Positions 1-64,000 of a DNA stretch of 64,000 nucleotides are shown in pieces (within the stretch, counting starts at the first letter, position 1; every line of letters begins with the position of its first letter). Under the pieces are notes generated by a model, which searched no databases, had not been told where the DNA came from, and saw only the letters and a list, made by a program, of their open reading frames with translations. The stretch lies in assembly GCA_016125375.1 (NCBI GenBank), contig WGLU01000007.1, forward strand, positions 68,499 to 132,498. The letters run 5' to 3'. This stretch comes from Pseudomonadota bacterium. Its GTDB lineage: Bacteria; Pseudomonadota; Alphaproteobacteria; UBA1280; RI-95. The position numbers and the translations under genes were made by a program.

Positions 1-344
1 GTCTATATCCTTAACACGTTCTCAACTTAAGCTCTGGCAGAGGTGCGGACCATCCGCGCCTCAGGATGCGGTTTTTTCAACGTGACGGCAAAACCATAAG
101 GCCTGCCGTACCGCAGAGGTGTTTTTTAAGCGTTGGCGGGGTGTGCGTCAAGGGGAAAAATAACCAATGGAAGGGACCGTGTGCATTTTAATGGTAAAAT
201 ATTGCATACAACCCTTTGACATCGGCCCGCCGCATACCTAACCTTACATAAAGTACAAAGCTGTCTTCGGGCAGTTCCTATCTCCTGTATCTTTTCTTCT
301 CCTTGTGTTTTTCCCTGTTTTTCTTCTTTCGAAGAGGAATCAAC

Positions 345-2027
345 ATGCATACCTCCATCAAAGCGCTCCTGCTGGGCGCGGGTGCGGTTGCTGCGCTGGG
401 CCTCGGCCTGGTCGGTGGCAGCGGTTCCGCGAAGGCGGCGAACGAGGTCTACTCGGGCCTCATCTCCGGCGACCTGTCCATCAGCGAGAGCACCGCGCAG
501 CCGGGTCTGTCCGACAAGGCGCGTATCGAGCGCGAGCTGAGCGCCATGGTCTTCATCCAGGGCCCGGGCGTCAACGACGACGGCAGCATCAACCGTGAGG
601 GTTCCGCCCTCGGGTCGGGCTTCGTCATCGACAACAAGCGCTGTATCGTCGTCACCAACAACCACGTGACGGCCGGCCTGGCCTACGTGACCGTGACCTA
701 CCGTGTGGGCATCCGCCCGGACGGCTCGGCCATCCACAACACCACCTATGGCACGCTCATCGGTCACCCGACCGAGGAAAACGACATGGCCGTGGTGAAG
801 CTGGACAACTGCGAAGGCACGTCATGGGCGCCGATCGGCAACTCCAATGCCCTCGAGGCCGGTGACGTGGTCACCGCCATCGGCAACCCGTTCGGGCTGC
901 ACGAGACGGTGACGCACGGCGTGGTTTCGAACCCGCGTCAGCACCGCGAAGGCACCGGCGAGGGTGGCACGGCCTGGCCGTACATCCAGACCGACGCGCC
1001 GATCAACCCGGGTAACTCCGGCGGTCCGCTGTTCAACAGCGACGGCGAGGTCATCGGTATCAACTCCGAGATCTTCAGCAAGAGCGGCGGCAGTGTCGGT
1101 CTGGGTTTTGCCCGTCCGGCGGTTCTGCTCAAGCTCTACCTGAACAACCTCGCGCAGCACGGCCACATGGCCAAGCCGCGTATCGGCATCGAAGTCGCCC
1201 CTCTGACGGCGACCGAGGCGTCGATCATCGGCGTGGACAAGGCCATGAAGGACGCCGGCTTCGGCGACGGCATGGTCTCCAAGGGCTTCACGGGCGTCAG
1301 CGTCCACAACGTCGTCCCGGGTACCCCGGGTGCGGCTGCGGGCCTGAAGAAGGGCGACATCATCCTCGGTCTGGGCGGTCACGCCCAGTACGATATGTAC
1401 TCGCTCATCCGTGCGGTCGACCAGGTCATCCCTGGCGCGCCGACCAAGCTCACCTTCCTGCGTGACGGCCAGGTCCATACGGTCCTCGTCGCCCTGCAGG
1501 ACACCTGGACGGCTCCCGAGCCGCGCCCGGGTGCCGAGGCCTACGAAGGCCTGATGGGCTGGAAGCTGGAGATCGACCCGACCAAGTTCGGTACCGACCT
1601 GCCGGTCATCACGGACATCAAGCGCCTGAGCCCGGCCTTCAAGGTCGGTGGTCTCACCAAGGCCGAGGTCCATGAAGCCGAAGAGAAGCGGATGATGACG
1701 CCGGCCGGTCCGGCCACGCTCATCGTCAGCGGTCATCAGGAAACGGCGATCGACGCCGTTCTGGCCGAAGGTCTGGAGCGTCTGAACCTGGCCGATGTGC
1801 CGGCTGCCGAGCGCATCAGTGCGCTGGAAGCCTACATCGCCAAGGCGCATGCCGAAGGCCGGAAGGTGATGGTCTCCATCCATGTCCGCGTCAAGAGCGA
1901 AGCCAAGCTGGGCGAGAACAGCCTGCCGGCCGAGATCAAGGACAAGATCCTCAAGGGTCTGGCCGCTGGTCAGGATGTCGACAGCCAGTTCTATGTCGAG
2001 ATCAAGCCGAAGGCGTTCGCCAACTAA
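345..2027 (+). CDS. Secreted HtrA/DegP-family (S1C) trypsin-like serine protease with PDZ domain and ~170-aa C-terminal extension (paralog 1)
   Basis: ORF 303..2027 trimmed to the internal Met at 345 (SD gaagagga upstream). The N-terminus MHTSIKALLLGAGAVAALGLGLVGGSGSAKA looks like a signal peptide. Catalytic triad context: His in VVTNNHV, Asp in NDMAVVKLD, Ser in GNSGGPLFN. A PDZ-like segment follows (GDIILGLGG...LTFLRDGQVHTV). GC3 is very high. Confidence 0.8.
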   Translation: MHTSIKALLLGAGAVAALGLGLVGGSGSAKAANEVYSGLISGDLSISESTAQPGLSDKARIERELSAMVFIQGPGVNDDGSINREGSALGSGFVIDNKRCIVVTNNHVTAGLAYVTVTYRVGIRPDGSAIHNTTYGTLIGHPTEENDMAVVKLDNCEGTSWAPIGNSNALEAGDVVTAIGNPFGLHETVTHGVVSNPRQHREGTGEGGTAWPYIQTDAPINPGNSGGPLFNSDGEVIGINSEIFSKSGGSVGLGFARPAVLLKLYLNNLAQHGHMAKPRIGIEVAPLTATEASIIGVDKAMKDAGFGDGMVSKGFTGVSVHNVVPGTPGAAAGLKKGDIILGLGGHAQYDMYSLIRAVDQVIPGAPTKLTFLRDGQVHTVLVALQDTWTAPEPRPGAEAYEGLMGWKLEIDPTKFGTDLPVITDIKRLSPAFKVGGLTKAEVHEAEEKRMMTPAGPATLIVSGHQETAIDAVLAEGLERLNLADVPAAERISALEAYIAKAHAEGRKVMVSIHVRVKSEAKLGENSLPAEIKDKILKGLAAGQDVDSQFYVEIKPKAFAN

Positions 2028-2038
2028 CCAAGCGACAG

Positions 2039-2071
2039 GAAGCCCCCCCTCACCGGGGGGCTTCTTTTTTT
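2039..2071 (+). terminator. Rho-independent terminator (GAAGCCCCCC-loop-GGGGGGCTTC followed by T7)
   Basis: A 10-bp GC stem directly after stop codon 2025-2027, followed by a run of seven T. Confidence 0.8.
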
Positions 2072-2172
2072 GTTTTACAATAAGGGGGCGGTGGGCCTAC
2101 ACTCACAGAAATACCATCCTTTTGCTTTTCCCTTTTTGTATCTTCCCGCTTCTCTCTTCAGGAGAGGTCATC

Positions 2173-3324
2173 ATGATCATGAAAATCCTCCGCGCCCTGT
2201 ACGGGGTGTTCTGCGTCGTCCGCGACGTGTCGTTCGCGCTCGGCCTCATCGTCCTCGTCGCCTTCGGCTACCTGTTCGTCGACGAGCTGGGCAAGCTGCC
2301 CATCGACATGCCGGAAGCCGCCCGTGCCTACCCGGAAACGGCCGCGCCCGTGAAGATTCCGTTCAAGCTCGACCCGGCCGAAAGCACGGCGCTCGCCGGC
2401 CTGACCGATGCCCAGCGCACCGAGCGTATGCTGCGCTCCACCATCATGGTGGTGACCGGCGAACGCGCGCTTGGCTCCGGCGTCATCATCGACAACAAGG
2501 CCTGCTACGCGGTGACCAACGAGCACGTCATCGGCATCCCCGGTGACATCAAGGTCTCGTACATCACCCGCTTCCGTGAAGACGGCAGCGCCATCACCAA
2601 GACCGTCGACGCCGAGATTATGGGCATTCCGAGCAAGGACAACGACCTTGCCCTGCTCAAGCTCTCCGGCTGCGAAGGCACGTTCTGGGCGCCGATCGGC
2701 GACTCCGACGTCCTGCGTCACGGCGATCTGGTGACGGCCATCGGCCATCCGAAGGGCCAGTTCTGGACCCTGACGGAAGGCGTGGTCAGCCAGCCGCGCC
2801 GCAAGATGGAAGGCTACACCGACTCTTCCGGTTGGGAGATGATTCAGGTGGACGCCGCCATCAACAGCGGTAACTCCGGCGGTCCGCTCTTCACGCGTGG
2901 TGGTGCCCTCATCGGCATCAACTCCATGAAGCGCACCGACGGCGAGAACCTCGGCTACGCGCGTCCGGCCAATCTGGTCGAGACGTACCTGGTCTACCTG
3001 TCGCACTACGGTGCCATGCCAAAGATCCTGCTCGGCGTCGAGGTCAGCCAGATGGATGACGAGATGGCCGCCACCAATGGCGTGCCTGCGTCCTACATCA
3101 AGGCCGGCGACTTCGGCCTGCTGATCAAGACCGTCATGCCCGACGGCAAGGCGGCCAGCATTGGCCTGAAGGCCGACGACGTGCTGCTCGCCGTCAACGG
3201 CGACGGCGTGTACGACGTGCACCAGTTCAAGCGTCTGCTGTACCGGCACACGCCCCATGGCGCCATGAAGCTGACCATCATCCGTGACGGCCAGCTCCAG
3301 ACCGTGACCGTGTCCGGCAACTAA
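2173..3324 (+). CDS. Membrane-anchored HtrA/DegP-family (S1C) serine protease with PDZ domain (paralog 2)
   Basis: ORF 1882..3324 trimmed to MIMKIL at 2173 (SD ggagagg upstream). The upstream extension is Arg/Ser-rich and non-genic. The N-terminal TM helix is ALGLIVLVAFGYLFV. Catalytic context: His in AVTNEHV, Asp in DNDLALLKL, Ser in GNSGGPLFT. The PDZ-like C-terminus is clearly paralogous to 345..2027 (shared CEGT.WAPIG, LVTAIG motifs). Confidence 0.8.
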   Translation: MIMKILRALYGVFCVVRDVSFALGLIVLVAFGYLFVDELGKLPIDMPEAARAYPETAAPVKIPFKLDPAESTALAGLTDAQRTERMLRSTIMVVTGERALGSGVIIDNKACYAVTNEHVIGIPGDIKVSYITRFREDGSAITKTVDAEIMGIPSKDNDLALLKLSGCEGTFWAPIGDSDVLRHGDLVTAIGHPKGQFWTLTEGVVSQPRRKMEGYTDSSGWEMIQVDAAINSGNSGGPLFTRGGALIGINSMKRTDGENLGYARPANLVETYLVYLSHYGAMPKILLGVEVSQMDDEMAATNGVPASYIKAGDFGLLIKTVMPDGKAASIGLKADDVLLAVNGDGVYDVHQFKRLLYRHTPHGAMKLTIIRDGQLQTVTVSGN

Positions 3325-3334
3325 CCAAGCGACA

Positions 3335-3367
3335 AAGCCCCTATCCGCAAGGATAGGGGCTTTTTTT
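3335..3367 (+). terminator. Rho-independent terminator (AAGCCCCTATCC-GCAA-GGATAGGGGCTT followed by T7)
   Basis: A 12-bp stem 11 nt after stop 3322-3324, followed by seven T. It is preceded by the same 18-nt sequence (caactaaccaagcgaca) found after the first protease gene. Confidence 0.8.
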
Positions 3368-3407
3368 CTATGGTTGCTTTTGGCGTAAAGCGCGCTACTT
3401 TAAGGGC

Positions 3408-5408
3408 ATGACATTCAAACTCGCCAGTCCATTCAAACCCATGGGGGACCAGCCGGCCGCAATTGCGGGGTTGGTGCAAAGCCTGCGCGAAGGTAAGCGC
3501 GACCAGACGTTGCTGGGGGTTACCGGCTCCGGCAAGACGTTCACCATGGCCAATATCATTGCGCAAACAGGCCGCCCTGCGCTGATTATGGCGCACAACA
3601 AAACCCTTGCCGCGCAGTTGTACGAGGAGTTTAAGGACTTTTTTCCCGAGAACTCGGTGGAATATTTTGTCTCCTACTACGACTATTATCAGCCCGAGGC
3701 CTATGTACCCCGCTCGGATACGTATATCGAAAAAGACGCCAGCATCAACGAGCAGATTGACCGTATGCGCCACTCGGCCACGCGGGCGCTGTTCGAGCGC
3801 AGGGACGTGATTATCATTGCTTCTGTATCGTGCATTTACGGTATCGGCGATCCGGAGAGCTATTCCAACATGACCATTCCGGTGGCGGTGGGCGACACGC
3901 TGGAGCGGGACGGCTTCCTGAAACGGCTGGTGGAGTTGCAGTACGAACGTAACGACACGGTGCTCACCCGCGGCACGTTCCGCGCCCGTGGCGACGTGAT
4001 TGAGCTGTTCCCCAGCCACTTGGAAGATACCGCGTGGCGGATGAGTTTTTTTGACGACGAGGTGGAAAAGCTCCAGGCCATCGACGCACTAACTGGCAAG
4101 GTGGTGGAAACCTACGAGAGCGTGACCGTTTACCCCAACAGCCACTACGTGGTGCCCAAACCGCGTTTGCTGACGGCGATTGATACCATTCAGGCCGAGT
4201 TAAAAGAGCGCCTTAACTACCTGAATGCCAACGGTAAACTGCTCGAGGAACAACGCCTGCGCGAGCGCACCAACTTTGATTTGGAGATGATGCGCGCCCA
4301 CGGCTACTGTAACGGTATCGAGAACTACTCCCGCCACTTGACCGGCCGCCCGACGGGCGCACCGCCGCCGACCCTGTTTGACTATTTCCCGTCCGACGGT
4401 TTGCTGTTCGTGGACGAGAGCCACGTCACCGTGTCGCAAGTCGGTGGCATGAGCCGCGGTGATGCGGCACGTAAAGGCACACTGGTAGAGTTCGGGTTCC
4501 GCCTGCCATCCGCTATGGATAACCGTCCCCTGACGTTTGAGGAGTGGGATGCCCGCCGCCCGCAAACCGTCTACGTCAGCGCCACGCCGACTGAACGCGA
4601 ATTGAGCCTGAGTAAGGATAAAGTGTTCGAGCAGCTCATCCGTCCGACGGGTCTTATCGACCCGTCGGTCACCATCAAGCCTGTGGAAGGACAGGTGGAC
4701 GACCTGATGGCCGAAATCCACACCACCATCAAGGCGGGCTTCCGCGTGCTGGTGACGACCCTGACCAAAAAAATGGCCGAGCAGCTGACCGAGTATCTGG
4801 GCGAAAATGGCATTAAAGTCAGGTACATGCACTCGGACATTGATGCACTGGAGCGTTCGGAAATCATTCGCGAGTTGCGGCTGGGCACCTTTGATGTACT
4901 GGTGGGCATCAACTTGCTGCGTGAGGGGTTGGACATTCCGGAGGTCGCGCTGGTGGCCATTCTGGATGCGGATAAAGAAGGGTTCCTGCGTTCCACCACG
5001 TCGCTCATCCAGACCATTGGCCGTGCAGCCCGTAACGCCGATGGCCGCGTTATCCTGTATGCCGATACAGTGACCAAGTCCATCAAAGCAGCGCTGGACG
5101 AAACCGACCGCCGCCGTGACAAGCAAATGGCCTATAACGCCGAACACGGCATTACGCCCAAGACCATCATCAAGGATGTGAAGAACTACCTTGAGCGGGA
5201 AGACAAGCCCGACGGCAAGGGCGCTAAAAAGGCTGCTGCCGCGCAAGCTATGCTGCTGGACCCGAAAGCGCTGGATAAAGATTTGGCTGCGCTCCGCAAG
5301 GAGATGTTCAAGGCTGCCGAGGAACTGGAGTTCGAGCGTGCCGCACAGTTGCGGGACCGCATCCGCGAGGTGGAGGCGCTGCAGCTCGGTTTAGACGCCG
5401 GAATGTAG
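3408..5408 (+). CDS. uvrB: Excinuclease ABC subunit B
   Basis: The N-terminus has [19 protein letters not shown] (Walker A) and helicase motifs. The gene length (666 aa) is typical. A C-terminal UvrB/UvrC interaction helix is present ([18 protein letters not shown]). Confidence 0.95.
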
Positions 5409-5646
5409 AGGAAATCTGCGCTTTTTTGCGTATCTACCTGAAAAGTAGGATATTTTTGTCTGGTTTGTTTTCCACAATCGGACGGGCGTGGCGCGAAGAT
5501 ATGTTAAAATAAGTGCTAACCCCTTTATTTGGCGGTTAACATGTTGATAAATAATGAGCAATTAAGGTGCCTATTTTTTGGGCAAGGCACGTAACCCCCG
5601 CTTGTTTGATGGATTTTTTGAGGTTTTGGATGCTTTTCCCACAGAG

Positions 5647-5655
5647 TTATCCACA
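5647..5655. promoter_or_regulatory. Perfect DnaA box TTATCCACA in the uvrB-uvrC intergenic region
   Basis: Exact 9-mer consensus. A second near-consensus box, TTTTCCACA, lies at 5468-5476, and a weaker GGGGATAAA lies at ~5662-5670. All sit within a 346-bp AT-rich spacer. Confidence 0.4.
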
Positions 5656-5754
5656 ACTGACGGGGATAAACTTAAAAAGTGTTTATTTTCATTCGGTTGT
5701 TTGATGAAAGTAAACGTCATATGAAGATGTAAGCGTAAACCGGACAGCAGGACT

Positions 5755-7578
5755 ATGGATGGCATTACCCTCATCACCGAACGTCTGAAAACCCTGCCTA
5801 CAGCGCCGGGTGTGTACCGCATGCTGGGCGAGGGCGGCAAGGTGTTGTACGTCGGTAAAGCCAAGAATCTGAAAAACCGCGTGACCAGCTATACCAAACC
5901 CGACCGCGGCATGAGTACGCGCATCCGTAAAATGGTGTTCGAGACCCGCGACCTTGTGATTGTGGAAACCGCGACCGAAGCACAGGCCCTGCTGCTGGAA
6001 GCGGAGCTGATTAAGAACCTCAAACCCTATTACAACATCCGCCTGCGGGACGATAAGTCATTCCCGGGGATTCTGCTGTCGGCGCATGACAGCCCACGCC
6101 TTAAACTCCACCGCGGTCCCGTGCCGGACGGGGCGCGCTACTTCGGCCCCTATGCGGATGCGGCGGCTGTTCACAAAACCATCGATACGTTAGAACGGGT
6201 TTTTAAACTGCGCACATGCTCGGACGGGTTTTTCAAGGCGCGGACACGGCCATGCCTCAAGTACCACATCAAACGATGCTCGGCGCCGTGCGTAGCGCGT
6301 ATCGGCCATAAGGACTATCAGCGGACGGTAGATGAGGCGAGCGCTTTTCTGCAAGGCAAGGGCGACACCGTGTTGGGTACCATCCGTATCCGGATGGAAG
6401 AGGCATCCAAGGCCATGGACTACGAACTGGCGGCGGTGGAGCGGGACAGGCTCAAGGCACTGTCGGCGCTGCTGACCAACCAGCAGGCCATTGCCGAGGG
6501 GCTGGACGAGGCCGACGTGTTTGCCATGTACCAGAGCGGCGGGCATGTGGCTGTACAGCTGTTCATGTTCCGGGGCGGGAGCCATACAGGGAACACGGCG
6601 TTCTTCCCACAGGGGCTGGAGGTGGAGGATATGGCCGAGGCGATGCGGATTTTCCTCGCTCTTCATTATGCCAGCCGCAAGGCGCCCAAAGTAGTGCTGA
6701 CCAATATCGCCCCGCAGGATAAACCCACGTTGGAAGAGGCTTTAAGCCAGCAGGCTGGCCGCAAGGTGAAGGTGGAAACGCCAAGCCGCGGTGAAAAGCA
6801 CACCCTTGTGCAGCAGGCGCTGAAAAACGCGCAGGGGGCGCTGACCCGCAAAATCGAGAGCGGGGCGACCCAGAGCCAACTGCTGGCCGAGTTTGCCGAG
6901 CTTTTGGGCTATGACGGCGAGATACGGCGCATCGAGGCGTTTGATATCTCCAACACTCAAGGGCGCCAGCCCGTGGCCAGCATGGTGGTGGCCGATGAAG
7001 AGGGGATGAAAAAAGCCGACTACCGCAAGTTCAGCATCAAAGGCAAGGACACGCCGGACGACTACACCATGATGCGCGAGGCCCTGACCCGCCGCTACAG
7101 CCGCCTGAAAGAACAGGGGGCCGAGGCGGACTGGCCGGATGTGGTGATGGTGGACGGCGGGCTGGGTCACCTGCACGTGCTGGAGGAGGTCTTTAAGGAA
7201 CTGGAGATTGACGGCCCGGTGCTGACGGCCATTGCCAAAGGGCCGGAGCGCGATAAGGGGCTGGAGAAGATCTTCCTGACCGGACGGGGCGCGCCGCTGG
7301 ATATTCCGTTTAATACGCCGCTCATCTTCCTGCTCCAGCGCATCCGGGACGAGGCGCACCGCTTTGCCATTGGCTTCCACCGTAAAACGCGCAGCAAGGC
7401 GCTTATCCGCTCGGCGCTGGACGAGATTGCCGGCATTGGCCCCAAACGCAAGAAAGCCCTGCTGCTGCACTTTGGTGCGGTGGAAAACATCCGCAACGCA
7501 ACCGTGGATGACCTGCTCAAGGTTGATGGCCTTAACCGCAAAACGGCGGAGCTGATTTACCACTACTTCAATGGTTAA
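5755..7578 (+). CDS. uvrC: Excinuclease ABC subunit C
   Basis: GIY-YIG N-terminus (GVYRMLGEGGKVLYVGKAKNLKNRVTSY). UvrBC-binding region, RNase H-like domain and C-terminal HhH (GIGPKRKKALLLHFG). 607 aa. Confidence 0.95.
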   Translation: MDGITLITERLKTLPTAPGVYRMLGEGGKVLYVGKAKNLKNRVTSYTKPDRGMSTRIRKMVFETRDLVIVETATEAQALLLEAELIKNLKPYYNIRLRDDKSFPGILLSAHDSPRLKLHRGPVPDGARYFGPYADAAAVHKTIDTLERVFKLRTCSDGFFKARTRPCLKYHIKRCSAPCVARIGHKDYQRTVDEASAFLQGKGDTVLGTIRIRMEEASKAMDYELAAVERDRLKALSALLTNQQAIAEGLDEADVFAMYQSGGHVAVQLFMFRGGSHTGNTAFFPQGLEVEDMAEAMRIFLALHYASRKAPKVVLTNIAPQDKPTLEEALSQQAGRKVKVETPSRGEKHTLVQQALKNAQGALTRKIESGATQSQLLAEFAELLGYDGEIRRIEAFDISNTQGRQPVASMVVADEEGMKKADYRKFSIKGKDTPDDYTMMREALTRRYSRLKEQGAEADWPDVVMVDGGLGHLHVLEEVFKELEIDGPVLTAIAKGPERDKGLEKIFLTGRGAPLDIPFNTPLIFLLQRIRDEAHRFAIGFHRKTRSKALIRSALDEIAGIGPKRKKALLLHFGAVENIRNATVDDLLKVDGLNRKTAELIYHYFNG

Positions 7579-7583
7579 GGCAT

Positions 7584-7613
7584 AAAAAAAGGGGATGCGC
7601 GAGCATCCCCTTT
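7584..7613. terminator. Bidirectional hairpin terminator (GGGGATGC-GCGA-GCATCCCC flanked by A7 / T3)
   Basis: Sits between the convergent uvrC (+) and the CDF-like gene (-). It is a strong terminator for the minus strand, where the A7 run reads as T7, and a weaker one for the plus strand. Confidence 0.7.
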
Positions 7614-7619
7614 CGCTTG

Positions 7620-8240
7620 TCAGACGGTCTTGTCGACCAGCAGTTTGGTGCAGCGGTAGCCGAGGCGCGAGCCGGAGATGACCATCACCGCAGCGATGAG
7701 ATACACCAGCGCACCGTCCAGCCAGTACCAGCCGAGGGTGGTCATCAGGATGCCGGCGCCGGCCATCAGGACCGTCATCATCACGTGGGCGCTGATGTGC
7801 AGGCACACGCCCATCACGTTGACGTTGTGGCAGCCGCGGTAGAGCAGCCACGCCACAAAGCTGTGCAGGGCGAAGCTGACGCCCGAGAAGGCGGTCAGCC
7901 ACAGGCCTGCGTTGCCGCAGATGTCGGACCCGTGCATATGCATGTGGTGGGCGTGGCCCATACCGTACAGGCCGATGTTGGCACCCAGAATGATGAGGAT
8001 GACGGCGTTGACGAGGCCGCCGATGGCCTCGATACGGCGTTCGGCATCACCCAGCTTGAGCGCAACCAGTGCCGCCGCCCAGGCAACGAACATCACCGAG
8101 GTATGGCCGAGCATGTTGACGGCGTCCGCCGCCAGAGCATCGAGGCCGGTCAGGCGCGCACCGATGAACTCGGCCGCGGCAAAGGCGACCATCAGGCCAA
8201 TGGACAGGCTGATGCGCCATAGGGGGGTAAGGTTTTTCAT
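7620..8240 (-). CDS. Cation diffusion facilitator (CDF)-like transporter consisting of the transmembrane domain only (no cytoplasmic C-terminal domain); His-rich loop GHAHHMHMHG
   Basis: Matches CDF TM2/TM3/TM5 signatures: AADAVNMLGH (cf. ADAGHMLTD), RRIEAIGGLVNAV (cf. RAEILGALVN) and GVCLHISAHV (cf. LHVLGD). Six predicted TM helices in 206 aa. GC3-rich. Confidence 0.6.
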   Translation of the reverse strand: MKNLTPLWRISLSIGLMVAFAAAEFIGARLTGLDALAADAVNMLGHTSVMFVAWAAALVALKLGDAERRIEAIGGLVNAVILIILGANIGLYGMGHAHHMHMHGSDICGNAGLWLTAFSGVSFALHSFVAWLLYRGCHNVNVMGVCLHISAHVMMTVLMAGAGILMTTLGWYWLDGALVYLIAAVMVISGSRLGYRCTKLLVDKTV

Positions 8241-8308
8241 GGGAGGGGCTCCCGCAGGAGAGAAAAGAAAAGGTGAAGCAACTGGCGGGCACTATATCAC
8301 AGGTCACT

Positions 8309-8340
8309 AAAATAAAAAGGGGCACCATGTGGTGCCCCTT
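8309..8340 (-). terminator. Rho-independent terminator for the 8358..8858 gene (AAGGGGCACCA-TG-TGGTGCCCCTT, then T-run on the minus strand)
   Basis: An 11-bp perfect stem. The A-run at 8309-8318 becomes the T-tail on the minus strand. Confidence 0.75.
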
Positions 8341-8357
8341 CATCCGGTCGTATCGCC

Positions 8358-8858
8358 TTAGAAGCCGCGGCCCGCGCGGGACGTGGCGGCGTTGACGCCG
8401 TACTGCTCCAGCGCAGCGGCAGTCATGTTCTGCAGGACGGCGTCCCACAGACGGTCCTGCATCAGGGCGTCGCGGTTCTTGAACATGTCCATCAGGCTTT
8501 CCGGCTCGTCACGCAGCGCCGTGGCCAGCAGTACCTCGTAGAAGGCGGCAGGCACGTCGCGGCCAAGCTCGGCCTCGATGTCGATGATGGCGCGTACTGC
8601 ACGGCGGGACAGGTCGCTCTTGGCAACGTCCAGCGCGGCGGACAGGTTGGGGTAGGCGTTGCCGCCGAAGCTGTTGCCGATGGCATACAGCGCCTCGGTA
8701 GCCAGCGGGGTGCCGTGCCAGGCAAACAGGCAGGCGGCGTCCACATAGTCGGCCTTCAGGCCGTGCCAGACGGCAGGCAGGGTAGCTGCGGAGACAGCCG
8801 GACGGCCAGCGATGATGCGGGTGACGTCGGCAATACGGGCAGCAGTGGAACGGGTCAT
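8358..8858 (-). CDS. Hypothetical protein (166 aa), no family recognised
   Basis: Clean ORF with its own terminator. GC3-rich like the adjacent CDF-like gene. No motif I can place. Confidence 0.5.
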   Translation of the reverse strand: MTRSTAARIADVTRIIAGRPAVSAATLPAVWHGLKADYVDAACLFAWHGTPLATEALYAIGNSFGGNAYPNLSAALDVAKSDLSRRAVRAIIDIEAELGRDVPAAFYEVLLATALRDEPESLMDMFKNRDALMQDRLWDAVLQNMTAAALEQYGVNAATSRAGRGF

Positions 8859-9029
8859 GTACGTGCTCCTTCAAGCGTTGGTGAGAGCAAAATCATAAGG
8901 CGGAAGAGTGTTATGTGAAAAGGGAAAAAGGTGCGTCAATGCATAAAGCGCGCGCACCTTAGCACCCGTGTTGAAGGCTGTCGAGGGAGATAAAGAAAAA
9001 AGGAGCTTAAAGCCCCTTTTTGTCTGTGG

Positions 9030-9707
9030 TTAGCGCCGTTTGCGGCAGACCAGATTGAGCTGCACGTTGTGCGGATCACCGAACTCTTTAGAGGCGCGGT
9101 AAGAGAAGAAGCGTGTGTGCTCGGCGTAGGTATTCAACCCCGTATCGTGGATGTTATCCGTGGGGATGCCCTCATCACGGGCTTGTTCACGGGCAACAGC
9201 GGCCAAATCCAGCATCAGGTGGCCCGGGCGTTTGGACGGGATGAAGAAGCGGCCGTCAAAGTACTCGGTAAAGGTGGCTTCCACCTCGTAGTTCATCTGG
9301 CGGATGCAGGGGCCGATGTGCATAAAAATCTGCGCCGGCTCCAGCTCGAATTCGTCCGTCAGGGTCTGGATGGTTTTACGGATGAGTTCCTTTTGCAGGC
9401 CACGCCAGCCAGCGTGGACAGCGGCAACAGCTTCCGGCGAGCTGATGAGAATAGGCACGCAATCTGCCGTGGTCACACCCAGCCAGAGTTCTGGCCGGTC
9501 AGTGAAGATGGCATCGGTTTCTTCATACACACCGGGGCCGCTGGCATAGCTGATTTTGTCGCCATGCACCTGCCGCATGTGGGCGATAGGTCCCAGACGC
9601 TCGGTCAGCTGGCGGATATTCTCTTCAATACTGCCGAAAGCACCCATACGGGTCCCGAAGGCATGGTCGGCGTGAGGGAGGGGTGTGTTGGCTTTAATCG
9701 TTTGCAT
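9030..9707 (-). CDS. pgeF: Peptidoglycan editing factor PgeF / YfiH (DUF152, purine-nucleoside phosphorylase/laccase-domain family)
   Basis: Motifs GVTTADCVPIL and AVHAGWRGL are typical of YfiH/PgeF. The start was moved to the Met at 9707 (MQTIKANTPLPHADHAFGTRMG), 5 nt downstream of the previous gene's stop. Confidence 0.8.
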   Translation of the reverse strand: MQTIKANTPLPHADHAFGTRMGAFGSIEENIRQLTERLGPIAHMRQVHGDKISYASGPGVYEETDAIFTDRPELWLGVTTADCVPILISSPEAVAAVHAGWRGLQKELIRKTIQTLTDEFELEPAQIFMHIGPCIRQMNYEVEATFTEYFDGRFFIPSKRPGHLMLDLAAVAREQARDEGIPTDNIHDTGLNTYAEHTRFFSYRASKEFGDPHNVQLNLVCRKRR

Positions 9708-9714
9708 GTGTGTC

Positions 9715-10767
9715 CTAGTCCAAAAATCCTGCGGGAATATCAAGTCCGCTGCTACGGCAGGCAAGGCACTTGAAGTGACTGCCCATTTTATTGGGGTCGA
9801 CCAGTTTTTGGGTGACGGTGGCGATTTGCGCGCGCGTTTCGTCGTCCGGTGCACGCTCCATCAGGATGGTGGCGCGGCTGGCCAGCCCGAGTGCCAGCAG
9901 GAAGGGACCCATATCCATTGCCGTACTTGCACCTGTTCCCAGTATAGCATGCACGTGGCCGAAGTCGACATGGGTCGTCAGGTCGCTCTCACCCGCGTAG
10001 GCGAGGGGGTCGACCATCTTGTGGTGGCGTTGTGCCTGTAGTGTGTCCGCATGGCCGCTGCCGCCGTAGTCGACAAACAGGGCGTAGCCGTTCAGGCGGG
10101 TTCTGATATCCGCCAGCAGGGCGTCACCAGCAGGGTAGATTGTGATGGTGGCGGGCGCGTCCGACAACAGACCATCATGGCCGGTATCTGTCGGCTCTGT
10201 GGCGTACGTAAACTCGAACCCGCTGCACGCAGTGGTAACCAAGCGCTCAAAATACTGGCCGTTTTTCAGGAAGTATTGATGTACGGGCAGGGCGTCCAGC
10301 AGTTCGTTGGCGAGCAAGACCGTCGGCTGCGACAGGTCCACATCCGCCAGCGACGTATGCCAGCTGATGTTGCCATGTGCGACGAGTGTGGCTTGTTGTT
10401 TGGCCTTGAGGTGCGGGCTGATCTCGACCAGATGCACATTCAGAGTTTTTGACAGGTCGGGCATGACCTGAGAGATGGCGCGCAGAACATCCAGCATCAG
10501 GGTGCCACGACCTGGGCCGCATTCGACCAGTTGAACGGGCGCTGGGCGGCCCATTTTTATCCAGCAGTCGGCAACCCACAGGCCGAGCAGTTCGCCGAAC
10601 ATCTGGGTCATTTCCGGTACAGTGATAAAATCGCCCTCCGCCCCCAGCGGGTCGCGGCTCATGTAGTAGCCCAGCGTGGGGTGGTACAGGCAAGTGGCCA
10701 TATAATCGGCAACGGAGATAGGACCCTCTGCCGCTATTTTTTCCTCAAGCAGCTGCGGGATGCTCAA
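9715..10767 (-). CDS. Class I SAM-dependent methyltransferase, MidA/NDUFAF7 (DUF185) family
   Basis: N-terminal region (ISVADYMATCLYHPTLGYYMSRDPLGAEGDFITVPEMTQMFGELLG, ECGPGRGTLMLDVL) matches DUF185. 350 aa. Confidence 0.75.
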   Translation of the reverse strand: MSIPQLLEEKIAAEGPISVADYMATCLYHPTLGYYMSRDPLGAEGDFITVPEMTQMFGELLGLWVADCWIKMGRPAPVQLVECGPGRGTLMLDVLRAISQVMPDLSKTLNVHLVEISPHLKAKQQATLVAHGNISWHTSLADVDLSQPTVLLANELLDALPVHQYFLKNGQYFERLVTTACSGFEFTYATEPTDTGHDGLLSDAPATITIYPAGDALLADIRTRLNGYALFVDYGGSGHADTLQAQRHHKMVDPLAYAGESDLTTHVDFGHVHAILGTGASTAMDMGPFLLALGLASRATILMERAPDDETRAQIATVTQKLVDPNKMGSHFKCLACRSSGLDIPAGFLD

Positions 10768-11563
10768 CAGGCGTTCCTTTCCGTCGGCTGAGATAGATCA
10801 GGGCAAGACCGATTGCCATCATCGGTAGGCACAGAATCTGGCCCATGGTGATGACGGTGAAAATGCCGTGTTGCAGGTGGGGAATGTTATCCGGCTGGCG
10901 GAAGTACTCCACAACAAACCGGCACAGACCGTAGCCGAGCATGAAGTAGCCCGACACCTCGAACCGCCGCTGGCGCTTGATGGCAATCAGGTGCAGGACG
11001 GTGAACAGAATAACGCCTTCCAGAAAGGCTTCATAAAGCTGGGATGGGTGGCGCGGCAGCGGCCCCCCATGGGGGAAGACCATCCCCCACGGCACGTCGG
11101 TTACGCGGCCGAACAATTCGCCGTTGATGAAGTTGGCCAAACGGCCGAAACACAGGCCGAAGCAGATGCCTGGGGCAACCCTGTCGGAGAAATCAAAAAA
11201 GTGCATGCCATGCTTGCGGGTAAAAATAAGAATGGCCGTCAGCACGCCAATAAGGCCGCCGTGGAAGGACATGCCGCCCTGCCATGTTTTGATGATGGCC
11301 TCCGGATGCTCGAAAAAGAATGACGGGTTATAGAACAGCACATAGCCCAGCCTGCCACCGAGGACGATGCCGAGGATAATCCAGATAAAAATATCCTCTG
11401 CATGTTGGGGCGTAACGGGGCCGTTGGGGTAGTACTTGCGGCACAGGTATTTGAGGTAATGCAGGCCGGCAAAAAAGCCCGCCACATAGGCGATGCCATA
11501 CCAGTGCACGGCCACGGGGCCGAGGCGGATGGCAATGGGGTCGATATCCGGAAAGGCAATCAC
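10745..11563 (-). CDS. lgt: Prolipoprotein diacylglyceryl transferase
   Basis: Lgt signature segments (HWYGIAYVAGF, GGRLGYVLFYN, MSFHGGLIGV). Multi-TM. The 3' end overlaps the following gene by 23 nt. Confidence 0.9.
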   Translation of the reverse strand: MIAFPDIDPIAIRLGPVAVHWYGIAYVAGFFAGLHYLKYLCRKYYPNGPVTPQHAEDIFIWIILGIVLGGRLGYVLFYNPSFFFEHPEAIIKTWQGGMSFHGGLIGVLTAILIFTRKHGMHFFDFSDRVAPGICFGLCFGRLANFINGELFGRVTDVPWGMVFPHGGPLPRHPSQLYEAFLEGVILFTVLHLIAIKRQRRFEVSGYFMLGYGLCRFVVEYFRQPDNIPHLQHGIFTVITMGQILCLPMMAIGLALIYLSRRKGTPVEHPAAA

Positions 11564-12549
11564 AGGTATGGATCCTCGGCCATCAGGTGGTTTTTGACGT
11601 AGTCGGCCACACCGTCTTCCAGACTGGTAAAGGTGAACGGCTTGGCGCCAAGGTTGTGCATGGTGCCCAACAGCTTGTCCATGTTGGCCTCGGTGAAGTA
11701 CTGGTAGTGGTTGCGAATGTCGACCGGCATGTCGATGTACTCGATATTCGTGCGTTTGCCCATGGCTTTGAATACGGCAACCGTCAGGTCCTTGAAGGTA
11801 CAGGCCTGGCCTGTACCCAGATTGAACAGACCGGCAACCTGCGGGTTGTCCAACAGCCAGACGACGACACGGGCAATGTCTTTGACGTAGACAAAGTCGC
11901 GCATCTGCTCGCCGTCGGCAATACCGTCACGGTGGGAACGGAACAGGCGCATTTTCCCGGTTTCCGAAATCTGCTCGTAGGCGCCCTTAATCACACTGGC
12001 CTGACGGCCCTTGTGATACTCGTTAGGCCCGTAGACGTTGAAGAATTTCAGGCCCACCCAGCCCTGCGGGCGTTTGGGCATCTGGATGATGTACTTGTCG
12101 ATCATATGCTTGCTGAAGCCGTACGGATTCATGGGCTGGAGCTTGTTCAGGTAGGCCATGTCCTCGCGGTCGTCGTACCCGTGCTCGCCGTTGCCGTAGG
12201 TGGAGGCGGAAGAGGCATAGATAATCCGCTTGCCGGTTTCCAGACTCCAGTGGATGAGGTCCTTGGTGTACTGGACGTTGTCGGCCATGAGCTTGTCCAC
12301 GTCCGTCTCGGTGGTCGAGGAAATGGCCCCCATGTGCAACACGGCATGGACGTTGTGACCGTTCTTTTGGAGGAAGGGCATCAGGGCCTCGGGGGCAACA
12401 ACTTCGGCGATGTTACGTTTGGCGAGGTTCTTCCATTTGTCGCCTTTGCCAAAGGTGTCGACGGCGACGATAGGCACGTCGTAGGTTTCTTCCAGTACCT
12501 GGGCAAGGACGGAGCCGATAAACCCGGTGGCGCCAGTAATCACAAACAT
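11560..12549 (-). CDS. hldD: ADP-L-glycero-D-manno-heptose 6-epimerase
   Basis: Start MFVITGATGFIGS. The YASSASTYG and FFNVYGPNEYHKG blocks align along the full length with E. coli HldD/RfaD. Confidence 0.85.
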   Translation of the reverse strand: MFVITGATGFIGSVLAQVLEETYDVPIVAVDTFGKGDKWKNLAKRNIAEVVAPEALMPFLQKNGHNVHAVLHMGAISSTTETDVDKLMADNVQYTKDLIHWSLETGKRIIYASSASTYGNGEHGYDDREDMAYLNKLQPMNPYGFSKHMIDKYIIQMPKRPQGWVGLKFFNVYGPNEYHKGRQASVIKGAYEQISETGKMRLFRSHRDGIADGEQMRDFVYVKDIARVVVWLLDNPQVAGLFNLGTGQACTFKDLTVAVFKAMGKRTNIEYIDMPVDIRNHYQYFTEANMDKLLGTMHNLGAKPFTFTSLEDGVADYVKNHLMAEDPYL

Positions 12550-12638
12550 GGTCGCAATTCCTTGTTATAATGCAGCCGCAGTTTACGCTGATTGGTGCCA
12601 AAGGGCAACGCAACAACAGCCAAAAAGGACAGGAAGAC

Positions 12639-13448
12639 ATGATTCACAGCGCACGTATTTTGATGGTTGGCCTCGGGAATATGGGGGGTGCGATGGTGGA
12701 GGGTTTTCTGGCCAAAGGTGTCGCCCCTGCAAACATCACAGCGCTGGACAGTGCCCCTGCGGCAAAGGAGAAGGCGGCACAGTGGGGCATTGAGATGATT
12801 CAAAAGCCTGAGGATCTGGCTCATACGCCGCATTTTATCATTCTGGCAGTCAAGCCGCAGGTCATGGATGTGGTTGCTCCGGCTTATAAACATCTGGTCA
12901 GTGAAGGGGTGTGCTTCCTGTCTGTTGCGGCGGGGCAGACAATCGAGAAGCTTAAAGGTTATCTGGCACCGCAAGCCCGCATCATCCGTGCAATGCCCAA
13001 TACACCGGCTGCTGTGGGCGCAGGGATGACAGTCCTGTGCGGTACGCCCAATCTGGCCGTGGAGCAGATGGCGGTAGCAGAGGCCCTGATGGCCTGTGTC
13101 GGCGAAGTGGCATGGATTGAAGACGAACACCTGATGAATGCGGTTACGGCAGTATCCGGCTCCGGACCTGCTTACTTTTTCCGGATGATGGAAGCGTTGG
13201 AAGCCGCAGCCCTTGCGCAGGGGTTGCCGGCGGATGTGGCGCGCAAGCTGGCTGTACAGACTGCTTACGGTGCCGGCAAACTGGCCGCGGAGCGTACCGG
13301 TACATCGCCCACTGACCTGCGGGTGGCAGTCACAAGCCCTGGAGGGACGACAGAAGCCGGTCTTAAGGCTCTGGATGCGCACAACTTTACCCAAACAGTC
13401 TCGGCAGCGGTAGAGGCCGCGACCGCACGAGGTAATCAATTAGGGTAA
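12639..13448 (+). CDS. proC: Pyrroline-5-carboxylate reductase
   Basis: Start at MIHSARILMVGLGNMGGAM (NADP-binding GxGxxG) with an SD upstream. ProC C-terminal dimerisation region (SPGGTTEAGL). Confidence 0.85.
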   Translation: MIHSARILMVGLGNMGGAMVEGFLAKGVAPANITALDSAPAAKEKAAQWGIEMIQKPEDLAHTPHFIILAVKPQVMDVVAPAYKHLVSEGVCFLSVAAGQTIEKLKGYLAPQARIIRAMPNTPAAVGAGMTVLCGTPNLAVEQMAVAEALMACVGEVAWIEDEHLMNAVTAVSGSGPAYFFRMMEALEAAALAQGLPADVARKLAVQTAYGAGKLAAERTGTSPTDLRVAVTSPGGTTEAGLKALDAHNFTQTVSAAVEAATARGNQLG

Positions 13449-13560
13449 TACATCTATCGCGTGTATATCTTTGTACGATGAATGCCACACTCCAAAGTGG
13501 TATTTCTTGTCTTTTTTACGTACCAAATATGGCTTAAATATTATGTTTTTCGTGTTTCAT

Positions 13561-13574
13561 CCTGATTAATCAGG
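13561..13574. promoter_or_regulatory. Perfect 14-bp palindrome CCTGATTAATCAGG in the AT-rich leader of the GntR-family regulator gene (candidate operator)
   Basis: Exact inverted repeat ~105 nt upstream of the regulator's ATG, within a 229-bp AT-rich spacer. Confidence 0.3.
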
Positions 13575-13677
13575 TATTTTTTATGTGCGACAGTATGGAC
13601 ATGTACAACTAATAAGGGTGCTTTATGATTATTGGTTACATGAAATACAACCTAGAAATGTTTTTGAGGGACTAAAC

Positions 13678-14376
13678 ATGAGTGTTGTTACACTGCCTAT
13701 CGTGGAAAAGCACGACAAAATACGTCGATCGGCTGCCATTGCTACCCAATTGAAAGAGATGATTCTGGACGGTGTCCTTAAAGCAGGCGACCGTTTGCCG
13801 ACCGAGGAACAGTTGTGCCGCCACTTCGGCGTGTCACGCACCACACTGCGGGAATCTGTACAAATGCTGCGTGTTTCAGGCCTGCTGGAGGTTACTCCGG
13901 GCCGTGGCAGCTTTGTAAGGGTGCCTGACCTGCGCAAGATTATGGACGACGTTGCCGTATTCGGCTGCGCCGGTGGTATGGATGATGCCGAAGTCCAGAA
14001 CCTGATTGCCCTGCTGCAACACGAAATGGTGCGCCGTGCCTGCCGCGCACCTGCCGTTCGCAAAAGCAGCCTGACGGATTACCCGATCAGCCGATTGGCA
14101 CCGGTATCCGAGAACGAACGCGCCGAGCGTGCCTGGCTGCTGGCGATTGCTTCGGTCTCCGGTTACAAGGTTGGCCGTATGCTGCTGGAAGTGCTGTTGA
14201 CCATGACCCGCCGTCAGCGCCAACTGCGCCTGGCAAAAGCGGGTGAGGTACAGCGCCTGATGGAAGTGCAACTGCGCCTGAACGCCGCAATTATTGACGG
14301 TAACGCCGATATGGCCGGGCGGGTGATGGAAGCGTATCTGCAAAGCTGCAAGGATGGTACAACACTGAGTGCCTAG
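13678..14376 (+). CDS. GntR-family transcriptional regulator (FadR/FCD subfamily)
   Basis: N-terminal winged HTH: LPTEEQLCRHFGVSRTTLRESVQMLRVSGLLEVTPGRGSFV. All-helical C-terminal FCD-like domain. The ORF track start at 13585 is a GTG; the ATG at 13678 was chosen. Confidence 0.8.
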   Translation: MSVVTLPIVEKHDKIRRSAAIATQLKEMILDGVLKAGDRLPTEEQLCRHFGVSRTTLRESVQMLRVSGLLEVTPGRGSFVRVPDLRKIMDDVAVFGCAGGMDDAEVQNLIALLQHEMVRRACRAPAVRKSSLTDYPISRLAPVSENERAERAWLLAIASVSGYKVGRMLLEVLLTMTRRQRQLRLAKAGEVQRLMEVQLRLNAAIIDGNADMAGRVMEAYLQSCKDGTTLSA

Positions 14377-14921
14377 GCCTGTGCTGCCTCGTCCTTGAGG
14401 TACTGTTTAAGGACCCGGTAGGCGTCGTTGATCCTTTTGATCTTGTCGGCGCTTTCCGGGTCTTTATTGCGGTCGGGGTGATGCTCTTTGGCCAATTTAT
14501 GATAAACCTTGCGCACCTTGGCACTGTTCAGTGGCGGTGTAACACCCAGTTCTGCACAGGCGTCGCGCACATCGGGTGGCAGGTTGCTCGTTTCCGGCTT
14601 GGCTTCGGCAGGTTTGTGGTGCAGCTCCTCAAAAAAGCCGTATGGGTCCTCCGTGGCGCCAAAAGCTGCGGTCGCACCGACAAAAGACTTTGTGCCCAGT
14701 CCCATTTTCCATGTCGGACGGTTCCACGTCGCACCCCCATGCTGCATGGAGAAGATCTCCTGCGAGGAGAAACCGTTCAGCCCGTTCCAACGGGAATTGA
14801 ACTCCTTGATGTGTTTCAAGCAGTAGAATTGACGGTCATAAATATTGCGCGGGTCCCGCGGGGCAGGGTATTCACCTGGCTCCGTACATTCGGGATGTGC
14901 GCAGGGATGCACATCTGTCAT
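14373..14921 (-). CDS. J-domain protein with C-terminal DnaJ domain and N-terminal Cys/His-rich segment
   Basis: C-terminus KVRKVYHKLAKEHHPDRNKD...INDAYRVLK carries the HPD tripeptide of J domains. The N-terminus has CAHPEC...C..H. The start lies 4 nt after the prepilin peptidase stop. Confidence 0.7.
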   Translation of the reverse strand: MTDVHPCAHPECTEPGEYPAPRDPRNIYDRQFYCLKHIKEFNSRWNGLNGFSSQEIFSMQHGGATWNRPTWKMGLGTKSFVGATAAFGATEDPYGFFEELHHKPAEAKPETSNLPPDVRDACAELGVTPPLNSAKVRKVYHKLAKEHHPDRNKDPESADKIKRINDAYRVLKQYLKDEAAQA

Positions 14922-14924
14922 GCC

Positions 14925-15554
14925 CTACCATATAGACTGATAAAGCCGCAGAAACAAGAGTTGAACACCATCGGGGTAGAGTGCCATAAGCCAAATGGCG
15001 AGGCCCAATGCGGGACCGTAGGGGGTGTTGCCATCCTTTTGTGCGAAGGCGGCAAGGCCAAAACCGAAAAAAGCCGCCAGCGTAAGGGCCGGGAAAAAGC
15101 CGCCCAAGCCAGCCCATACGCCAAGTGCAGCCAGCATTTTAATATCCCCACCGCCAATATGCTCGGTGATGGTATCACCTTTGAGCTTAGCCACCACAAA
15201 AGAAACACTGAAACCAAAACACAGGCCAAGTGCGCCACCGGCAAAAGGGTCATACCAGTCGCCGTGGTTGGTGAACGTGAATGGGCTGAGCAGGCCCAGT
15301 AGCAGAATGGGGAAAGTATAAATATCCAGCAGCAGGAAATGGCTCAGGTCAATAGCCATGGTCCGTGCCAGCAGTGCAGCGAGCAGCGTGATATAAACAA
15401 TCGAGACGATGTTGAGTTCAGGAAGCCTGGGTGCGGCCATCGCGAGCAGTACAAGGAACAGTGCAACTGTACAAAGTGCGCGAAAACGCTGCGGCACACG
15501 CCCGTCAAGGGGATGTGCCGCAGCAATATGGCGCGCCTCAAACGACCGGAGCAT
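14925..15554 (-). CDS. Prepilin peptidase (A24 family, short TadV/CpaA-like form without N-terminal zinc-finger or methyltransferase extension)
   Basis: The second catalytic-Asp motif IGGGDIKMLAALGVWAG matches A24 GGGDVKLL. The first Asp lies in AIDLSHFLLLD. Polytopic membrane protein, 209 aa. Confidence 0.75.
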   Translation of the reverse strand: MLRSFEARHIAAAHPLDGRVPQRFRALCTVALFLVLLAMAAPRLPELNIVSIVYITLLAALLARTMAIDLSHFLLLDIYTFPILLLGLLSPFTFTNHGDWYDPFAGGALGLCFGFSVSFVVAKLKGDTITEHIGGGDIKMLAALGVWAGLGGFFPALTLAAFFGFGLAAFAQKDGNTPYGPALGLAIWLMALYPDGVQLLFLRLYQSIW

Positions 15555-15562
15555 GCCCGGGC

Positions 15563-16651
15563 TTAGCCGCAGGTCGCGGGGTTGGTCGGCGTGGTGCAGA
15601 ACTCAATGCTGGTCGTAAACGGCGCCTGACCAACGTTGGTTACGTTCGAGTTGTAGCGCAATCGGCGGTTCCATGGGTCAACTGCGTAGGTACGCGGCAG
15701 ACTCAGCAGCTCCATCAGGGCTTCCATGCTGTTCGTTGCCGATGCGGCGGCACCCACATCGTATGTCGCCTGAACACCCAAGCTGGCTGCTGTACGCAGG
15801 TCCGGCACGTAGTAAACGTCCAGGTTCTGGTTTTCCAGGCTGGAACGCGGGTAGTAGTTGGCGCGGCCTTCCTCGCCGATATCGTAGGTGTTATCGTCGG
15901 CCCGGCTGCTGCTGTTAATGTAGTTCGGGTTGGCCTGGTTGACGTCTTGCACATCCATCCAGTCGCAGCGGTCGTCGTTCGCCGGGTCCTGAGCCGCGTT
16001 GCCCGCCATGAACAGGGCCAGTTTGTTTGAGCAGTAGTTCTGGTTTTCTGTAAACAGGCGTGCCTCATAGGCAGAGAGGGCTTTGGTAATTTCCTCGCCC
16101 TGGCGGCGGAACACTTTTACACGGGACTTCTCGATGTCCAGGGTGGAGAATTTGCGGCCAATATCGTCATTGGCGGGTTGCCAGGCACCGTAGTCGGCAG
16201 CACAGGAACCGTTCGTCAGGAAGTCGCCTGTGCCAGAGTCGTTTGTGCCATCTTTACCGGGTGAATAAATGGCAAAGTACTGAACGGAGGGTACGACAAT
16301 ACCGTCGATGCTGACGTTGGTCTCGGTGCAGGTGTCGTAGACCCAGGCAGAACCCCAGGCATCAGCATTCAGGGTCTGGTTTTCTACCAGACCTGTATCA
16401 AAAACGAGCGTCTGGACGTTTGCCCACGAAGTGGGGACAGTTGTGATGCCTGTGGATATGTAATAGGTCTCGATACCTTTTGTAATCAGCTCTGCGGCAA
16501 CATCGGTGTTTTCCACTTTTGTGCGTTCGATACGCGACATTTGCATGCCGCCGAGCGAAACCGCCAGAATACTGGCGACAACCAGCGCAATACGCGCATC
16601 CATACTGAACATGGCGCCGTGCTGGTTACGAAGAATGTTGGTCGTTCTCAT
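15563..16651 (-). CDS. Large pilin-like protein (362 aa) with prepilin-type leader MRTTNILRNQHG/AMFSMDARIALVVASILAV and N/T/Y/D-rich C-terminal domain ending in a Cys pair
   Basis: The leader and hydrophobic helix parallel the 22935..23546 pilin (shared G-AMFxxDAR[IV]AL). C-terminal ...CTTPTNPATCG is disulfide-loop-like. The start was taken at the Met at 16651 (GGGGG SD 10 nt upstream), not the ORF-track start at 16702. Confidence 0.55.
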   Translation of the reverse strand: MRTTNILRNQHGAMFSMDARIALVVASILAVSLGGMQMSRIERTKVENTDVAAELITKGIETYYISTGITTVPTSWANVQTLVFDTGLVENQTLNADAWGSAWVYDTCTETNVSIDGIVVPSVQYFAIYSPGKDGTNDSGTGDFLTNGSCAADYGAWQPANDDIGRKFSTLDIEKSRVKVFRRQGEEITKALSAYEARLFTENQNYCSNKLALFMAGNAAQDPANDDRCDWMDVQDVNQANPNYINSSSRADDNTYDIGEEGRANYYPRSSLENQNLDVYYVPDLRTAASLGVQATYDVGAAASATNSMEALMELLSLPRTYAVDPWNRRLRYNSNVTNVGQAPFTTSIEFCTTPTNPATCG

Positions 16652-16701
16652 GGTGTTAATACCCCCGTATCTTACCATTTTGTTGTGCGTGCCCCGTGTC
16701 A

Positions 16702-17487
16702 TTACTTCGCACCCGCAGCTGCCGAGGCTTCGCGCATATCAATAATATCTGTATAGGTTTCTGACCACGGTGCCGGTGTTGTAAATGATATTGTGGCTGT
16801 TTGGGATGTTGCGCGGGCATAGGTAAAGTTATTGCCCCAGAAGTCCCGTTGCGTGTACACGTCCCGGATATCCGTATTGAACGTGCCGTTTGTCGGCAGG
16901 TGGTGCGTGCCGGACTCCGCCGTACCATCTACCATGGCGCGGCGCCACCAGTCGTAAACAAAGTCCGTCAGGGCAGCCATGTTACCCTTGGAAATTTCAA
17001 GCTGGCGGGCCCGTATGACCGATGTGTCGATAACAGCGACATCGTCGCGTTTGGTAATATCGCTCGTGAGCATGTTGGCATCTGTAGATGTAGAGGCATC
17101 TGCGCGGATAAATGCATCGTCAGAGTTGGAAATCATGACCCGTTGGCGACCTGTCGCGTTATCCATCGCTGTAGAGTTGATGACGATGGCCTGACCGTTG
17201 CGCGTGTCCAGACTTGCAGAGGTGGAATTGCGGATACGGGTTGCATCAATGCCATTATTGAAGTTGGCTGCTGTTTCCATGAGCAGAGCGTTTTCTACAC
17301 CGTCTTTAAGCTCTTGCAGCTGTTTCTTTTTGGCTTCGGCCTGCTGGGCCTCGATTTTGGCCAGTTCGCGTTCGGCCTGTTTGCGCATCGCAGTGGAGAA
17401 AACAGCCAGACCAAGCACCAAACCGATCATGAACGGGGAAAAGTTACCCCGTTGGCATTTGAGCGATTTGGCAATCCTTGCCAGCAT
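16702..17487 (-). CDS. Pseudopilin/minor-pilin-like protein (261 aa), leader MLARIAKSLKCQRG/NFSPFMIGLVLGLAVFSTAM followed by coiled-coil
   Basis: The leader ends in Q-R-G like the other two pilin-like genes. A 20-residue hydrophobic helix is followed by a Lys/Glu-rich helix, then a Ser/Thr/Asn-rich domain. Confidence 0.5.
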   Translation of the reverse strand: MLARIAKSLKCQRGNFSPFMIGLVLGLAVFSTAMRKQAERELAKIEAQQAEAKKKQLQELKDGVENALLMETAANFNNGIDATRIRNSTSASLDTRNGQAIVINSTAMDNATGRQRVMISNSDDAFIRADASTSTDANMLTSDITKRDDVAVIDTSVIRARQLEISKGNMAALTDFVYDWWRRAMVDGTAESGTHHLPTNGTFNTDIRDVYTQRDFWGNNFTYARATSQTATISFTTPAPWSETYTDIIDMREASAAAGAK

Positions 17488-17496
17488 AGCCGTACG

Positions 17497-18294
17497 TCAT
17501 ACCCCCATACGCAGTTCGTAATCGCGACCTGCAACTGACACCACAACAGCGCGGTGCTTAATTTCCTTTACTGTCACACTAATATTATAGCGGCCGTCAT
17601 TAGTTTTTGACTTACGTAGCTGGTCTTTCTTCTCGCGGTACTCGCGCAGGGCCTCGTCCCGGTATTCCTGATATTGCTGGTAGGCGGTTTCGGATACGCT
17701 GTCCGGTTCCGGCATCTGGGCATAGATGGTTTCTTCGACCTTGTCGGTGCTATCGAGCTTGACGTTTACAGGCAGCAGGAAACGGTCACCCGGAGAGAAC
17801 TTCTTGTTGTTAATCATCACATAAGGCGAGGGGGCTGCGATAACCGATTGCAGGACAATACGGCCAAGGTCTTTGGTAAAGTCATAATCGCTGAAATCGA
17901 ACACCTGACCTTCATGCGCCGTATTGATGATGGTGTGCAGGTAATTACGGAATTCATCCAGGTTCAACTGGTCAGAAGCGGTCAGGTCCGGTAACTGCGG
18001 CAGGTTGATATTAATTTGCTCTGCAGGGGCCTCCTGCTGTTCTTTTTCCGTTGCAAACGGATCAATAAGGCCGCGTTGCAGCAAGGATGTAATGGTTGGC
18101 AGCAGGTCGGCACCCTCTTTCGCACGGCCGCGGCCCGCGCGCTTTTGCACCTGCATTTCCTGAATCAGATTGTCGCGTTTAAAGTCAAATTCGGGCTGAC
18201 CACGGAACGTTATCGGCCACTGCTGCGCCAAAGCAGACGTAGCGGCAAACGCAACCAGAACAAACGCAAAAAGTGGTAGCTTAACTTGGTGCAT
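17497..18294 (-). CDS. Secreted/periplasmic operon protein of unknown family (signal peptide MHQVKLPLFAFVLVAFAATSALAQQ)
   Basis: Cleavable Sec-type signal. The Glu/Gln-rich mature protein sits in the middle of the pilus-like operon. The start was chosen at the Met at 18294. Confidence 0.5.
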   Translation of the reverse strand: MHQVKLPLFAFVLVAFAATSALAQQWPITFRGQPEFDFKRDNLIQEMQVQKRAGRGRAKEGADLLPTITSLLQRGLIDPFATEKEQQEAPAEQININLPQLPDLTASDQLNLDEFRNYLHTIINTAHEGQVFDFSDYDFTKDLGRIVLQSVIAAPSPYVMINNKKFSPGDRFLLPVNVKLDSTDKVEETIYAQMPEPDSVSETAYQQYQEYRDEALREYREKKDQLRKSKTNDGRYNISVTVKEIKHRAVVVSVAGRDYELRMGV

Positions 18295-18796
18295 TGACGG
18301 TCTCCGGGTTGTACACATAAACAAAGCCTTTAATCTGAATCATGCGCTGGTTGGGCTCAGGCTCGGCACCGGAGGGAAGGGACAGGCAGCCGAAGCACGC
18401 ACTGAAAAGCACAAAGCCGTTCATGTTCTCCAGTTTGTTCACCAGGCGCAGGCCGGTCACAAAGTCTGTCAGGCCCGTAATCTCGAAGTTGTGGCGGTAG
18501 AAAAAGCGGTTGTCCTGAGAGTTTGGGTCCGCTTCGCTGGTATATTTGAACTCAACGTTTTTGGGCAGCTCAATTGCACGTTCAATGTTCAGCTTCTGGT
18601 CTTCGCCTTTTTTAAGGGTGACTTCCTTGATGGCTTCAATTTTTTTGGCAAACTTTCCGGCTTCCTGCTTGTCGCGGATTGCCTGAGCCAGCTGATTACG
18701 CTGAACTTTGATGCCGTTAAGATTTTCCATGAACTGGAACCCGCCAACAATAAGGGCAAAGGCGGAGAGAATCAGACCAATCGTGAACTGAATCAT
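18281..18796 (-). CDS. N-terminally membrane-anchored operon protein (GspM/PilO-like topology, 171 aa)
   Basis: A single N-terminal TM helix (IQFTIGLILSAFALIVGGF) is followed by a coiled-coil and a beta-rich C-terminus. The topology resembles assembly-platform components. There is no sequence-family match. Confidence 0.45.
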   Translation of the reverse strand: MIQFTIGLILSAFALIVGGFQFMENLNGIKVQRNQLAQAIRDKQEAGKFAKKIEAIKEVTLKKGEDQKLNIERAIELPKNVEFKYTSEADPNSQDNRFFYRHNFEITGLTDFVTGLRLVNKLENMNGFVLFSACFGCLSLPSGAEPEPNQRMIQIKGFVYVYNPETVNAPS

Positions 18797-19941
18797 TTTT
18801 GTTCTCCTTCCTCTTTAGGCTCTGCCTTGGCGGCCTGGCCGGGTTTCATGGTTTCGTTAATCATGCGCTGTTCCTGGGTATGCTTGCGAATTTGTTCGTC
18901 CAGCGTGCTCAGCACAACCAGCCCTTCCAATGTCAGGTCTTCGCGGTTGACAGGGGGTTTACGGATTTCCGCCATGGTCACACTCTGCTTCAGCAGTTCT
19001 TTCGCTATCGGTTCCTGTTCCAGATAGCTCTTGTAGGCTTTCGGCATAGAGGTAATGGTGACCAGCGCAATATCACTTGGCTGGTTTGGTGTGGGGTTTT
19101 CTACTTTAAAGTCGTGCACTTTAAAGTCAGCATTATGCACGGCCATCGCGATATCTTTCAGCACGGTAGAGTACAGATAGCGGTAGCGCATAAACTGTTC
19201 CTGCTCCTGCACACGGCTGATAATCTGGCGGAAGTTGTCGCCAAAGCCGCTTTCCTGTCGGGCAATGGCGACCTGACGGCGGAGGTTGATGACCTCCTGC
19301 TCCTGATCTGTGGTCAGGTAGTACATACCCCCAGCAATGCCCATGCCGATCAAAAGAACATGGAAACCATACCGCTCCTGAATGGTGGGTTTGTTCAACC
19401 ACATGTTCGTATCGAGGGGGACAGACTCCAGTGGCTCAAAAGTAGCATCCAGTTCGGATGTTTTCTCGTTCTTCCAGTTTGTGTAAACCGTTTTCTTGGT
19501 TGTTTTTGGGTACGCCTTGAAAACCTGCTGCAGGTCTTTAACCCATGTTTCTTCAGAGGTGGGCTGGATATAACTGTCGTTAATGTCCCAGTGGAAGATA
19601 ACGTCGGCAGCAATCATGGCATTCAGAGTGTTCGGCGGTGTTTTGCTGGCGCGACAAAAGTCAAACAACGCAATATTCCGCCCATGGTGCATGAGCAGCA
19701 TCTGGTCTTCTTCATGGTCTGTGGGGCTTAAGGCGGCGGCAGGGTCAACATCCGCACCGTCAATATCGCGCGGTGCAAAAAAGCCGAGCATCAGGTTGCG
19801 GCGGCTTTGATCGTCTGTCAGGTCTTTCCAGTTGTCGGCAAACAGCACCTCACCGTTTTCAGGGTAGTACTCTACGCGGTTCAAGCCCACAAAGCAGCGG
19901 TTCTTGAAGCGGGTAATGTTGACTTTTGGTGCTGTAGCCAT
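18793..19941 (-). CDS. Bitopic operon protein (382 aa) with ~190-aa cytoplasmic domain, one central TM helix and periplasmic domain (GspL/PilM-N-like architecture)
   Basis: The central hydrophobic segment HVLLIGMGIAGGMYYLTT splits two soluble domains. It lies immediately downstream of the GspF-like gene, as GspL does in T2SS operons. Confidence 0.45.
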   Translation of the reverse strand: MATAPKVNITRFKNRCFVGLNRVEYYPENGEVLFADNWKDLTDDQSRRNLMLGFFAPRDIDGADVDPAAALSPTDHEEDQMLLMHHGRNIALFDFCRASKTPPNTLNAMIAADVIFHWDINDSYIQPTSEETWVKDLQQVFKAYPKTTKKTVYTNWKNEKTSELDATFEPLESVPLDTNMWLNKPTIQERYGFHVLLIGMGIAGGMYYLTTDQEQEVINLRRQVAIARQESGFGDNFRQIISRVQEQEQFMRYRYLYSTVLKDIAMAVHNADFKVHDFKVENPTPNQPSDIALVTITSMPKAYKSYLEQEPIAKELLKQSVTMAEIRKPPVNREDLTLEGLVVLSTLDEQIRKHTQEQRMINETMKPGQAAKAEPKEEGEQK

Positions 19942-19950
19942 GGGTTGTCC

Positions 19951-21048
19951 CTAGTTTTGCGCAAACACAATTGAAAGCATTTCCATCAACATGACGGCAC
20001 CGCCGGCAATCCAGAGGAAGGCTGAAGTGACGCCAACGAATCTGCTGTTGGCATCCGTCAGAAGGCGGTCAAGAATGGTGTAGGCGTGGTCCATGCCCTC
20101 CACCATCACGTCGTTGATGCCGTCCGTGTTACCGGCATAGTTCTCGGACACTTTTACAGGTGTCACGGCAATAGGCGGGAAGCCGGCCTTGTCCATTGCA
20201 TCAGACATTTGCCCACCGGCAGTAATCACCTGGTTGAACATGTCAATCCGTCGGCGGAGCACAACGTTGGTGGCTAACGCTTCCATAATCGGAATCATCT
20301 GCTTCGGTTTTACACCGCTTCGGATAAGGTGCGGAAAGTACAGCAACATGTTTGTATAAACTTTGTAGGAGGTGTACTTGCCAAGCAGGGGCACTTTCAG
20401 CAGGTAAAAGTCCAGCCAAAAGCGCCCTTGTGTGGTGCGGATCATGGAGTAGGACACAATAATAAAAATGACAAGGAAAGCGGCAATAAAGTGCCAGTGC
20501 GCAGCTACGCCGTGGGTAAAGTTCATCACGAACTCTGACACCATGTTCGGGTCCTTGCCCTGTGCCTTACGCATCTGCATCAGGTTGGGCAGGGTGTTCA
20601 GACCTGTGTTGAAAATAGACGCAAACGACAGCAGCAGCATGGCAATAGGCGTGAAAAGCTCGGCAAAGCCTGCCCGTTGCGATTCCATTTTCTTATCTTC
20701 CAGCTTACGCAGAACCGAGAAGGCCTCGTACATGTTGTTGGAGGCCTCGCCAGCCATAATCGCGGCACGGTGAATGTCGGTAAACAGGATGTATTCGATC
20801 TCGGCGGCCTTGCTCAGGCTTTTGCCTTGCGCCACCTTCTGGGCGATAGCCAGGAGGCCGGAAGAAATATCGTCTTTGCCTTCGGTTTTGAAGGCTTTTG
20901 CAACGGCACGCAGACCGGACTCCGAGGTCTGGCCCGACCGGAGCATCTGTGCCATAAGGAAGAACAGCCTTTCCCGGTCCGCCATGGAAACATCGCGGAC
21001 TTTGGGCCCAAGGCCGCTACTCCCGGTGAATATTTTCGAGATCTGCAC
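19951..21048 (-). CDS. Type II secretion / type IV pilus inner-membrane platform protein (GspF/PilC family)
   Basis: 365 aa with three TM helices. It has two repeated T2SSF cytoplasmic domains (LRSGQTSESGLRAVAKAF..., LIRSGVKPKQMIPIMEALATNV...). Confidence 0.85.
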   Translation of the reverse strand: MQISKIFTGSSGLGPKVRDVSMADRERLFFLMAQMLRSGQTSESGLRAVAKAFKTEGKDDISSGLLAIAQKVAQGKSLSKAAEIEYILFTDIHRAAIMAGEASNNMYEAFSVLRKLEDKKMESQRAGFAELFTPIAMLLLSFASIFNTGLNTLPNLMQMRKAQGKDPNMVSEFVMNFTHGVAAHWHFIAAFLVIFIIVSYSMIRTTQGRFWLDFYLLKVPLLGKYTSYKVYTNMLLYFPHLIRSGVKPKQMIPIMEALATNVVLRRRIDMFNQVITAGGQMSDAMDKAGFPPIAVTPVKVSENYAGNTDGINDVMVEGMDHAYTILDRLLTDANSRFVGVTSAFLWIAGGAVMLMEMLSIVFAQN

Positions 21049-22732
21049 TGAAGAAACGCTCCAGTTCTTCTACACTTGTGATACCACTTTTGACGTGGCG
21101 CAAACCGTTACCCAGCATATCGACCATACTGCCGCTGTTGAGTGCCTGTTCACGTACCACATCAATCCAGTCCGGGCGCAGTCGGTTGCCCGACCAAACG
21201 TTCCGGGTTACTTCCTTCCGCCACAGCTCCAGCACTTCCTCCAGCGCGATACGTCCAATGTATCCGCGGTAGTGGCAGTGCTCGCAGCCGTTGTGGTTCT
21301 GTTTGTAAATGACGTCGCCTTCGGCGAACTTGACGATTTTGGGGCGTACTGCCTTCATGCCTTCGGCGAACTGTCCGTGCAGTTCAATCGGCACCTTGCA
21401 TTTGGGGCACAGGCGACGGACCAGACGCTGCGCGACAATACCACGCACGTTGGAGAAGATCTGTTCTGCGGGCACGCCCCGCTGCAGCAGACGGTCAAGA
21501 CACATGAACGTATCGTTGGCGTGCAGGGTTGTAATAACAAGGTGACCAAGGTTACCGGCGTCGATACAACGGCGGGTATCCTCGGGGCTACGCACCTCAC
21601 CGATGTACAGCACATCGGGGTCCAGACCCAGTGCGGCATACATGAAGGATTCAAGGTTCAGACCTGCACTCAGGTCCTCTTCGGTCTGGATAACGTTATC
21701 CATCCGTTCCTCGATCTGTTTCTCGTAAGAAATCACGTTCTGGCCGGGACGCTGACCGCGACGGATGGTCATACGGGCGGCGGTTGATTTACCCGCACCG
21801 GTCGGGCCGCAGAAGATGATACACCCTTCCTCGAACTTCATCAGCTGGTCGAGCTTTTTAAAGGTTTGCTCGCTGTAGCCGAAATCCTCCAGCTTGCCTT
21901 CAAACGGGCGCATGTAACGCATGGCCAGTTTGGCGGTTCCTTCCAGAGAGATAGGCTGCGTCGTGTAACGAATGTCCACACGTTCACGGCTTGAAATCTC
22001 GAACGTCATACGGCCGTAGAGAGGCTTTTTATAGTTCTCTGCACGTACACCGGCAATGTGGCGCAGACGGCCGAGGACGCGTTCGTACACCTCGATCGGC
22101 AGGGCAACCAGTTCTTCCAGTTCGCCGTCAAATCGGGCCATAACTGTGGGTTTACGGTTCAGGATCTCGATGTGCAAGTCGGATGCGCCGTTTTTGTAGG
22201 CGGTACGGATAATCTCGTCCGTGAGCGAGATGATGGCATCGTCGTTACCGGCGTTAATCTGTGCATAAGCGTTTTCCACAAGGAACTTGAGGGAGTGACC
22301 CTCGCGTTTGCTCATCCGTTCGATGGCGTCTTCGATAGATTTGGCCGGTGCCCAGATGAACTCGTGCTTGTTTTTGCGGTTACGCAGCACGATTTCGCTC
22401 ACCAGGCGTTTGTTCGGCAAGTCGGCAGCAACCCATGTCACCGTGCCGCGGCCCAGCTCGATAGGGCAGGCGGTGTAGTGGAGCATAAACTCCCGGGTGA
22501 TGCCTTCAATCTGGTGGGGGGTGATTTTACCCATCTCGGCAGCGGATTTAACCGGAAAATCATAGGCGATGGCGCGGTAGCGGGACTGTTGTGCCTCGGT
22601 CAACTTACCGGATTTACCAAGTGCTTCGATAAGCGCATCCGGGTTTTTCTGCACAGTAACAGGGAGCGACTGCAAGTCGCTGATGGTGACCACCTGATCA
22701 CTAATCATCAGGTCAACAATATCCATCCCCAT
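21017..22732 (-). CDS. Type II secretion / type IV pilus assembly ATPase (GspE/PilB family, with tetracysteine zinc motif)
   Basis: N-terminal T2SSE_N-like region, ASDLHIE, Walker A FCGPTGAGKST, Asp box GEVRSPED, His box TTLHAN, and CPKC...CEHC zinc site. It overlaps the GspF start by 32 nt. Confidence 0.9.
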   Translation of the reverse strand: MGMDIVDLMISDQVVTISDLQSLPVTVQKNPDALIEALGKSGKLTEAQQSRYRAIAYDFPVKSAAEMGKITPHQIEGITREFMLHYTACPIELGRGTVTWVAADLPNKRLVSEIVLRNRKNKHEFIWAPAKSIEDAIERMSKREGHSLKFLVENAYAQINAGNDDAIISLTDEIIRTAYKNGASDLHIEILNRKPTVMARFDGELEELVALPIEVYERVLGRLRHIAGVRAENYKKPLYGRMTFEISSRERVDIRYTTQPISLEGTAKLAMRYMRPFEGKLEDFGYSEQTFKKLDQLMKFEEGCIIFCGPTGAGKSTAARMTIRRGQRPGQNVISYEKQIEERMDNVIQTEEDLSAGLNLESFMYAALGLDPDVLYIGEVRSPEDTRRCIDAGNLGHLVITTLHANDTFMCLDRLLQRGVPAEQIFSNVRGIVAQRLVRRLCPKCKVPIELHGQFAEGMKAVRPKIVKFAEGDVIYKQNHNGCEHCHYRGYIGRIALEEVLELWRKEVTRNVWSGNRLRPDWIDVVREQALNSGSMVDMLGNGLRHVKSGITSVEELERFFSADLENIHRE

Positions 22733-22934
22733 GTCCTCCTGCGGCGCCCGTCTTATTACGTTGTTTTGCGCCCCCGATAAACCGCTTTATCAAACGTGCC
22801 TAAAGGTTTGTATTTTTTATCCTAACACAGCTTATCGGCGGGCTGTAACCCTTTTTCAAATCGCAAAACACAAGGCCACTGCCGGCGTACCGGCAGTGGC
22901 CTGGTTTGTAACGTCAGGCTGTTGCCAATACGTC

Positions 22935-23546
22935 TTAGCTACGTGTACGCGACAGCAGGTAAGCAACTGTCTCGTTGTCACCTGGCGAGCAGGTGCTGTC
23001 GTAACGGAAGTTACCGGTGTTACCAGTGCCGCCGGTACCATCGATTTTCTTCTCCAAATCGCCAGCAATCTCGCACGGTACGGACGACAAGGTCAGCCAC
23101 TTGCCGCTGATACCGGCAGAGGTGTTGATGGCGGACGGTGTCCAGTTGGCATCAATACGACCGTCACGCAGGGCGAACACGCCGTAGCCGGCAGTGTGCG
23201 TGTTGGTGGCGATTGTAATGTAGGGCCCGTTCCAGTTCAGGGTGCTGTTTGCGTCAGCATACAGGTTCTGGAAGCCCACACCGGTACCGGTGGTGTTCGG
23301 GGCGGTGGAACTGGTGTCTTGCGGCACGTCCACACCCGTGTCGAACACGAAGTTGATGTAGCCTTTGGAAATGTTGTCAAACTCGGTCAGTACGCCGGTA
23401 ACCCGGGTATCACGAACCGCCGAGAACACAGCCACACCGGCAATCGCCGAGAGGCCTGCGAAAATGGCCAGAGCCACACGGGCGTCCAGACCAAACATCG
23501 CGCCGCGCTGTGAGCGCAGCTCTTGAGATACGTTCTTCATAAACAT
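22935..23546 (-). CDS. Major pilin-like protein (first gene of the operon), leader MFMKNVSQELRSQRG/AMFGLDARVALAIFAGLSAIAGV, Gly/Thr/Asn-rich globular domain with C-terminal Cys pair
   Basis: Class-III-signal-like organisation: a charged leader ending in G, then a ~21-aa hydrophobic helix. Two Cys near the C-terminus (VPCE...DSTCSPG). The AAGGAG SD favours the start at 23546. Confidence 0.6.
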   Translation of the reverse strand: MFMKNVSQELRSQRGAMFGLDARVALAIFAGLSAIAGVAVFSAVRDTRVTGVLTEFDNISKGYINFVFDTGVDVPQDTSSTAPNTTGTGVGFQNLYADANSTLNWNGPYITIATNTHTAGYGVFALRDGRIDANWTPSAINTSAGISGKWLTLSSVPCEIAGDLEKKIDGTGGTGNTGNFRYDSTCSPGDNETVAYLLSRTRS

Positions 23547-23719
23547 GGTCATGCTCCTTACATCGGACCGTTATTCTGGGCCTGTTGAGTCAGGCTTAAT
23601 ATTTTTTTCTAGGTATTCCCCATACCACTACTTTATAGCAAGGGTTGCAAGTCAAGCAGCTGAACGTGGCTGACAGGACAAATATATCCGAACACCTGTT
23701 GCCTTTTTGCAATAATAAC

Positions 23720-23746
23720 ATAAAAAACCCGCCGAAGCGGGTTTTC
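23720..23746 (-). terminator. Rho-independent terminator of the cytochrome c gene (AAAACCCGC-CGAA-GCGGGTTTT + T-run on minus strand)
   Basis: A 9-bp stem 22 nt downstream of the stop at 23768. The A6 run at 23722-23727 supplies the T-tail on the minus strand. Confidence 0.75.
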
Positions 23747-23767
23747 ATTATCTCAAGGCAGGGAGCC

Positions 23768-24313
23768 TTAGTCTTTCAGCGTTTTCAGGTACGCGATGAT
23801 GTGGGCACGCTCTTCCGGCTTGCGGATAGACAGCGACATTTTGGTGCCTGGCATATAGTCTTTCGGGCTGGCCAGGAACTCAAAAATCATCTCGGGCTTC
23901 CAAGTTTCGCCAGCTTCGTGTTTCTTGGCGAAAGATGCTGTGTACGAGAAGTCATCGCGGTGTGCAACCTTGGAACCAACAACACCCCACAGGTTAGGAC
24001 CGGTTTTGTTAGGGCCGCCTTTTTCAAAGGTGTGGCAGGCTTTGCATTTGTTGGCGATTTTGGCGCCAATGGCAGGGTCGCCGGCAACCAGCAGGGCGTC
24101 AACATCAACGGGTTTATCGTCATGCTTTGCGGCAGCGCCTTCGCCGGCTTCGGCAGTTTCAGGTGCAAGTGCGGCCAGCACAGGATTCATTTCGGCCTTA
24201 CCGTGCTCGGGCAGCAGGTGGCCGGTCGTGGCAAAATGGCCGGAGAAATAAACAATTGCAAACAGGTCCGCGGCCAGCACGGTCACAATAAACACACGCA
24301 TGAGGTTTTTCAT
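23768..24313 (-). CDS. Membrane-anchored mono-haem cytochrome c (CycM-like)
   Basis: CKACH haem-binding motif and N-terminal TM anchor (LMRVFIVTVLAADLFAIVYF). Start at MKNLMRV (24313) with a GGGGG SD. Confidence 0.8.
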   Translation of the reverse strand: MKNLMRVFIVTVLAADLFAIVYFSGHFATTGHLLPEHGKAEMNPVLAALAPETAEAGEGAAAKHDDKPVDVDALLVAGDPAIGAKIANKCKACHTFEKGGPNKTGPNLWGVVGSKVAHRDDFSYTASFAKKHEAGETWKPEMIFEFLASPKDYMPGTKMSLSIRKPEERAHIIAYLKTLKD

Positions 24314-24448
24314 CAGGTACCCCCCGGGGCATAATAGATTTATTTTGCTTTTGGTCCGTCTCTTAACACGTGCGTTAAGAGCAACTGCCAAAATATAGGC
24401 GCAAGGTAGATTGTTCGTCAACCGTTTTACCATTAGCATGGTACGGGT

Positions 24449-25282
24449 ATGAAGAACGCGCCAACGCACATCATCATGGGAAGAATTGTCGGCCTCGCTG
24501 CGGGGTTGTTTATGTTCGCCGACCTTGTTCCCGCCGTTTTATGCATTATTGTCGGGCTGGCGTGTGACATTCTGTATGCCAGATATATTTTCCCGCTGCG
24601 TTACCGGGACATCCTTCTGCAGGATTACAGTGTGGCCGTGATCGAGCTGTGCGCAAAAATGTGCAAGTCTGACGGTGTGGTGACAAAGGAAGAAATAGAA
24701 GCCTTCCGGCGCAGGCTGATGATTGATGCGCAGGACATGACCATCGTGTCGGCCATTTTTAACAAAGCCAAAAAGAGTGCCCTGGGTTTTGAGGTGCAGG
24801 CGGCAAAAATCCACAGCATTTTACGGACGAGTCCGCAGCAGTTGCTGGCGATCATCGAAGTGCTGTACGAGATTGCCCTTTCGGACAATTTTGTGGCCCC
24901 GGGTGAGCGTAACTTTATCATCAAAGTGGGGCAGGTGTTTGGCTTGACGCCGCTGCAACTGAACGAGATAGAACGCCGCCTTGCTGTTGGCGCCCGCCAG
25001 ACCTCGGAAGGGGCGCGCAATTATGAGCAGTCGTTCGAGCAGGAAGAGGGGAACAACCCGTACCAGAAGTCGGCCATCAGCGGTAAGGACCCCCTCAAGA
25101 TTCTGGGCGTGAAAGACGGTGCCAGCAAGGAAGAGGTAAAGCGTGCGTACCGTAAGCTGGTCGCCAAATACCACCCGGATAAGGTCCGCGGCGATGGTGC
25201 CAGCCAGAAAGAGATCGACCGCGCGGAAGAGAAAATGACCGAGCTGAATGCCGCCTATGCGGCGTTAATGAAGCGCCTGTAG
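24449..25282 (+). CDS. djlA: Co-chaperone DjlA-like protein (N-terminal TM, TerB-like middle domain, C-terminal J domain)
   Basis: The TM helix at the N-terminus and the C-terminal ILGVKDGASKEEVKRAYRKLVAKYHPDK... (HPD) match the DjlA architecture. Confidence 0.7.
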   Translation: MKNAPTHIIMGRIVGLAAGLFMFADLVPAVLCIIVGLACDILYARYIFPLRYRDILLQDYSVAVIELCAKMCKSDGVVTKEEIEAFRRRLMIDAQDMTIVSAIFNKAKKSALGFEVQAAKIHSILRTSPQQLLAIIEVLYEIALSDNFVAPGERNFIIKVGQVFGLTPLQLNEIERRLAVGARQTSEGARNYEQSFEQEEGNNPYQKSAISGKDPLKILGVKDGASKEEVKRAYRKLVAKYHPDKVRGDGASQKEIDRAEEKMTELNAAYAALMKRL

Positions 25283-25284
25283 CG

Positions 25285-25635
25285 CTACTCTTGCGGGCAG
25301 GGGGCAAAGCGCCACGGACCCGTGGCAATGTCTGCCGGCTTCAGAACGTCTGTCCCGCCTACGCGCAGCACGATACCGTCATGCGCACCCACCAGGTGGG
25401 TGACATATTCCAATTGCATTTTCAGATCGCCCGGATAGGGCAGGTCGGCGCCATCGCCCTCGGTATCGCTGCCTGTCAGGTAAAGCGATGTACCGTCCGA
25501 GGCAAAATGCATCACCACGGGCGTGTGCGACAGGGAGTGTGTAAAGCTGATGTCGAAGGTCTTCTCCGGCAGGGGGATGCGGGCGATTACGGGGCCTTGC
25601 AGCAGGCTGGCGCAGAGCAGAAGCGGTGTCATCAT
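25285..25635 (-). CDS. Small secreted hypothetical protein (116 aa) translationally coupled to the TAXI binding-protein gene
   Basis: N-terminal signal-like MMTPLLLCASLLQGPVIA. Its ATG overlaps the TAXI stop (ATGA). Confidence 0.45.
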   Translation of the reverse strand: MMTPLLLCASLLQGPVIARIPLPEKTFDISFTHSLSHTPVVMHFASDGTSLYLTGSDTEGDGADLPYPGDLKMQLEYVTHLVGAHDGIVLRVGGTDVLKPADIATGPWRFAPCPQE

Positions 25636-26690
25636 TCAGTTTGTCCTGTTGGCGTTGGGCTGAGGCCCTTTTCACGGTAATAGCGGGCGGCACCCGGATG
25701 CATGGGCACAGCCAGTGCAAAAAAGGCCGTGTCGGTCGTAACCTCTTTCCCCTTGGGATGCAGACGCAAAAGTGTCTGCGTATGGGGTGCCCAGAGGGCA
25801 GTTGTCAGGTCATAGACCAGTTTGTCCGGCAGATCGGCCCGGACCAGCAGTTGCGCACCGAGGCCGACGGTCTCCCACGGCTTTTTCAGGCCGTAAGTTC
25901 CCGCAGGCAGGGTTACCTTATCAAAAAACAGGAATCTATCCAGCAGAGTTTGACGCAGGTCGCCCGCAATAGGCACAGGGGTGATGCCCTTATGCATCAG
26001 CTTTTTGACCTGGGGCGAGGGTGTGGGCGCGACGAAGAACAGCGCGTCGATGAGGCCTTTTTCCAGTCGATCGATGCTTTCCTCGAAGGTTAGATACTGG
26101 GGGACGATTTCGTTCAGGCTCATATTCTCGCCGCTCAGGACGGCACGGGCATCTTCCAGTGTGCCGGAGCCGTTCAGGCCGACGCCGACCAAGTGACCGC
26201 GCAGGTCTCTGATAGACTTGATGCCGCTGTCCGTGCGGGCGACCAGATGCAGATTCTCGCTGAAGAGCGTGGCAACAAAGCGGACGTTGGTATGGGCCTT
26301 GTCGAACAGGCCGGAACCCGTATAGCCCCAGAAGGCCGCGTCGGACTGGACGATGGCACCGTCCACCACACCACTCTCGAGCGCCGCCATGTTGGACAGG
26401 GAGGCGTTGGCGCTGAGCGGAATAACCACCAGCCCCGGCACGCCGCAGGCACCGCCCTCGGCACACGGGCGTGAACCGGCAGGGTTGGACAGCCCCTGCG
26501 CCAACAGGCCGCCGATGGGGTAATAGTTGCCGCCGATGCCACCGGTGGCGAGCTTGAAGTAGACATTCCCTTCCTTGCGTTCCGGCAACGCCGCATGCAG
26601 GCCGTCCTGTGCGGTTGCGGTCTGGGGGGCAAGGAGCATCCATGCACTGAGAAAGGTCGCCAAAAAAGTCATAGCCAGAGCATAGCCCAT
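25632..26690 (-). CDS. TRAP transporter solute receptor, TAXI family (periplasmic binding protein)
   Basis: TAXI hallmark GNVYFKLATGGIGGNYYPIGGLLA, plus a C-terminal ...AARYYREKG. The ORF track (25632..27035) was trimmed to MGYALAMTFLATFLSAWMLLAPQTATA (signal peptide) at 26690. Confidence 0.8.
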   Translation of the reverse strand: MGYALAMTFLATFLSAWMLLAPQTATAQDGLHAALPERKEGNVYFKLATGGIGGNYYPIGGLLAQGLSNPAGSRPCAEGGACGVPGLVVIPLSANASLSNMAALESGVVDGAIVQSDAAFWGYTGSGLFDKAHTNVRFVATLFSENLHLVARTDSGIKSIRDLRGHLVGVGLNGSGTLEDARAVLSGENMSLNEIVPQYLTFEESIDRLEKGLIDALFFVAPTPSPQVKKLMHKGITPVPIAGDLRQTLLDRFLFFDKVTLPAGTYGLKKPWETVGLGAQLLVRADLPDKLVYDLTTALWAPHTQTLLRLHPKGKEVTTDTAFFALAVPMHPGAARYYREKGLSPTPTGQTE

Positions 26691-26765
26691 GCGGCCTGAC
26701 CTGCAAAGGGGGCCCAAGAAAATTGTCAACGGTATCGCCGCTCTGGTATGCTGCTGAAAAACAGG

Positions 26766-27374
26766 ATGAAAAACCCCATGCGCTTTGCACCCCTGCCGGT
26801 TTTGTTGTGTGCCGTGTATGTGTCCGCCCTGATGGCGGGGTGTGCGACCTATGTGCCGTATCCGCCGCAACCGGCGCCCGCATTGCCGGATATGGCGGGG
26901 TATTACACCGTGCGTCCCTATCAGCAGCCCAAGAGCTACGTTTCGTCGTATGTCGAGGCCTCCAAGCCGGAAGGCAGTGCGCAGGAATGGCAGCAGCCGG
27001 TGGGGTATGTGTCTTCCTACGTCCGTGCCTACCACGAGGATGAGCGCGCCGACCTGAAAGCGCTGGAGAAAGAAAGCCTGAACGACCTGTGGGATACGCC
27101 GGATGCCGCCCCAAAACCCGCCATGCTCATGCGTGATCCGGAACTGCGCAGCCGCCTGAATACGGCGCTGGAAAGTAACAAGGACGGGATTGCGTGGCAG
27201 TACGGCGAGGCCCGTTACAGTTTTGAGCCGAACACACCACCGTATATCGCCCGGGCGACGGGCGAGCGCTGCCGTGACGGTGTGCTGGTGCGCAGTACAC
27301 CCTATAACAGCGAGCGGATGCGCGGCCTGTTCTGCCAGAAGAGTGCCGGTGCGGACTGGATGCTTGTCCGCTAG
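26766..27374 (+). CDS. Hypothetical lipoprotein (lipobox ALMAGC)
   Basis: MKNPMRFAPLPVLLCAVYVSALMAGC is a signal peptide with a lipobox cysteine. Repeated (S/G)YVSSYV motif. No family recognised. Confidence 0.5.
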   Translation: MKNPMRFAPLPVLLCAVYVSALMAGCATYVPYPPQPAPALPDMAGYYTVRPYQQPKSYVSSYVEASKPEGSAQEWQQPVGYVSSYVRAYHEDERADLKALEKESLNDLWDTPDAAPKPAMLMRDPELRSRLNTALESNKDGIAWQYGEARYSFEPNTPPYIARATGERCRDGVLVRSTPYNSERMRGLFCQKSAGADWMLVR

Positions 27375-27386
27375 AGAGCCCTGCGC

Positions 27387-28115
27387 TTACTCCCACGTAC
27401 CATTCAGGGACCAGTCGTAAGGCAAATAGCCGCTGACCAGCAGGGGCGGATTGTCACCATGATAGGTGGCGATAAAGGCCTGCACGCCCTCCACACCGCC
27501 AAAGTCATCCGCATACCATTTGAAAATCATGGAGATGTCTGCAGTTCCGGATCCTGTGATTTTAAGCCCGCGTTTGTCATCACGGACAAACCGCATGGCC
27601 TGCGCACGGAGCTGGTTGTCCAGAATGTCTGCGCGGTAGGCCCGTCCATTCAGGATGGGGCAGGATTTGGAGGCGCAGTTGAGCGCCATATGGACCAGCG
27701 GTTGACCCATTGGACGCAGGATATTGTTTTCTATCTGGTCCAGCGTATAGCTTTTATCGCCAATCTGCCATTTAGGTCCGGTCCATGCGGTAGATAGCCA
27801 GCCGCCGAGGTTCTTGATGGATTGTTTTTCGCCATTGCTGACAATCAGGTCGATGGTCATCAGGTTATAGGCGTTAATCCAGAAGGCCATTTTTTCCGCA
27901 TCGGTTTGCAGGGTATCCGGCCGGGCGGCGTGCAGCATATCCATAACGGCTTTGTGGCGCGGGTCCTGCGCCCAGCCACTGTAGCTGACAACACCGTCGC
28001 TCACATGGGTCTGCAACAGGTCGTCGTAGGGCTGGAAGAACGTCGGGTTCGGCTGGGCATGGGCGGCACCCGCCCACAGGAGCAAAGCAGCGAGCCATAC
28101 ATAAAGCGGTTTCAT
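27387..28115 (-). CDS. Secreted DUF547 domain-containing protein
   Basis: Signal peptide MKPLYVWLAALLLWAGAAHA. The DUF547 core has FWINAYN and a C-terminal W..DW.LN block. Confidence 0.7.
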   Translation of the reverse strand: MKPLYVWLAALLLWAGAAHAQPNPTFFQPYDDLLQTHVSDGVVSYSGWAQDPRHKAVMDMLHAARPDTLQTDAEKMAFWINAYNLMTIDLIVSNGEKQSIKNLGGWLSTAWTGPKWQIGDKSYTLDQIENNILRPMGQPLVHMALNCASKSCPILNGRAYRADILDNQLRAQAMRFVRDDKRGLKITGSGTADISMIFKWYADDFGGVEGVQAFIATYHGDNPPLLVSGYLPYDWSLNGTWE

Positions 28116-28119
28116 GACA

Positions 28120-29541
28120 CTATCCTAACAGCTTGAACAGCAAACGGCTAATCCTGCGGGTGGTCGGGGCGTAGAGCGCATCCTTATAGTAGGCGGATGC
28201 GGCACGTTTATGCACGTCACTGCGTGTGGGGTAGGCGACGATGAGGTCGTTCATCCGGCGGATGGGCAGACCGAACTGGATAAAAGGCGCCCATGCGTGA
28301 ATCAGCTCACCGGCCTGCGTGCCCACCAGCGTGGCACCCAGTACCTTGCCGCTCTTGGTTGTGATGACTTTGAGCATGCCGTTGGTGTCCTTTTCTGCCT
28401 GTGCGCGGTCCACCTGTGCCAGTGGCACGGTGACCGTACGTACACTGTCCCCGTGGGTGGCGCGGGCTTGCGCCTCGGTCATGCCGATGCCCGCAAGCTC
28501 GGGCGACGTATAGGTCACCCACGGCACGGCGCGGTAGTCGGCCTTGGTTGTCAGGCTGCCGAAAAGGCTCCGGCGGATAACAAGCCCGGCCTGATACCCC
28601 GCCATATGTGTAAACTGGTATGGTCCGGTCACATCGCCAATGGCAAAAATATGTTTCTTGTTTGTCTGCATGGCTTTATTGGTGGGGATACCTTTGGCTG
28701 TGTGGTCGATACCCGCGGCATCCAGTCCCAGATTTTCCACATTTGGCGCACGTCCGGCGGCTACCAGCAGGTGACTGCCATCAACCTGTGTGCCATCCGA
28801 GAGGGTGAGGGTGATGCTGCCCGCTCTGCCCTTGACGGCGGTTATGCCCTTACCTTCATGCAGGGTTATGCCATCGGACAGCAGTTGGCTGCGCACCACC
28901 TCCGCCAGTTCGGGATCGTCCTTTCCGAGGATGCGGGGAGCCGCCTCTATAATCGTCACCTTGCTGCCAAGTCGCCTGAAGGCCTGACCCAGTTCTGCTC
29001 CAATCGGGCCGCCGCCCATGACCAGCAGGTGTTTGGGCTGCTCGGTGAGGGAGAAAACAGTTTCGTTGGTGAGATAGGGAACGTTCGCAAGTCCTTCTAT
29101 CGGTGGAACAAAAGCACGTGCGCCCGTGGCGATGACGATGCGCCGCCCGGTCAGGGTGCGGGTGGGGGTGACGATGGTATGGGCGTCCTTGAGCTGACCA
29201 TGTTCGCGGATGACGGTAACACCCAGCCCGCTGAAACGCTCTTCCGAGTCATGGGGGGCGATGGCGGCAATAACGGCATGCACATGTGCCATGACCTTGG
29301 CAAAATCCACCTGAACATCCGCGCGGATGCCGAGCTTGTCCAGATGGGCTGCGGCGTAGGCCTTATGGGCGGCAGCCAACAGGGCCTTGGAGGGAACACA
29401 CCCGTAGTTCAGGCAGTCGCCGCCCATCTCCGCCCCTTCGAGCAGGGCCGTTTTGTACCCCAGGCCCGCCGCAACCGCAGCCACGACAAGGCCGGCACTG
29501 CCAGCGCCCAGAATCACCAGATCAAAGTGTTCGGTTTTCAT
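28120..29541 (-). CDS. FAD-dependent pyridine nucleotide-disulfide oxidoreductase (dihydrolipoamide dehydrogenase / mercuric reductase-like, class I)
   Basis: N-terminal FAD-binding DLVILGAGSAG. Redox-active disulfide GGDCLNYGCVPSK. NAD-binding LLVMGGGPIGAE. C-terminal dimerisation domain. Start at MKTEHFD (29541). Confidence 0.8.
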   Translation of the reverse strand: MKTEHFDLVILGAGSAGLVVAAVAAGLGYKTALLEGAEMGGDCLNYGCVPSKALLAAAHKAYAAAHLDKLGIRADVQVDFAKVMAHVHAVIAAIAPHDSEERFSGLGVTVIREHGQLKDAHTIVTPTRTLTGRRIVIATGARAFVPPIEGLANVPYLTNETVFSLTEQPKHLLVMGGGPIGAELGQAFRRLGSKVTIIEAAPRILGKDDPELAEVVRSQLLSDGITLHEGKGITAVKGRAGSITLTLSDGTQVDGSHLLVAAGRAPNVENLGLDAAGIDHTAKGIPTNKAMQTNKKHIFAIGDVTGPYQFTHMAGYQAGLVIRRSLFGSLTTKADYRAVPWVTYTSPELAGIGMTEAQARATHGDSVRTVTVPLAQVDRAQAEKDTNGMLKVITTKSGKVLGATLVGTQAGELIHAWAPFIQFGLPIRRMNDLIVAYPTRSDVHKRAASAYYKDALYAPTTRRISRLLFKLLG

Positions 29542-29545
29542 GGTG

Positions 29546-30247
29546 TTACGCCTTTTTCTTGAAGCTGTTGTAGGCTGTAGGAACAAGGGAGAGCACACCC
29601 AGCAAGGTCAGCGCCAGCAAGGTCTGGCCGGAGATGATGTCCGACAGGGTGTCGATATCCCCCAGTGTGCGGCCGATGTTCACATACACCGCACTGCCCG
29701 GCAGGATGCCGATGAGCGTGGTCCATGCAAAGGTGCGCAAAGGTACGGGAAAAAGCGCGGGCAGGATGTTCACCACAAAAAACGGGAACAACGGCACAAG
29801 ACGCAGGAAGAGCAGGAAGCCGACCTGATTATCACGAATCTGGTTGGAAAAACGTCCTTCCATACCGGCAACCTTTTTACGCAGGCCGTCTCCGAAGGCG
29901 CTGCGCGCGGCAACAAAAACCAGTGTGGCGCCAAGAGTGGCGGCAATCACCACCAGTCCTGTCCCCAGCCACAGGCCGAACACAAACCCGCCCAGAAGCG
30001 TGAGCAGCGATGCCACAGGCAAGGAAAAGCCGACTGCCGCCGCGTAGGCCAGCACAAAGGCGCCGCCTGCCGTAACGGGGTTTGTGCGGGCAAAGGTTTG
30101 CAGCTCGTCGCGGTGGTTTTTCAGGTTTTCCAGCGTCAGCAGGTGGTGCAGGCCCAGGGCATAGGCAGCGGCAAAACCGGCAAGCAGCAGGGCGGGCAGG
30201 GCGAATCGGCGCAGAGGGGCGGGCATGGGTGGTTTCCTTTCTCGCAT
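29546..30247 (-). CDS. DedA / TVP38 / TMEM64 family membrane protein
   Basis: Multi-TM protein with a glycine-rich re-entrant signature (LLTLLGGFVFGLWLGTGLVV). It lies 4 nt upstream of the oxidoreductase gene. Confidence 0.75.
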   Translation of the reverse strand: MRERKPPMPAPLRRFALPALLLAGFAAAYALGLHHLLTLENLKNHRDELQTFARTNPVTAGGAFVLAYAAAVGFSLPVASLLTLLGGFVFGLWLGTGLVVIAATLGATLVFVAARSAFGDGLRKKVAGMEGRFSNQIRDNQVGFLLFLRLVPLFPFFVVNILPALFPVPLRTFAWTTLIGILPGSAVYVNIGRTLGDIDTLSDIISGQTLLALTLLGVLSLVPTAYNSFKKKA

Positions 30248-30323
30248 TCCATGTTAGGGGGTTCGGCTGAGCGGCGCAAAAGGTTACGTTTGCATAATTT
30301 TTGGGGCGGGTGCGCTTTTTTGC

Positions 30324-30351
30324 TTGCCTTGTGCGGTACGGTGGTTATTAT
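30324..30351 (+). promoter_or_regulatory. Sigma70-type promoter for rpmH (TTGCCT-16 nt-TATTAT)
   Basis: The -35 element sits at 30324-30329 and the -10 at 30346-30351. The start is ~57 nt upstream of the rpmH ATG. Confidence 0.45.
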
Positions 30352-30407
30352 ACGCCTCCGAGCTGCCCGTTAGTTAGGGCAATAGTTTTGTTGAGGAGCC
30401 AAGTATT

Positions 30408-30542
30408 ATGAAACGCACCTACCAACCGAGCAAAATTCGCCGCGCCCGCCGTTTCGGCTTCCGTGCCCGTATGGCTACTGTAGGCGGCCGCGCTGTTCTG
30501 TCCGCGCGTCGTGCTCGTGGCCGTAAGCGCCTGAGCGCCTAA
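30408..30542 (+). CDS. rpmH: 50S ribosomal protein L34
   Basis: Translates to [44 protein letters not shown] (44 aa). It is not in the ORF track because it is under 60 aa. An AGGAG SD lies upstream. Confidence 0.95.
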
Positions 30543-30561
30543 GGTTTTCCGGGTGTGACCG

Positions 30562-30942
30562 ATGGAGGTCACGCACGAGATGATGCACGTCTGCCATCTT
30601 AAAAAGCGCAGCGAATTTGTTAGTTTAAACGAAAGTGGGCGGTCCTGGGTGACCCCCGCTTTTGTTGTTTTGGTTAAAGCCCCCGCCGTGCCCGATACGT
30701 TCCGGTACGGCATTACAGCCAGCCGTAAAATCGGCGGCGCTGTCCAACGCAACCGCGCCAAGCGCCGCTTGCGCGCCATCGTGGATGCCTTCGTCCGCCT
30801 GAACCCGCAGACCCCTTACCCGCCTATGGATATGGTACTGATTGCCCGTCAGGGTATGCTGACCATGCCGTTTGACAAACTGGAGCGGGACTTTGGCTGG
30901 GCGCTGGGCAAGTTGCTGGCCCAGAACGAGGGGCAGCCATGA
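30562..30942 (+). CDS. rnpA: Ribonuclease P protein component
   Basis: Basic RnpA motif [22 protein letters not shown]. It follows rpmH, as is universally conserved. The exact start is uncertain; a Met at 30580 is also possible. Confidence 0.85.
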
Positions 30943-31205
30943 TACGTGGCCTGTTGGCCCTTTTGCGGCAGGTTGCCCTGCTGCCTGTGCGCTTTTATCA
31001 GTACGCCTTATCCCCTCTTTGGGGGCCCAAGTGCCGATTTTATCCGACCTGCTCGCATTATGCGGTTGAAGCGGTGACGAAATTCGGTATCCTGCGGGGC
31101 GGGTGGCTGACGCTTATCCGGGTTGCCAAATGCGGCCCGTTCCATCCCGGTGGGTACGACCCCGTACCCCCATGTACAAAATGTGAGAACAAACAACAGG
31201 TTTAA
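30939..31205 (+). CDS. yidD: Membrane protein insertion efficiency factor
   Basis: [27 protein letters not shown] is the YidD signature. It overlaps the rnpA stop by 4 nt. Confidence 0.9.
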
Positions 31206-31208
31206 CCC

Positions 31209-32858
31209 ATGCAAAACCCCGTCGACAAAAAGCCCGCCGATAATCGCAATCTGATGATTGCGCTGCTGCTTTCCGCGCTGGTTCTGGTCGGATACGACTA
31301 CCTGCGCCTGCGGTTCAGCCCGCCTGCGGAACAAACGCAGGAAACGGTCCAGCAGGCCCCTGCGGCAGCCGCCCCCGGTGCCCCGACATTGAACGGAGAT
31401 TTGTCTGCGGTATCGTCGCTGAGCGCCACGCCTGCGGGCGATGTGCCGCACATCGGCATCAAAAGCAGCACCTTTGAAGGCACGTTGAGCCTGAAGGGCG
31501 GCCGTATCGACAGCCTGAAGCTACCCGATTACAAGGTATCGCTGAAAGACCAGACGCCGGTAACCATGTTCACCACCACAGGCGAACGTGTGGAGTTTTT
31601 TGAAGCCGGTTGGCTGAGTGATGTAACAGCTGCCCCGAACAGCGACACAGTATGGTCGGCAGGGGAGTCGGATGTTCTGAACAGCCTGACACCGGATACC
31701 CCCGTGACACTGACATGGGATAACGGCAAAGGGCAGGTGTTCCAGCGCAGCTACATACTGGATGCTGGCAGCCACACCATCCGCATCATCGACGGCGTAA
31801 CCAACCAGGCCGAACATCCCGTGCGCCTTGCCCACTATGCCCAGCTGCACCGCGCCGGGTACAACAAGCGCGAGAGCACATTCTATAATTTCAATGGGTT
31901 GCAGGCATTTTTTGACAGCAAGCACCTGACCCACAGCTACGAAGACATTGCCAAAAAAGGCCCCTTCCGCGAGAGTGGTCGTCAGGGCTGGGTAGGCGTG
32001 AGCGACCCGTACTTCCTGTCGGCGCTTCTGCCGGACCAGACCAATACGCAAACAGCGGTGTTCCGGAATACCAAAACTGCTGGTGCCGATTTCTACACCC
32101 TCGACCTGCAAGGCCCTGCTGTTGTGGTGGAGCCGGGCCAGTATGTGGAAAATGCCTACCGTCTGTACGTCGGGCCGAAAAAGTTTAGCTTCCTGTCCGC
32201 TGAGAAGGTGGGTCTGGATCAGGTTATCGACTACGGTTGGTACCACATCATCGCCAAGATGTTCTTTGACGCCCTCAAGGGCCTGCACAGTGTTGTGGGT
32301 AACTGGGGTGTGTCCATTATCATCATGACCTTTATCCTGAAACTGGTCATGTTCCCGCTGGCGACCAAGAGCTACCGCTCCATGAGCGAGATGAAAAAGC
32401 TCCAGCCGAAAATGGAACAGCTGCGCGAGCGCTATGGCGAAGACCGCGAGAAACTGGCGCAGGAAATGATGGCTCTGTACCGTCATCACCGCATCAACCC
32501 CATGAGCGGGTGCTGGCCGATGCTGATCCAGATTCCGATTTTCTTTGCCTTCTACAAGGTGATTCTCATCTCGTTCGAGTTCCGTCAGGCGCCGTTTGTG
32601 GGCTGGATTCATGACTTGTCAGTATCTGACCCGTACTTTGTACTGCCGATTCTGATGGGTCTGACCATGATTGTGCAGCAGCGCCTCAACCCGCCTGCCG
32701 CCGACCCCGTACAGCAGAAGGTGCTGCAATTCATGCCGGTGATGTTCACCTTCATGTTCCTGTGGTTCCCGGCTGGTCTGGTACTGTACTGGACGACCAA
32801 CAGCATCCTGTCGGTCAGCCAGCAGTGGTGGATTATGCGCCGGATGGGTGTGAAGTAA
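31209..32858 (+). CDS. yidC: Membrane protein insertase YidC
   Basis: N-terminal TM, large periplasmic domain and 5-TM core with MFPLATKSYRSMSEMKKLQPKM...NPMSGCWPMLIQIPIFFAFY. Confidence 0.95.
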   Translation: MQNPVDKKPADNRNLMIALLLSALVLVGYDYLRLRFSPPAEQTQETVQQAPAAAAPGAPTLNGDLSAVSSLSATPAGDVPHIGIKSSTFEGTLSLKGGRIDSLKLPDYKVSLKDQTPVTMFTTTGERVEFFEAGWLSDVTAAPNSDTVWSAGESDVLNSLTPDTPVTLTWDNGKGQVFQRSYILDAGSHTIRIIDGVTNQAEHPVRLAHYAQLHRAGYNKRESTFYNFNGLQAFFDSKHLTHSYEDIAKKGPFRESGRQGWVGVSDPYFLSALLPDQTNTQTAVFRNTKTAGADFYTLDLQGPAVVVEPGQYVENAYRLYVGPKKFSFLSAEKVGLDQVIDYGWYHIIAKMFFDALKGLHSVVGNWGVSIIIMTFILKLVMFPLATKSYRSMSEMKKLQPKMEQLRERYGEDREKLAQEMMALYRHHRINPMSGCWPMLIQIPIFFAFYKVILISFEFRQAPFVGWIHDLSVSDPYFVLPILMGLTMIVQQRLNPPAADPVQQKVLQFMPVMFTFMFLWFPAGLVLYWTTNSILSVSQQWWIMRRMGVK

Positions 32859-32863
32859 CCCCC

Positions 32864-33505
32864 ATGCACGATACCCTTGCCAACGCGGGCATGAGCCCTA
32901 AAGACGTGGAGCGCGCCTTCCGGCAGGAGGCGCAACACGTTTTTGCCGCCAGCCCGGGCGGGGCATTCCCGCCGGAGAGCCTGCCGGAGGTTGCCTTTGC
33001 CGGACGCTCGAACGTGGGCAAATCGTCACTCATCAATGCGTTGCTTGGCCGCAAGAAGCTGGCACGGATATCCGGCACCCCCGGCGCCACGCGTGCCGTA
33101 CATTTTTACGACATAGGCCACCGGTTTTGCCTGGTCGATTTGCCCGGTTATGGATACGCCAAGCTGAGTAAGGAAGAATCCGCCCGCATTGCCGGCTGGG
33201 TGGAGGCGTATTTGTCCTCCCGCCGGAGTTTGCGCCTCGTTTGCCTGCTGATTGACAGCCGCCACGGCCTGAAAGACCATGACCGCGCGCTGTTGCACCA
33301 TCTGGCCGAGCTGGGGCTGGAAGTGCAGGTGGTCCTGACCAAGGCCGATAAGCTGCATCCGACCCAGCAAAAGGCCATCATGGCCCAGATGCACGACGAA
33401 ATGCAGAAAATGCCAGCCATTGCCGGCGTCACCCTGACGGCCAGTGAAGGTCTGCTGGGCATTGAAGAGCTGCAAATGCGCGTGATGAGCGCAACACTCT
33501 CGTAA
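32864..33505 (+). CDS. engB: Ribosome biogenesis GTP-binding protein YihA/EngB
   Basis: G1 motif GRSNVGKSSLINAL. G3 motif DLPGYGY. The start was trimmed to MHDTL just after the yidC stop. Confidence 0.85.
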   Translation: MHDTLANAGMSPKDVERAFRQEAQHVFAASPGGAFPPESLPEVAFAGRSNVGKSSLINALLGRKKLARISGTPGATRAVHFYDIGHRFCLVDLPGYGYAKLSKEESARIAGWVEAYLSSRRSLRLVCLLIDSRHGLKDHDRALLHHLAELGLEVQVVLTKADKLHPTQQKAIMAQMHDEMQKMPAIAGVTLTASEGLLGIEELQMRVMSATLS

Positions 33506-33542
33506 GGCGATTTTCAAGAGAAGGACTCGGGTTAGGAGAAGA

Positions 33543-33619
33543 TGGTCGGCGTAGCAGGATTTGAACCTGCGACCCCCACGACCCGAACGTGGTGCGCTAC
33601 CAGGCTGCGCTACACGCCG
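33543..33619 (-). tRNA. tRNA-Pro (anticodon CGG)
   Basis: The reverse complement folds as a cloverleaf: CGGCGTG acceptor, GCGC D-stem, anticodon stem-loop CCACG-TTCGGGT-CGTGG, T-arm GCAGG-TTCAAAT-CCTGC, and 3' ACCA. It is highly similar to E. coli proK-type tRNA. Confidence 0.85.
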
Positions 33620-33750
33620 ACGTTTCTGTCAACGGTGCGGATTCAACCACAAGCGCCCTTTGCCTGCAAGCAGAAAATAACACACGAAATACATACCATC
33701 CGGGCCTGTTTTGGTCGACCCTCCCCCCTGCCTGTGCTACAGTGGCGGCC

Positions 33751-34452
33751 ATGAAAAACGCAAGCATTCAGAACGGTGTTTTACCCAAGCATGACCTCTC
33801 TCACGTAGAGGCGTTTCTGTTCGATCTGGACGATGTGCTTTACCCGCATGGAGCCTTCCTCAGCTACGATATGTTCTGGGAGACACTCAACGCCTATGCC
33901 GCCGAACAGAATGGACTGAGTGTTGAGGAAGCAACAGCGATTACCGACCGTATGCGCGCCGATGGCGGCCATAAGGACATTTTGAAGGAATGGGCCGTCT
34001 ACGGCGCTTTTGATTTCAAGGGGTTTACCAACCGTCTGGACGCGGTAGAGCTGGCCAACCGCATGCAGCCGTGCGGCCATACCCTGCGCCTGCTACAGGG
34101 GCTTAAAGGCCGCCGGATTGTGTTTACCAATTCCCATACTACCCATGCGCAACGTATTCTGGCGCATTTGCAGCTGGCGGAAGTGTTTGACCATGTGTCG
34201 GATTACCTGACGCGCGGCGAGCGCCTTAAGCCGGAGCCTGCGGTCTATCATGATCTGGTTAAGGAGCTGAGTGTCGACCCCAGTCGTTGTGTGATGGTAG
34301 AAGATACCGTCGCAAATCTGGCGCCTGCCCATGCCATGGGCATGACCACGGTGCTTATTCACCCGCAACCGAAGCCGGAAGCACGCAGCGCTGCCTATGT
34401 GGACCGTTGGCACACAAGTTTGACCGACTGGCTGGAAAGTGTAGAACAATGA
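33751..34452 (+). CDS. HAD-superfamily hydrolase, pyrimidine 5'-nucleotidase-like (paralog 1)
   Basis: HAD motif I FLFDLDDVLY, motif II VFTNS, and motifs III/IV ...KP...MVEDTVANL. The ORF track extension (33589..) overlaps the tRNA, so the start was set at MKNASIQ (33751). Confidence 0.75.
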   Translation: MKNASIQNGVLPKHDLSHVEAFLFDLDDVLYPHGAFLSYDMFWETLNAYAAEQNGLSVEEATAITDRMRADGGHKDILKEWAVYGAFDFKGFTNRLDAVELANRMQPCGHTLRLLQGLKGRRIVFTNSHTTHAQRILAHLQLAEVFDHVSDYLTRGERLKPEPAVYHDLVKELSVDPSRCVMVEDTVANLAPAHAMGMTTVLIHPQPKPEARSAAYVDRWHTSLTDWLESVEQ

Positions 34453-35162
34453 CCGACATCCGCCACATCCGCACGTTTATTTTCGACCTCGACAACACGC
34501 TCTATCACCCCAGAACGGGGCTGATGGACCAGATGCATACCCTGATCGGGCTGTATATCATGCGTTTTATGGGCGTGGATGCGGCCATGGCCGACCAGAT
34601 CCGCCGCCGTTACTGGCAGAAATACGGCACCACCATGGCGGGCCTTGTGGCCGAACACGGCGTGGACCCGCATCAGTTTATGGAGTTTGTGCACAACATT
34701 GACCTGTCCGAGGTTAACCCCTGTGCCCGCACGCGCGAGCTGCTGGCGGCGCTGCCGGGCCGTCGCGTCATTTTTACCAATGCCGACCACCGGCATGCCG
34801 AGCGGATGTTGACGCATCTTGGCATTGCCGACCTGTTTGAAGAGGTTTACGATGTCACCCGCGTTGGTTTTACGCCCAAGCCGGCACTGCAAAGTTACGA
34901 GAAGGTGCTGGGATGGCTGGGCGAAGAGGGGCAGCATTGCGCGATGCTGGAAGACTCCCTGGAGAACCTGCGCCCCGCACATGCCTTGGGCATGACGACG
35001 ATATGGGTGACGGACGCGCAGGAAGATCACCCTTTTGTGCACTACCGCACCCCAGATGTTTTAACTTGGCTTGAAGGAGTAAGTACCCATGAGCACGGCA
35101 ACCGTACAGGACATGAGCCCCGGGAAGATGAAGATCCTCAAGGCCGTCGCCACCCTGCTTGA
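34449..35162 (+). CDS. HAD-superfamily hydrolase, pyrimidine 5'-nucleotidase-like (paralog 2)
   Basis: FIFDLDNTLY, IFTNAD and MLEDSLENL motifs. The start at MTDIRHI overlaps the previous stop (ATGA). The C-terminal ~24 codons overlap the TetR gene in another frame. Confidence 0.75.
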   Translation: MTDIRHIRTFIFDLDNTLYHPRTGLMDQMHTLIGLYIMRFMGVDAAMADQIRRRYWQKYGTTMAGLVAEHGVDPHQFMEFVHNIDLSEVNPCARTRELLAALPGRRVIFTNADHRHAERMLTHLGIADLFEEVYDVTRVGFTPKPALQSYEKVLGWLGEEGQHCAMLEDSLENLRPAHALGMTTIWVTDAQEDHPFVHYRTPDVLTWLEGVSTHEHGNRTGHEPREDEDPQGRRHPA

Positions 35163-35694
35163 GGACCCGAGCACCAAAATCACCATCAACCGCATTGCGG
35201 GTCAGGTATCGGTAACAGAGGCGGCCATTTATCGCCATTACCGCTCCAAGGAAGATATTTTTGCCGCGCTGATGGCGTATATGGAGATGAACTTCATCAC
35301 CCCCATCAATGCCGTACAGCAACAAACCACCGATACCTATACGCGCCTGAAAATCCTGTTCGATGCCTACATGGAGTTTCTGGAAGGGCACCCGGGTCTG
35401 GCCCGCCTGCTCCTCGGCCACGGCAATACCGAAGCCGTGGGCGTGGCCGACAAAGCCAAATTGCTCAATGCCAAAATCCGCTCCCAGATTGCGCTGCTGC
35501 TCAAATACGGCGCCGCAGGCGGCGGCTGGCGTTCGCACCTGACCCCGGAGCAGGGCGCAGAGATGTTCTACAGTCTGGTCGTAGCTGTTGCCATGGAGCA
35601 GATGTACAGCCTGCCGCAACTCGACCGTCAACAGCGGTGGGATATTCTGGCCACGGCTGTCTTTGGCCCAACAGCGGAGGCTGCCCATGCTTAG
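35089..35694 (+). CDS. TetR/AcrR-family transcriptional regulator
   Basis: N-terminal HTH KITINRIAGQVSVTEAAIYRHYRSKEDIF. Helical C-terminal ligand domain. The exact start (35089/35113/35128) is uncertain. Confidence 0.7.
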   Translation: MSTATVQDMSPGKMKILKAVATLLEDPSTKITINRIAGQVSVTEAAIYRHYRSKEDIFAALMAYMEMNFITPINAVQQQTTDTYTRLKILFDAYMEFLEGHPGLARLLLGHGNTEAVGVADKAKLLNAKIRSQIALLLKYGAAGGGWRSHLTPEQGAEMFYSLVVAVAMEQMYSLPQLDRQQRWDILATAVFGPTAEAAHA

Positions 35695-36244
35695 GGCGGT
35701 TGCTCTGTCGCTGGTTCTGGCTGCTACAGCAGCGTGTTCCGCCGCCGAGGACAAGGCCGCGGATAATGACGATCCGCGCGCTGTCTATGCAGCCAAATAT
35801 CAGGACAAGATCCTGCCAAACCTGAAGCTGGCCGATGTAAACGGTGATGCCGCCGATATGGTTGGTGCCGATTACGACGGTAAAAAGCCCCTTATTGTGA
35901 ACCTGTGGGCGACGTGGTGCACACCGTGCGTTAAAGAAATGCCCTCCCTGTACAAACTGCAACAGTCCGGTAAAGCCTATGTGGTTGCCGTGACAACCGA
36001 CCGTATGCAGGACCGGATTACGACCTTCCTGTCGGAGCATAATCTCAAGGATCTGAACGTCCGCTGGGACCGTGGCAGCAAAACCCTGCGCGAGGCCGGT
36101 TTTGCCGTGCCTGCGCTGCCGGTCACTTTTATCCTGACCCCGGCCAAAGACGGCGGATACATGGTCCGCAGTACGGAAATGGGCGAACGTGAGTGGGACC
36201 ATCCCACGATGTGGGAAAAAATCGTCAAAGTGACAGGGGAATAG
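35687..36244 (+). CDS. Thioredoxin-fold thiol-disulfide oxidoreductase lipoprotein (TlpA/ResA/DsbE family)
   Basis: WATWCTPC active site (WCxxC). Signal-and-lipobox MLRAVALSLVLAATAAC. The start overlaps the TetR stop by 8 nt. Confidence 0.75.
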   Translation: MLRAVALSLVLAATAACSAAEDKAADNDDPRAVYAAKYQDKILPNLKLADVNGDAADMVGADYDGKKPLIVNLWATWCTPCVKEMPSLYKLQQSGKAYVVAVTTDRMQDRITTFLSEHNLKDLNVRWDRGSKTLREAGFAVPALPVTFILTPAKDGGYMVRSTEMGEREWDHPTMWEKIVKVTGE

Positions 36245-36247
36245 CCG

Positions 36248-36829
36248 ATGCTTGACCTGAAAAGGCTGCGCGATACAGGCTGTGCCGTTGCCGACATGAC
36301 CATGTTGGGCAGCCGCTGGCCCGCGCTGCTGGGGCCTGCGCCACTGGCGCTGGCTCTGCTGGTACAGGTAGCGATGATGCTGGGTTCGGCAGCTTTGGTA
36401 CCTCCGTCGGACGCTACCAGCCCGTACCTGATTGCGGATACGGACTTTACGACCCGCCTGTTGTTGCAAGTGGTCGATTTTGCCGCCGTGGTGGTGTTTA
36501 TTATAATCTATGCAGCTTTCCGCGGCCGCCAGAAGGCCAATACACTGCTGGTCGGGCTGATTTATATCGGTATCCCGCTGGGCGTGCTGATGTCGGTCCT
36601 GTTCGGGGCCGAAATTGCTCTCACGCAGGCGGGGTTGGCTGATACGCTGCTGTATCCGCTGCAATTTGCCATTGGCGTTATCTCTCTGGTGCTGGTGGCG
36701 GGCGTCTTCCGCTCTGCCTTGCAGATGCGCGCGGGTAGGTCGCTCTTTATGGCGTTCCTGCTGATGGTCCTTATGTTGCTGGCTGATGGGGGCGTACAGC
36801 TCCTGCTGGCTGGCCAGATTAAGGTATAA
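36248..36829 (+). CDS. Integral membrane protein of unknown function (about 5 TM helices)
   Basis: The hydrophobic ORF starts 4 nt after the TlpA-like stop. No family recognised. Confidence 0.5.
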   Translation: MLDLKRLRDTGCAVADMTMLGSRWPALLGPAPLALALLVQVAMMLGSAALVPPSDATSPYLIADTDFTTRLLLQVVDFAAVVVFIIIYAAFRGRQKANTLLVGLIYIGIPLGVLMSVLFGAEIALTQAGLADTLLYPLQFAIGVISLVLVAGVFRSALQMRAGRSLFMAFLLMVLMLLADGGVQLLLAGQIKV

Positions 36830-36831
36830 AT

Positions 36832-37113
36832 ATGTTTATCTTCAAAATATTAGGGATGCTGGTAGCGCTTGGTTTTGTGCTGGGCATCCTGATGCTGTTT
36901 ACCCTGTTCTGGACGGCCAAACGAATGGCCGATACCATCCAGCAGGGGCCGCAAGGACCGCAAAACCCGCGTTCGCGCCGTCAAGCCGCTGACCCCGGCG
37001 CACTGGAGGCGCGTGAGTGCCCATACTGCGGAACCTATGTAGCGGTGAGCCCGACGCTGGACAGCAAGGGTGTGTGTGACCAGTGCCGCAAGCAGGTGCG
37101 TAAAGCAGGCTGA
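36832..37113 (+). CDS. Small membrane protein with C-terminal zinc-ribbon (CPYC...CDQC)
   Basis: N-terminal TM hairpin (MFIFKILGMLVALGFVLGILMLFTLFW). Four Cys arranged in two CxxC pairs. The start is 3 nt after the previous stop. Confidence 0.5.
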   Translation: MFIFKILGMLVALGFVLGILMLFTLFWTAKRMADTIQQGPQGPQNPRSRRQAADPGALEARECPYCGTYVAVSPTLDSKGVCDQCRKQVRKAG

Positions 37114-37160
37114 TGGATTGAAAGCGCCAGCAACGGCGCTTATATGCAACGGGATTACCC

Positions 37161-37589
37161 TTGTTCCGTTTTCTCTCAGGGAGTTCTTCCATGACAACCG
37201 ATACCTATGCCTTTGGCTCGGCCAGCGAGCTGGAGAGCCTTGCCGCACGTCTGAAGGCCCGCGTGGCCAAGTACGACCTGCCGTATCTGTTCCTGTCCGT
37301 TCTGCCCCGGTTCCGTCGGTTGCAGAGGGTGCGCGATGCCTATCTGAACCGCCAGCGTGCCGTCGAGGCGCTGCTGCGCGACATGAAGAGCAGCGGTCTG
37401 GAAGCCGGAGAGGTTTTCCGGGCCCGTGCCGCGGACTACGAGATGCGCCGCACCTGCGCGATGTTCACCACCGGTTCGGTGAGCGGTGACCGCAGGGCCG
37501 TCGACGAGCTGAAAGCCTACGCCGCGCGGCTGGAACAGACGCTGGACGTTTGCCGCATGCTGCGGCCCGGCTGGCTGATGCCAGCGTAA
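37161..37589 (+). CDS. Hypothetical protein (142 aa)
   Basis: Helical, Arg/Ala-rich ORF ending at a strong terminator. No family recognised. Confidence 0.4.
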   Translation: MFRFLSGSSSMTTDTYAFGSASELESLAARLKARVAKYDLPYLFLSVLPRFRRLQRVRDAYLNRQRAVEALLRDMKSSGLEAGEVFRARAADYEMRRTCAMFTTGSVSGDRRAVDELKAYAARLEQTLDVCRMLRPGWLMPA

Positions 37590-37595
37590 ATAACG

Positions 37596-37634
37596 AAAAA
37601 AGAGCAGGGCTTAGGTCCTGCTCTTTTGCTTTTG
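37596..37634. terminator. Bidirectional rho-independent terminator (AGAGCAGG-loop-CCTGCTCT with flanking A6 / T-run)
   Basis: Lies between the convergent 37161..37589 (+) and GlyRS (-) genes. The 8-bp stem is followed by TTTTGCTTTT. Confidence 0.7.
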
Positions 37635-37641
37635 TAGGGCC

Positions 37642-39018
37642 TTAGCGCGCCAGTTTTTCGCGCACGTAGGCAGGAAGGTCAGCTACGTTGATGCGCTCCT
37701 GCGCCATGGTGTCGCGGTCGCGCACGGTCACGCTCTCGGGGCTTTGTTCAAGGGTTTCAAAGTCCACGGTGATGCACAGCGGCGTACCCACCTCGTCGTG
37801 GCGGCGGTAGGCTTTGCCGACGTTGCCCGTGTTCTCGAACAGGATGCGCCCCAAGCCCAGCTTTTGCAGGGTGTTTTTGATTTCCTGCGCTTTGGCGACC
37901 AATTCCGGCTTGTTCTTGGCCAGCGGAATCACCGCCGCCTTGATGGGGGAAAGGTGGGCTTTGAGCTTGAGCACGATGCGGTCCTTGCCGTCGCCCAGAT
38001 CCTCGTGTGTATAGGCCTCGTTCAGGACGGCCAGAATACCGCGCTCGACCCCGGCTGATGGCTCGATGACGTAGGGGATGTACCATTTCTGGGTGTCGTC
38101 ATCCATCATCGCCATTTTGGTGGTGGAATCGCTGTTCTTATGCACTTTGGCGCTGATATTGAATTCGTCCTGCGCCTTGGTGTGGTTGCCGAGGTCGTAG
38201 TCGGTCCGGTTGGCGATGCCTTCGAGCTCGTCATGGCCATGCGGGTACTTGTAATGCAGGTCAAACGTGCGCTTGGAGTAGTGGGCCAGGTCGGCTTTGG
38301 CGACGTCTTCCACCTCAATCTTGTCGCGGGGGACGCCTTGTGCTTCCCACCATTTCAGACGCTCTTCCAGCCAGTATTCGTGCCATTTTTCGTCTTCGCC
38401 TGGTTTAACGAAGAACTCCAGCTCCATTTGCTCGAACTCGCGCACGCGGAAAACGAAGTTGCGCGCCACAATCTCGTTACGGAAGGCTTTACCCTGCTGG
38501 GCAATGCCGAAGGGGATTTTGCGGGCGGTACTGTCCACCACGTTTTTGAAGTTGGCGAAGATATGCTGCGCCGTTTCGGGGCGGAGGTAACCGACGTTAT
38601 CGTCGCTCGCCACGGGGCCGATGTGGGTTTTGAACATCAGGTTGAAGTCGCGGGCTTCGGTCAGGTTGGTGGAGCCGCACTTGTCGCACTTGCCGTCTTT
38701 GATGTGGTCGGCGCGCATGCGGTTTTTGCATTCTTTACAGTCCACCAGCGGGTCGGAGAAGGTATCCACGTGACCGGAGTAGGTGAACAACTTGCGGTGG
38801 CCGATGATGGCGCTATCAAGGCCTTCGATATCGTCACGTTCGTAAACCATGGCTTGCCACCAGGCATCCTTGAGGTTCTTTTTCAGTTCGACGCCGAGGG
38901 GGCCGAAGTCGTACATGCCTTTCAGGCCGCCGTAGATTTCGCTGCTCTGGAAGATAAAACCGCGCCGTTTACACAGCGATACCAATTCGTCCATCGACTT
39001 TGCAGGCATGAGAGGCAA
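37642..39018 (-). CDS. glyQS: Glycyl-tRNA synthetase, alpha2 homodimeric (eukaryote/archaeal-like class II) type
   Basis: A single 458-aa polypeptide with the class II core ([20 protein letters not shown], motif 2/3 region) and a C-terminal anticodon-binding domain. This is not the glyQ/glyS heterotetramer type. Confidence 0.85.
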
Positions 39019-39201
39019 TCCTTGACTGAAGTTAGTTGTTTGGTGCAGTGCGCAATGTACATGGAATAAATCAGCTTTTCAACCGCCCTTGCGTACGGGC
39101 GCGCGGCAGGGTATACATGAGGGATTAAACCTTGTGCTTTTTCCCGTTTCTTTTTCCTCCCTGATTCTTTTCCAGACCTTCCAGACAACAAGGGGTTTGG
39201 C

Positions 39202-40743
39202 ATGTCCAACCTGTTCAAGTTGCCGCCCAAGGTGCAGATCCGTGCCACGGGCTTTCCCTCGACCTTCCGCGACCTCGACATCTACAACACCCTCGATGGC
39301 CAGGATGCCCCGTCCGAAGTGACGGTGTTCTTTGCCAACAGCAAGGGCATCATGCCCAAGGGTGCCGAGGCCATCGGCGGTGCGCATCCGGCCGGTACGG
39401 CCGTCGACCGCCTCAACGCGTTCCTGACGCGCAACCGCTTCAACGCCGCCAAGGGCGAGATCATGATGTGGTCGAGCCAGCACGGCACGGCCATGATCGT
39501 GGGCGTGACCGACGGCAAGAAGACCGCGAACGACCTGCGTGCCCTGGGCACCAAGGTTGCCAAGGCCCTCAACGACAAGGGCTTCGTCTCCGCCACCATC
39601 ATCACCGAGAAGATGGGCCAGTGCGTCGGCGGCACCACGCGTGCGCTGACCTACGGCATCCAGACCGGTGTGTTCACCTACAGCCTCAAGTCCAAGGGCG
39701 ATGCCGAGCGCAAGCTCGCCGCGGTCGAGCTGGTTCCGTTCATGACCAGCAAGTGCTGCGACCTGGGCCAGGCCATCGGCGAGGCGAATGCCGCCGCCGA
39801 AGGCGCCAGCTTCATGCGCCAGCTCATCCTGATGCCGCCGAACATCCTCGGCACCAAGGAGCTGACTGCTGCGGCCCAGAGCCTGACCGACCTGAACAAG
39901 AAGCTCAGCGTCGACGTGCTGTTCGAGGACGAGCTCGAGCGCCTCGGCTTCGGTTCGCTGCTGGCCGTCGGCCGTGCCAGCGTGCAGAAGTCCTACGTGG
40001 TGGTGCTCCGCTACGAGGGCGACCCCGACGCGCCGTTGCAGGCGCTGGTCGGCAAGGGTCTCGTGTTCGACTCCGGCGGTATCAACATCAAGACCGACGG
40101 CGGCAAGGGCATGAAGGGCGACATGGGCGGCGCCGCGCTGGTGCTGGGTACCGTGTACGCCGCGGCTGCCAGCGACGCGAAGGTGAACCTCGTGGCCGTG
40201 ATCGGCTGCGTGGAGAACGCCATCGCCGGCAATGCCTACCGTCCGGACGACGTGCTCACCAGCCTGTCGGGCAAGACCATCGAGGTCACCAACACCGACG
40301 CCGAAGGGCGCCTGGTGCTGGCCGACTGCCTGACCTACGTGGAGCGCACGTTCAAGCCGGCGAGCATCACCAGCTTCGCCACGCTGACCGGTCACGCCGT
40401 GATTGCCTCGGGCAAGCGCGCGCCGATCTTCAGCAAGAACGACAAGCTGGCCGACGCCATGACCAAGGCGGCGGAGACCACCGGCGAGATGGTGCTGCGC
40501 TTCCCGCTCGACGAGTACCTCTGGGCCGAAATGTCCAGCCGCATCGCGGACATGATCAACTCCAGCGGTAACCGGATGAGCCCGGGCCATGTTACGGCCG
40601 CGCTCTTCCTGAACCAGTTCGTCGAGAAGACGCCTTACCTGCACGTCGACATCGCCGGCGCGTCGGACCTCTGGGGTCCGGACGGCGGCCAGTACGGTGT
40701 GCGCATGACGCTCCAGTTCCTCAAGGACCTGAGCAAAAAGTAA
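39202..40743 (+). CDS. pepA: Leucyl/cytosol aminopeptidase, M17 family
   Basis: M17 active-site signature NTDAEGRLVLADCL and metal-binding block VFDSGGINIKTDGGKGMKGDMGGAA. 513 aa. Strongly GC3-rich. Confidence 0.85.
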   Translation: MSNLFKLPPKVQIRATGFPSTFRDLDIYNTLDGQDAPSEVTVFFANSKGIMPKGAEAIGGAHPAGTAVDRLNAFLTRNRFNAAKGEIMMWSSQHGTAMIVGVTDGKKTANDLRALGTKVAKALNDKGFVSATIITEKMGQCVGGTTRALTYGIQTGVFTYSLKSKGDAERKLAAVELVPFMTSKCCDLGQAIGEANAAAEGASFMRQLILMPPNILGTKELTAAAQSLTDLNKKLSVDVLFEDELERLGFGSLLAVGRASVQKSYVVVLRYEGDPDAPLQALVGKGLVFDSGGINIKTDGGKGMKGDMGGAALVLGTVYAAAASDAKVNLVAVIGCVENAIAGNAYRPDDVLTSLSGKTIEVTNTDAEGRLVLADCLTYVERTFKPASITSFATLTGHAVIASGKRAPIFSKNDKLADAMTKAAETTGEMVLRFPLDEYLWAEMSSRIADMINSSGNRMSPGHVTAALFLNQFVEKTPYLHVDIAGASDLWGPDGGQYGVRMTLQFLKDLSKK

Positions 40744-40748
40744 CGATT

Positions 40749-40784
40749 GAAGCAGCCCGTGGGAAACCACGGGCTGCTTTTTTA
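40749..40784 (+). terminator. Rho-independent terminator (GAAGCAGCCCGTGG-GAAA-CCACGGGCTGCTT + T-run)
   Basis: A 12-bp stem 6 nt after the pepA stop, then T5. Confidence 0.8.
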
Positions 40785-40929
40785 TGTTGCCATGCAATAA
40801 GTTTTTTCTTGCTTTTATGCGGTGTTTTTGATAGTCCCACGTCCGAAACCTTACGAAATCTGAAACTTTTTCTGCCTGTCACGGCTATTAACCTTTATTC
40901 CAGACCCCATCTACAAGAGGGTTGCATCT

Positions 40930-41511
40930 ATGCAAAACTCCACCTTCAGCCGGTTGCTCTGGCTGTTCTATCTGCCCCTGATCGCCCCCATGAGCGCTTT
41001 CCCGCTCGCGGGTATCATTGGCTTCTGGCCCACGACTGCCCTGTTGAGCGGTATTCTGCTCATCGGTGTGGCCGCCCTCGTGCTCGGCTACAGCAACAAG
41101 ACGGCCCAGCCGTCGTCTGACCAGTTGCGCCGCTCCGGTGCCGTGTTCACGCTGATTGCCGGCGCCGGTTTTGCGGCTGCTGCCGGTTACAACGTCGTGA
41201 CGACGTTGCCGTTCACGGGCACAAGCCTGTTGCTGGCATTGCTGTGCGTTGCGGCTTATAGCCTGTTCGTGTCGCTGGCCATCAGCCTGCCGGCCATCGA
41301 CCGGGAACGAAACACTCCCAAGCAGGACCCTGTGGCCAAGCCCAAGGTGGCAACCATCGTGCTTACCCCCGATGGCAAGCCGCAGGTGATTGTGACCCGC
41401 ATGAAGCGCGGTATGCCGCCGCAGCTGCCCAACACGGGCGGCAACGGTGGTGCTGTCCCCGCGCCCAAGCCGGCACCCAAATCGGATAACGGCTCCGGCA
41501 CCTCTGCCTGA
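40930..41511 (+). CDS. Hypothetical membrane protein with Pro/Gly-rich C-terminal tail
   Basis: Four predicted TM helices followed by a low-complexity PKPAPK tail. GC3-rich. Has its own terminator. Confidence 0.5.
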   Translation: MQNSTFSRLLWLFYLPLIAPMSAFPLAGIIGFWPTTALLSGILLIGVAALVLGYSNKTAQPSSDQLRRSGAVFTLIAGAGFAAAAGYNVVTTLPFTGTSLLLALLCVAAYSLFVSLAISLPAIDRERNTPKQDPVAKPKVATIVLTPDGKPQVIVTRMKRGMPPQLPNTGGNGGAVPAPKPAPKSDNGSGTSA

Positions 41512-41520
41512 GCCAGCGTC

Positions 41521-41546
41521 AAAGCCCTCCTCTGGAGGGCTTTTTC
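41521..41546 (+). terminator. Rho-independent terminator (AAGCCCTCC-TCT-GGAGGGCTT + T5)
   Basis: A 9-bp stem 10 nt after the stop at 41511. Confidence 0.75.
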
Positions 41547-41657
41547 GTTTGCTTTCAGAGGGTTGTTCGCACCTGCAAAGAAGTGGTTTTTTTAAGCCCT
41601 AATCTGGCGTATGATGACCGCCTAAACCGTACAAGAAAAGCGTGAAGAGGATACACC

Positions 41658-44348
41658 ATGAAGAAGTGGGTCTACAGCTTTCAACCGGGCCAAGCCGAAG
41701 GCGGCGCCGCTGATAAAAACCTGCTGGGCGGCAAAGGTGCCAACCTGGCAGAAATGTGCGCCCTGAGCCTGCCCGTACCTGCCGGATTCACCATCTCGAC
41801 CGATATTTGCACCTACTTCTACGACAATAACAAAACCTATCCCGCCGATCTGGAAGACCAAGTAACCGCCGCCATGAAAAAGGTAGAGGCCGTGATGGGC
41901 CGCACCTTTGGCGATGCGGGCAACCCTCTGTTGGTTTCCGTCCGCTCCGGTGCGCCGATCTCCATGCCCGGGATGATGGACACTGTCCTCAACCTCGGCT
42001 TGAACGACACCACCGTGCAAGGGATTGTTAAACAATCCGGCGATGCACGCTTTGCGTATGATTCCTACCGCCGTTTCATCCAGATGTATGCCGACGTGGT
42101 GATGAACGTACCGCACCATATGTTCGAGGACCTCATCCGCCAGCACAAAAGCTACAAAGGCGTGAGCGACGACACCGACCTGACAGCCGATGACTGGCAG
42201 CGTCTTGTTGGCCAGTTCAAAGACCTCGTCCGCCGCGAGAGCGGGCAGGCGTTCCCCGAGCAGCCCCATGACCAGCTCTGGGGTGCTGTCGGCGCCGTGT
42301 TCAAATCCTGGAACAGCCAGCGCGCCATTACCTACCGCCGCCTGAACGATATTTCCGCCACACTGGGCACGGCTGTGAACGTGCAGGCAATGGTGTTCGG
42401 TAACATGGGGAATGACTCCGCTACCGGCGTGACCTTTACCCGTAACCCGTCCACCGGCGAGAACGTGATTTACGGCGAGTTCCTGGTCAATGCGCAGGGC
42501 GAAGACCTTGTGGCCGGCATCCGTAATCCGGTTGACATCACCAAATCCATCGGTGGCGACGCCAGCATGGAAAACCGCATGCCCGGGCTGTTCAAACAGC
42601 TGAAAGACGTTTCCACGCAGCTCGAAACCCACTACCGCGACATGCAGGACATCGAGTTCACTATCGAGCAGGGTAACCTATGGCTGCTGCAAACCCGTGG
42701 CGGCAAGCGCACAGGCCGTGCAGCGCTTAAAATTGCGGTTGATATGTCCGCCGAGGGCCTTATCAGCCACGAAGATGCCATCCTTAAGGTTGACCCGCGC
42801 GCGCTGGACCAGCTCCTGCACCCGGCTATCGACCCTAACGCTCATTACGACGTGTTGACCAAAGGTCTGCCTGCATCGCCGGGCGCTGCCAGCGGCAAAA
42901 TCGTCTTTACCGCTGATGACGCCGAGAAGATGGGCAAGGCCGGCGAGAAGGTGATTCTGGTGCGGGATGAAACCTCGCCGGAAGATATTCACGGCATGCA
43001 CGCCGCCAAAGCCATTCTGACCGCCCGTGGTGGCATGACCAGCCACGCGGCTGTGGTTGCCCGCGGTATGGGTCGTCCATGCGTTTGCGGTACCACCACC
43101 GTGCACATTGACGAACATGCCGGTACCATGACGGTTGGCGGTACGGTGCTCAAGGCCGGTGACATCATTACGCTGGACGGCACCAACGGCCACATCATTG
43201 TCGGCGAAGTGCCGATGGTTGAGCCAAGCCTGACCGGCGAGTTTGCCCGCCTGATGCAATGGGCGGACGATGTGCGCACCATGGGCGTGCGCGCTAACGC
43301 CGATACCCCTAAAGATGCCGAAACCGCCCGCCGTTTTGGCGCGGAGGGCATCGGTCTGTGCCGCACCGAGCATATGTTCTTTGAGCCGGGGCGCATCAAT
43401 GTGGTCCGTCAGATGATTCTGGCGGAGGATATTGAAGCCCGTCAGGACGCGCTGGACAAGCTGCTGCCGATGCAACGCAGCGACTTTGAAGGGCTGTTCC
43501 GCACCATGGCAGGCCTGCCGGTAACCATCCGCCTTCTGGACCCGCCGCTGCACGAGTTCCTGCCCCATGCCGAGGCTGAAATTGCCGAAGTTGCCAGCAT
43601 GGCCGGGACCACGCCGGAACGTCTGAAAACCCGCATGCACCAGATGCGCGAAGTGAACCCCATGCTGGGTCACCGCGGGTGCCGTCTGGGCATCAGCCAT
43701 CCAGAAATCTACGACATGCAGGCCCGCGCCATTATTGAAGCGGCGCTGAACGTGCTGAAGACCGAAGGTGCCGCACCGCAGGTGGAGATTATGGTGCCGC
43801 TGGTCGGTGGTGTGAAGGAGCTGGCCTGGCTGCGCAGCCGTATTGATGCGGTAGCGCAGGAGCTGATTACCGCTGCCGGTGCCAAGCTGGACTACACCGT
43901 GGGCACCATGATCGAGTTGCCCCGCGCGTGTATCACAGCGGACACCATTGCCGAGCAGGCTGACTTCTTCAGCTTTGGCACCAACGACCTGACCCAGACA
44001 ACCATGGGCATCAGCCGCGACGACAGCGGCAGCTTCCTGGGGGCGTACCTGGGTGCCGGTATTTTTGAGCGTGACCCGTTCGAGAGTATCGACGTGGACG
44101 GCGTTGGCGCGCTGGTGGAAATGGGCATTACCAAAGGCCGCACCACCAAGCCGGGTCTGAAAACCGGCATCTGTGGCGAGCATGGTGGTGACCCTGCGTC
44201 CATCCGCTTCTGCCGCAGCGTTGGGCTGACGTATGTGAGCTGCTCGCCGTTCCGCGTGCCGGTGGCGCGCCTGGCTGCCGCACAGGCCGAGATTTGGGAA
44301 GCGAAAAAGGCTTCTGCTGCGCCTGCCAAGCTCAAAGCAGCATCCTAA
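41658..44348 (+). CDS. ppdK: Pyruvate, phosphate dikinase
   Basis: 896 aa. N-terminal ATP-grasp region (GGKGANLAEM). Central phosphohistidine domain (GGMTSHAAVVARGMG). C-terminal PEP-utilising TIM barrel (CGEHGGDP). Confidence 0.95.
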   Translation: MKKWVYSFQPGQAEGGAADKNLLGGKGANLAEMCALSLPVPAGFTISTDICTYFYDNNKTYPADLEDQVTAAMKKVEAVMGRTFGDAGNPLLVSVRSGAPISMPGMMDTVLNLGLNDTTVQGIVKQSGDARFAYDSYRRFIQMYADVVMNVPHHMFEDLIRQHKSYKGVSDDTDLTADDWQRLVGQFKDLVRRESGQAFPEQPHDQLWGAVGAVFKSWNSQRAITYRRLNDISATLGTAVNVQAMVFGNMGNDSATGVTFTRNPSTGENVIYGEFLVNAQGEDLVAGIRNPVDITKSIGGDASMENRMPGLFKQLKDVSTQLETHYRDMQDIEFTIEQGNLWLLQTRGGKRTGRAALKIAVDMSAEGLISHEDAILKVDPRALDQLLHPAIDPNAHYDVLTKGLPASPGAASGKIVFTADDAEKMGKAGEKVILVRDETSPEDIHGMHAAKAILTARGGMTSHAAVVARGMGRPCVCGTTTVHIDEHAGTMTVGGTVLKAGDIITLDGTNGHIIVGEVPMVEPSLTGEFARLMQWADDVRTMGVRANADTPKDAETARRFGAEGIGLCRTEHMFFEPGRINVVRQMILAEDIEARQDALDKLLPMQRSDFEGLFRTMAGLPVTIRLLDPPLHEFLPHAEAEIAEVASMAGTTPERLKTRMHQMREVNPMLGHRGCRLGISHPEIYDMQARAIIEAALNVLKTEGAAPQVEIMVPLVGGVKELAWLRSRIDAVAQELITAAGAKLDYTVGTMIELPRACITADTIAEQADFFSFGTNDLTQTTMGISRDDSGSFLGAYLGAGIFERDPFESIDVDGVGALVEMGITKGRTTKPGLKTGICGEHGGDPASIRFCRSVGLTYVSCSPFRVPVARLAAAQAEIWEAKKASAAPAKLKAAS

Positions 44349-44361
44349 AACATACAAAACC

Positions 44362-44388
44362 AAGGCGGCCTTCGGGCCGCCTTTTTTA
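44362..44388 (+). terminator. Rho-independent terminator (AAGGCGGCC-TTCG-GGCCGCCTT + T6)
   Basis: A 9-bp GC stem 14 nt after the ppdK stop. Confidence 0.8.
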
Positions 44389-44401
44389 TAGGGTCACACG
44401 C

Positions 44402-45271
44402 TCAGGCGTTATCATCTGCCGCTGAGGGCGGGTAGGTATAGGTGGCCCAGTCGGGCTTGCGCGCGGTAAGTTGCATGTTGCCCGCCAGAAGGGGCTCGCC
44501 TTTGGCGACCTCGGACAGGCGCAAAATAGCAATGCCGTGGCCATCTGCCGTGGTGCTGTAGAGGGTGCCGATTTCCAGTCCGCCGCGCATGACGGGGGTG
44601 CCGAGAGGCGGGGCGATGCCGTTAAATGTCACCTGCATCAGGCGCTTTTTCGGCTGGGTGCGGAAGTGGGTGCGGGCGGTGAGTTCCTGCCCCACATAGC
44701 AGCCTTTTTTGTAGTCGATGCCGTGCAGGTCGGCGAGGCACATCTCGTTGAGGATGGTCTTACCGGGGGAGGCGTCCATCTGGCCGTCCGGTACGCCGAG
44801 CCGGATGCGGTGGGCGTGATAGTCCGTCAGTGTAGCATTTGTTGCAGGCTGCGGCGCATTTACGGGTACTACGGCGCGCAAACCGAGAGCATTCAAGCGC
44901 GGGTCGGCGTATATTTTTCCGTTTGTGATAGTTTTTTTGTCTACATCGTCGCCTATTATTGCGTATATGGAATAATCCCCACTCATATCATCGTATTCAA
45001 CCTTGTTTTGGACCTGATAGCTGTGCAGGGCTTTCGCAAGTGGCATCAGCTGGTCACGGGCAACGTCCAGCAGAAGATGGGTGGGGGTCTCGATGATGAA
45101 AAAGTCGTACAGGAAGCGCCCCTGACCTGTCAGATGTGCAGCGTAAAGAGGCTGGTCCGGCTTGAGCTGGCTCAGCGAGTTGGTGACCATCGTCTGCAGG
45201 AATGTTTTGGCATCCGGTCCGGAAAGGCCAAGCAGTCCACGATCACTCAGGTGCACAATACTGGTGGGCAT
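44402..45271 (-). CDS. ygfZ: YgfZ/CAF17 folate-binding Fe-S cluster repair protein (aminomethyltransferase-like)
   Basis: The KGCYVGQE motif near the C-terminus is diagnostic. GcvT-like N-terminal domain. Start at MPTSIVHLSDRGLLGLSG (45271). Confidence 0.75.
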   Translation of the reverse strand: MPTSIVHLSDRGLLGLSGPDAKTFLQTMVTNSLSQLKPDQPLYAAHLTGQGRFLYDFFIIETPTHLLLDVARDQLMPLAKALHSYQVQNKVEYDDMSGDYSIYAIIGDDVDKKTITNGKIYADPRLNALGLRAVVPVNAPQPATNATLTDYHAHRIRLGVPDGQMDASPGKTILNEMCLADLHGIDYKKGCYVGQELTARTHFRTQPKKRLMQVTFNGIAPPLGTPVMRGGLEIGTLYSTTADGHGIAILRLSEVAKGEPLLAGNMQLTARKPDWATYTYPPSAADDNA

Positions 45272-45443
45272 TTGTTGCTTTGCATCCTTCAAAATAGGCT
45301 GTCTGACCGTTATAAACCGAATTAAACCGGAATAAAATACGAAAGAAATTAGGTGATTACCCACCCGTACACTATGGTATGGTCATGGAGCGGATGCTGC
45401 GGTATGATGCCGCCCCGAGAAAGAACAGCAACAACACAGAGAG

Positions 45444-46691
45444 TTGCCCGTGACCGTTCGTGAAAATACGCTTTTGGCCTGGCGGGCCTCGGCCTTTATG
45501 CTGGGTGGCGCGTTGCCGCTGATTCTGATGGGCCGTGCCGTGATGGCTGTGTGGCTGTTGCTGGGTATTATTTTTGGCCTGATTGCCATGGGACAGGCCG
45601 CACTGAAAGCCGAAACCTGGACGTCTGCCCTCGGCACGACCGGTGTAAAGATTTGCGGTGTTGTTTTTTTGACTTACTCCGTATCCTGCGCGTTTTCCGT
45701 CGATCCTGTCTATTCCTATAGCCGCCTGCTGGAAGTGGGCGGATTGATGCTGGGTGGCCTGCTGCTGTTTGTTGTTTTGCGGGACATGCCTGCCCGCGCC
45801 CTCAACTACGGGCTGAAAATCATGGGCATTACGACGATTTTGATGATGGGTTTGTGTCTGGCGGATGCCTTTTCCAACAGCCAGCGCCTGAGCATGGGCC
45901 TGCATGGCAGCAAAAAATGGCAGAGCGACAGCCGTTTGAACTATATGAGCTCCGTTCTGGCCGTGCTGCTGCCTTACATGTGGGTGTGGTTGCACCGTAA
46001 ATGGCGCGACGGCGAATATGCCGCCCGCCTGCTGGCCATGCCACTGGCCGCGGCCGGATTCTTTACTGTATTTGCCTGTGGTGGCCGTGCCGGTTGGGTG
46101 GCTGCTGTGGTGGCAACAACGCTGTATCTGGTTTTGGGTGGCCGCTGGCACGGTCTGGTGCTGCACCGTCGTCACTGGCTGATGCTGCCGTTTATTCTGA
46201 TTGCCGGTCCGGTCGGCTACGGTATGTCCCGCGGGTGGGATGTGCTGTGGGGACGCCTGACGTTCTGGAACGAACCGAATGGTCTGGCTATGTCCGGCCG
46301 TGGGGAAATCTGGCGTTTTGCCGTTTCTCATCTGGGTGATAATCCGATTACAGGTATCGGGATGAATGCGTTCCGCAAGCTGGATATTCCGCAGGGGCTG
46401 GATCTGGCCTCCAATGCCCATCCGCATAACTTCCTGATTCAGCTGCTTTTGGAAACGGGCATTCTGGGCACGCTCCCTACATTGGCGCTTATTGGCTTGG
46501 TCTTGGCCTATCTGTGGCGGTATGCGCAGGTCAATCTGTACGGCCTTGCTGGTTTGTGCAGCGTGAGTGCCTTCCTGGTCGCATCGCTGGCGAATACATC
46601 TATCTTTCAGGCATGGTGGCTGGTGTTCTTTGTTTTTGGTGCCATTTTGGGTGTACGGCTGTGCCGGGTCGAGCGGAAGGCGGTGTCATGA
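45444..46691 (+). CDS. O-antigen ligase / Wzy_C-domain polytopic membrane protein
   Basis: About 10 TM helices and a periplasmic loop with NAHPHNFLIQLLLETGILG (the O-antigen ligase family AHN..LQ...E.G signature). Confidence 0.7.
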   Translation: MPVTVRENTLLAWRASAFMLGGALPLILMGRAVMAVWLLLGIIFGLIAMGQAALKAETWTSALGTTGVKICGVVFLTYSVSCAFSVDPVYSYSRLLEVGGLMLGGLLLFVVLRDMPARALNYGLKIMGITTILMMGLCLADAFSNSQRLSMGLHGSKKWQSDSRLNYMSSVLAVLLPYMWVWLHRKWRDGEYAARLLAMPLAAAGFFTVFACGGRAGWVAAVVATTLYLVLGGRWHGLVLHRRHWLMLPFILIAGPVGYGMSRGWDVLWGRLTFWNEPNGLAMSGRGEIWRFAVSHLGDNPITGIGMNAFRKLDIPQGLDLASNAHPHNFLIQLLLETGILGTLPTLALIGLVLAYLWRYAQVNLYGLAGLCSVSAFLVASLANTSIFQAWWLVFFVFGAILGVRLCRVERKAVS

Positions 46692-47758
46692 CGGCACCCC
46701 TGCGCGTTACCCAGATTGTTGGCAGCGAAGGCCCGGGCGGGGCCGAAGCTTTTTTTGTACGCCTTGTCCGTGCCCTGCACGAGGTGGATGACAAAATCCT
46801 GCAACAGCAGGTGATTGTGCGTGATGGCTCGTGGATTGCCAGCCGCATGCGGGAGCTGAACATCCCGCACCAGACAGCCCGTTTTGGCGGCATGTTCGAC
46901 TTTAAAACCCGTCCCGAGCTGGAGAAGATGATTGCCGACTTCGGCCCCCATATCGTCCAGACGTGGATGAACCGCGCCAGCCGGTTCCTGCCCAAATTGA
47001 CGGTGCCCACTGTCGGCCGCCTTGGCGGGTATTACAAGCTCAAGTACTACAAGCGCTGCAATCACCTCATTGGCAATACGACAGACATCTGTGCGTACAT
47101 CAAAAAATCGGGCTGGCCCGAGGACAAAGTGAGCTACGTGCCCAACTTTGTTGACCTGCCGCCGGAGGGGTTCGAGGATTACCGCCTCGACGTGCGGGAG
47201 GAGTACGGCATTGACTCCCAGACGCGTCTGCTGGTGATGGCAGCCCGCCTGCACGAGAACAAGGGGGTGGACATTGCCCTCTATGCCCTGAGCATGTTGC
47301 CGGATAATGTGCACCTGCTGATAGCGGGGACGGGGCCCGAAGAGGCCAACCTGCGCGCAGCGGTGGAAGCGGACGACTTGAGCAAGCGCGTCCATTTTGC
47401 CGGCTGGGTGAACCAGATGACCCCGCTGTTTGCGGCCGCGGATATTTTCCTGGTACCGTCGCGCATCGAGCCGCTGGGCAACGTGGTGCTGGAAGCCTGG
47501 GCCCATAAGCTGCCTGTTGTTGCCACCATGACGCCGGGCCCCAAAAGCCTGATACGCGACGGCGAAACCGGTCTGCTGGTCCCCGTGGAAGACGAAAAGG
47601 CGCTGGCCCGCGCAGTTGAGAAACTGCTGAACGACGATGGCCTGTCGAGCCGTATGGCTGAGGCCGGACTGCATGAGGTGAAACGCCATTTTGCCCAATC
47701 TGCCGTGGTGGAAGAATACCTGCGGCTGTACCGTAAGCTGGCAGCGCAGGAGCAGTAG
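46688..47758 (+). CDS. Glycosyltransferase family 4 (GT-B, group 1)
   Basis: C-terminal EPLGNVVLEAWAHKLPVVAT...GETGLLV is the GT4 E-x7-E signature. The start overlaps the upstream stop (ATGA). Confidence 0.8.
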   Translation: MTAPLRVTQIVGSEGPGGAEAFFVRLVRALHEVDDKILQQQVIVRDGSWIASRMRELNIPHQTARFGGMFDFKTRPELEKMIADFGPHIVQTWMNRASRFLPKLTVPTVGRLGGYYKLKYYKRCNHLIGNTTDICAYIKKSGWPEDKVSYVPNFVDLPPEGFEDYRLDVREEYGIDSQTRLLVMAARLHENKGVDIALYALSMLPDNVHLLIAGTGPEEANLRAAVEADDLSKRVHFAGWVNQMTPLFAAADIFLVPSRIEPLGNVVLEAWAHKLPVVATMTPGPKSLIRDGETGLLVPVEDEKALARAVEKLLNDDGLSSRMAEAGLHEVKRHFAQSAVVEEYLRLYRKLAAQEQ

Positions 47759-47761
47759 GCC

Positions 47762-49534
47762 ATGTGCGGTATCGGGGGTGTTGTCCTCTCCGGGGGGCGG
47801 GCAGTAAAGCGGGATGTGCTGGAGCGTCTGGGCGATGCCATGGCCCACCGCGGTCCTGACGGCGAGGGGTACTTTGCCAAGAACAACGTCGGCCTTGTTC
47901 ACCGCCGATTGAGCATCATCGACCTTGCGGGCGGCGCCCAACCGATTGCCACCCAAAAGGGCGATATGCAGATTGTCTGCAATGGCGAGATCTATAACTA
48001 CCGCCCCTTGCAGGATGACATCGAAAAGCAGGGCATCACCCTGACCACCCGTTCGGACAGCGAGGTACCCATGTACCTCTACCGCAAGCACGGACTGGAT
48101 TTTGTGACCTATCTGGACGGCATGTACGCCCTTGCCCTGTACGATGATACGACGGGCGATGTGGTGCTGGCACGCGACCCTGTAGGCATCAAACCGCTTT
48201 ATTACTGCCAGATTGACGCCGGCATCGCCTTCGCGTCCGAAGCCGGGGCACTGGTGCGGGCTGGCTGGTGCGCGTCGGAAGTGAATCCCGCAGCGTGGCC
48301 GTCGTTCTTCAACCGCCAGTTTGTGGGCGGCCAGCAGACGTTGTTCAAAAACATCCACCGCGTCATGCCGGGCGAGGTTCTGCTTATCCGCGACGGTAAA
48401 ATTGCCGAGCGCAAGAGCTATCCTCTGGAGCTGAATCCGCCGCACCGGATGACGGAGGCGGATGCCCTCGACCAGCTGGACGAGGTGATGAGCAAGGCTG
48501 TGACCACGCATTTACAGTCCGAGGTGCCTTACGGGGCTTTCCTGTCCGGCGGGGTGGACTCGTCCACTGTTGTGTCGCTGATGTGCGACATCGACCCCAA
48601 TACCGTGCGCACCTACACAGTGGGTTTTAATAGCACCACCGTCAGCGACGAGCGTGCGCTGGCTTACCGCCTGGCCGCCAAGCTCAAGACCGACCATGCG
48701 ACGGTGAGCTTTAGCGAAGAAGATTTCTGGACCTATCTGCCCATTATGTGCACGGTCATGGACGACCTTGTGGCCGACTACGCCGCCTTGCCGACACTCA
48801 AACTGGCTGCCCGGGCGAGCGAGGATGTGAAGGTGATTCTGTCCGGCGAAGGCGGGGACGAGATTTTTGCCGGCTACAGTCGTTACCGCCGTGGCGGCTG
48901 GCTGGATACGCTGCGTGGCCGTACCTTTGGCGGGCGTGGCGATGCGGCCGATTATGCCGGCCTCTTCCGCGATGATTATGTGGCCCACTGGCGGGGCAGG
49001 GACAGGCAGAACCTGTTTCCGGATGCGGGTTTTACCCAGCTCCAGCACTATCAGGCCTGCGACATGGCGGACTGGTTGCCCGATGATTTGCTCACCAAGG
49101 TTGACCGCTCGCTGATGGCATATGGCATTGAAGGACGTGTACCGCTGCTCGACCGCCATGTGGTGGGCTTTGCCTTTGCCTTGCCCGACGCGCTCAAAGT
49201 GCAGGGGCGGCAGGGTAAATATCTGCTGAAAAAATGGCTGGACAAACGCCACCCAATGCTTGGTGTATGGGAGAAAAAGCGCGGTTTTACCGTACCCGTA
49301 CAGGTGTGGCTGGAAAGCCGACGCAGACGTATCGCCGCGTATCTGCTGGAGCATCCGGGTATCGCTCAGGCTCTGATGGTGGAAGACCTTAAAACCTGGC
49401 TGGCCGAACCGTTGGACAAGAAAGGCGCCAAGCTCCTGTTCACCATTTTGTGTTATGCCCTGTGGCACGATATTTACATCCTTGGCCGCCCGCTGCCCGA
49501 GCGGCTGTTAAACCCTGCGCGAAACGCTGGATAA
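47762..49534 (+). CDS. Asparagine synthetase (glutamine-hydrolysing)-family amidotransferase
   Basis: N-terminal MCGIGG (class II GATase nucleophile Cys2). Central PP-loop SGGVDSS. 590 aa. It sits in a polysaccharide-type gene context. Confidence 0.85.
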   Translation: MCGIGGVVLSGGRAVKRDVLERLGDAMAHRGPDGEGYFAKNNVGLVHRRLSIIDLAGGAQPIATQKGDMQIVCNGEIYNYRPLQDDIEKQGITLTTRSDSEVPMYLYRKHGLDFVTYLDGMYALALYDDTTGDVVLARDPVGIKPLYYCQIDAGIAFASEAGALVRAGWCASEVNPAAWPSFFNRQFVGGQQTLFKNIHRVMPGEVLLIRDGKIAERKSYPLELNPPHRMTEADALDQLDEVMSKAVTTHLQSEVPYGAFLSGGVDSSTVVSLMCDIDPNTVRTYTVGFNSTTVSDERALAYRLAAKLKTDHATVSFSEEDFWTYLPIMCTVMDDLVADYAALPTLKLAARASEDVKVILSGEGGDEIFAGYSRYRRGGWLDTLRGRTFGGRGDAADYAGLFRDDYVAHWRGRDRQNLFPDAGFTQLQHYQACDMADWLPDDLLTKVDRSLMAYGIEGRVPLLDRHVVGFAFALPDALKVQGRQGKYLLKKWLDKRHPMLGVWEKKRGFTVPVQVWLESRRRRIAAYLLEHPGIAQALMVEDLKTWLAEPLDKKGAKLLFTILCYALWHDIYILGRPLPERLLNPARNAG

Positions 49535-49590
49535 TCCCCGTGCGCGCATGTACAATGCGGTGACCTGCAAGACAAAGACGGAGATGCCCC

Positions 49591-49830
49591 GTGGCTGAGA
49601 CAAAAAGCCAAAGCTTTGAAGAAGCGATGAAAACCCTTGAAGGGCTGGTGACCCAGTTGGAGAAGGGGGATATGTCCCTTGACGAAGCTCTTGCTGCGTT
49701 CGAGAAAGGCGTTGCCTTGCACGGCGTTTGCCAGAAAAAACTGCGCGAAGCCGAAATGCGCGTCGAAAAAGTACTGGCCGCACAGGACGGTCAGGTAACC
49801 ACTCAACCGTTCGAGACGGAAAACCGCTGA
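49591..49830 (+). CDS. xseB: Exodeoxyribonuclease VII small subunit
   Basis: SFEEAMKTLEGLVTQLEKGDMSLDEALAAFEKGVAL is the XseB helical hairpin. 79 aa. Confidence 0.85.
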   Translation: MAETKSQSFEEAMKTLEGLVTQLEKGDMSLDEALAAFEKGVALHGVCQKKLREAEMRVEKVLAAQDGQVTTQPFETENR

Positions 49831-50789
49831 TGACACATCTGACACCTGTAGAGGGTAACTCCCGTATGATCCGCATGGATGCCGACGAGATTCAGGAACT
49901 GGAGGCCTATGCCAACACCATTTCCGCTGCGGTGGAAGAAGAGCTGGATACGCTCCTGCCGAACGTGGATGGTAACGAGGAAGACCGCCTGTTCGAAGCC
50001 ATGCGCTACAGTGTGTTCGCTGGCGGTAAGCGTGTGCGCCCGCTGCTGATTATGGCCACCAACGAAATTATGGGCGGCAACAAAAAGCGCGCCATGCGTG
50101 TGGCTGCGGCGATGGAATGCCTGCACACCTACTCCCTGATTCATGACGACTTGCCCTGCATGGACGACGACGACCTGCGCCGCGGCAAGCCGACCTGCCA
50201 CATCCAGTTTGACGAAGCCACCGCCGTTTTGGCTGGCGACGCCTTGCTGACCATGACGTTCGAGATTCTCTCTGACGTGGATACCCACCCGGACCCGAAC
50301 GTCCGTATGCGCCTTGTGGCCCTGTTTGCCGAGGCGGCCGGCGCCCGCGGTATGGTGGGCGGCCAGATGATGGATATGCTGGCTGAGCAGCATGGCAAAA
50401 AAGACTTTGACCAAGGGGCTCTGGCCCGTTTGCAACGGAAGAAAACCGGTGCTTTGTTCTCTGCCAGCTGCGAGGCTGCGCTGATTCTGAACGGCGGTAC
50501 CCGTGACGAGTTCCACCGCTTTACCTCGTACGCCAAGAACCTCGGCCTTGCCTTCCAAATGGTGGACGATGTGCTGGACGAGGTGGGTGACGAAGCCAAA
50601 CTTGGCAAACGCACGAAAAAAGACGCTGGCCGTGGCAAGGCAACCTTTGCCCGTCTGTTGGGCGTTGACGGTGCAAGCCGTCAGGCGGAGTTTCTGGTTC
50701 AGCAGGCTGTCGATTACCTGCGACCTTTCCACAACAAGGCCCGTGTGTTGGACCTGCTGGCACGTTTTGTGGTCTGTCGTACCCACTAA
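49830..50789 (+). CDS. ispA: Polyprenyl (farnesyl/geranylgeranyl) diphosphate synthase
   Basis: First DDxxD motif LIHDDLPCMDDDDLRRG and second FQMVDDVLD. The start at MTHLTPV overlaps the xseB stop by 1 nt. The ORF track's N-terminal extension was rejected. Confidence 0.85.
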   Translation: MTHLTPVEGNSRMIRMDADEIQELEAYANTISAAVEEELDTLLPNVDGNEEDRLFEAMRYSVFAGGKRVRPLLIMATNEIMGGNKKRAMRVAAAMECLHTYSLIHDDLPCMDDDDLRRGKPTCHIQFDEATAVLAGDALLTMTFEILSDVDTHPDPNVRMRLVALFAEAAGARGMVGGQMMDMLAEQHGKKDFDQGALARLQRKKTGALFSASCEAALILNGGTRDEFHRFTSYAKNLGLAFQMVDDVLDEVGDEAKLGKRTKKDAGRGKATFARLLGVDGASRQAEFLVQQAVDYLRPFHNKARVLDLLARFVVCRTH

Positions 50790-50800
50790 TGCATTGAAGC

Positions 50801-50838
50801 AAAATAAAAACCCCCGCCGTGTGGCGGGGGTTTGTTCG
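50801..50838. terminator. Bidirectional rho-independent terminator (A10-CCCCCGCC-GTGT-GGCGGGGG-TTTGTT)
   Basis: Lies between convergent ispA (+) and the Sel1-repeat gene (-). The 8-bp GC stem is flanked by an A-run and a T-run. Confidence 0.8.
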
Positions 50839-50839
50839 T

Positions 50840-51829
50840 TTATTTCTTGGAGATGCTCTCCAGCAGCGTCTTCAGCTCCTGACGCTGGTCGTAGGTCATC
50901 TTGCTTTTCAGGTTATCCAGTTTGACCTGAATGTAGGCCTCGTCACCGGGGACGAGCCTGAACCACAGCCATGCCTTGACCAGGTCACCTGTATTGTCGA
51001 AATACAGGGCCATGTCGGAGCAGAGCTTTTTGGTATTCACGTTCATGCCTTCGGGGACACTGAAGCCGCGCTTGGTGCGCAGCATGTCCACGATCATGGT
51101 GTGGGCGCGGGGTTTGTCTTCCGCCGTGCCGCGGCCATATGCGTACATGAATGCGAGCATACCTTCCAAGCCGTCGATGCCGGCATCAACCCCTTCGCGG
51201 GCGAGAGTGAAGGCCAGCATGTCATCGGACGGCAGGTCTTTACCTTTCAGCAGCTCGGCGACGAGGATTTTTGGTGCCTGCGGATGGCCGCTATAGACAG
51301 CCTTCAGATACAGGCGCGTTGCCTTGGTGGGGTTTTTATCCGTGCCGATGCCCAGCATCAGGCAGCGGGCAGCTTCGGCAAGGCCGAACATGTTGTCCGC
51401 CTGAGCGGATTTTTCGTACCAGCCGAAGGCGGTCCGGGCATCTGCCGGGCAGGCGATGCCGTTTTCGATGTAGTAACCGAGAATGGTCATGGCCATGCCG
51501 TCACCGGTCTGGGCATGTTCCCAGACGCGTTTGAACAGCGCTTCGGCTGAGAGCGGTTCCGGTGCCGGAGCGGCGGCGGCAGCTTCAGGCTCGGCGGCCT
51601 TCGGGGTCGGGGGTGCTTCGAGCTGGAGGCCCTTTTCGGCCAGCAGCGCATCGACCCACGGGGCGAGCTTGGTGTCGCTGTTGCGGGCAAGCCAGAGCCA
51701 GCGGGTGGCCTCGACTTCGCGGTCGGGACCGAAGGCACCGGTCAGATAGGCAACGCCAAGGGCGTACATACTGGGGCCGTGGCCCACGCGTGCTTTGAAG
51801 AGGAGGTCCTCTTCGCGCTTGTTGGTCAT
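50840..51829 (-). CDS. Sel1-like repeat (SLR/TPR-like) protein with Ala/Pro-rich linker
   Basis: Repeated Sel1 units (YALGVAYLTGAFG...; GWYEKSAQADNMFGLAEAARCLMLGIGTDKNPTKA...). A linker PPTPKAAEPEAAAAAPAPEP is present. Start at MTNKREEDL. Confidence 0.65.
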   Translation of the reverse strand: MTNKREEDLLFKARVGHGPSMYALGVAYLTGAFGPDREVEATRWLWLARNSDTKLAPWVDALLAEKGLQLEAPPTPKAAEPEAAAAAPAPEPLSAEALFKRVWEHAQTGDGMAMTILGYYIENGIACPADARTAFGWYEKSAQADNMFGLAEAARCLMLGIGTDKNPTKATRLYLKAVYSGHPQAPKILVAELLKGKDLPSDDMLAFTLAREGVDAGIDGLEGMLAFMYAYGRGTAEDKPRAHTMIVDMLRTKRGFSVPEGMNVNTKKLCSDMALYFDNTGDLVKAWLWFRLVPGDEAYIQVKLDNLKSKMTYDQRQELKTLLESISKK

Positions 51830-51946
51830 GGGAACATCCAAAGAGGGGGGACGGGAAAAGGGGACAGGTGCAGCAAACAATACCGCCGAGTATACACAGG
51901 CTGCGACAGCATGGTCAAGGCGGGCAAATTAAGCTATACAGGTAGC

Positions 51947-52684
51947 ATGACACACAGACTGGATATATACCTCGTCAACAATGGCATGGCCCGCAGCCGT
52001 GCCCGCGCGCGCGAGCTGGTTGAGGCCGGACATGTGCAGGTTAACGGTACAGTGCCGAAGAAAGCCTCTTTTGTGGTTGAGGACGGTGCAGAGGTTGTGC
52101 TGCTGCAAGAGGATCATCCCTACGTCTCCCGCGGGGCCTTCAAGCTGCTGGCCTTGCTTGAGGCAGCGCCGAAGTTGGCGCTCAAAGGCAAGGATGTCCT
52201 TGATTTGGGTGCGTCGACCGGCGGCTTTACGCAGGTTGCTCTGGAAAAGGGCGCTGGCCTTGTGTATGCGCTGGATGTGGGTACAGGGCAGTTGGATGCC
52301 AGCCTTGCCCGTCTGAAGCAAGTCATCAATCTGGAAAAAACAGACGCACGCGACCTCGATGGCGTGGATTTTGACCCTGCGCCCACTGTATTGGTCGGGG
52401 ATATCAGCTTTATCAGCCTGACCAAGGTACTGCCCTCCGTATTTGGGCGCCTGCCGGAGCTGCGCCAGCTGGGGTTGCTGGTTAAGCCGCAGTTCGAGCT
52501 CCAGCCGGAGGATATCGGCAGCGGCGGTCTGGTCAAAGACCCCGAGAAACACACCCGCGCCTGTGAAAGTGTTAAAGCCTGTGTAGAAGCACACGGGTTT
52601 AGCGTGCGCGTGCTGGTGCCGTGCCCGCTCAAAGGTGGCGATGGGAATCAGGAGTTCCTGCTGTACGCGGAAAAAAGCGCATGA
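51947..52684 (+). CDS. tlyA: TlyA-family rRNA 2'-O-methyltransferase (haemolysin A-like)
   Basis: N-terminal S4 domain (RLDIYLVNNGMARSRARARELVEAGHVQVNG). FtsJ-like MTase with LDLGASTGGFTQVAL. Confidence 0.85.
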   Translation: MTHRLDIYLVNNGMARSRARARELVEAGHVQVNGTVPKKASFVVEDGAEVVLLQEDHPYVSRGAFKLLALLEAAPKLALKGKDVLDLGASTGGFTQVALEKGAGLVYALDVGTGQLDASLARLKQVINLEKTDARDLDGVDFDPAPTVLVGDISFISLTKVLPSVFGRLPELRQLGLLVKPQFELQPEDIGSGGLVKDPEKHTRACESVKACVEAHGFSVRVLVPCPLKGGDGNQEFLLYAEKSA

Positions 52685-53670
52685 TGACGCCAGAAGAACA
52701 GATAGATTTTTCCAAGCTTTCCGCATGGATATTGTCCGACGGCAAGGCAGGGCATTTGAACCAGAGCATCGGCGTGGCCGAGGCGCTGGGGGTGCCGTAT
52801 ACCGTTGTACCGGTCCGGCAAAAAGCATGGGCACCGCTGGTGCGCTGGGCCGACCCGTTTTGGGGGGTGGAGGCTGACTTCCCTGCGGGCAGGCCGGATA
52901 TTCTGTTGGCGACAGGTAACGCGACCGTTGGTCTGGCGCGCGGCATCAAGGTACGGGACCCCAACATTTTTACCGTGCAGATGATGCGCCCGCGTGGCGG
53001 TATTTTCCCGTTTGATGTGGTGGCTGTGCCTGCCCATGACCGCGTGGAGGAAACCGACAAAGTGGTGGTTACTGCCGGTGCCCCGAACCGGGTGACGGTT
53101 GAAGGGCTAGCCGCCGCAGCTGCCGTCTGGACTGATAAATTGGCCTTTACCGGTGTACGCAGGCTGGGCGTGTTGATAGGCGGCACATCCAAACATGCGG
53201 CGTTTACGGTAGCCGATGCCCGGGCACTGGCTGCGGATGTGCTGGCCCTGAAGAAAGCGGGCGGTTTTGGTCTGCTGGTAACCGTATCACGCCGGACGGG
53301 TGATGCGCAAACAACAGTTCTAAAAGAGCTTCTTTCTGGTCCGGATGTGTTCTTCTGGGATGGGGAAGGGGAAAACCCCTATCAGGGGATTCTGGCTCTG
53401 TCCGACGCGCTGGTGGTGACAGCGGATTCGGTTTCCATGGTGTCGGAAGGGTGCAGTGCCGGTAAGCCTGTCCATGTTTTTGGGCTGAGCCATTATAACA
53501 AGGGCAAGTTCGCCCGATTCTATCATCTGCTGGCAAAACAGGGGCGGATTGCGCCGCTCGGCAGCGCGCTTTTTGAGGCGCCGGAGACGCCATTGGCGGA
53601 TGCCATGCGGGTGGCCGGATTCATCCGTGCCCGTTACCTGCGCCATTATTTGATTCATCATGCCGCCTAG
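52681..53670 (+). CDS. ELM1/GtrOC1-like (mitochondrial fission ELM1 family, DUF1022) putative glycosyltransferase-fold protein
   Basis: LSDGKAGHLNQSIGVAEALG at the N-terminus is typical of the ELM1 family. The start overlaps the tlyA stop (ATGA). Confidence 0.6.
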   Translation: MMTPEEQIDFSKLSAWILSDGKAGHLNQSIGVAEALGVPYTVVPVRQKAWAPLVRWADPFWGVEADFPAGRPDILLATGNATVGLARGIKVRDPNIFTVQMMRPRGGIFPFDVVAVPAHDRVEETDKVVVTAGAPNRVTVEGLAAAAAVWTDKLAFTGVRRLGVLIGGTSKHAAFTVADARALAADVLALKKAGGFGLLVTVSRRTGDAQTTVLKELLSGPDVFFWDGEGENPYQGILALSDALVVTADSVSMVSEGCSAGKPVHVFGLSHYNKGKFARFYHLLAKQGRIAPLGSALFEAPETPLADAMRVAGFIRARYLRHYLIHHAA

Positions 53671-53760
53671 GGGTTGATATTCCTGTTCCCCCTGCCCATG
53701 TAACGGCGGTAGTTCCCTACACTTCTTTCCTTTTCTTATCTTTCTACGAGGAACACCATC

Positions 53761-54123
53761 ATGTCCTTCGGTCGCTTCTTCACCGGTGTCGTCATCACGA
53801 TACTGCTTCTGCTTGGTGCCCCGTACCTGAGCACCATCGTCCCCATCGCAACCGTCGCCGCGCTCGCCCTCTACGGCGCGTACTTCGTCGGTTGCCTGCG
53901 GCTGCCCGCCGTCCTCACCGATCGGGTGATGGACGACGCGCCTCTGGACGAGCTCGAGAACATCGTCAAGGCCGAAAAGCTGGGCCTGCCCGGCTATGGC
54001 CTCGTCCTCTGCCGCGAGGTTTTCGGCGTGGCGTTCATCGCCGCGGCGATGGGCGCGGTCATCTGGGGCGGCGGTTCGCTGCTGATCCATCTGGGCGTCA
54101 TCACCGTCACCTACACGGGCTGA
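53761..54123 (+). CDS. Small hypothetical membrane protein (120 aa, 3-4 TM)
   Basis: Hydrophobic ORF with strongly GC3-rich codons, followed by a strong terminator. Confidence 0.5.
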   Translation: MSFGRFFTGVVITILLLLGAPYLSTIVPIATVAALALYGAYFVGCLRLPAVLTDRVMDDAPLDELENIVKAEKLGLPGYGLVLCREVFGVAFIAAAMGAVIWGGGSLLIHLGVITVTYTG

Positions 54124-54143
54124 CGTTCCAGCAACAAACGAGA

Positions 54144-54172
54144 AAGCACCGCCGCAAGGCGGTGCTTTTTTT
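54144..54172 (+). terminator. Rho-independent terminator (AAGCACCGCC-GCAA-GGCGGTGCTT + T7)
   Basis: A 10-bp stem 21 nt after the stop at 54123. Confidence 0.8.
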
Positions 54173-54386
54173 ATGGGGTCAGAATAAAGGGGCTTTATAA
54201 AAGCGCACCGCCCCTCCGAAGAGGGGCGGTTCCAGAAGGCCGACCTGTTCAAGGGTCTCGGCCACCGCGCCACACAGGGAGTTACCTACTTTAGTTGTTT
54301 CGGTCGCTCAACCCGGGCGCAGATCACGGGCGCAAGTATTAAACTGGGCCTTGTTTACCCAATTTGCAACCCTGATGCAACAAAAA

Positions 54387-55196
54387 TTATGCCTCTGTTG
54401 CAGGGGCTGTGGCCGACAGGTCACGGGATGTGCCCATAACGTGGTAGCCACCGTCAACGTGAATCACCTCGCCCGTTACTCCGGCAGACAGCGGCGAGAG
54501 CAGATACAGGGCATTTGAGCCGACCTCGTCGGCAGTTACATTGCGGCCCAGAGGCGCGTTGACAGCATTATAGGTCAGCATTTTGCGGAAATCGCCAATA
54601 CCGGAAGCGGCCAACGTGCGGATAGGGCCTGCGGAAATGGCGTTAACGCGCACATCGTTGACGCCCAGGTCGGCGGCCAGATAGCGGACGGAGGCCTCGA
54701 GCGCTGCCTTGGCCACACCCATGACGTTATAGTTGGGCACAACTTTTTCGGCGCCGTAGTAGCTCAGGGTTACCATGCTGCCGCCTTTGTTCATCAACGG
54801 CAGGGCGGCGCGGGCAGCGGCGATGAAGGAATAGCAGGAAATATCCATGCTCAGGGCAAAGTTGCTGCGGCTTGTATCAACAAAGCGGCCACGCAGCTCT
54901 TCTTTATCGGCAAAGGCGATGGCGTGGACAATAAAGTCGATTTTGCCCCAGCTTTTGCCGATGGTGGCAAAGGCGTCATTGATGGCGTCGTCGTTGGTAA
55001 CGTTGCACTCGATGACCATGTTGCTGCCAACGCTGGCGGCCAGCGGTGTAATACGCTTGTGCAGGGCCTCGCCCGCATAGGTAAAGGCCAATTCGGCACC
55101 CTGGGCATGCAGCTGCTGGGCGATACCCCACGCGATGGATTTGTCGTTGGCGACGCCCATGATAACGCCGCGTTTACCGTCCATAATGCCCGACAT
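54387..55196 (-). CDS. fabI: Enoyl-[acyl-carrier-protein] reductase (NADH)
   Basis: [26 protein letters not shown] (Rossmann). Catalytic Y-x6-K region. 269 aa from the Met at 55196. Confidence 0.9.
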
Positions 55197-55345
55197 ATGA
55201 TAACTCCTTTTACAAATGGAGCATCTTTTTAACACTGTCGGGCGTGGGGAGCAACGGCTCTAAAGCTCGGCGGCATTCTTGTAGGCCAGAAAAGCCTGCG
55301 GGGAGGGGGCTTGCTCTGCTGGCCCCAAAGCGGTAACCGCCTGTA

Positions 55346-55558
55346 CTATTTGTGTAGGGGGGCGTCGCTGGTAAAGCCGGATGCCGGAGCCGGTGCGCCG
55401 GCAGGTGTCTGACCCGGAGGAATGGCACCTGTTAGTTCCTCTGGCTTGATGCCCAGCTGTTTGGCAAGGCGCTTAATACCGACAAGCTCGCCCTCGAAAA
55501 TAGTACTGTAACCGCCACCGTAACAGTTAGAGCAAACAGGCATGGGATAACCTTTCAT
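55346..55558 (-). CDS. Possible small protein with N-terminal CxxC (70 aa)
   Basis: The ORF has MPVCSNCYGGGY at the N-terminus and a Pro/Ala-rich tail. There is no clear SD, so this is speculative. Confidence 0.25.
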   Translation of the reverse strand: MKGYPMPVCSNCYGGGYSTIFEGELVGIKRLAKQLGIKPEELTGAIPPGQTPAGAPAPASGFTSDAPLHK

Positions 55559-55668
55559 CGCTGCTGGGTAACTTATGGTTCGTTACAGTAACTTTATTGG
55601 TTACATAAAACCCCAAGGTAAATTAGTATAAAAATTAACTGATAATAATCATATATTGAGGATGTGTT

Positions 55669-56748
55669 ATGCAGCTGGATAAGTTTTATGGAGTATCAAA
55701 TGAGGTCAGGCAGCAGGCATACCAGCTTTACCAATTTATCGAACCGCATATGCCCAAGCTGCTGGATGGTTTTTATGGCCATGTCCAACAGGTCCCCGAA
55801 CTTAGAGAGATTCTGGCCGGCAAAAATACAGATGTGTTGAAAAAGGCCCAGATGAAGCACTGGCGCGCTGCCATGGCCGCGACCGAAGATCCTGCTTATG
55901 CAGAGCAGACGCTGCGCATTGGCGAGGCCCACGAGCGCATCGGCCTGGAGCCAAAATGGTACATGGGGGCGTATGCCTTCCTGATGGCTGAGATTACACG
56001 CCTGATTTGCGAAAATACGGGCTTCTTTGACCGTGACAAGCGGGTGCAGATGATAGATGCCATGGTCCGTATTTTCATGATGGATATGGCGCACGCCATT
56101 TCGGTCTATCAGGAAAAGAAGATTGATACCCTCGCCGACGTGATGACAGAGATGAACACATTCGGCAAAGAGCTCACCGATCGGTTGCAACAGTCGGCCG
56201 CGGCAGCACAGGAAATGAGTAGTTCCATTAACGAAATCACCCAACAGACCCATAGTGTCGGCCAATTAATGGAAGTGCTGATGGATTACGCCGGGAATGT
56301 GCAACAATCCATGAGCGAGCTCGAATCCCTCTCGAAAAACATCAATGGTGTTCTGTCGCTTATCCGGGATGTGGCCGAACAGACCAACTTGCTGGCGCTG
56401 AATGCGGCGATTGAGTCCGCCCGTGCGGGCGAGGCTGGACGGGGTTTTGCCGTGGTAGCCGATGAGGTACGCAAGCTGGCCGGTACGACCAATAACTCGG
56501 TTGTAGATATCGGTACCCAGATATCGCAAGTGCAGGCGCAGATTGTGACAGCCGTTCAGCAGGTCACCAACATGGTCAAAAGCATTACCGAGGTGCGGGA
56601 CAATAATATGAATATCAGCTCCGCCATTAACGAGCAGAGTGCGGCAACCGAACAGATTACCGAAGGGATTGCCGGACTGCACAATCACGCGGAAAGTGCG
56701 AACAGCTCTATCTCACAGAAAATCCAGAGAAGTCTGGGACGGATGTAA
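55669..56748 (+). CDS. Globin-coupled sensor with methyl-accepting chemotaxis (MCP) signalling domain (HemAT-like)
   Basis: N-terminal protoglobin-like sensor (~170 aa) with [24 protein letters not shown]-terminal MCP signalling domain with [33 protein letters not shown]. Confidence 0.75.
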
Positions 56749-56843
56749 CTTTTAGCACTCTAAGCTTGAGAGTGCTAATCGGATGCCTTATATTGAAACA
56801 GTGGTGCCTGTGCACCAAGTGTTTTACGTAAGGGGAAACATCC

Positions 56844-59462
56844 ATGAATCCAGAGCGTTATACCCAAAAAGCCATTGCCATCCTCAATGATGCGCAAAAT
56901 CTTGCCCTGCAGGAAAACCACCAGCAGCTGACCTGCTGGCATGTGCTGCACGCCTTTATGGACGATACGGAAGGATATGCGGCGCGTCTGCTGCAAAAGG
57001 CGGGGGCGGACGTGGTCACCCTGCGCGCGGCGATTAAGACAGAACTGGATAAGTTGCCGCAGGTACAAGGCAGCGGCGCGCAGATGTACGCCGACCGCGA
57101 CCTGCAAAAAGTGCTGGCGATGGTGGAAAAGGAAAGCAAGGTCTGGGGCGACAGCTTTGTGGCCGCTGATGTGCTGCTGTACACCCTTGTCCGCGATGGG
57201 GGCGAGGCCGCCAAAGTGCTGCAAAAGGCAGGCGTGCGCGACAAGGCCCTCAAAGAAGTAATGACTGCCGAGCGTGGCGGCCAGAAGGCCGAAAGCCGCA
57301 GCGCCGAAGACACTCAAGGCGCCCTGAATAAATATACCCGTGATGTGACGGCCGACGCCCGTGCGGGTAAAATGGACCCGATTATCGGCCGTGAGGACGA
57401 AATCCGCCGGACAATCCAAGTCCTCTCCCGCCGGACCAAAAACAACCCTGTGCTGATTGGTGAGGCCGGGGTGGGTAAAACAGCCATTGTAGAAGGGTTG
57501 GCGCAGCGTATTGTCAACGGTGACGTACCGGAAAGCCTGAAGAACAAACGTCTGTTGAGTCTGGATATGGGCGGGCTGATTGCCGGCGCCAAGTTCCGTG
57601 GTGAGTTTGAAGAACGCCTGAAAGCTGTGCTGAAAGAAGTTGAGGCTGCCGCAGGCGAAATCATCCTGTTCATCGACGAACTGCACACCATTATGGGCGC
57701 AGGGGCTACGGGTGAAGGGGCAATGGATGCCTCCAATTTGCTCAAGCCCGAGCTGGCACGCGGCGCGCTGCACTGCGTAGGCGCCACGACGCTGGACGAA
57801 TACCGCAAACATATCGAGAAAGACCCCGCCCTTGCGCGGCGTTTCCAGCCTGTGATGGTGAACGAGGCGACTGTGGGGGAAACCATCTCCATCCTGCGCG
57901 GGATTAAGGAGAAGTACGAGGTCCACCACGGCGTACGGATTGCCGATACGGCACTGGTGGCTGCGGCTAACTTGTCCAACCGGTACATTCAGGGGCGGTT
58001 CCTGCCCGACAAGGCGATTGACCTTGTGGACGAGGCAGCCGCCAATATCCGTATGGAAATCGACTCCAAGCCCAAAGAGCTGGATGAGGTTGACCGCAAG
58101 CTGATGCAGCGGAAAATCGAAAAGCGCGCGCTGGAGAAAGAATCCGACGCCGCCAGCATCAAGCGCCTTGAAGAGCTGGGCAAGGAACTGGACAAGCTGC
58201 AGGCAGAGTCCGACCGTTTGACGAAAGAATGGGTGGAAGCCAAGCGGCTGATTCAGGGCAGTGCCAAAATCAAGGAAGAGCTGGATGAGGCGCGTCGTGA
58301 AGTTGAGGTCAAGACCCGTGAGGGTGATCTGGGCCGTGTGGCCGAGCTCCAGTACGGGGTCATCCCGACGCTGACCAAACAGCTCGAGCAGATGCAGAAG
58401 GCAGAGGCTGCGGGCGAAAAAGGCGGCGAGAAGGTAAAGTCCACCCTCCTGCGTGAAGAGGTGACCGAGGACAGTATCGCCAAAATCGTCTCCGCATGGA
58501 CGGGTATTCCTGTGGATAAAATGCTCGAAGGCGAGCGTGAGAAGCTGCTGAACATGGAAAAACTGCTCGGCAGCCGCGTGATTGGCCAACCGGCACCGAT
58601 TGCAGCCGTTTCCGAGGCCGTGCGCCGTGCCCGTGCCGGCTTGCAGGATGCGCGCCGCCCCATCGGGTCGTTCCTGTTCCTGGGGCCCACGGGTGTGGGT
58701 AAGACCGAGCTGAGCAAGGCGCTGGCCGAGTTCCTGTTCGACGATGATCAGGCGATGATCCGCATTGATATGTCCGAGTATATGGAAAAGCATACGGTGA
58801 GCCGCCTGATTGGCGCCCCTCCGGGCTATGTGGGCTACGATCAGGGCGGGGCCCTGACAGAGGCCGTGCGCCGCAAACCCTACAGCGTCATCTTGTTTGA
58901 CGAGGTGGAAAAGGCGCATCCGGACGTTTTCAACGTGCTCTTGCAGGTGCTGGACGACGGTCGCCTGACCGACGGTCAGGGCCGCACGGTGGACTTTACC
59001 AACACGGTCATCATCCTGACATCCAACCTTGGGGCCGAGCACTTGGCAAACCTTAAGGACGGTAAAAGCGTGGAAACCGTGCGCGATGATGTGATGAAGG
59101 TTGTTAAAGGTGCCTTCCGTCCGGAGTTTTTGAACCGTCTGGACGATATCATCCTGTTTGGCCGCCTGGACCGTGCTGTAATGGCCGGTATTGTGGACGT
59201 GCAACTTAAAGGACTGGAGAAACTGCTGGCTGAGCGCCGTATGACGCTGGAGCTGGACGCTGCTGCCAAAAACTGGCTGGCCGAACGTGGTTATGACCCG
59301 GTTTACGGGGCGCGACCACTCAAGCGGGTTATCCAGAAAGAGCTGCAGAACAAGCTGGCCGAGCTCATCCTGCGGGATGTACTCAAGGACGGTGACAAGG
59401 TGGAGGTGGGTGTGCGCGATGGCGCGCTTGATATTCGCCGCAATCAGGTTGTTGCTGCTTAA
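56844..59462 (+). CDS. clpB: ATP-dependent chaperone ClpB
   Basis: 872 aa. N-domain, NBD1 ([15 protein letters not shown]), long coiled-coil M-domain, NBD2 ([15 protein letters not shown]), and sensor-2 GARPLKR. Confidence 0.95.
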
Positions 59463-59552
59463 TAGGTACGAAAAACCTGCGAAAAGCCCATCCTTACCGA
59501 TGGGCTTTTGCTATACTGTTACAAAAGAAGAACAGGAGTTTGTACCGTTACC

Positions 59553-60386
59553 ATGTCTGCCTTGCTGGTCGCCAAGATTGTCATTCCGTTTATCCTTGCC
59601 TATGCAGGCGTCTGCCTGCTGATGTTCCTGATGCAGGACAGGTTGATTTTTGCCCGACATCTGGCCGTGCATAACCTGCCGGACAGGCTGAGTTTGAAGT
59701 ATCTGGACGAGATGACACTGGATGTGGCCCCCGGTGTTGCGCTGCATGGCTACTACAGCCCCAACCGTGATGAAGGTGCCCCGCTGATTATTGCTTTTGG
59801 CGGCAATGCAGACAGTGCCGCCGAGCTGGCCAAGAATCTGGAATGGCAATTCCCCAAACATCGGGTCGCTGTGTTTGACTACCGGGGATATGGCAAAAGC
59901 ACAGGCGAGCCATCCCAGAAAGCACTGTATGCGGATGCTTTGACCGTACATGACAATCTGGTGGCACAGTTTAAGCCTGCCTACGTTGTGCTGGTTGGCC
60001 ATAGCTTGGGCAGTGGGATGGCGGTGTATCTGTCTGCCATGCGTAAACTTGCCGGTATGTTGTTGGTGACACCGTATGACAGTCTGGCCCGTGTGGCCCA
60101 GCAGGCGTACCCGTTCCTGCCTGTCATGCTGTTGATGAAACACCGTTTCCCTTCTTATAAGTACATGGTGGGTAATGGAACGCCGACACAGATTATCGTT
60201 GCCGGGCGCGACAGTCTGGTGCGCCCCGAGCGTGGCCGCGCATTGCGCGACATTACCCGTAACCTTGTCGGCTACACCGAGATTCCGGATGTAGGGCATA
60301 ACGAGATTCGCATGTCGCCGCTTTATGAAGAAGCCTTCCAGAAGGCATTGCTGACCCTGACGCCGACCAGCGAAGGACATAAATAA
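59553..60386 (+). CDS. Alpha/beta-fold hydrolase
   Basis: Nucleophile elbow GHSLGSG. N-terminal TM/signal anchor. Start at MSALLVAKI with an AGGAG SD. Confidence 0.65.
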   Translation: MSALLVAKIVIPFILAYAGVCLLMFLMQDRLIFARHLAVHNLPDRLSLKYLDEMTLDVAPGVALHGYYSPNRDEGAPLIIAFGGNADSAAELAKNLEWQFPKHRVAVFDYRGYGKSTGEPSQKALYADALTVHDNLVAQFKPAYVVLVGHSLGSGMAVYLSAMRKLAGMLLVTPYDSLARVAQQAYPFLPVMLLMKHRFPSYKYMVGNGTPTQIIVAGRDSLVRPERGRALRDITRNLVGYTEIPDVGHNEIRMSPLYEEAFQKALLTLTPTSEGHK

Positions 60387-60390
60387 ACCG

Positions 60391-60425
60391 AAAAAAGCCC
60401 CCGCAATGCGGGGGCTTACGATTTT
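60391..60425. terminator. Hairpin terminator AAGCCCCCGC-AAT-GCGGGGGCTT, flanked by A6 and a 3' ACGATTTT (member of a recurring family)
   Basis: A 10-bp GC stem between the hydrolase stop (60386) and the stop of the minus-strand gene (60430). It is near-identical to the hairpin at 61406..61437. Confidence 0.7.
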
Positions 60426-60429
60426 GGGG

Positions 60430-60738
60430 TCAGGCACCCTTCACGTCGATGTGGAAGGACCGCTTGAGGATGCAAGCGGCGACCGCATGGGCGTGGGTAA
60501 CGTAGGCGCTGATGGTATCGGCCGCCTGATAGTCGTCGCAAGTGATGATTTTCGTCACCACCACGTCGTGGCTGCCGAAAGTATTCGGCACACAGGTGAC
60601 GTTATCCTCGGCGATGGTGAACTGGACGTCGTCCTTTGCGAACGCATTCCAGATGCGCACCATGTCGCCGCGCAGGTCGTCGGTGTAGGCGGGATCGCCA
60701 AAATGGGCCGTGAAAGTGAGTGTTTTGATGGCGGACAT
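60430..60738 (-). CDS. Hypothetical protein (103 aa)
   Basis: Start at MSAIKTLTF. GC3-rich. No recognisable family. Confidence 0.45.
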   Translation of the reverse strand: MSAIKTLTFTAHFGDPAYTDDLRGDMVRIWNAFAKDDVQFTIAEDNVTCVPNTFGSHDVVVTKIITCDDYQAADTISAYVTHAHAVAACILKRSFHIDVKGA

Positions 60739-60946
60739 GTAAGCGTCCTCCGGTAGGCAAAGGAAGAAAACGGAAGGAAGGCAGTGCACCTACTATAGGA
60801 AGATACGCATGTTTTGACAAGCCCAGGGCTTGAAAGCGCACCTAACAGGCGGCATATCCATTAAGACTGTCATTATTGGACACACTTTCACCCGTTTCTT
60901 TCACCTGACCTGCCTTTGAGCAGCCCAACCCACAGGATACATTCGC

Positions 60947-61393
60947 ATGAAGTACAATCATGTCCCGCGTCCCGCGCCGACGGCCGAAGAGCTCGTCCGC
61001 GCCGAAGCTTTCGCGAAAGCCCACGGCACCGAAGGTTTTGGTGTGCTGCGTGTGCTGGGATTCACCGGCTATACCGAGTATCTGCCGGACGAGGCGCCGC
61101 CTGTTTCCGGCACCGGTATCGACCTTGGCTACGCGATGGCTGTCGACCCCGACCACCTGGCCGTTCACTGGCTGACGGTGCTCGAAGGGCGGCTGCGCAA
61201 AGCGCTGGCACGCACCAAGGGTGGCACCAGCGGCTGGGAACCGGCTCTGGCCGACATCGCCGCCGTGTGCACCAAGTATGACCTGCGCTGGATCAAGCTC
61301 TACGACATCCCGCCCCAGTGGCAGGCGTCGCTGGTGCTGGTCTCGCGCCGCAAGCACAATCTGGACATCCGTTTCGGCGAATCGCGCCGTTAA
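60947..61393 (+). CDS. Hypothetical protein (148 aa)
   Basis: GC3-rich ORF with an SD, transcribed divergently from 60430..60738 and followed by a strong terminator. Confidence 0.5.
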   Translation: MKYNHVPRPAPTAEELVRAEAFAKAHGTEGFGVLRVLGFTGYTEYLPDEAPPVSGTGIDLGYAMAVDPDHLAVHWLTVLEGRLRKALARTKGGTSGWEPALADIAAVCTKYDLRWIKLYDIPPQWQASLVLVSRRKHNLDIRFGESRR

Positions 61394-61405
61394 CAGGACA
61401 AAGCG

Positions 61406-61437
61406 TTGAAGCCCCCGCATTTGCGGGGGCTTCTTAG
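61406..61437. terminator. Bidirectional hairpin terminator GAAGCCCCCGCA-TT-TGCGGGGGCTTC
   Basis: A 12-bp stem between convergent 60947..61393 (+) and the M23 peptidase gene (-). Confidence 0.8.
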
Positions 61438-61442
61438 TTGGG

Positions 61443-62669
61443 TTATTGGGAAGCGGTGTTCTGGGCGTTTTCCTGCCAGAGGTTTTCCGCCTCGGCGACA
61501 GACTCGTCGAACTGGGATTTGTATTGGGCTTCCAGCGGATTGCCGTTGGGCAGTTTGACGGTGAGTGCGTCCACCTGTTTGCCGTAGTAAATAACTTCGT
61601 AGTGCAGGTGGGGGCCGGTGGAGCGGCCTGTGGTGCCGACATAGCCGATGACCTCGCCCTGACGGACACGGCGGCCGGAGCGCATGTTCCTTGCAAAGTT
61701 ATGCAGGTGTGCGTAGGCAGTCTGGTAAACACCGTTGTGGCGGATGCGGATGTATTTGCCGTAGCCGCCTTTCCAGCCAATCTCCTCAATACGCCCTGTA
61801 CCTGCCGCTTTAACCGGGGTGCCGCGGGGAGCTGCAAAGTCGGTCCCCTTGTGGGCACGGGTATAGCCGAGGATGGGGTGCTTGCGGCTGGGATTGAAGC
61901 GTGAGGAGATACGGGTGAACTTGAGCGGTGTGCGAATGAGCATACGCTCTTTGCTGATGCCGTCGCGGTTATAGTAGTTGCCATCATCGGCGCGGAAGGC
62001 CTCATAGGTGCCGACCTTGCCGATAAAGCGCGCTGCCAGCACGTCGCCGTTGCGAACGAGGTTGCCGTCGTTGTCGAACATCTGCTCGAAGATGACCTCG
62101 AACTTATCACCGGTGCGAATGTCGCGGGTAAAGTCCAGGTCCCAGGCAAAGAGCTCGACATAAGGAATCACCAGTCCATCCGGCAGGCCTGCCTCATTGG
62201 CGGCCTCGAACAGGGAGGAGGTGATTTCACCCCGGGCGACAGCCTTGCGCCCGAACAGGACACGGTCGGTTACCTGACACTGGTAGCTGTCATTGGTGCG
62301 GGATACTTTGACCGACTTGTCGTCACGGGTATTAAAGAACAGGCCCTCAAGACTCGTGGCCGTACCGGCATCGTCTTCCTTATATAGGAAGGCAACTTTT
62401 TGGCCGACCGGCAAACCACGCAGGCTGTACTTTTTGGCCAGGCTGCCCAAAGCGGTATAAACCTGGTCACCCGGCAGGCCTTCGCCAATGAGCAGGTCGC
62501 TCAGCGTCTGGCCGTTACCGAGGGTGGAAACCTTCTCTATATATATAGGGGGTAAGGAGAGCTCTTCGGCAGCAGGTGCCGGCGGCACGTTGCCGGTAGT
62601 TGCACTGACAGGCGCCCCCATCAGGAGCAGCCAGCATAAAATAGAGAGGGTTCTTTTTATTCTTTTCAT
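61443..62669 (-). CDS. M23-family metallopeptidase (LytM/MepM-like murein endopeptidase) with signal peptide
   Basis: C-terminal HKGTDFAAPRGTPV...GYVGTTGRSTGPHLHYEV (HxxxD and HxH zinc motifs). Start at MKRIKRTLSILCWLLLMGAPVSA (62669). The ORF-track N-terminal extension was rejected. Confidence 0.85.
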   Translation of the reverse strand: MKRIKRTLSILCWLLLMGAPVSATTGNVPPAPAAEELSLPPIYIEKVSTLGNGQTLSDLLIGEGLPGDQVYTALGSLAKKYSLRGLPVGQKVAFLYKEDDAGTATSLEGLFFNTRDDKSVKVSRTNDSYQCQVTDRVLFGRKAVARGEITSSLFEAANEAGLPDGLVIPYVELFAWDLDFTRDIRTGDKFEVIFEQMFDNDGNLVRNGDVLAARFIGKVGTYEAFRADDGNYYNRDGISKERMLIRTPLKFTRISSRFNPSRKHPILGYTRAHKGTDFAAPRGTPVKAAGTGRIEEIGWKGGYGKYIRIRHNGVYQTAYAHLHNFARNMRSGRRVRQGEVIGYVGTTGRSTGPHLHYEVIYYGKQVDALTVKLPNGNPLEAQYKSQFDESVAEAENLWQENAQNTASQ

Positions 62670-63031
62670 CCGTCTATTGTTTGTGAAAGCGGGGGTGACT
62701 GTCAACGGAAAGCAGCCTGCCGGGCCCTGTTGGCACATAATAAGGCCCCCTGCTGTAATGATATAAACCTGTGTTATGTGAATGTAAGGTGACATAACCA
62801 TAGGAAGGGCCCATGTTGCTGCCGTATCAGAGCTGTTTTTGCGTTTATGAAATGGCTCTAATTCAGGGGTTTTTGAGGTGTTTTCAAAAAAGTGAAAAAA
62901 ACGCGTTTTTAGGTGTTGACATACCCCCTCAAAAACCATACTTTCCACCTCGCCGCTGACGGACAAAACGAAAAGCGGCACGGAGCCGAAAGGCACCCCG
63001 GAAAAAAGTTAAAGGGTTGTGAAAATACCGC

Positions 63032-63059
63032 TTGACTTGATAAGCCGGAGTGATAATAT
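63032..63059 (+). promoter_or_regulatory. Candidate rRNA operon promoter (TTGACT-16 nt-TAATAT); approximate position
   Basis: Good sigma70 consensus ~215 nt upstream of the 16S 5' end. A second weaker TTGACA-17-TACTTT lies at ~62916-62944. Confidence 0.4.
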
Positions 63060-63273
63060 CAGCTCCCGTCGCACAGAAAGCGACACGCTCTTAGAAATTG
63101 AGAATAGGTGAGAAAAAGGATTCTGTGGGGCTCGGATAACGCCTAATTTTAGAAAGGCTGTTCCGAGAGTACCACAAGAATCACCCGTAATGAAAATTAT
63201 GGGTTTTAACTTGTGATGCGAAGTGAATAGCCAGACAAACTCGTCATCGGTTTTAGCGCCGAATGACTTCATC

Positions 63274-64000
<727 letters not shown>

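Follow-up and report, generated by a model that had tools for sequence, protein, structure and literature searches.

DegS has an N-terminal anchor and one PDZ domain, while the related HtrA protease DegP has two PDZ domains (PMC11642142). In Escherichia coli, the degQ and degS genes are adjacent and co-oriented. DegS cleaves the anti-sigma factor RseA once the C-termini of OMPs bind its PDZ domain. Here, we describe a locus of comparable layout within a 64,000-nucleotide stretch of DNA, hereafter called the window. The region contains the genes H1 and H2, which are transcribed separately and encode periplasmic serine proteases of the HtrA family; they form an inherited, probably strongly expressed pair for envelope quality control. 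We consider it likely that the locus is jointly explained by an inherited HtrA pair, the replacement of its first gene, a codon bias arising from selection on translation, and a 3′-end signature of the family. The locus is ordinary biology with minor curiosities, and the knowledge of how HtrA proteases work is unchanged by it. Its features are as follows.

202 to 211, forward strand: the motif TTGCATACAA upstream of the H1 promoter (alignment, flank listing)
216 to 244, forward strand: sigma-70-like H1 promoter, TTGACA, 17-nt spacer, TAACCT (invariant alignment columns, sequence)
259 to 276, forward strand: hairpin near the 5′ end of the H1 leader, with UUCG as its loop (folds of four orthologous leaders)
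277 to 331, forward strand: long pyrimidine (CU)-rich tract of the H1 leader, containing TCCTTGTGTTTTTCCCTGTTT
332 to 339, forward strand: H1 Shine-Dalgarno sequence AAGAGGAA (fold prediction)
345 to 2027, forward strand: H1, predicted exported HtrA protease of 560 aa (ORF, Pfam and NCBIfam matches, alignment, fold)
2021 to 2037, forward strand: first copy of the 17-nt motif CAACTAACCAAGCGACA, across the stop codon (sequence match)
2037 to 2073, forward strand: H1 intrinsic terminator, GAAGCCCCCCC..GGGGGGCTTC and then a T run (fold, z = -3.6)
2074 to 2103, forward strand: H2 promoter-like site, TTTACA, 18-nt spacer, TACACT (consensus scan)
2117 to 2167, forward strand: H2 CU-rich leader and Shine-Dalgarno sequence GGAGAGG (2161 to 2167)
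2173 to 3324, forward strand: H2, predicted membrane-anchored HtrA protease of 383 aa with a single PDZ domain (ORF, Pfam, alignment, hydrophobicity)
3318 to 3334, forward strand: second copy of CAACTAACCAAGCGACA, the ancestral 3′ end of H2 (sequence match, relatives' flanks)
3334 to 3370, forward strand: H2 intrinsic terminator with the stem GCCCCTATCC (fold, z = -5.2)

Both proteins contain the GNSGGPL motif and the His-Asp-Ser triad of the HtrA (S1C) protease domain. The triad consists of His107, Asp147, and Ser225 in H1, which are invariant in the 9- and 13-sequence alignments, and of His118, Asp158, and Ser235 in H2, as located by alignment. Together with the invariant triad, the Pfam matches to Trypsin_2 (E = 1e-25 in H1 and 3e-24 in H2) and to PDZ_2 (above the cut-off in both), as well as the 41% identity between the two proteins over 340 aa, bear out the proposal of an earlier note on this DNA that the genes are paralogues of the HtrA (S1C) type. 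The note also regarded the first product as secreted and the second as membrane-anchored, and the Kyte-Doolittle profiles (19-residue windows) agree: H1 has a predicted signal-peptide-like N-terminus (2.06 at residue 5), and H2 has a single predicted N-terminal hydrophobic helix (2.29 at residue 12) that would anchor it in the inner membrane. These hydrophobic N-termini suggest that both proteins are exported to the envelope, as in the HtrA family. The NCBI record starts H2 at 1882 (480 aa), overlapping H1, and this start is probably mistaken.

H1 is composed of the signal peptide, the protease domain with the Cys100/Cys156 pair, PDZ1 (residues ~279–383), and a divergent PDZ2 (residues ~400–555), which bears an insertion of ~60 aa and is missed by Pfam. 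The C-terminal part had been described as an extension of unknown fold. This description was wrong, since in the fold search of the structure model the C-terminal domain alone matches PDZ domains, including those of HtrA proteins. The full-length model, which is of moderate confidence (pLDDT 68 for the whole protein and 75 for the C-terminal part), matches the two-PDZ DegP/DegQ structures over ~470–490 aligned columns with E about 1e-27.

How does this pair compare with degQ-degS? In both loci, a gene for a soluble two-PDZ protein is followed, after a short spacer and in the same orientation, by a gene for an anchored single-PDZ protein, and the catalytic His/Asp/Ser and GNSGGPL are present in both pairs. 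The resemblance is confined to this architecture. The protease–PDZ1–PDZ2 arrangement of DegP/DegQ was found for H1 in the fold searches, and 3otp, 3cs0, and 4ynn rank first among the structures that match the full H1 model, but the sequence identity to them is only 24–27%, and the scores fall far below the NCBIfam equivalog cut-offs for DegQ (165 vs 756 bits) and DegP (162 vs 720 bits). The assignment of H2 as DegS (TIGR02038 / NF008147) was rejected: the score is 112 vs the cut-off of 423 bits, the proteins lie apart in the tree, and the architecture alone matches. E. coli DegS groups with the DegQ-type proteins, with a 100% split from H2, and H1 likewise lies apart from DegQ. Unlike degQ-degS, H1 and H2 fall together in a separate clade, whose hallmark is a conserved Cys pair, and the PDZ2 of H1 differs from that of DegQ in its insertion and its invisibility to Pfam. 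The curated cut-off of the Do family TIGR02037 is 416 bits, and H1 and H2 score 250 and 194 bits, respectively; by these sequence scores, they are classified as divergent superfamily members outside that subfamily. For the protein family, the locus is a record of a separate and sparsely sampled HtrA clade with the Cys pair, a cryptic insertion-bearing PDZ2 missed by sequence profiles, and recurrent tandem arrays.

The gene order rpsD (reverse strand), HtrA, HtrA, uvrB, uvrC, and CDF (reverse strand) is common to the window and three related lineages (L088, L091, and L092), in which rpsD, uvrB, and uvrC are 90–93%, 85–89%, and 81–84% identical to their counterparts in the window. This comparison shows that the order is an inherited trait of an uncultured proteobacterial clade. 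H2 is 59–65% identical to the H2 proteins of the relatives, and all of them form one clade with 100% bootstrap support; nested among its syntenic orthologues, H2 is shown to be a vertical orthologue. The vertical descent of H2 speaks against the foreign origin suggested in the earlier note, which is borne out in part on other grounds, as H1 is not the vertical orthologue of the slot gene in the sister lineages. At or beside the HtrA locus, no mobility genes (integrase), tRNA, or flanking repeats were found, and the only tRNA of the window lies at 33543. A recently acquired genomic island was rejected as a candidate, as the three relatives carry an HtrA pair at this locus and only the identity of the first gene differs.

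H1 is 31–34% identical to the relatives' first gene product (H1a), whereas the H1a proteins are 57–67% identical among themselves; H1 is not orthologous to them, and the slot has therefore been replaced. In the neighbour-joining trees, which use ~280 columns and give low support to the deep nodes within the H1b/H2 clade, H1 groups with P0243 (98–99% bootstrap), and H1a lies across a 100% split. The uvrB tree has the form ((window, L088), (L091, L092)) with 89% support. The comparisons show that the first slot is occupied by H1b here (nearest known relative, 45% identity) and by H1a in the three relatives and, because one of the three H1a lineages is the sister of this genome, that the first gene was replaced in place. 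The search yielded no H1a homologue from this genome, a MAG, in which one may nonetheless exist elsewhere. The breakpoints of the replacement are not fixable: the leaders of all lineages are pyrimidine-rich, and the terminators all have G/C-homopolymer stems. The locus provides a clean case in which one member of a conserved pair is replaced in place by a distant homologue, between flanking genes that are 85–93% identical.

Could H1 instead be a genuine positional orthologue of the gene that opens the pair in the relatives, one that strong positive selection has driven beyond recognition without any replacement? H1 shares with that gene its promoter, its terminator style, and part of its leader, and all of the first-slot proteins contain a PDZ2-like region together with the post-PDZ1 motifs W..PE..P..Y..xG and a terminal P(K/R)x(Y/F). 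However, the family motifs DNKxC..TNxHV and CEG..WAP of H1 are common to the H2/H1b clade and absent from H1a, the ~60-aa insertion in PDZ2 is also present in the distant H1b proteins, and the grouping with P0243 is well supported. Convergence on all of the H1b features would be unlikely while uvrB changed by only 11%, and we judge divergence in place to be very unlikely. Among close relatives, the first slot has three states, namely H1a, H1b, and empty; in the L139 genome, an H2-type gene directly follows rpsD. On a speculative and improbable reading of these states, the first slot could be a hot spot for swapping secreted proteases under diversifying selection.

The earlier note had derived a foreign origin from a codon bias that it called extreme. 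The GC3 values of H1 and H2 are 0.864 and 0.893, respectively, as compared to 0.74 in uvrB and 0.76 in uvrC. The other 57 ORFs of the window have a mean of 0.704 (sd 0.075), which places H1 (z = 2.1) and H2 (z = 2.5) in the upper tail, at ranks 5 and 2 among 59. They are not unique, however, since 7 of the 59 ORFs have a GC3 of at least 0.80, and the five besides H1 and H2 are scattered; the M17 aminopeptidase gene (39202–40743) has a GC3 of 0.92. In all three related lineages (genome GC 52–62%; GC3 backgrounds 0.50, 0.60, and 0.77), GC3 is higher by 0.1–0.25 in the HtrA and CDF genes and in a small neighbour than in rpsD, uvrB, and uvrC, irrespective of the genome GC. The strong preference for G/C-ending codons is thereby shown to be tied to these particular genes and to have been conserved in the same slots of every relative. 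Moreover, the shift is codon-specific in both the window and the relatives: GGG, ATA, GTA, CCA, AAA, and TTT decrease in the high-GC3 genes, while CGT, GGT, and GAA are kept. The use of GGG falls from 0.15 to 0.03 in the window and from 0.32 to 0.04 in L092.

These observations bear on the idea that the whole two-gene unit is recent foreign DNA from a GC-richer donor with its codon usage unadjusted. The GC3 values themselves would fit, being 0.86 and 0.89 where the window averages 0.70 (z about 2.1–2.5), and no H1 homologue above 46% identity exists in very large protein collections. In contrast, the conservation of H2 and the gene order in three related lineages already contradicts this origin for H2, and the excess recurs in the same slots against three different backgrounds. 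There is no general push toward GC: GGG and CGG become rarer and CGT and GGT persist, the opposite of a simple GC enrichment. GC1 and GC2 of H1 and H2 are ordinary, five other scattered genes share the bias, and the mobility features mentioned above are absent from the locus. We regard a foreign unit as extremely improbable. An island defined by composition was also rejected, as the GC3 excess is conserved in orthologous slots, codon-specific, and common to seven genes of the window. A GC3 excess in adjacent genes is easily misread as horizontal transfer, and the syntenic relatives of differing GC show that it is an inherited trait.

The codon-specific nature of the shift agrees with selection on translation rather than with foreign DNA, and the codon choice and the strength of the expression signals suggest that the bias reflects selection for the efficient translation of abundant proteins. 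Such selection would fit the separate promoters of the two genes, their long CU-rich leaders, the hairpin at the 5′ end, and the strength of the Shine-Dalgarno sites and terminators. Like the HtrA genes, rpsD, the one ribosomal-protein gene available, avoids GGG, CGG, and AGR and prefers CGT and GGT. Nevertheless, the HtrA bias is not simply "ribosomal-protein-like", because the GC3 of rpsD is average (0.66) and its preference for GAA, GTT, and CCT is absent from the HtrA genes.

Instead of translational selection, GC-biased gene conversion at a recombination-prone locus might be mainly responsible for the high GC3. The high-GC3 genes evolve or exchange fastest: H1 was replaced, and identity to the relatives is 59–65% for H2, 52–59% for the small neighbour, and as low as 43% for CDF in L088, as compared to 85–89% for uvrB. 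In addition, the H2 tree joins the window to L091 (96–99%) while the uvrB tree joins it to L088, which hints at recombination. Biased conversion should, however, raise every G/C-ending codon, and here GGG drops, CGG drops or stays flat, GAA/GAG barely shifts, and CGT and GGT, which end in T, hold steady or rise. The bias also accompanies strong expression signals. As the main cause, gene conversion is thus unlikely, and as a contributor it could have played a part.

The H1 promoter is conserved with that of the relatives' first HtrA gene, and was missed by a strict consensus scan. The upstream TTGCATACAA motif is kept in two relatives and variable in the third, and also precedes the distant H1b gene of L002. 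When the four orthologous leaders were folded, the hairpin of the relatives appeared at the same relative place with a different sequence. The TCCTTGTGTTTTTCCCTGTTT element is found again at 2117 and, with 3 mismatches, at 39129, and this leader motif thus also precedes the aminopeptidase gene with the GC3 of 0.92. Among the window genes, GC3 correlates with the pyrimidine richness of the leader (rho 0.37, p 0.003). CU-rich leaders are generally predicted to pair with purine-rich Shine-Dalgarno sequences. In the H1 leader, the U-rich residues 317–326 are predicted to pair with the Shine-Dalgarno region 331–340 through A-U and G-U pairs, and this pairing is weak (z = -1.95). In the leader of Salmonella htrA, a U-rich stretch pairs with the Shine-Dalgarno sequence and forms a fourU RNA thermometer (PMC5602114). 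However, the present leader is far longer, at ~95 nt, of which the CU tract takes up ~55 nt, and the fold is barely better than those of shuffled sequences in H1, with z = 0.06 vs shuffles for the Shine-Dalgarno pairing also predicted in H2. Neither leader has an Rfam match.

Each gene has its own terminator, as the earlier note had stated, with strong hairpins at 2037–2066 and 3334–3363. The segment shared across the stop codons is also real, although its length is 17 nt rather than the 18 nt initially given. The match extends to 21/23 nt with mismatches, while the longest exact match between shuffled 70-nt 3′ regions was at most 11 nt in 2000 trials. Within the window, no third copy was found with up to 3 mismatches allowed. 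The 17-nt match is unique to the window, the gene pairs of the relatives sharing at most 8 nt. A duplication of a gene-plus-terminator unit had been proposed to account for the segment, and as a recent event it is an inadequate explanation: the terminator loops and most of the stem sequence differ, the coding DNA is at most ~70–75% identical even in the best blocks, and the motif is also present in family members from other genomes. In 15 family genes from 7 genomes, the 3′ signature consists of a terminal AAC, TAA, 0–6 nt, (A/G)CGA(C/T)A, purine-rich bases, and a GCCCC-type terminator stem. The 17-nt identity is shown to be the best-preserved local instance of this family-wide signature. The signature would date back to the ancestor shared by the H1b and H2 lineages and would have been kept by constraint, and the perfect match seen here may be due to a short gene conversion.

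Alternatively, the stretch from the last codon to the terminator could be a functional RNA element, such as the single-stranded seed of a small RNA cut from the 3′ end of each htrA mRNA, or a protein-binding or processing site. The exact identity persists while the coding DNA is far more diverged, and related 3′ ends are found in family members with only 30–45% protein identity, across genomes of 43–65% GC. CAAGCGA occurs only 3 times in 128 kb (both strands), 1–2 nt past the stop codons of H1, H2, and CDF, in each case in a high-GC3 gene and before a terminator. The motif is predicted to be mostly unpaired and to adjoin a very stable hairpin that leads into a U run. On the other hand, no complementary target was found inside the window, and no Rfam family matched. 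The motif is partly explained by the common terminal Asn codon plus TAA under strong codon bias, and partly by an "ACGA plus A-rich" spacer that is found throughout the clade ahead of many unrelated terminators, those of rpsD among them. Several of its positions also vary among the H2 orthologues. We find such an element unlikely, and it is a still more tentative proposal that the stop-codon motif and the terminator form a functional 3′-end module kept across an HtrA clade. If it were true, the mRNAs of a secreted and a membrane-bound protease would yield two sibling RNAs with an identical 17-nt single-stranded seed, and protease expression would be tied to the regulation of other envelope genes. 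The terminator stem GCCCCTATCC of H2 is conserved in L088 and L092, the counterpart of the H2 3′ end is TGACCTCAAGCGACAG in L088 and AACTAACCAAACGATG in L092, and the H1b-like gene of L137 ends with ACC AAC TAA GCGACAG AGCCCCCC.

The two HtrA protease genes form a real tandem pair and lie where the earlier note had placed them, and the explanation is largely ordinary: they are a conserved envelope HtrA pair with a codon bias that is probably expression-linked, neither a foreign island nor a recent tandem duplication. The pair is flanked by the divergent rpsD gene, just left of the window, and by uvrB:

345-2027, H1, the first HtrA gene, same orientation as H2, 560 aa
2173-3324, H2, the second HtrA gene, same orientation as H1, 383 aa
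3408-5408, uvrB

The Trypsin_2 and PDZ models match both proteins, which are 41% identical across 340 residues, and the catalytic residues His107, Asp147 and Ser225 are invariant in the HtrA family alignments. H1 begins with a signal-peptide-like segment, and a single hydrophobic helix lies close to the N-terminus of H2. The NCBI record MBI1364073.1 starts H2 at 1882 (480 aa), which overlaps the last 146 nt of H1 and would traverse the H1 terminator and the H2 promoter, while an independent gene call and all of the orthologues give about 375-385 aa. We favor the 383-aa form, because of these orthologues and a GGAGAGG site located 5 nt upstream of 2173.

The C-terminal extension of H1, previously described as having an unknown fold, belongs to a two-PDZ HtrA with an insertion of ~60 residues in its PDZ2. 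A fold search was required for the C-terminal regions, since Pfam on these regions alone was nearly blank and returned nothing but one sub-threshold PDZ_6 match (E = 0.017), in L092, one of the syntenic loci of three related uncultured lineages (L088, L091 and L092). The layout of H2 is DegS-like, and the Escherichia coli degQ and degS genes are adjacent and co-oriented, as are H1 and H2 (domain facts for the comparison from PMC11642142). However, H1 and H2 miss the NCBIfam cut-offs for the specific DegS, DegQ and DegP families by two- to seven-fold, and E. coli DegS and DegQ lie across a 100% split from them in the tree. The likeness to degQ-degS is one of architecture only, and specific family membership fails. 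The cryptic PDZ2 and the separate HtrA clade are mildly new. Tandem arrays of these proteases recur in other genomic contexts, with three genes of this clade at 10001-15180 of L094 and two at 8001-11214 of L137, both more distant loci.

Is the pair foreign to this genome? A search with H2 detected orthologues at 59-65% identity, on contigs with GC contents of 61.6% (L088), 54.4% (L091) and 52.1% (L092), as compared to 57.6% in the window. All three contigs share the gene order rpsD(-), HtrA, HtrA, uvrB, uvrC, CDF(-) (a transporter gene) and a small gene. Where the contig extends far enough (L088 and L091), putA(-), a hypothetical gene, a secretin gene and DUF4269 are found upstream of rpsD. 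The identities to the window are 90-93% for rpsD, 85-89% for uvrB and 81-84% for uvrC, while the best GTDB match to uvrB is 69%, in a Magnetococcales MAG. These values point to close relatives in a clade otherwise distant from the GTDB content. An HtrA gene near uvrB occurs in 0 of the 80 GTDB loci found with uvrB as bait, and these loci hence provide no synteny information. The H1/H2 locus lacks an integrase, a tRNA and flanking repeats. The H2 clade has 100% bootstrap support with the window sequence nested within it, and therefore H2 was vertically inherited.

Two observations concern exchange within this neighborhood. The window is paired with L091 in the H2 tree (96-99% bootstrap) but with L088 in uvrB and uvrC (89%); recombination in the locus may account for this conflict, or it may be an artefact of the trees. 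In addition, when 15691-17315 of L088 is compared with 7620-8240 of the window, the CDF gene of L088 is only 43% identical to that of the window, as compared to 73-76% for L091 and L092, and is adjoined by an extra MauE-like gene. CDF in L088 thus seems to be a second exchanged gene.

The earlier note had called the GC3 bias of the pair extreme. The values of H1 (0.864) and H2 (0.893) are in the upper tail of the window, but they rank 5th and 2nd of 59 ORFs and are not unique (the remaining 57 have a mean of 0.704, sd 0.075). The same excess is present in the relatives.

GC3 of two gene groups in the window and the syntenic loci
Locus; HtrA1, HtrA2, CDF and small gene; rpsD, uvrB and uvrC
Window; 0.84-0.89; 0.66-0.76
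L088; 0.88-0.95; 0.74-0.80
L091; 0.70-0.82; 0.56-0.63
L092; 0.64-0.75; 0.47-0.55

As the excess has stayed with these genes across speciation, in genomes whose GC content differs by some 10 points, it does not represent unadjusted foreign DNA. The reading of the pair as foreign thus fails for H2, and a non-vertical origin holds only for H1.

The codon shift in the window lowers AAA (0.54 to 0.04), TTT (0.46 to 0.04) and ATT (0.41 to 0.08), and also the G-ending GGG (0.15 to 0.03) and CGG (0.16 to 0.08), while AGR, ATA, GTA and CCA are nearly gone. CGT is raised (0.25 to 0.46), GGT is held (0.25 to 0.30) and GAA is mostly held (0.47 to 0.39). The relatives agree: GGG in L092, for example, drops from 0.32 to 0.04, with GGT, CGT and GAA unchanged. 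The rpsD gene, the only ribosomal-protein gene at hand, has zero GGG, GGA, CGG and AGR codons and uses CGT and GGT at 43-50%, although unlike the HtrA genes it prefers GAA, GTT and CCT. We would take these codon counts to reflect selection among synonymous codons, in the simplest case for translating abundant proteins efficiently. A contribution from GC-biased gene conversion is also possible, as the high-GC3 genes are also the fast-evolving ones.

Seven window genes have a GC3 of at least 0.80, and the top six each possess their own promoter region, together with a leader rich in pyrimidines and a terminator that is strong; GC3 correlates with the pyrimidine richness of the leader (rho 0.37, p 0.003). 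The highest value (0.92, with an A3 of 0.01) is that of an M17 leucyl-aminopeptidase-like gene (in the region 39129-40780), which shares its CU-rich leader motif (ACCTTGTGCTTTTTCCCGTTT) with H1 and H2 and has a strong terminator of its own. It seems to be of one type with the other strongly biased genes that are transcribed on their own; contigs sought with this gene yielded just one, of 4 kb. By composition, the protease genes are less likely to be acquired DNA than the region at 13000-25000, where GC is lower (0.51-0.56) and GC3 on the minus strand is low (0.58-0.69).

How did H1 come to occupy the first slot? It is only 31-34% identical to H1a, the first HtrA gene of the relatives, while the H1a sequences are 57-67% identical among themselves. 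Its motifs (GSG.IIDNK.C..TN.HV and CEG..WAP) are those of H2 and of a different HtrA lineage, H1b, and not those of H1a. Consistently, H1 groups with its nearest known relative, P0243 (45% identity over the full length), at 98-99% bootstrap, and H1 and H1a lie on opposite sides of a 100% split. The branching in uvrB is ((window, L088),(L091, L092)) at 89% support, in agreement with the uvrC identities. This topology makes H1a the ancestral occupant, with the swap to an H1b-type gene after the separation of the window and L088 lineages. In L139, a more distant locus (rpsD 79% identical), an H2-type gene directly follows rpsD, and thus the first slot has at least three states. This in-place replacement of the first gene is mildly new. 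The H1 promoter (TTGACA, 17 nt, TAACCT) and its upstream region are shared with the relatives. In the leader, identity between the window and the relatives is not below that among the relatives, save over the ~30 nt that immediately precede the ATG. In the protein collection searched, no H1a homologue from this MAG was found, and no sequence in the collections searched exceeds 46% identity to H1 as a donor.

The earlier note had taken a shared 18-nt segment spanning the stop codons as the mark of a duplicated gene-plus-terminator unit. The repeat, CAACTAACCAAGCGACA, is exact but 17 nt long, at 2021-2037 and 3318-3334, and downstream of each copy come a hairpin of high stability and a T run. 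Shuffled 3′ regions share at most 11 nt, and no further copy exists in the window, even with 3 mismatches allowed. Related genes end as follows:

L092, H2: AAC TAA CCAAACGATGAAA GCCCCTATCC
L088, H2: TGA CCTCAAGCGACA GCCCCTATCC
L137, H1b-like gene: ACC AAC TAA GCGACAG AGCCCCCC
L137, first gene: GCC AAC TAA TCGA CCCCCC
L002 (a more distant locus), family gene: GGC AAC TAA AATCGATAAAAACA GGCCGC
L094, family gene: TAA CGACAAGAGCC

TAA is the stop codon in 14 of 15 family genes from seven genomes and directly follows AAC in six of them, and in 13 of the 15 a CGA lies downstream of the stop codon, ahead of the terminator stem; in the window, AAC TAA ends 2 of 59 ORFs, H1 and H2 only. The shared 3′ end therefore looks like an old family signature and not the trace of a recent duplication. 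Such an end would fit an origin of H2 from a two-PDZ ancestor that lost PDZ2 and kept the last codons and 3′ flank. This conserved 3′-end signature is mildly new.

Many unrelated terminators in the clade, including that of rpsD, are also preceded by an "ACGA plus A-rich" spacer, and a 20-nt exact match lies inside the H1 and H2 coding regions at GNSGGPL, because of the strong codon bias. Both facts temper any special claim for the 17-mer. The match in the window is nevertheless perfect, including the CCAA spacer typical of H2, while the H1 and H2 3′ ends of the relatives share at most 8 nt. The simplest account is a short H2-to-H1 conversion tract, or the recombination junction of the replacement event. 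Both strands of the 64-kb window together contain CAAGCGA only at 2029, 3326 and 7619(-), three occurrences against ~8 expected from base composition, and each lies 1-2 nt past the stop codon of H1, H2 or CDF, all of them high-GC3 genes. We consider it improbable that the 17-nt stretch is a functional RNA element. When the window was searched for complements of the 3′ motif, only the motif itself came up. A LexA box for uvrB was also rejected, as the GTTC-N7-AACC of H1 has no counterpart in H2.

Of 15 strong window terminators, about 8 have (A/G)CGA and then A-rich bases 1-8 nt before the stem, for example:

7591-7619(-), terminator
37590-37625, terminator
50810-50840(-), terminator
54135-54165, terminator

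The same arrangement occurs in L088, L091 and L092, including the rpsD terminators, and we know of no described meaning for it.

The four first-slot leaders each have a 5′-proximal hairpin, of differing sequence but in the same relative place downstream of the conserved promoter, followed by a CU-rich tract and a purine-rich Shine-Dalgarno site. A stabilizing 5′ hairpin and an unstructured pyrimidine tract would fit a long-lived, strongly translated mRNA. The Shine-Dalgarno sites of H1 and H2 are predicted to pair with the preceding pyrimidines, which recalls the Salmonella htrA thermometer (PMC5602114); the predicted folds are hardly better than those of shuffles, and a thermometer-like leader is a lead only. 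Rfam searches of the whole window (gathering threshold) and of 1-3500 (permissive) both gave only sub-threshold, terminator-driven matches for this locus. A metagenome scan with the promoter motif TTGCATACAANNNTTTGACAT returned 41 contigs, which we rejected as chance matches: rpsD, uvrB and the two proteases are encoded on none of them.

The element TTGCATACAA (202-211), which closely precedes the -35 box in front of the first HtrA gene, is kept in L091 and L092, and also occurs before the distant H1b gene of L002 (~7880-7890; 43.6% GC, different neighborhood); it may be a regulator binding site. On the minus strand, the rpsD leader (1-160) contains blocks 93-100% identical over four lineages (e.g., 105-134) and a hairpin at 51-71, and is probably an S4 autoregulatory leader. 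At the other end, 63273-64000 is the 5′ half of a 16S rRNA gene (Rfam, 737 bits), which runs past the window end.

Follow-up and report, generated by a model that had tools for sequence, protein, structure and literature searches.

An unclassified type IV filament cluster of uncultured Alphaproteobacteria that probably encodes a complete inner-membrane assembly machine

Ten co-directional open reading frames on the minus strand (14373-23552) of a 64-kb stretch of alphaproteobacterial DNA (the window, analysed over its whole length) probably encode the whole inner-membrane assembly machinery for an unclassified, lineage-specific type IV filament (TFF) subtype, which lies on the T2SS/MSH/T4aP side of the superfamily rather than with the Tad or archaeal systems, and whose secretin would be encoded elsewhere. 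An earlier note on this DNA had described a genuine type IV filament cluster outside the canonical Gsp, Pil, Tad and Com layouts; our results agree, in that the core parts of a TFF are present and the cluster falls outside the definition of each of these subtypes. What is new is the previously unclassified subtype; the kind of machine, a relative of type IV pili and the T2SS, is well known. Its products are three pilin-like proteins, an ATPase of the PilB/GspE type, a platform of the GspF type, three accessory proteins, a prepilin peptidase (A24, short) and a protein with a J domain; six of the ten genes are annotated publicly as 'hypothetical protein'. All ten minus-strand genes listed in the earlier note were recovered in an ORF check of the window, as follows, with the basis of each assignment in brackets:

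22935..23546, minus strand: p1, putative major pilin, 203 aa (conserved leader motif, hhalign, Pfam T2SSG in orthologues)
22873..22902, minus strand: intrinsic terminator hairpin between the p1 and ATPase genes (13-bp stem, 10 G-C pairs, T-rich tail)
21017..22732, minus strand: p2, assembly ATPase of the PilB/GspE type, with a tetracysteine site and an MshEN-type domain at the N terminus (Pfam, NCBIfam, motifs)
19951..21048, minus strand: p3, GspF/PilC-type inner-membrane platform protein (Pfam, NCBIfam, hhalign)
18793..19941, minus strand: p4, GspL-like bitopic protein (fold from structure)
18281..18796, minus strand: p5, N-anchored periplasmic protein (position and topology)
17497..18294, minus strand: p6, secreted periplasmic protein (HR domain by structure search and family-level Pfam)
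16702..17487, minus strand: p7, minor pilin (conserved leader motif, hhalign, C-terminal GspG-type motif)
15563..16651, minus strand: p8, large two-lobed pseudopilin, 362 aa (hhalign, Pfam T2SSG in orthologues)
14925..15554, minus strand: p9, short A24 prepilin peptidase without N-terminal methyltransferase domain (Pfam, hhalign)
14373..14921, minus strand: p10, J-domain protein (Pfam DnaJ, E 3e-13)

In the run that begins with the platform gene and ends with that of the J protein, neighboring genes overlap by at most 14 nt or lie at most 9 nt apart, and the ATPase and platform genes overlap by 32 nt (a 31-nt gap if NCBI's shorter platform call is used). The p1 and ATPase genes are separated by ~200 nt and, because a strong hairpin terminator lies inside this gap, p1 is read as a transcription unit by itself and the other nine genes as an operon behind it. 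The single ten-gene run described previously therefore stands with respect to direction, but not as one unit. At ~23.55-23.7 kb, where a promoter region had been placed, scanning for the consensus gave no sigma-70-type promoter; this segment is simply intergenic, downstream of a cytochrome c terminator. Nor is the pilin-first order as unusual as had been claimed: for pili, it is nothing out of the ordinary that the pilin gene comes first and forms a unit of its own. The likely start sites are 23546 for p1 (203 aa), where RBS spacing favours the ATG, 18294 for p6 (265 aa) and 16651 for p8 (362 aa).

Sequence profiles and motifs place p2, p3 and p9 as the ATPase, platform and A24 peptidase of the TFF superfamily. 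p2 matches Pfam T2SSE (PF00437, E 8.5e-67) and MshEN (E 1.2e-5), with a Walker A motif (GPTGAGKST at 309), a His box (GHLVITTLH at 396) and a tetracysteine site (CPKC at 442, CEHC at 483). Its best NCBIfam match is PilB, over the full length, a point on the pilus side; nevertheless, every model scores below its cut-off, i.e. PilB (TIGR02538) at 232.8 bits against 675.65, GspE at 219.6 bits against the equivalog cut-off of 630.25, TfpB at 215.7 bits, and the TadA-family model at 24.2 bits against 373. p3 is a single two-domain platform resembling GspF (Pfam T2SSF, E 2.7e-14; hhalign to Escherichia coli GspF 94.5% over 269 columns), although its NCBIfam GspF score over residues 18-360 is 82.7 bits against a cut-off of 424. 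p9 matches Pfam Peptidase_A24 (PF01478, E 1.2e-9) and, by hhalign, GspO (96.8%, restricted to GspO residues 91-214); its catalytic Asp pair (D69 and GGGD137) is conserved, with ~55 residues ahead of the peptidase domain.

The pilin-like proteins share a plan in which a conserved leader ending in Gly is followed by a hydrophobic helix. The leaders of p1 (MFMKNVSQELRSQRG|AMFGLDARVAL) and p8 (MRTTNILRNQHG|AMFSMDARIAL) follow the consensus Q-R/H-G|AMF[GS][LM]DAR[IV]AL, and that of p7 (...CQRG|NFSPFMIGL; QRG|xFSPFM in consensus, kept in 11 loci) has no acidic residue close to its N terminus. These are putative leaders of class-III type, a signal defined by a short basic leader, Gly at -1 and some 20 hydrophobic residues, usually with Glu+5; Gly is present at -1 of the predicted cleavage site, whereas the AMF[GS][LM]DAR sequence has Asp+6/Arg+8 in place of Glu+5. 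The p1 motif is kept in orthologues; p1, with a mature protein of 188 aa, also has a W-x-GPY motif and a C-terminal Cys pair. p8 carries two DPWG-type motifs, and the p7 C terminus a conserved GspG-type [RK]D.WG..F.Y ... FTTPW motif. By hhalign the p1 and p8 families align at 98.9% over 102 columns, p7 with p1 at 90% and with p8 at 78%, and the p8 family with E. coli GspG at 91.5% (E 8.5e-7, 109 columns); Pfam T2SSG is matched by 14 of 15 p8 orthologues (best E 1.2e-5) and two of eight p1 orthologues (best E 1.5e-4). The pilin-like ORFs proposed earlier are thus GspG-related by sequence. Against E. coli GspH, GspI, GspJ and GspK, the three families gave hhalign probabilities of 19% or less, and p7, a candidate tip or cap subunit, and p8 are, as judged from these alignments, the cluster's two minor pilins rather than a GspH/I/J/K set, which again lies on the pilus side. 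So do the tandem duplication of p1 in two related loci (L001 and L003) and the Cys pairs of p1 family members. In half of the related loci no p1-type pilin was found within 10 kb, which weighs against the machine proposed below.

The accessory proteins p4-p6 are not recognisable by sequence. p4 (382 aa) consists of an actin-like (ASKHA) domain in the cytoplasm, a TM helix with a coiled coil, and a ferredoxin-like domain in the periplasm, in keeping with the GspL-like architecture suggested for it in the earlier note; its periplasmic domain is of the PilO/GspL type, and the functions of PilM and PilN are fused in it. p5 has a conserved N-terminal TM segment, a helix and a beta-alpha-beta-beta region with an invariant CxxC; it gave no sequence match to Pfam, the PDB or E. 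coli GspM, HofN or HofO, and with no detectable GspM/PilO similarity it is a putative GspM/PilO analogue from its position and topology. p6 is a soluble protein of 265 aa with a cleavable AxA signal peptide, the C terminus of which, according to two structure-search methods and family-level Pfam, forms a GspC/GspB/PilP-type HR domain interrupted by a helical insertion. Whereas GspC has a TM anchor plus a PDZ domain and PilP is a lipoprotein, p6 is neither. Structure can still identify GspL-like and HR-domain components that have diverged too far to be recognised from their sequences.

The last gene, which starts 3 nt past the peptidase gene, encodes a protein with an N-terminal CCCH zinc-knuckle domain (C7, C12, C34 and H37 invariant) and a C-terminal HPD J domain. 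Of the 16 related loci that reach far enough, 14 have this gene after that of the peptidase; in L010 and L016 both genes are missing together. Clustered at 50% identity, the family of its N-terminal domain falls into 1043 clusters, one of them from Caenispirillum salinarum. p10 is thus co-transcribed with the cluster but belongs to a family that is widespread in Alphaproteobacteria, and as this family is far broader than the cluster, a role for p10 as a machine component is doubtful.

The order ATPase-platform-p4-p5-p6-pilins-peptidase-J is repeated in 22 related loci, all in MAGs of uncultured Alphaproteobacteria, among them members of GTDB order UBA1280, so that the arrangement is not due to chance, and the synteny check proposed in the earlier note reveals recurrence across the clade. 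The ATPases form an isolated clade (66-94% identity inside, the next at ~31%), and the ATPase and platform lineage is confined to uncultured Alphaproteobacteria, the clade being absent from cultured genomes. The ATPase keeps 67-79% identity across genomes in which identity is down to 39-56% for YidC, ProC and Lgt, i.e. it is more conserved than its neighbors, implying strong purifying selection.

Comparison with known systems reveals a mixture of traits. With the T2SS (Gsp/Pul/Eps) the cluster shares a GspE/PilB-class ATPase with a zinc site, a two-domain GspF-type platform, a GspL-type actin-like/TM/ferredoxin-like fusion (p4), a GspC/GspB-like HR protein (p6), GspG-type pseudopilin domains with the DPWG motif, and, as far as the window and the locus flanks show, the lack of a retraction ATPase. 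It differs in having no gspD in or near it, no GspH/I/J/K, and GspE and GspF scores far below the equivalog cut-offs; in a p6 that is soluble, has no TM, PDZ or coiled-coil region and carries a helical insertion in its HR domain; in a peptidase without the methyltransferase domain and pilins with Asp+6/Arg+8 rather than Glu+5; and in a separate upstream gene for the major pilin. With T4aP it shares PilB as the best full-length ATPase match (MshEN-type N-terminal domain included), putative functional equivalents of PilM and PilN (fused), PilO and PilP, a separate terminator-bounded pilin gene and Cys pairs in the pilins. T4aP systems, however, have separate PilM, PilN, PilO and PilP plus PilQ, and a bifunctional PilD with a methyltransferase domain; here PilM and PilN are fused in p4, no PilQ, PilT or PilU was found, the short peptidase is monofunctional, and the N-methyl-Phe/Glu5 signature is lacking. 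T4aP genes are also scattered, whereas the machine genes of the cluster all lie in one operon.

The MshEN-type N-terminal domain of the ATPase (Pfam) is shared with the MSH pilus, and in layout the msh operon resembles the cluster: its PilM/N-type protein (MshI) is an L-like fusion, it has no retraction ATPase, and several pilin genes are grouped with those of the machine. On the other hand, no MshL secretin, AAA-type MshM-like gene or MshN was found in the cluster, and its pilin signal and peptidase are different. Tad systems are common in Alphaproteobacteria, and the short peptidase without a methyltransferase domain (as in TadV/CpaA) and the small residue at +1 (Ala) recall Tad/Flp (T4cP) systems. 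In contrast to these, the cluster has a PilB/GspE-type ATPase with an N-domain and zinc site, a single platform instead of TadB plus TadC, and large, GspG-like pilins instead of a 50-aa Flp with G|XXXXEY; no Flp motif was found in the window and no Tad Pfam families in the flanks, and TadZ, RcpA and TadD were not found. The Com pilus of monoderms was rejected, the ComGA (152.6 bits against 300) and ComGB (40 against 240) models scoring below their cut-offs and the window encoding markers of a diderm envelope (an O-antigen ligase, Lgt, and a YidC of Gram-negative type that has a periplasmic domain). As the quorum of no specific model is reached, the cluster would be classed as a 'generic' TFF (Denise et al. 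2019), a class that includes, e.g., the chlamydial T2SS without GspLM and minor pilins; ATPase, platform and pilin are present as in that class, but the cluster differs in that its accessory functions are present, although too diverged for sequence profiles, and its clade is absent from cultured genomes.

In the machine that we propose, p9 would cleave the leader without N-methylation, and hexamers of p2, held at the membrane by p4, would rotate p3 such that pilins are lifted from the inner membrane. In the periplasm, p4 would partner p5 as a GspM/PilO analogue; p7, with no acidic residue, and p8 would prime or cap a fibre of which p1 is the bulk subunit, and the p6 HR domain would link the inner-membrane complex to an outer-membrane secretin encoded elsewhere. 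Eight Neisseria proteins, PilD, E, F, G, M, N, O and P, are reported to be sufficient for filament assembly (PMC10191384); by analogy, p9, p1, p2, p3, p4 (for M and N), p5 (for O) and p6 (for P) would match this set.

That the cluster is a piece of an ordinary gsp or pil locus, with gspC/gspD or pilMNOPQ just outside, is hardly credible: all that favours it is that the ATPase, platform and peptidase broadly resemble the canonical proteins, the L, putative M and HR functions already lie within the cluster, and its boundaries are identical in L002-L005 and L025. One flank carries GntR, proC, epimerase, lgt and methyltransferase genes, the other cytochrome c, TerB-DnaJ and an NMT1-family protein, and the large ORFs across the window are all housekeeping; the neighboring gspCD or pilMNOPQ genes that the earlier note had named as grounds for abandoning its proposal were thus looked for, and the flanks refute the fragment reading. 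The GC content of the cluster (51-55%, against 58-62% in the flanks) is what might be expected of a remnant in decay, or of a mobile island gained in recent times, such as plasmid-, ICE- or phage-borne pilus genes. Such an origin is nonetheless very unlikely, given that every catalytic motif is intact, that ATPase conservation exceeds that of the housekeeping neighbors across the clade, and that the chromosomal position is kept in several loci. Among 72,556 plasmids there was no p4 homologue and the best ATPase match was 28% identical, and no integrase or transfer genes were found in the flanks.

Harder to weigh are the nature of the product and the route across the outer membrane. The more likely product, by a moderate margin, is a surface pilus that has no retraction ATPase of its own. 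A highly divergent T2SS, where a short pseudopilus built from p8, p7 and p1 would drive folded proteins out through a GspD-type secretin encoded at an unlinked site, is a less likely but serious alternative; the GspL-type fusion, the GspC/GspB-type HR domain, the GspG-type pilin domains, the lack of a retraction ATPase in the stretches searched and the presence of NCBIfam GspF and GspE among the best matches all argue for it, whereas the GspE and GspF scores (219.6 against 630 and 82.7 against 424 bits), the lack of GspH/I/J/K homologues, of gspD and of a TM/PDZ GspC, and a separate, terminator-bounded, sometimes duplicated pilin gene, with a 188-aa mature product and a Cys pair, argue for a pilus. 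MSH pili, too, have an L-like fusion and lack PilT. Taken by themselves, the GspL-type fusion, HR protein, GspG-like pilins and absence of PilT suit a T2SS-like function equally. As to the outer membrane, the earlier note had reported no secretin, GspC, PilT or TadZ/CpaE in the cluster or its surroundings, and our searches of the 64-kb window likewise found no secretin, GspC-type TM/PDZ protein, PilT or TadZ; no secretin lies within 10 kb of any of the 22 related loci (~84 kb or less inspected per genome), and no second T2SSE-family gene (PilT/PilU) was found in the window or locus flanks. In canonical systems the secretin gene adjoins that of the HR-domain protein (gspC-gspD, pilP-pilQ). This adjacency, the lack of an adjoining secretin gene even in the most divergent loci, the soluble p6 with its helical insertion, unlike GspC or PilP, and the sequence-unrecognisable accessory proteins would fit a truly secretin-independent diderm machine in which the p6 HR domain has been retargeted to a novel non-secretin partner. 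Its fibre would be periplasmic, as a piston or scaffold, or would leave by a non-secretin or new route. We consider both the retargeting and such a fibre improbable, since every characterised HR-domain protein, in the T2SS, OutB and T4aP, binds the secretin N0 domain (PMC3169554, PMC9239104, PMC3441751), filaments made without a secretin stay trapped in the periplasm (PMC10191384), and gspD is a possible 'loner' in the reference TFF models, i.e. unlinked gspD genes are known (PMC6668835). Given the docking of HR domains on secretins in all studied systems and the precedent for unlinked genes, a secretin encoded elsewhere in the genome is probably the better account of the p6 HR domain.

The reference TFF census indicates that few new families are left to find in sequenced phyla (PMC6668835), and the cluster looks like one of them. 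Almost nothing is in the literature on order UBA1280. The pilin N terminus, with Asp+6/Arg+8 and a peptidase without a methylation domain, provides a natural variant with respect to the role of the Glu5 salt bridge. Genomes without secretins, if that were true, would make the cluster matter far more. Under stronger constraint than the neighboring housekeeping genes, the cluster probably underlies a key trait of the lineage, e.g. adhesion, uptake or secretion.

[quoted passage not shown] The genes encode, in order, a putative major pilin (p1), a PilB/GspE-type ATPase (p2), a GspF-type platform protein (p3), a GspL-like bitopic protein (p4), an N-anchored periplasmic protein (p5), a secreted periplasmic protein with an HR domain (p6), a minor pilin (p7), a pseudopilin (p8), an A24 prepilin peptidase (p9) and a J-domain protein (p10). 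The features located in the window are as follows:

14373-23552, minus strand: the cluster, ORFs p1-p10
22873-22902, minus strand: strong intrinsic terminator between p1 and p2, with a 13-bp stem containing 10 G-C pairs
303-3324, plus strand: tandem pair of HtrA/DegP-type serine proteases, both combining a trypsin-like with a PDZ domain
52621-53670, plus strand: Mito_fiss_Elm1 (bacterial ELM1-like family) ORF (Pfam E 7e-82)
55669-56748, plus strand: haem-based aerotaxis-type sensor in which a protoglobin domain is joined with a methyl-accepting chemotaxis signalling domain

The gene borders from p3 through p10 comprise overlaps of up to 14 nt and gaps of up to 9 nt, and p2 and p3 either overlap by 32 nt or, under the shorter NCBI call for the platform gene (21 codons below the longest ORF), are separated by 31 nt. 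Between p1 and the ATPase gene lies a spacer of ~200 nt which contains the terminator, so that the pilin gene forms a unit of its own ahead of a nine-gene operon. A terminator past the pilin gene is the usual means of raising the major pilin transcript far above that of the machinery. Improved starts were obtained for p1 (23546), p6 (18294, giving 265 residues) and p8 (16651, giving 362 residues), the 265-residue p6 being identical to the NCBI protein GC134_08890; the ATPase start in the protein collection is two codons downstream of that of the 571-residue version. PGAP labels p3, p4, p6, p7, p8 and p9 as 'hypothetical protein', a label which the platform, peptidase, accessory and minor pilin genes carry in the NCBI entries MBI1364085-MBI1364091 (window 14925-21048). 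The GC content is 51-55% over most of window positions 16000-24000, compared with 58-62% in the flanks, and the GC3 of the cluster (0.58-0.68) is below that of many housekeeping genes of the window (up to 0.90).

Pfam and NCBIfam recognise four of the ten proteins, i.e. the ATPase, platform, peptidase and J-domain protein. The ATPase matches T2SSE (E 8.5e-67), has an MshEN-type N-domain, and contains a Walker A motif (GPTGAGKST), a His box (GHLVITTLH) and a tetracysteine site (CPKC...CEHC). The platform protein matches T2SSF (E 2.7e-14) and the peptidase matches A24 (E 1.2e-9), with both catalytic aspartates (D69 and GGGD137) retained; p9 can be aligned solely to the peptidase portion of GspO, its C-terminal half, and, like TadV, has no methyltransferase domain. 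No second ATPase, platform or peptidase gene turned up when these were searched for. In hhalign comparisons with individual sequences of E. coli GspA-O and HofM-Q, p3, p8 and p9 were the only families matched, with no match for p1, p4, p5, p6 or p7. The proteins fail all the NCBIfam orthology cut-offs for PilB, GspE, GspF, ComGA/GB and TadA, and the cluster departs from the component sets of the T2SS, T4aP, Tad and Com systems and probably from that of MSH, which bears out the proposal that no canonical layout fits.

The three pilin assignments probably hold as well, to judge from profile links, family matches and a shared motif. The leaders of p1 and p8 share the pattern Q-[RKH]-G|A-M-F-[GS]-[LM]-D-A-R-[IV]-A-L, in which Asp+6 and Arg+8 are present where the canonical signal has Glu+5, and a regex scan of the window found neither canonical N-methyl (G[FM]TLIE) nor Flp (G....EY) motifs. 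By hhalign p1 is linked to p8 at 98.9% and p7 to p1 at 90%, and p8 aligns with E. coli GspG (91.5%, E 8.5e-7) from the leader through the DPWGN motif. When orthologues were scanned singly, Pfam T2SSG was matched by 14 of 15 for p8 and by two of eight for p1; p7 retains the [RK]D.WG..F.Y motif. The p7 leader (Q-R-G|x-F-S-P-F-M-F-G) lacks an acidic residue; according to Pelicic (PMC10191384), the subunit that caps a tip complex has no Glu5, a description that p7 fits.

The pilin complement varies among the related loci from uncultured metagenome-assembled genomes (labelled L001, L002 and so on). Genes of p1 type upstream of the ATPase are confined to the subclade of the window, where they are sometimes duplicated; L001 and L024 have three large pilins with the DAR leader (310-423 residues) and no p7 type, and L025 has an enlarged p7 and one inserted gene. 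The tandem p1-type duplicates (L001 1620-3086; L003 7933-9296) have identical or nearly identical N-terminal 45 residues and divergent globular parts, and can be likened to variable surface pilins. In most of the loci L008-L020, no small p1-type gene is present within 10 kb upstream of the ATPase, and the large p8 is the sole DAR-type pilin of the locus.

Among the accessory proteins, none of the 36 homologues of p4 has a Pfam match, and the AlphaFold2 model of p4 (pLDDT 86) comprises an N-terminal alpha/beta domain, a long transmembrane/coiled-coil helix and a C-terminal ferredoxin-like domain. A predicted cleavable signal peptide (AxA|Q) precedes the HR domain of p6, which is interrupted by a helical insertion; the p6 model is confident for residues 100-265 only, the HR assignment is supported by two structure-search methods, one of them Foldseek, and Pfam T2SSB is matched by 10 of 14 p6 orthologues (best E 7.6e-6). 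p5 has an N-terminal transmembrane segment followed by a helix and a beta-alpha-beta-beta region; neither the PDB-sequence profile search nor hhalign, including against E. coli Gsp/Hof proteins, the C-terminal half of p4, and p6, detected similarity to anything, and from its gene position p5 may take the GspM/PilO role. Profiles of p1, p4, p5, p6 and p8 gave nothing significant against PDB sequences, with weak traces of GspG and GspB at most.

p10 has a J domain (Pfam E 3e-13), and in the window, as in 14 of the 16 related loci of sufficient extent, its gene starts 3-4 nt past that for the peptidase, with p10 and the peptidase both missing from L010 and L016. The N-terminal CCCH domain places p10 in a family that comprises 1043 clusters at 50% identity; its members are typically of ~200 residues and include a J-domain protein of Caenispirillum salinarum, a cultured member of the Rhodospirillales. 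This family being ~10 times wider than the clade of the cluster, we rejected a dedicated machine component as unproven; p10 is thus a J-protein of general alphaproteobacterial occurrence, here co-transcribed with the operon, and a role in the machine, e.g. in recruiting DnaK to the peptidase or pilins, is no more than conceivable.

Twenty-two related loci, including the most divergent (ATPase 66-67% identity), share the order ATPase-platform-p4-p5-p6-pilins-peptidase-J. The flanks encode GntR, proC, an epimerase, lgt and a methyltransferase downstream and a cytochrome c, a TerB-DnaJ protein, an NMT1-family protein, DUF547 and a pyridine-nucleotide disulphide oxidoreductase (lipoamide dehydrogenase-like) upstream; the remaining large ORFs of the 64-kb window are all housekeeping (HtrA, UvrB, YidC, a class II aminoacyl-tRNA synthetase, PepA, PPDK, O-antigen ligase, a glycosyltransferase, AsnB, ClpB, an M23 peptidase and others). 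These flanks and the recurring order rule out both a fragment of an ordinary gsp or pil locus and a chance array. The TerB and DnaJ protein (DjlA-like; 24449-25282, plus strand) lies past the cytochrome c gene, and this neighbourhood is kept in L002-L005 and L025, where flanking synteny is retained, so that two different J-proteins flank the cluster.

About 80 ATPase relatives have 66-94% identity, the next being at ~31%, and all those named are from uncultured alphaproteobacterial or 'proteobacterial' genomes. One, UBA12223, has been placed in the GTDB order UBA1280 (PMC11142082), of which the searched literature makes few mentions; it was the sole anchor found for the lineage, with evidence for neither Micavibrionales nor Rickettsiales. 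Identity to the window proteins is 67-79% for the ATPase, 51-66% for the platform and 23-46% for the accessory proteins and pilins (p1 up to 52%), compared with 39-56% for neighbouring housekeeping proteins of the same genomes (YidC ~50%). These values imply that the motor is under unusually strong constraint, and their pattern across the genes indicates that the cluster is inherited vertically. In the plasmid collection there were no p4 homologues, and ATPase matches were at most 28% identical. The genes rpmH-rnpA-yidD-yidC are repeatedly found within 5-10 kb (L002 4100-6800; L024 19800-21700; L025 3200-5900; window 31209-32858), as would be expected of a chromosomal position that is old and fixed. 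Flagellar genes, namely fliP, flgE, flgD and a fliK-like hook-length gene, adjoin the cluster in the most divergent subclade (L001 1-9700; L024 2300-9100).

Eight proteins (PilD, E, F, G, M, N, O and P) are reportedly enough for filament assembly in Neisseria (PMC10191384), and since the cluster supplies equivalents of these, we read it as a machine that is complete for assembling fibres at the inner membrane. That the host is a diderm is evident from three products of the window, namely an O-antigen ligase, Lgt and a YidC that has a periplasmic domain. As the earlier note stated, there is no secretin in or beside the cluster: none is present in the window or within 10 kb of the Pfam-annotated related loci, and E. 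coli GspD, HofQ, GspC, GspL, GspM and HofM-P, used as tblastn queries, had no match below E 0.2 in the window or in 20 of the loci. That note left open whether the machine lacks a secretin or uses one encoded elsewhere; the latter is most likely, because HR domains dock on the secretin N0 domain in the T2SS (GspC, OutB) and T4aP (PilP) (PMC3169554, PMC9239104, PMC3441751) and gspD had to be modelled as a 'loner' in reference TFF models (PMC6668835). The HR domain of p6 would then dock on that secretin.

With regard to the product, we lean towards a pilus, in view of a major pilin gene that is bounded by a terminator and in some loci duplicated, the size and Cys pair of the major pilin, the PilB-like full-length match of the ATPase and the absence of GspH-K. 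Four features are also compatible with a divergent T2SS, namely the L-type fusion, the HR protein, the GspG-like domains and the absence of PilT from the window and the locus flanks; this we consider a possible, if rather unlikely, identity for the machine.

The literature searched yielded no described system of this kind, and that on Micavibrio type IV pili likewise contained nothing relevant. Under the scheme of Denise et al. 2019 the cluster would be a 'generic' TFF, and those authors expected few such families to be left to find (PMC6668835). Its interest would be far greater if complete genomes of the clade lack any secretin.

Follow-up and report, generated by a model that had tools for sequence, protein, structure and literature searches.

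The 362-aa product of the eighth gene in a nine-gene operon, located within the 64,000-nucleotide (64-kb) stretch of DNA analyzed here (the window), is probably a minor pilin with two modules that belongs to a divergent type IV filament machine, either a pilus or a pseudopilus. The protein (first residues MRTTNILRNQHGAMFSMDARIALVV, last residues CTTPTNPATCG; Table 1) is identical in sequence to MBI1364086.1, an NCBI 'hypothetical protein'. It has a pilin fold with a GspG-type head, shares its leader with another pilin-like protein of the operon and belongs to a family in which both the operon and the two-module architecture are conserved. The ORF is real and conserved: the full-length architecture recurs in 11 database proteins, 28 species-level genomes and 314 profile matches, which excludes a fusion artefact.

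Table 1 Features of the window that are relevant to the 362-aa pilin-like protein (↓, predicted cleavage site).
Feature	Coordinates	Strand	Evidence or remarks
Prepilin peptidase, family A24, short (209 aa)	14925..15554	minus	Pfam PF01478, 1.2e-9
Bimodular pilin-like CDS, 362 aa, ATG start	15563..16651	minus	Stop codon 15563-15565
C-terminal module, residues 171-362	15566..16141	minus	45-residue helix, C207/C229 pair, conserved motifs, two terminal strands
C-terminal Cys-x8-Cys loop CTTPTNPATC, residues 352-361	15569..15598	minus	Sequence
Insertion peculiar to the 362-aa protein, MDVQDVNQANPNYINSSSRADDNTY, residues 232-256	15884..15958	minus	N/D-rich, predicted disordered
GspG-like globular head, residues 67-170	16142..16453	minus	Motifs D97-x-W99-G, S130-x-G132-x-D134-G, D162-D163-I-G
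Predicted mature N-terminus and alpha-1 helix, residues 13-66	16454..16615	minus	AF2 helix 16-66
Leader peptide MRTTNILRNQHG, residues 1-12, C-terminal Q-x-G	16616..16651	minus	Q10 and G12 invariant (alignment A1)
Second pilin-like protein, 261 aa, leader QRG↓NFSPFMIGLVLG, no acidic residue	16702..17487	minus	Leader alignment
Three accessory genes, 382, 171 and 275 aa	17497..19941	minus	Conserved, present in 30-33 loci
Platform protein, GspF/PilC type	19951..21048	minus	Pfam T2SSF (PF00482), 2.7e-14; NCBIfam GspF, 3.1e-23
Assembly ATPase, PilB/GspE type, MshEN domain	21017..22732	minus	Pfam T2SSE (PF00437), 8.5e-67
Strong hairpin, 13-bp stem, 10 G-C pairs, then T-run	22873..22902	minus	Just past the 205-aa pilin gene
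Putative major pilin, 205 aa, leader SQRG↓AMFGLDARVALAIF	22935..23552	minus	First gene of the operon
Wzy_C-family membrane protein	45444-46691		Pfam, 3.4e-17

An in-frame ATG at 16702 (TAATG, overlapping the stop codon of the upstream gene) would add 17 leader residues, yielding 379 aa, the length of the Logan gene call; the start at 16651 (362 aa) is backed by the alignment of homologs and by the NCBI gene call. The mature protein would be the same from either start. The N-terminus has the makeup of a class III signal, namely, a short basic leader with a final Gly, followed by a hydrophobic segment of ~20 residues (MRTTNILRNQHG↓AMFSMDARIALVVASILAVSLGG). The motif AMFSMDARIALVV is non-canonical in that its acidic residue is an Asp, located at +6 if the precursor is cut after G12, or at +5 if cleavage follows Ala13. 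The canonical G↓F/M-x-x-x-E motif is absent from the 362-aa protein, with no match to PF07963 or TIGR02532 at E ≤ 1, and the protein itself has no meaningful match to any Pfam or NCBIfam family, pilin families included. The leader and hydrophobic helix had been described as shared, and indeed, QxG↓AMF[GS]MDAR is common to the 205-aa putative major pilin and recurs in part in the 261-aa protein. The Q-x-G leader end is common to all three pilin-like classes and is the same in major-like and 261-aa-like pilins of ~30 loci; past this point, the major-like and 362-aa classes read A-[ML]-F-[GS]-[LM]-D-A-R, and the 261-aa class reads x-[FVL]-S-P-F-M. All three pilin-like proteins are annotated 'hypothetical protein' and match no prepilin profile.

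AF2 modelling reached a pLDDT of 71 from an 11-sequence alignment, and a pLDDT of 87.1 with a pTM of 0.81 from a 75-sequence alignment. In the model, a 51-residue N-terminal helix (residues 16-66) leads into a beta head with short helices at 76-84 and 92-95 and strands at 104-115, 118-130 and 164-169; after a second long helix of 45 residues (171-215), the chain is largely irregular, with confidence low at 236-251 and 286-292, before helices at 309-315 and 320-323 and terminal strands at 330-334 and 348-352. The arrangement by which pilins are recognized, an extended alpha-1 of ~50 residues packed on an antiparallel beta-sheet, is present in this model. A pilin-like N-terminal helix and a folded C-terminal part, on both of which the original prediction depended, are likewise predicted, as helix 16-66 and a mostly well-predicted module. 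Where a single domain of ~300 residues had been envisaged after the helix, there are two parts: residues ~67-170 form a GspG-like head, and a further ~190 residues make up a conserved module, for most of which the prediction is confident.

The head is closest to the major pseudopilin of the type II secretion system (T2SS), GspG, including the DDIG and DxWG motifs. The motifs D97-x-W99-G, S130-x-G132-x-D134 and D162-D163-I-G are invariant in the alignment, and we take DxWG, SxGxDG and DDIG to be the equivalents of DPWG, SLGxDG and DDIGNW of GspG, as in PulG and EpsG. The DDIGNW motif is located at the C-terminus of GspG; therefore, the extra module begins where GspG ends. The Pfam T2SSG profile matches 8 of the 11 homologs at E ≤ 1 (residues ~35-123, best 1.6e-7), four of which exceed the gathering score of 21 bits; the 362-aa protein itself has no match, and profile comparison of the family with PDB matches GspG at E = 1.7. 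By structure comparison, the type IVb pilins CofA (7.5/7.7) and TcpA (5.6/5.9) are among the best matches for the pilin part, with PilA4, Streptococcus sanguinis PilB (5.7), Clostridioides difficile PilJ (5.5), EpsI and others further down. Among the fold comparisons that had been proposed, GspK shows weak similarity (4.1) and nothing stronger, and no lectin, adhesin, PilY1 or PilC structure is among the matches; a Foldseek search of PDB with the first (11-sequence) model returned nothing below E = 1. On the basis of the model, the 362-aa protein belongs to the pilin class and has a GspG-type head.

In the C-terminal module, the conserved elements are the ALxxYE helix, C207/C229, NYYPRS, LxLPxxYAxDPW(G/N)RxLxYxSN (LGLPxxYAxDPWGRxLxYxSN) and PPFxA. 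When searched against PDB sequences and Pfam, the profile of this module (A4) gave chance-level matches only. Alignment of the N-terminal and C-terminal halves of the family with hhalign paired residues 40-69 with 172-201 (Prob 83 %, P = 8.4e-6), and a second pairing joined L..DxWGxxxxY with LGLP..DPWxRxLxY (P = 0.008); controls with reversed sequence and unrelated families gave P ≥ 0.007. The duplication signal is weak, consisting of 30 confidently aligned columns and a marginal second segment. Because the internal similarity between the two halves is above the controls, the extra module may be a degenerate pilin head. A match to the N-module unit is also found in the 261-aa neighbour, at residues 156-234 (Prob 91 %, E = 1.2e-6). 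These sequence similarities suggest that a GspG-like head unit was duplicated to build larger accessory pilins.

The composition of the region beyond the helix differs in part from the initial description. Enrichment in Asn, Thr, Tyr and Asp is present but modest (N 8.0, T 9.4, Y 4.7 and D 7.2 %), and the 205-aa and 261-aa proteins are similar. The low-complexity appearance is genuine in a 25-residue insertion (residues 232-256) and mainly confined to it; the insertion is a gap in all homologs in the alignment, and pLDDT is below 50 for residues 236-251. The terminal cysteine loop exists, but its spacing is C-x8-C, not C-x9-C, and C352 occurs only here and in the nearest full-length relative. 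The last cysteine, C361, is conserved in 48 of the 75 aligned sequences, and the position of its partner varies, with RRLCY in some sequences, SICFSxxxxC in others and C-x21-24-C in distant relatives. Because C361 is conserved and its partner shifts, the predicted C-terminal disulfide is plausible as a family trait with a variable loop. The pair C207/C229 is conserved in 45-47 of the 75 sequences.

The number of N-x-[ST] sequons, described at the outset as repeated, does not exceed chance (6 observed vs 4.4 ± 1.8 in shuffles, P = 0.27), and five of these sites recur in no more than 9 of the 35 close relatives compared. The notion of a glycosylated subunit was based on these sequons, and the sequon statistics speak against N-glycosylation. 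A filament subunit with an N/T/S-rich surface modified by an oligosaccharyltransferase is, accordingly, very unlikely. Ser, Thr and Asn are abundant in the protein, and a membrane protein of the Wzy_C family, the superfamily of WaaL, PglL and TfpO/TfpM, is encoded 30 kb away. However, beyond the lack of sequon enrichment and conservation, there is only one extended D/E-x-N-x-S/T site in the protein, the conserved operon contains no glycosylation genes, and the Wzy_C protein reaches 32 bits against TfpM (cut-off 600) and is unlinked to the operon. It may simply be an LPS O-antigen ligase, but it leaves O-glycosylation of the 362-aa protein possible.

The nine genes of the operon, all on the minus strand, encode, in order, the 205-aa pilin-like protein, the ATPase, the platform protein, proteins of 382, 171 and 275 aa, the 261-aa pilin-like protein, the 362-aa protein and the A24 peptidase, so that the peptidase (PF01478), ATPase (PF00437) and platform (PF00482) genes of a pilin system are found in one locus. 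The ATPase scores 233 bits with NCBIfam PilB and 220 bits with GspE, and its best PDB matches are PilB, PilF and GspE, all scoring over BfpD; it is the only ATPase of the operon, and there is no PilT. Pfam and NCBIfam give no family assignment for the three accessory proteins, of which the 382-aa protein has a central TM segment, the 171-aa protein has an N-terminal TM segment, and the 275-aa protein has a hydrophobic N-terminus, read as a signal peptide, and a weakly T2SSB-like C-terminus. The prepilin peptidase gene lies directly downstream of the 362-aa ORF, as had been noted, with the ORF stop 8 nt ahead of the peptidase ATG. The peptidase has no N-terminal A24_N/methyltransferase domain; the 23 orthologs compared likewise lack A24_N and are ~200 aa in length, with D69 and G134-x-G136-D137 conserved. 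Highly expressed genes for major subunits are typically followed by a hairpin terminator, as the first pilin gene is here. Given the 205-aa first gene with its terminator, a major-subunit role for the 362-aa protein is unlikely. The original prediction had set the protein apart from structural pilins, and it is probably not the main subunit, for which the 205-aa protein is the better fit; incorporation into the shaft is nevertheless possible because the acidic residue is kept and the mature N-terminus is nearly identical to that of the putative major pilin.

A word-indexed search of 5.8 billion proteins yielded 11 relatives, all unnamed or 'hypothetical', and 1.84 billion representatives, searched exhaustively with a profile, yielded 314 matches at E ≤ 1e-3, including 28 at E ≤ 1e-30. 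Relatives are encoded in 28 GTDB species genomes, all of them MAGs and most titled Alphaproteobacteria; tblastn against PLSDB plasmids gave no match. The window itself also contains a partial 16S at 63273-64000. All related loci examined keep the operon order, and L001-L003, the closest of them, also have the same flanking housekeeping genes. There are 1 to 3 large-pilin paralogs per operon, with two or three in tandem in L001, L007 and L037, and such variation would be expected if these were accessory or tip subunits undergoing diversification. P0043-P0062, more remote relatives of 360-390 aa (E 1e-10 to 1e-18) that align over most of the length, have canonical GFTLxE prepilin leaders (PF07963, TIGR02532) and weak GspG matches, and many end in ...TCG, as does the 362-aa protein. 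One of these, P0050 (locus L034), occupies the same operon position as the 362-aa gene, in the order ATPase, platform, 437, 179, 198, 316, large pilin, A24_N fragment. Upstream of the L034 operon, a weak match to TcpQ is accompanied by a protein with hits to Secretin, Secretin_N_2 and STN, whose Cys-containing signal sequence suggests a lipoprotein; TrbC/TraE-like conjugation genes are found downstream.

The shared, invariant leader and the canonical-leader relatives make it highly improbable that the 362-aa protein is an uncleaved bitopic inner-membrane component of the assembly or alignment apparatus and not a filament subunit. Such a role would be consistent with the large size of the protein and with its non-canonical class III signal that fails to match GFxxxE, but the leader and mature N-terminus are nearly the same as in the putative major pilin and invariant across the family, a peptidase gene adjoins the ORF, and GspG-type heads belong to a class of polymerizing subunits.

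With respect to the output of the machine, the protein could instead be the cap or piston of a periplasmic T2SS-like pseudopilus dedicated to protein secretion and not to an adhesive surface pilus, with the C-terminal module contacting the cargo or the outer-membrane channel, in a function like that of GspK or the GspHIJK complex. This reading is compatible with most of the data, differing mainly in output, although we consider it unlikely. It draws on the GspG-like head, on ATPase and platform scores that are nearly as good for GspE/GspF as for PilB/PilC, on the single ATPase without PilT, and on the QRG leader, which resembles GspG leaders such as that of PulG. Pili and secretion also overlap in TCP-type systems (PMC10120004). 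However, no GspC, D, H, I, J, K, L or M family is matched by Pfam or NCBIfam in the window, and a search of the 64-kb window and of L001-L033 with 10 kb on either side revealed no homolog of the L034 secretin or TcpQ-like protein. Furthermore, the canonical-leader relative at L034 is accompanied by a Secretin_N_2 secretin, a weak TcpQ-like match and conjugation genes, which argues for a type IVb-like pilus.

Comparison with known systems places the minor pilin among several of them. With GspG (PulG/EpsG; PF08334, TIGR01710), the 362-aa protein shares the Q-R/H-G leader, the long alpha-1, the three-strand head and the DxWG/SxGxDG/DDIG motifs, and T2SSG matches most members of its family. GspG, however, is a single domain of ~140 aa, compared to 362 aa here with a 190-residue module past the GspG end, and its mature protein starts with FTLxE, in contrast to AMFSMD; the 362-aa protein falls under the Pfam and TIGR thresholds, and, unlike a T2SS, the operon has neither GspC, D, H-M nor a secretin. 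The protein resembles TcpB of Vibrio cholerae and CofB of ETEC in being an oversized pilin-like subunit with extra C-terminal sequence, encoded in a single-ATPase operon, with the acidic residue of alpha-1 retained; the structural matches to CofA and TcpA and the neighbourhood of L034 are further type IVb traits. In contrast, the beta-repeat and beta-sandwich (lectin-like) domains of TcpB and CofB have no structural match here, the 362-aa gene is near the operon end and not right after the major pilin gene, the ATPase is nearer PilB/GspE than BfpD, and the head is GspG-like and not of the type IVb fold.

S. sanguinis PilB and PilC likewise combine a pilin module with a grafted second module (PMC8179133), and in C. 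difficile PilJ, a second pilin-like domain projects from the filament (PMC9556784), a dual-pilin fold to which the extra module, if it is a degenerate pilin head as the internal similarity suggests, would correspond. However, no vWA or lectin module is present here, the host is a diderm, and there is no sequence homology between the 362-aa protein and PilJ or PilB beyond the pilin fold. Like GspK, the 362-aa protein is the biggest pilin-like protein of its operon and has extra helical material; unlike GspK, which has no acidic +5, it keeps Asp (it is the 261-aa neighbour that lacks it), it has no Pfam T2SSK match, and the combination of a missing acidic +5 and an alpha-domain inserted in the pilin sheet that characterizes GspK is not found in it. 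Tip adhesins of the PilY1/PilC type are non-pilins with a C-terminal beta-propeller, a description that does not apply here. With its GspG-type pilin module and a second module grafted onto it, the protein counts as a modular pilin as defined in PMC8179133.

For this minor pilin, we propose the following course of events. The precursor would be inserted in the inner membrane via its hydrophobic N-terminal helix, and the adjacent short A24 peptidase would cut off the 12-residue leader behind the invariant Q-x-G, that is, after G12; because this peptidase lacks a methyltransferase domain, the new N-terminus is probably unmethylated. The ATPase of the PilB/GspE type and the GspF-type platform would assemble the GspG-like module into a filament composed mainly of the 205-aa subunit. 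The 362-aa protein would most likely be located in the priming or tip complex, given the ~190-residue module grafted at the GspG end and the adjoining atypical pilin without the acidic residue, and would expose its C-terminal module, putatively derived from a duplicated pilin head unit and disulfide-stabilised, as an interaction surface. Its location next to an atypical pilin and the peptidase, the separate major-like gene with a terminator, the variable paralogs and the sheer bulk of the protein suggest a low-abundance accessory subunit of such a complex, by analogy with TcpB/CofB and GspK. A bulky extra module on a pilin is a known architecture of tip-located modular minor pilins, which polymerise via the pilin module and are likely tip-exposed (PMC8179133), and the large minor pilins TcpB and CofB start assembly and sit at the tip (PMC5207764, PMC6048534). 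By the same analogy, the protein could function as a tip adhesin, with the C-terminal module as the part that would bind a ligand or cargo; because this module matches no adhesin, lectin or solved fold, the binding role is suggested purely by analogy. Exposure of the filament on the cell surface is putative because the 64-kb window and the +/-10-kb surroundings in L001-L033 encode no secretin.

Classification and detection of type IV filaments depend largely on the prepilin motif GFxxxE and on a small set of pilin profiles, and the present system is not covered by the Pfam and NCBIfam pilin profiles tested. It mixes classes, with a PilB/GspE-like motor, a TadV-sized peptidase, a GspG-like head, a Secretin_N_2-linked relative and a non-canonical class III signal (for the formal TFF classification scheme, see PMC6668835). 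Neither this pilus or secretion operon from uncultured Alphaproteobacteria nor its pilin family had been annotated before. Judged by the profiles and literature used here, the 362-aa protein and its operon could represent a type IV filament clade outside the described classes, a tentative reading that we regard as possible rather than probable. Such a clade, found solely in MAGs, most of them labelled Alphaproteobacteria, would be distinguished by a re-registered class III signal, QxG↓AMFxxDAR, with the acidic residue at +6 and a conserved Arg at +8; by a TadV-sized peptidase without the methyltransferase domain, paired with a PilB/GspE-type motor and no linked secretin; and by reuse of the GspG-like head, twice in the 362-aa protein and once at the C-terminus of the 261-aa protein. 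Given that the canonical-leader relatives belong to a secretin-containing operon next to genes for conjugation, the chromosomal system may have been derived by domestication and re-wiring.

The case leaves the present understanding of pilus biology as it is. The absence of an operon-linked secretin poses, for diderm systems, the question of how, or whether, the filament passes the outer membrane. The system further offers a natural example of a leader and mature N-terminus that co-vary with a peptidase devoid of the methyltransferase domain, presents the GspG-type head as a reusable building block of larger accessory pilins, and adds a new C-terminal module that is conserved across systems with canonical and non-canonical leaders.

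The gene immediately 3' of the A24 prepilin peptidase gene, the last of the nine-gene putative pilus/secretion operon, encodes a protein with a C-terminal J (DnaJ) domain and a Cys/His-rich N-terminal segment. This arrangement was observed in the window, in the related alphaproteobacterial MAG loci L002 and L003, and in the further related locus L037; in the MAG locus L001, one copy of the gene for the large pilin (the 362-aa bimodular pilin-like protein) is located after the peptidase gene, and the J-domain gene comes after the second large-pilin paralog instead of the peptidase. A J-domain gene next to pilus genes was found also in a distant lineage with 30 % GC (phmmer, 1.3e-39). This juxtaposition could be a matter of inherited synteny, or the J-domain protein could be functionally linked to the operon. 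A second J-domain protein, combined with a TerB domain, is encoded on the other flank, just upstream of the operon; its gene adjoins a cytochrome c gene, and the arrangement is the same in L002.

Among the pilin genes, some operons carry two or three paralogs of the large pilin, and the L037 operon apparently has three tandem copies in place of the gene for the 261-aa pilin-like neighbour. This neighbour has no acidic residue after the cleavage site, a feature shared with GspK-type tip subunits, and its GspG-like unit is confined to the C-terminus (residues 156-234), preceded by a spacer of ~110 residues.

No secretin or TcpQ-like gene was detected in the window, and the related MAG loci L001-L033 likewise had none within +/-10 kb of the operon. 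Both are present in L034, the locus of the distant relative P0050, which has a canonical leader; there they lie directly upstream of the ATPase gene. Because TrbC-like and TraE-like genes and a gene for a UvrD-like helicase follow the pilus operon there, the gene content suggests that the L034 pilus genes form a type IVb system resembling a thin pilus and belong to a conjugative element.

Elsewhere in the window, a membrane protein for which nine hydrophobic segments are predicted is a candidate WaaL or protein O-oligosaccharyltransferase; its match to TfpM was very weak (32 bits, cut-off 600). Its gene is flanked by a YgfZ-like gene and by one for an asparagine-synthase-type amidotransferase. 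The 16S rRNA gene near the end of the window is represented by its 5' half only.

Features of the window and of related loci
Feature	Location	Strand	Remarks
182-aa J-domain protein	14373-14921	-	directly after pilus genes
Its counterparts	L001 11086-11640; L002 11678-12232; L037 4998-5573
261-aa neighbour	16702-17487	-
Large-pilin paralogs	L001 8239-9264, 10001-11008; L007 9986-11023, 11042-12082; L037 1107-4321
Hairpin	22873-22902	-	strong; 13-bp stem, 10 G-C pairs, T-run
Cytochrome c gene	23768-24469
TerB/J-domain gene	24449-25282	+
415-aa membrane protein	45444-46691	+	Wzy_C (O-antigen ligase) domain, 3.4e-17
Bacterial 16S rRNA gene	63273-64000	+	truncated by window end
TrbC-like, TraE-like, UvrD-like genes	L034 14583-17917		downstream of P0050 operon

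Within the operon, the hairpin separates the 205-aa pilin gene from the ATPase gene; it may be an attenuating terminator controlling how much major pilin is made relative to the machinery.
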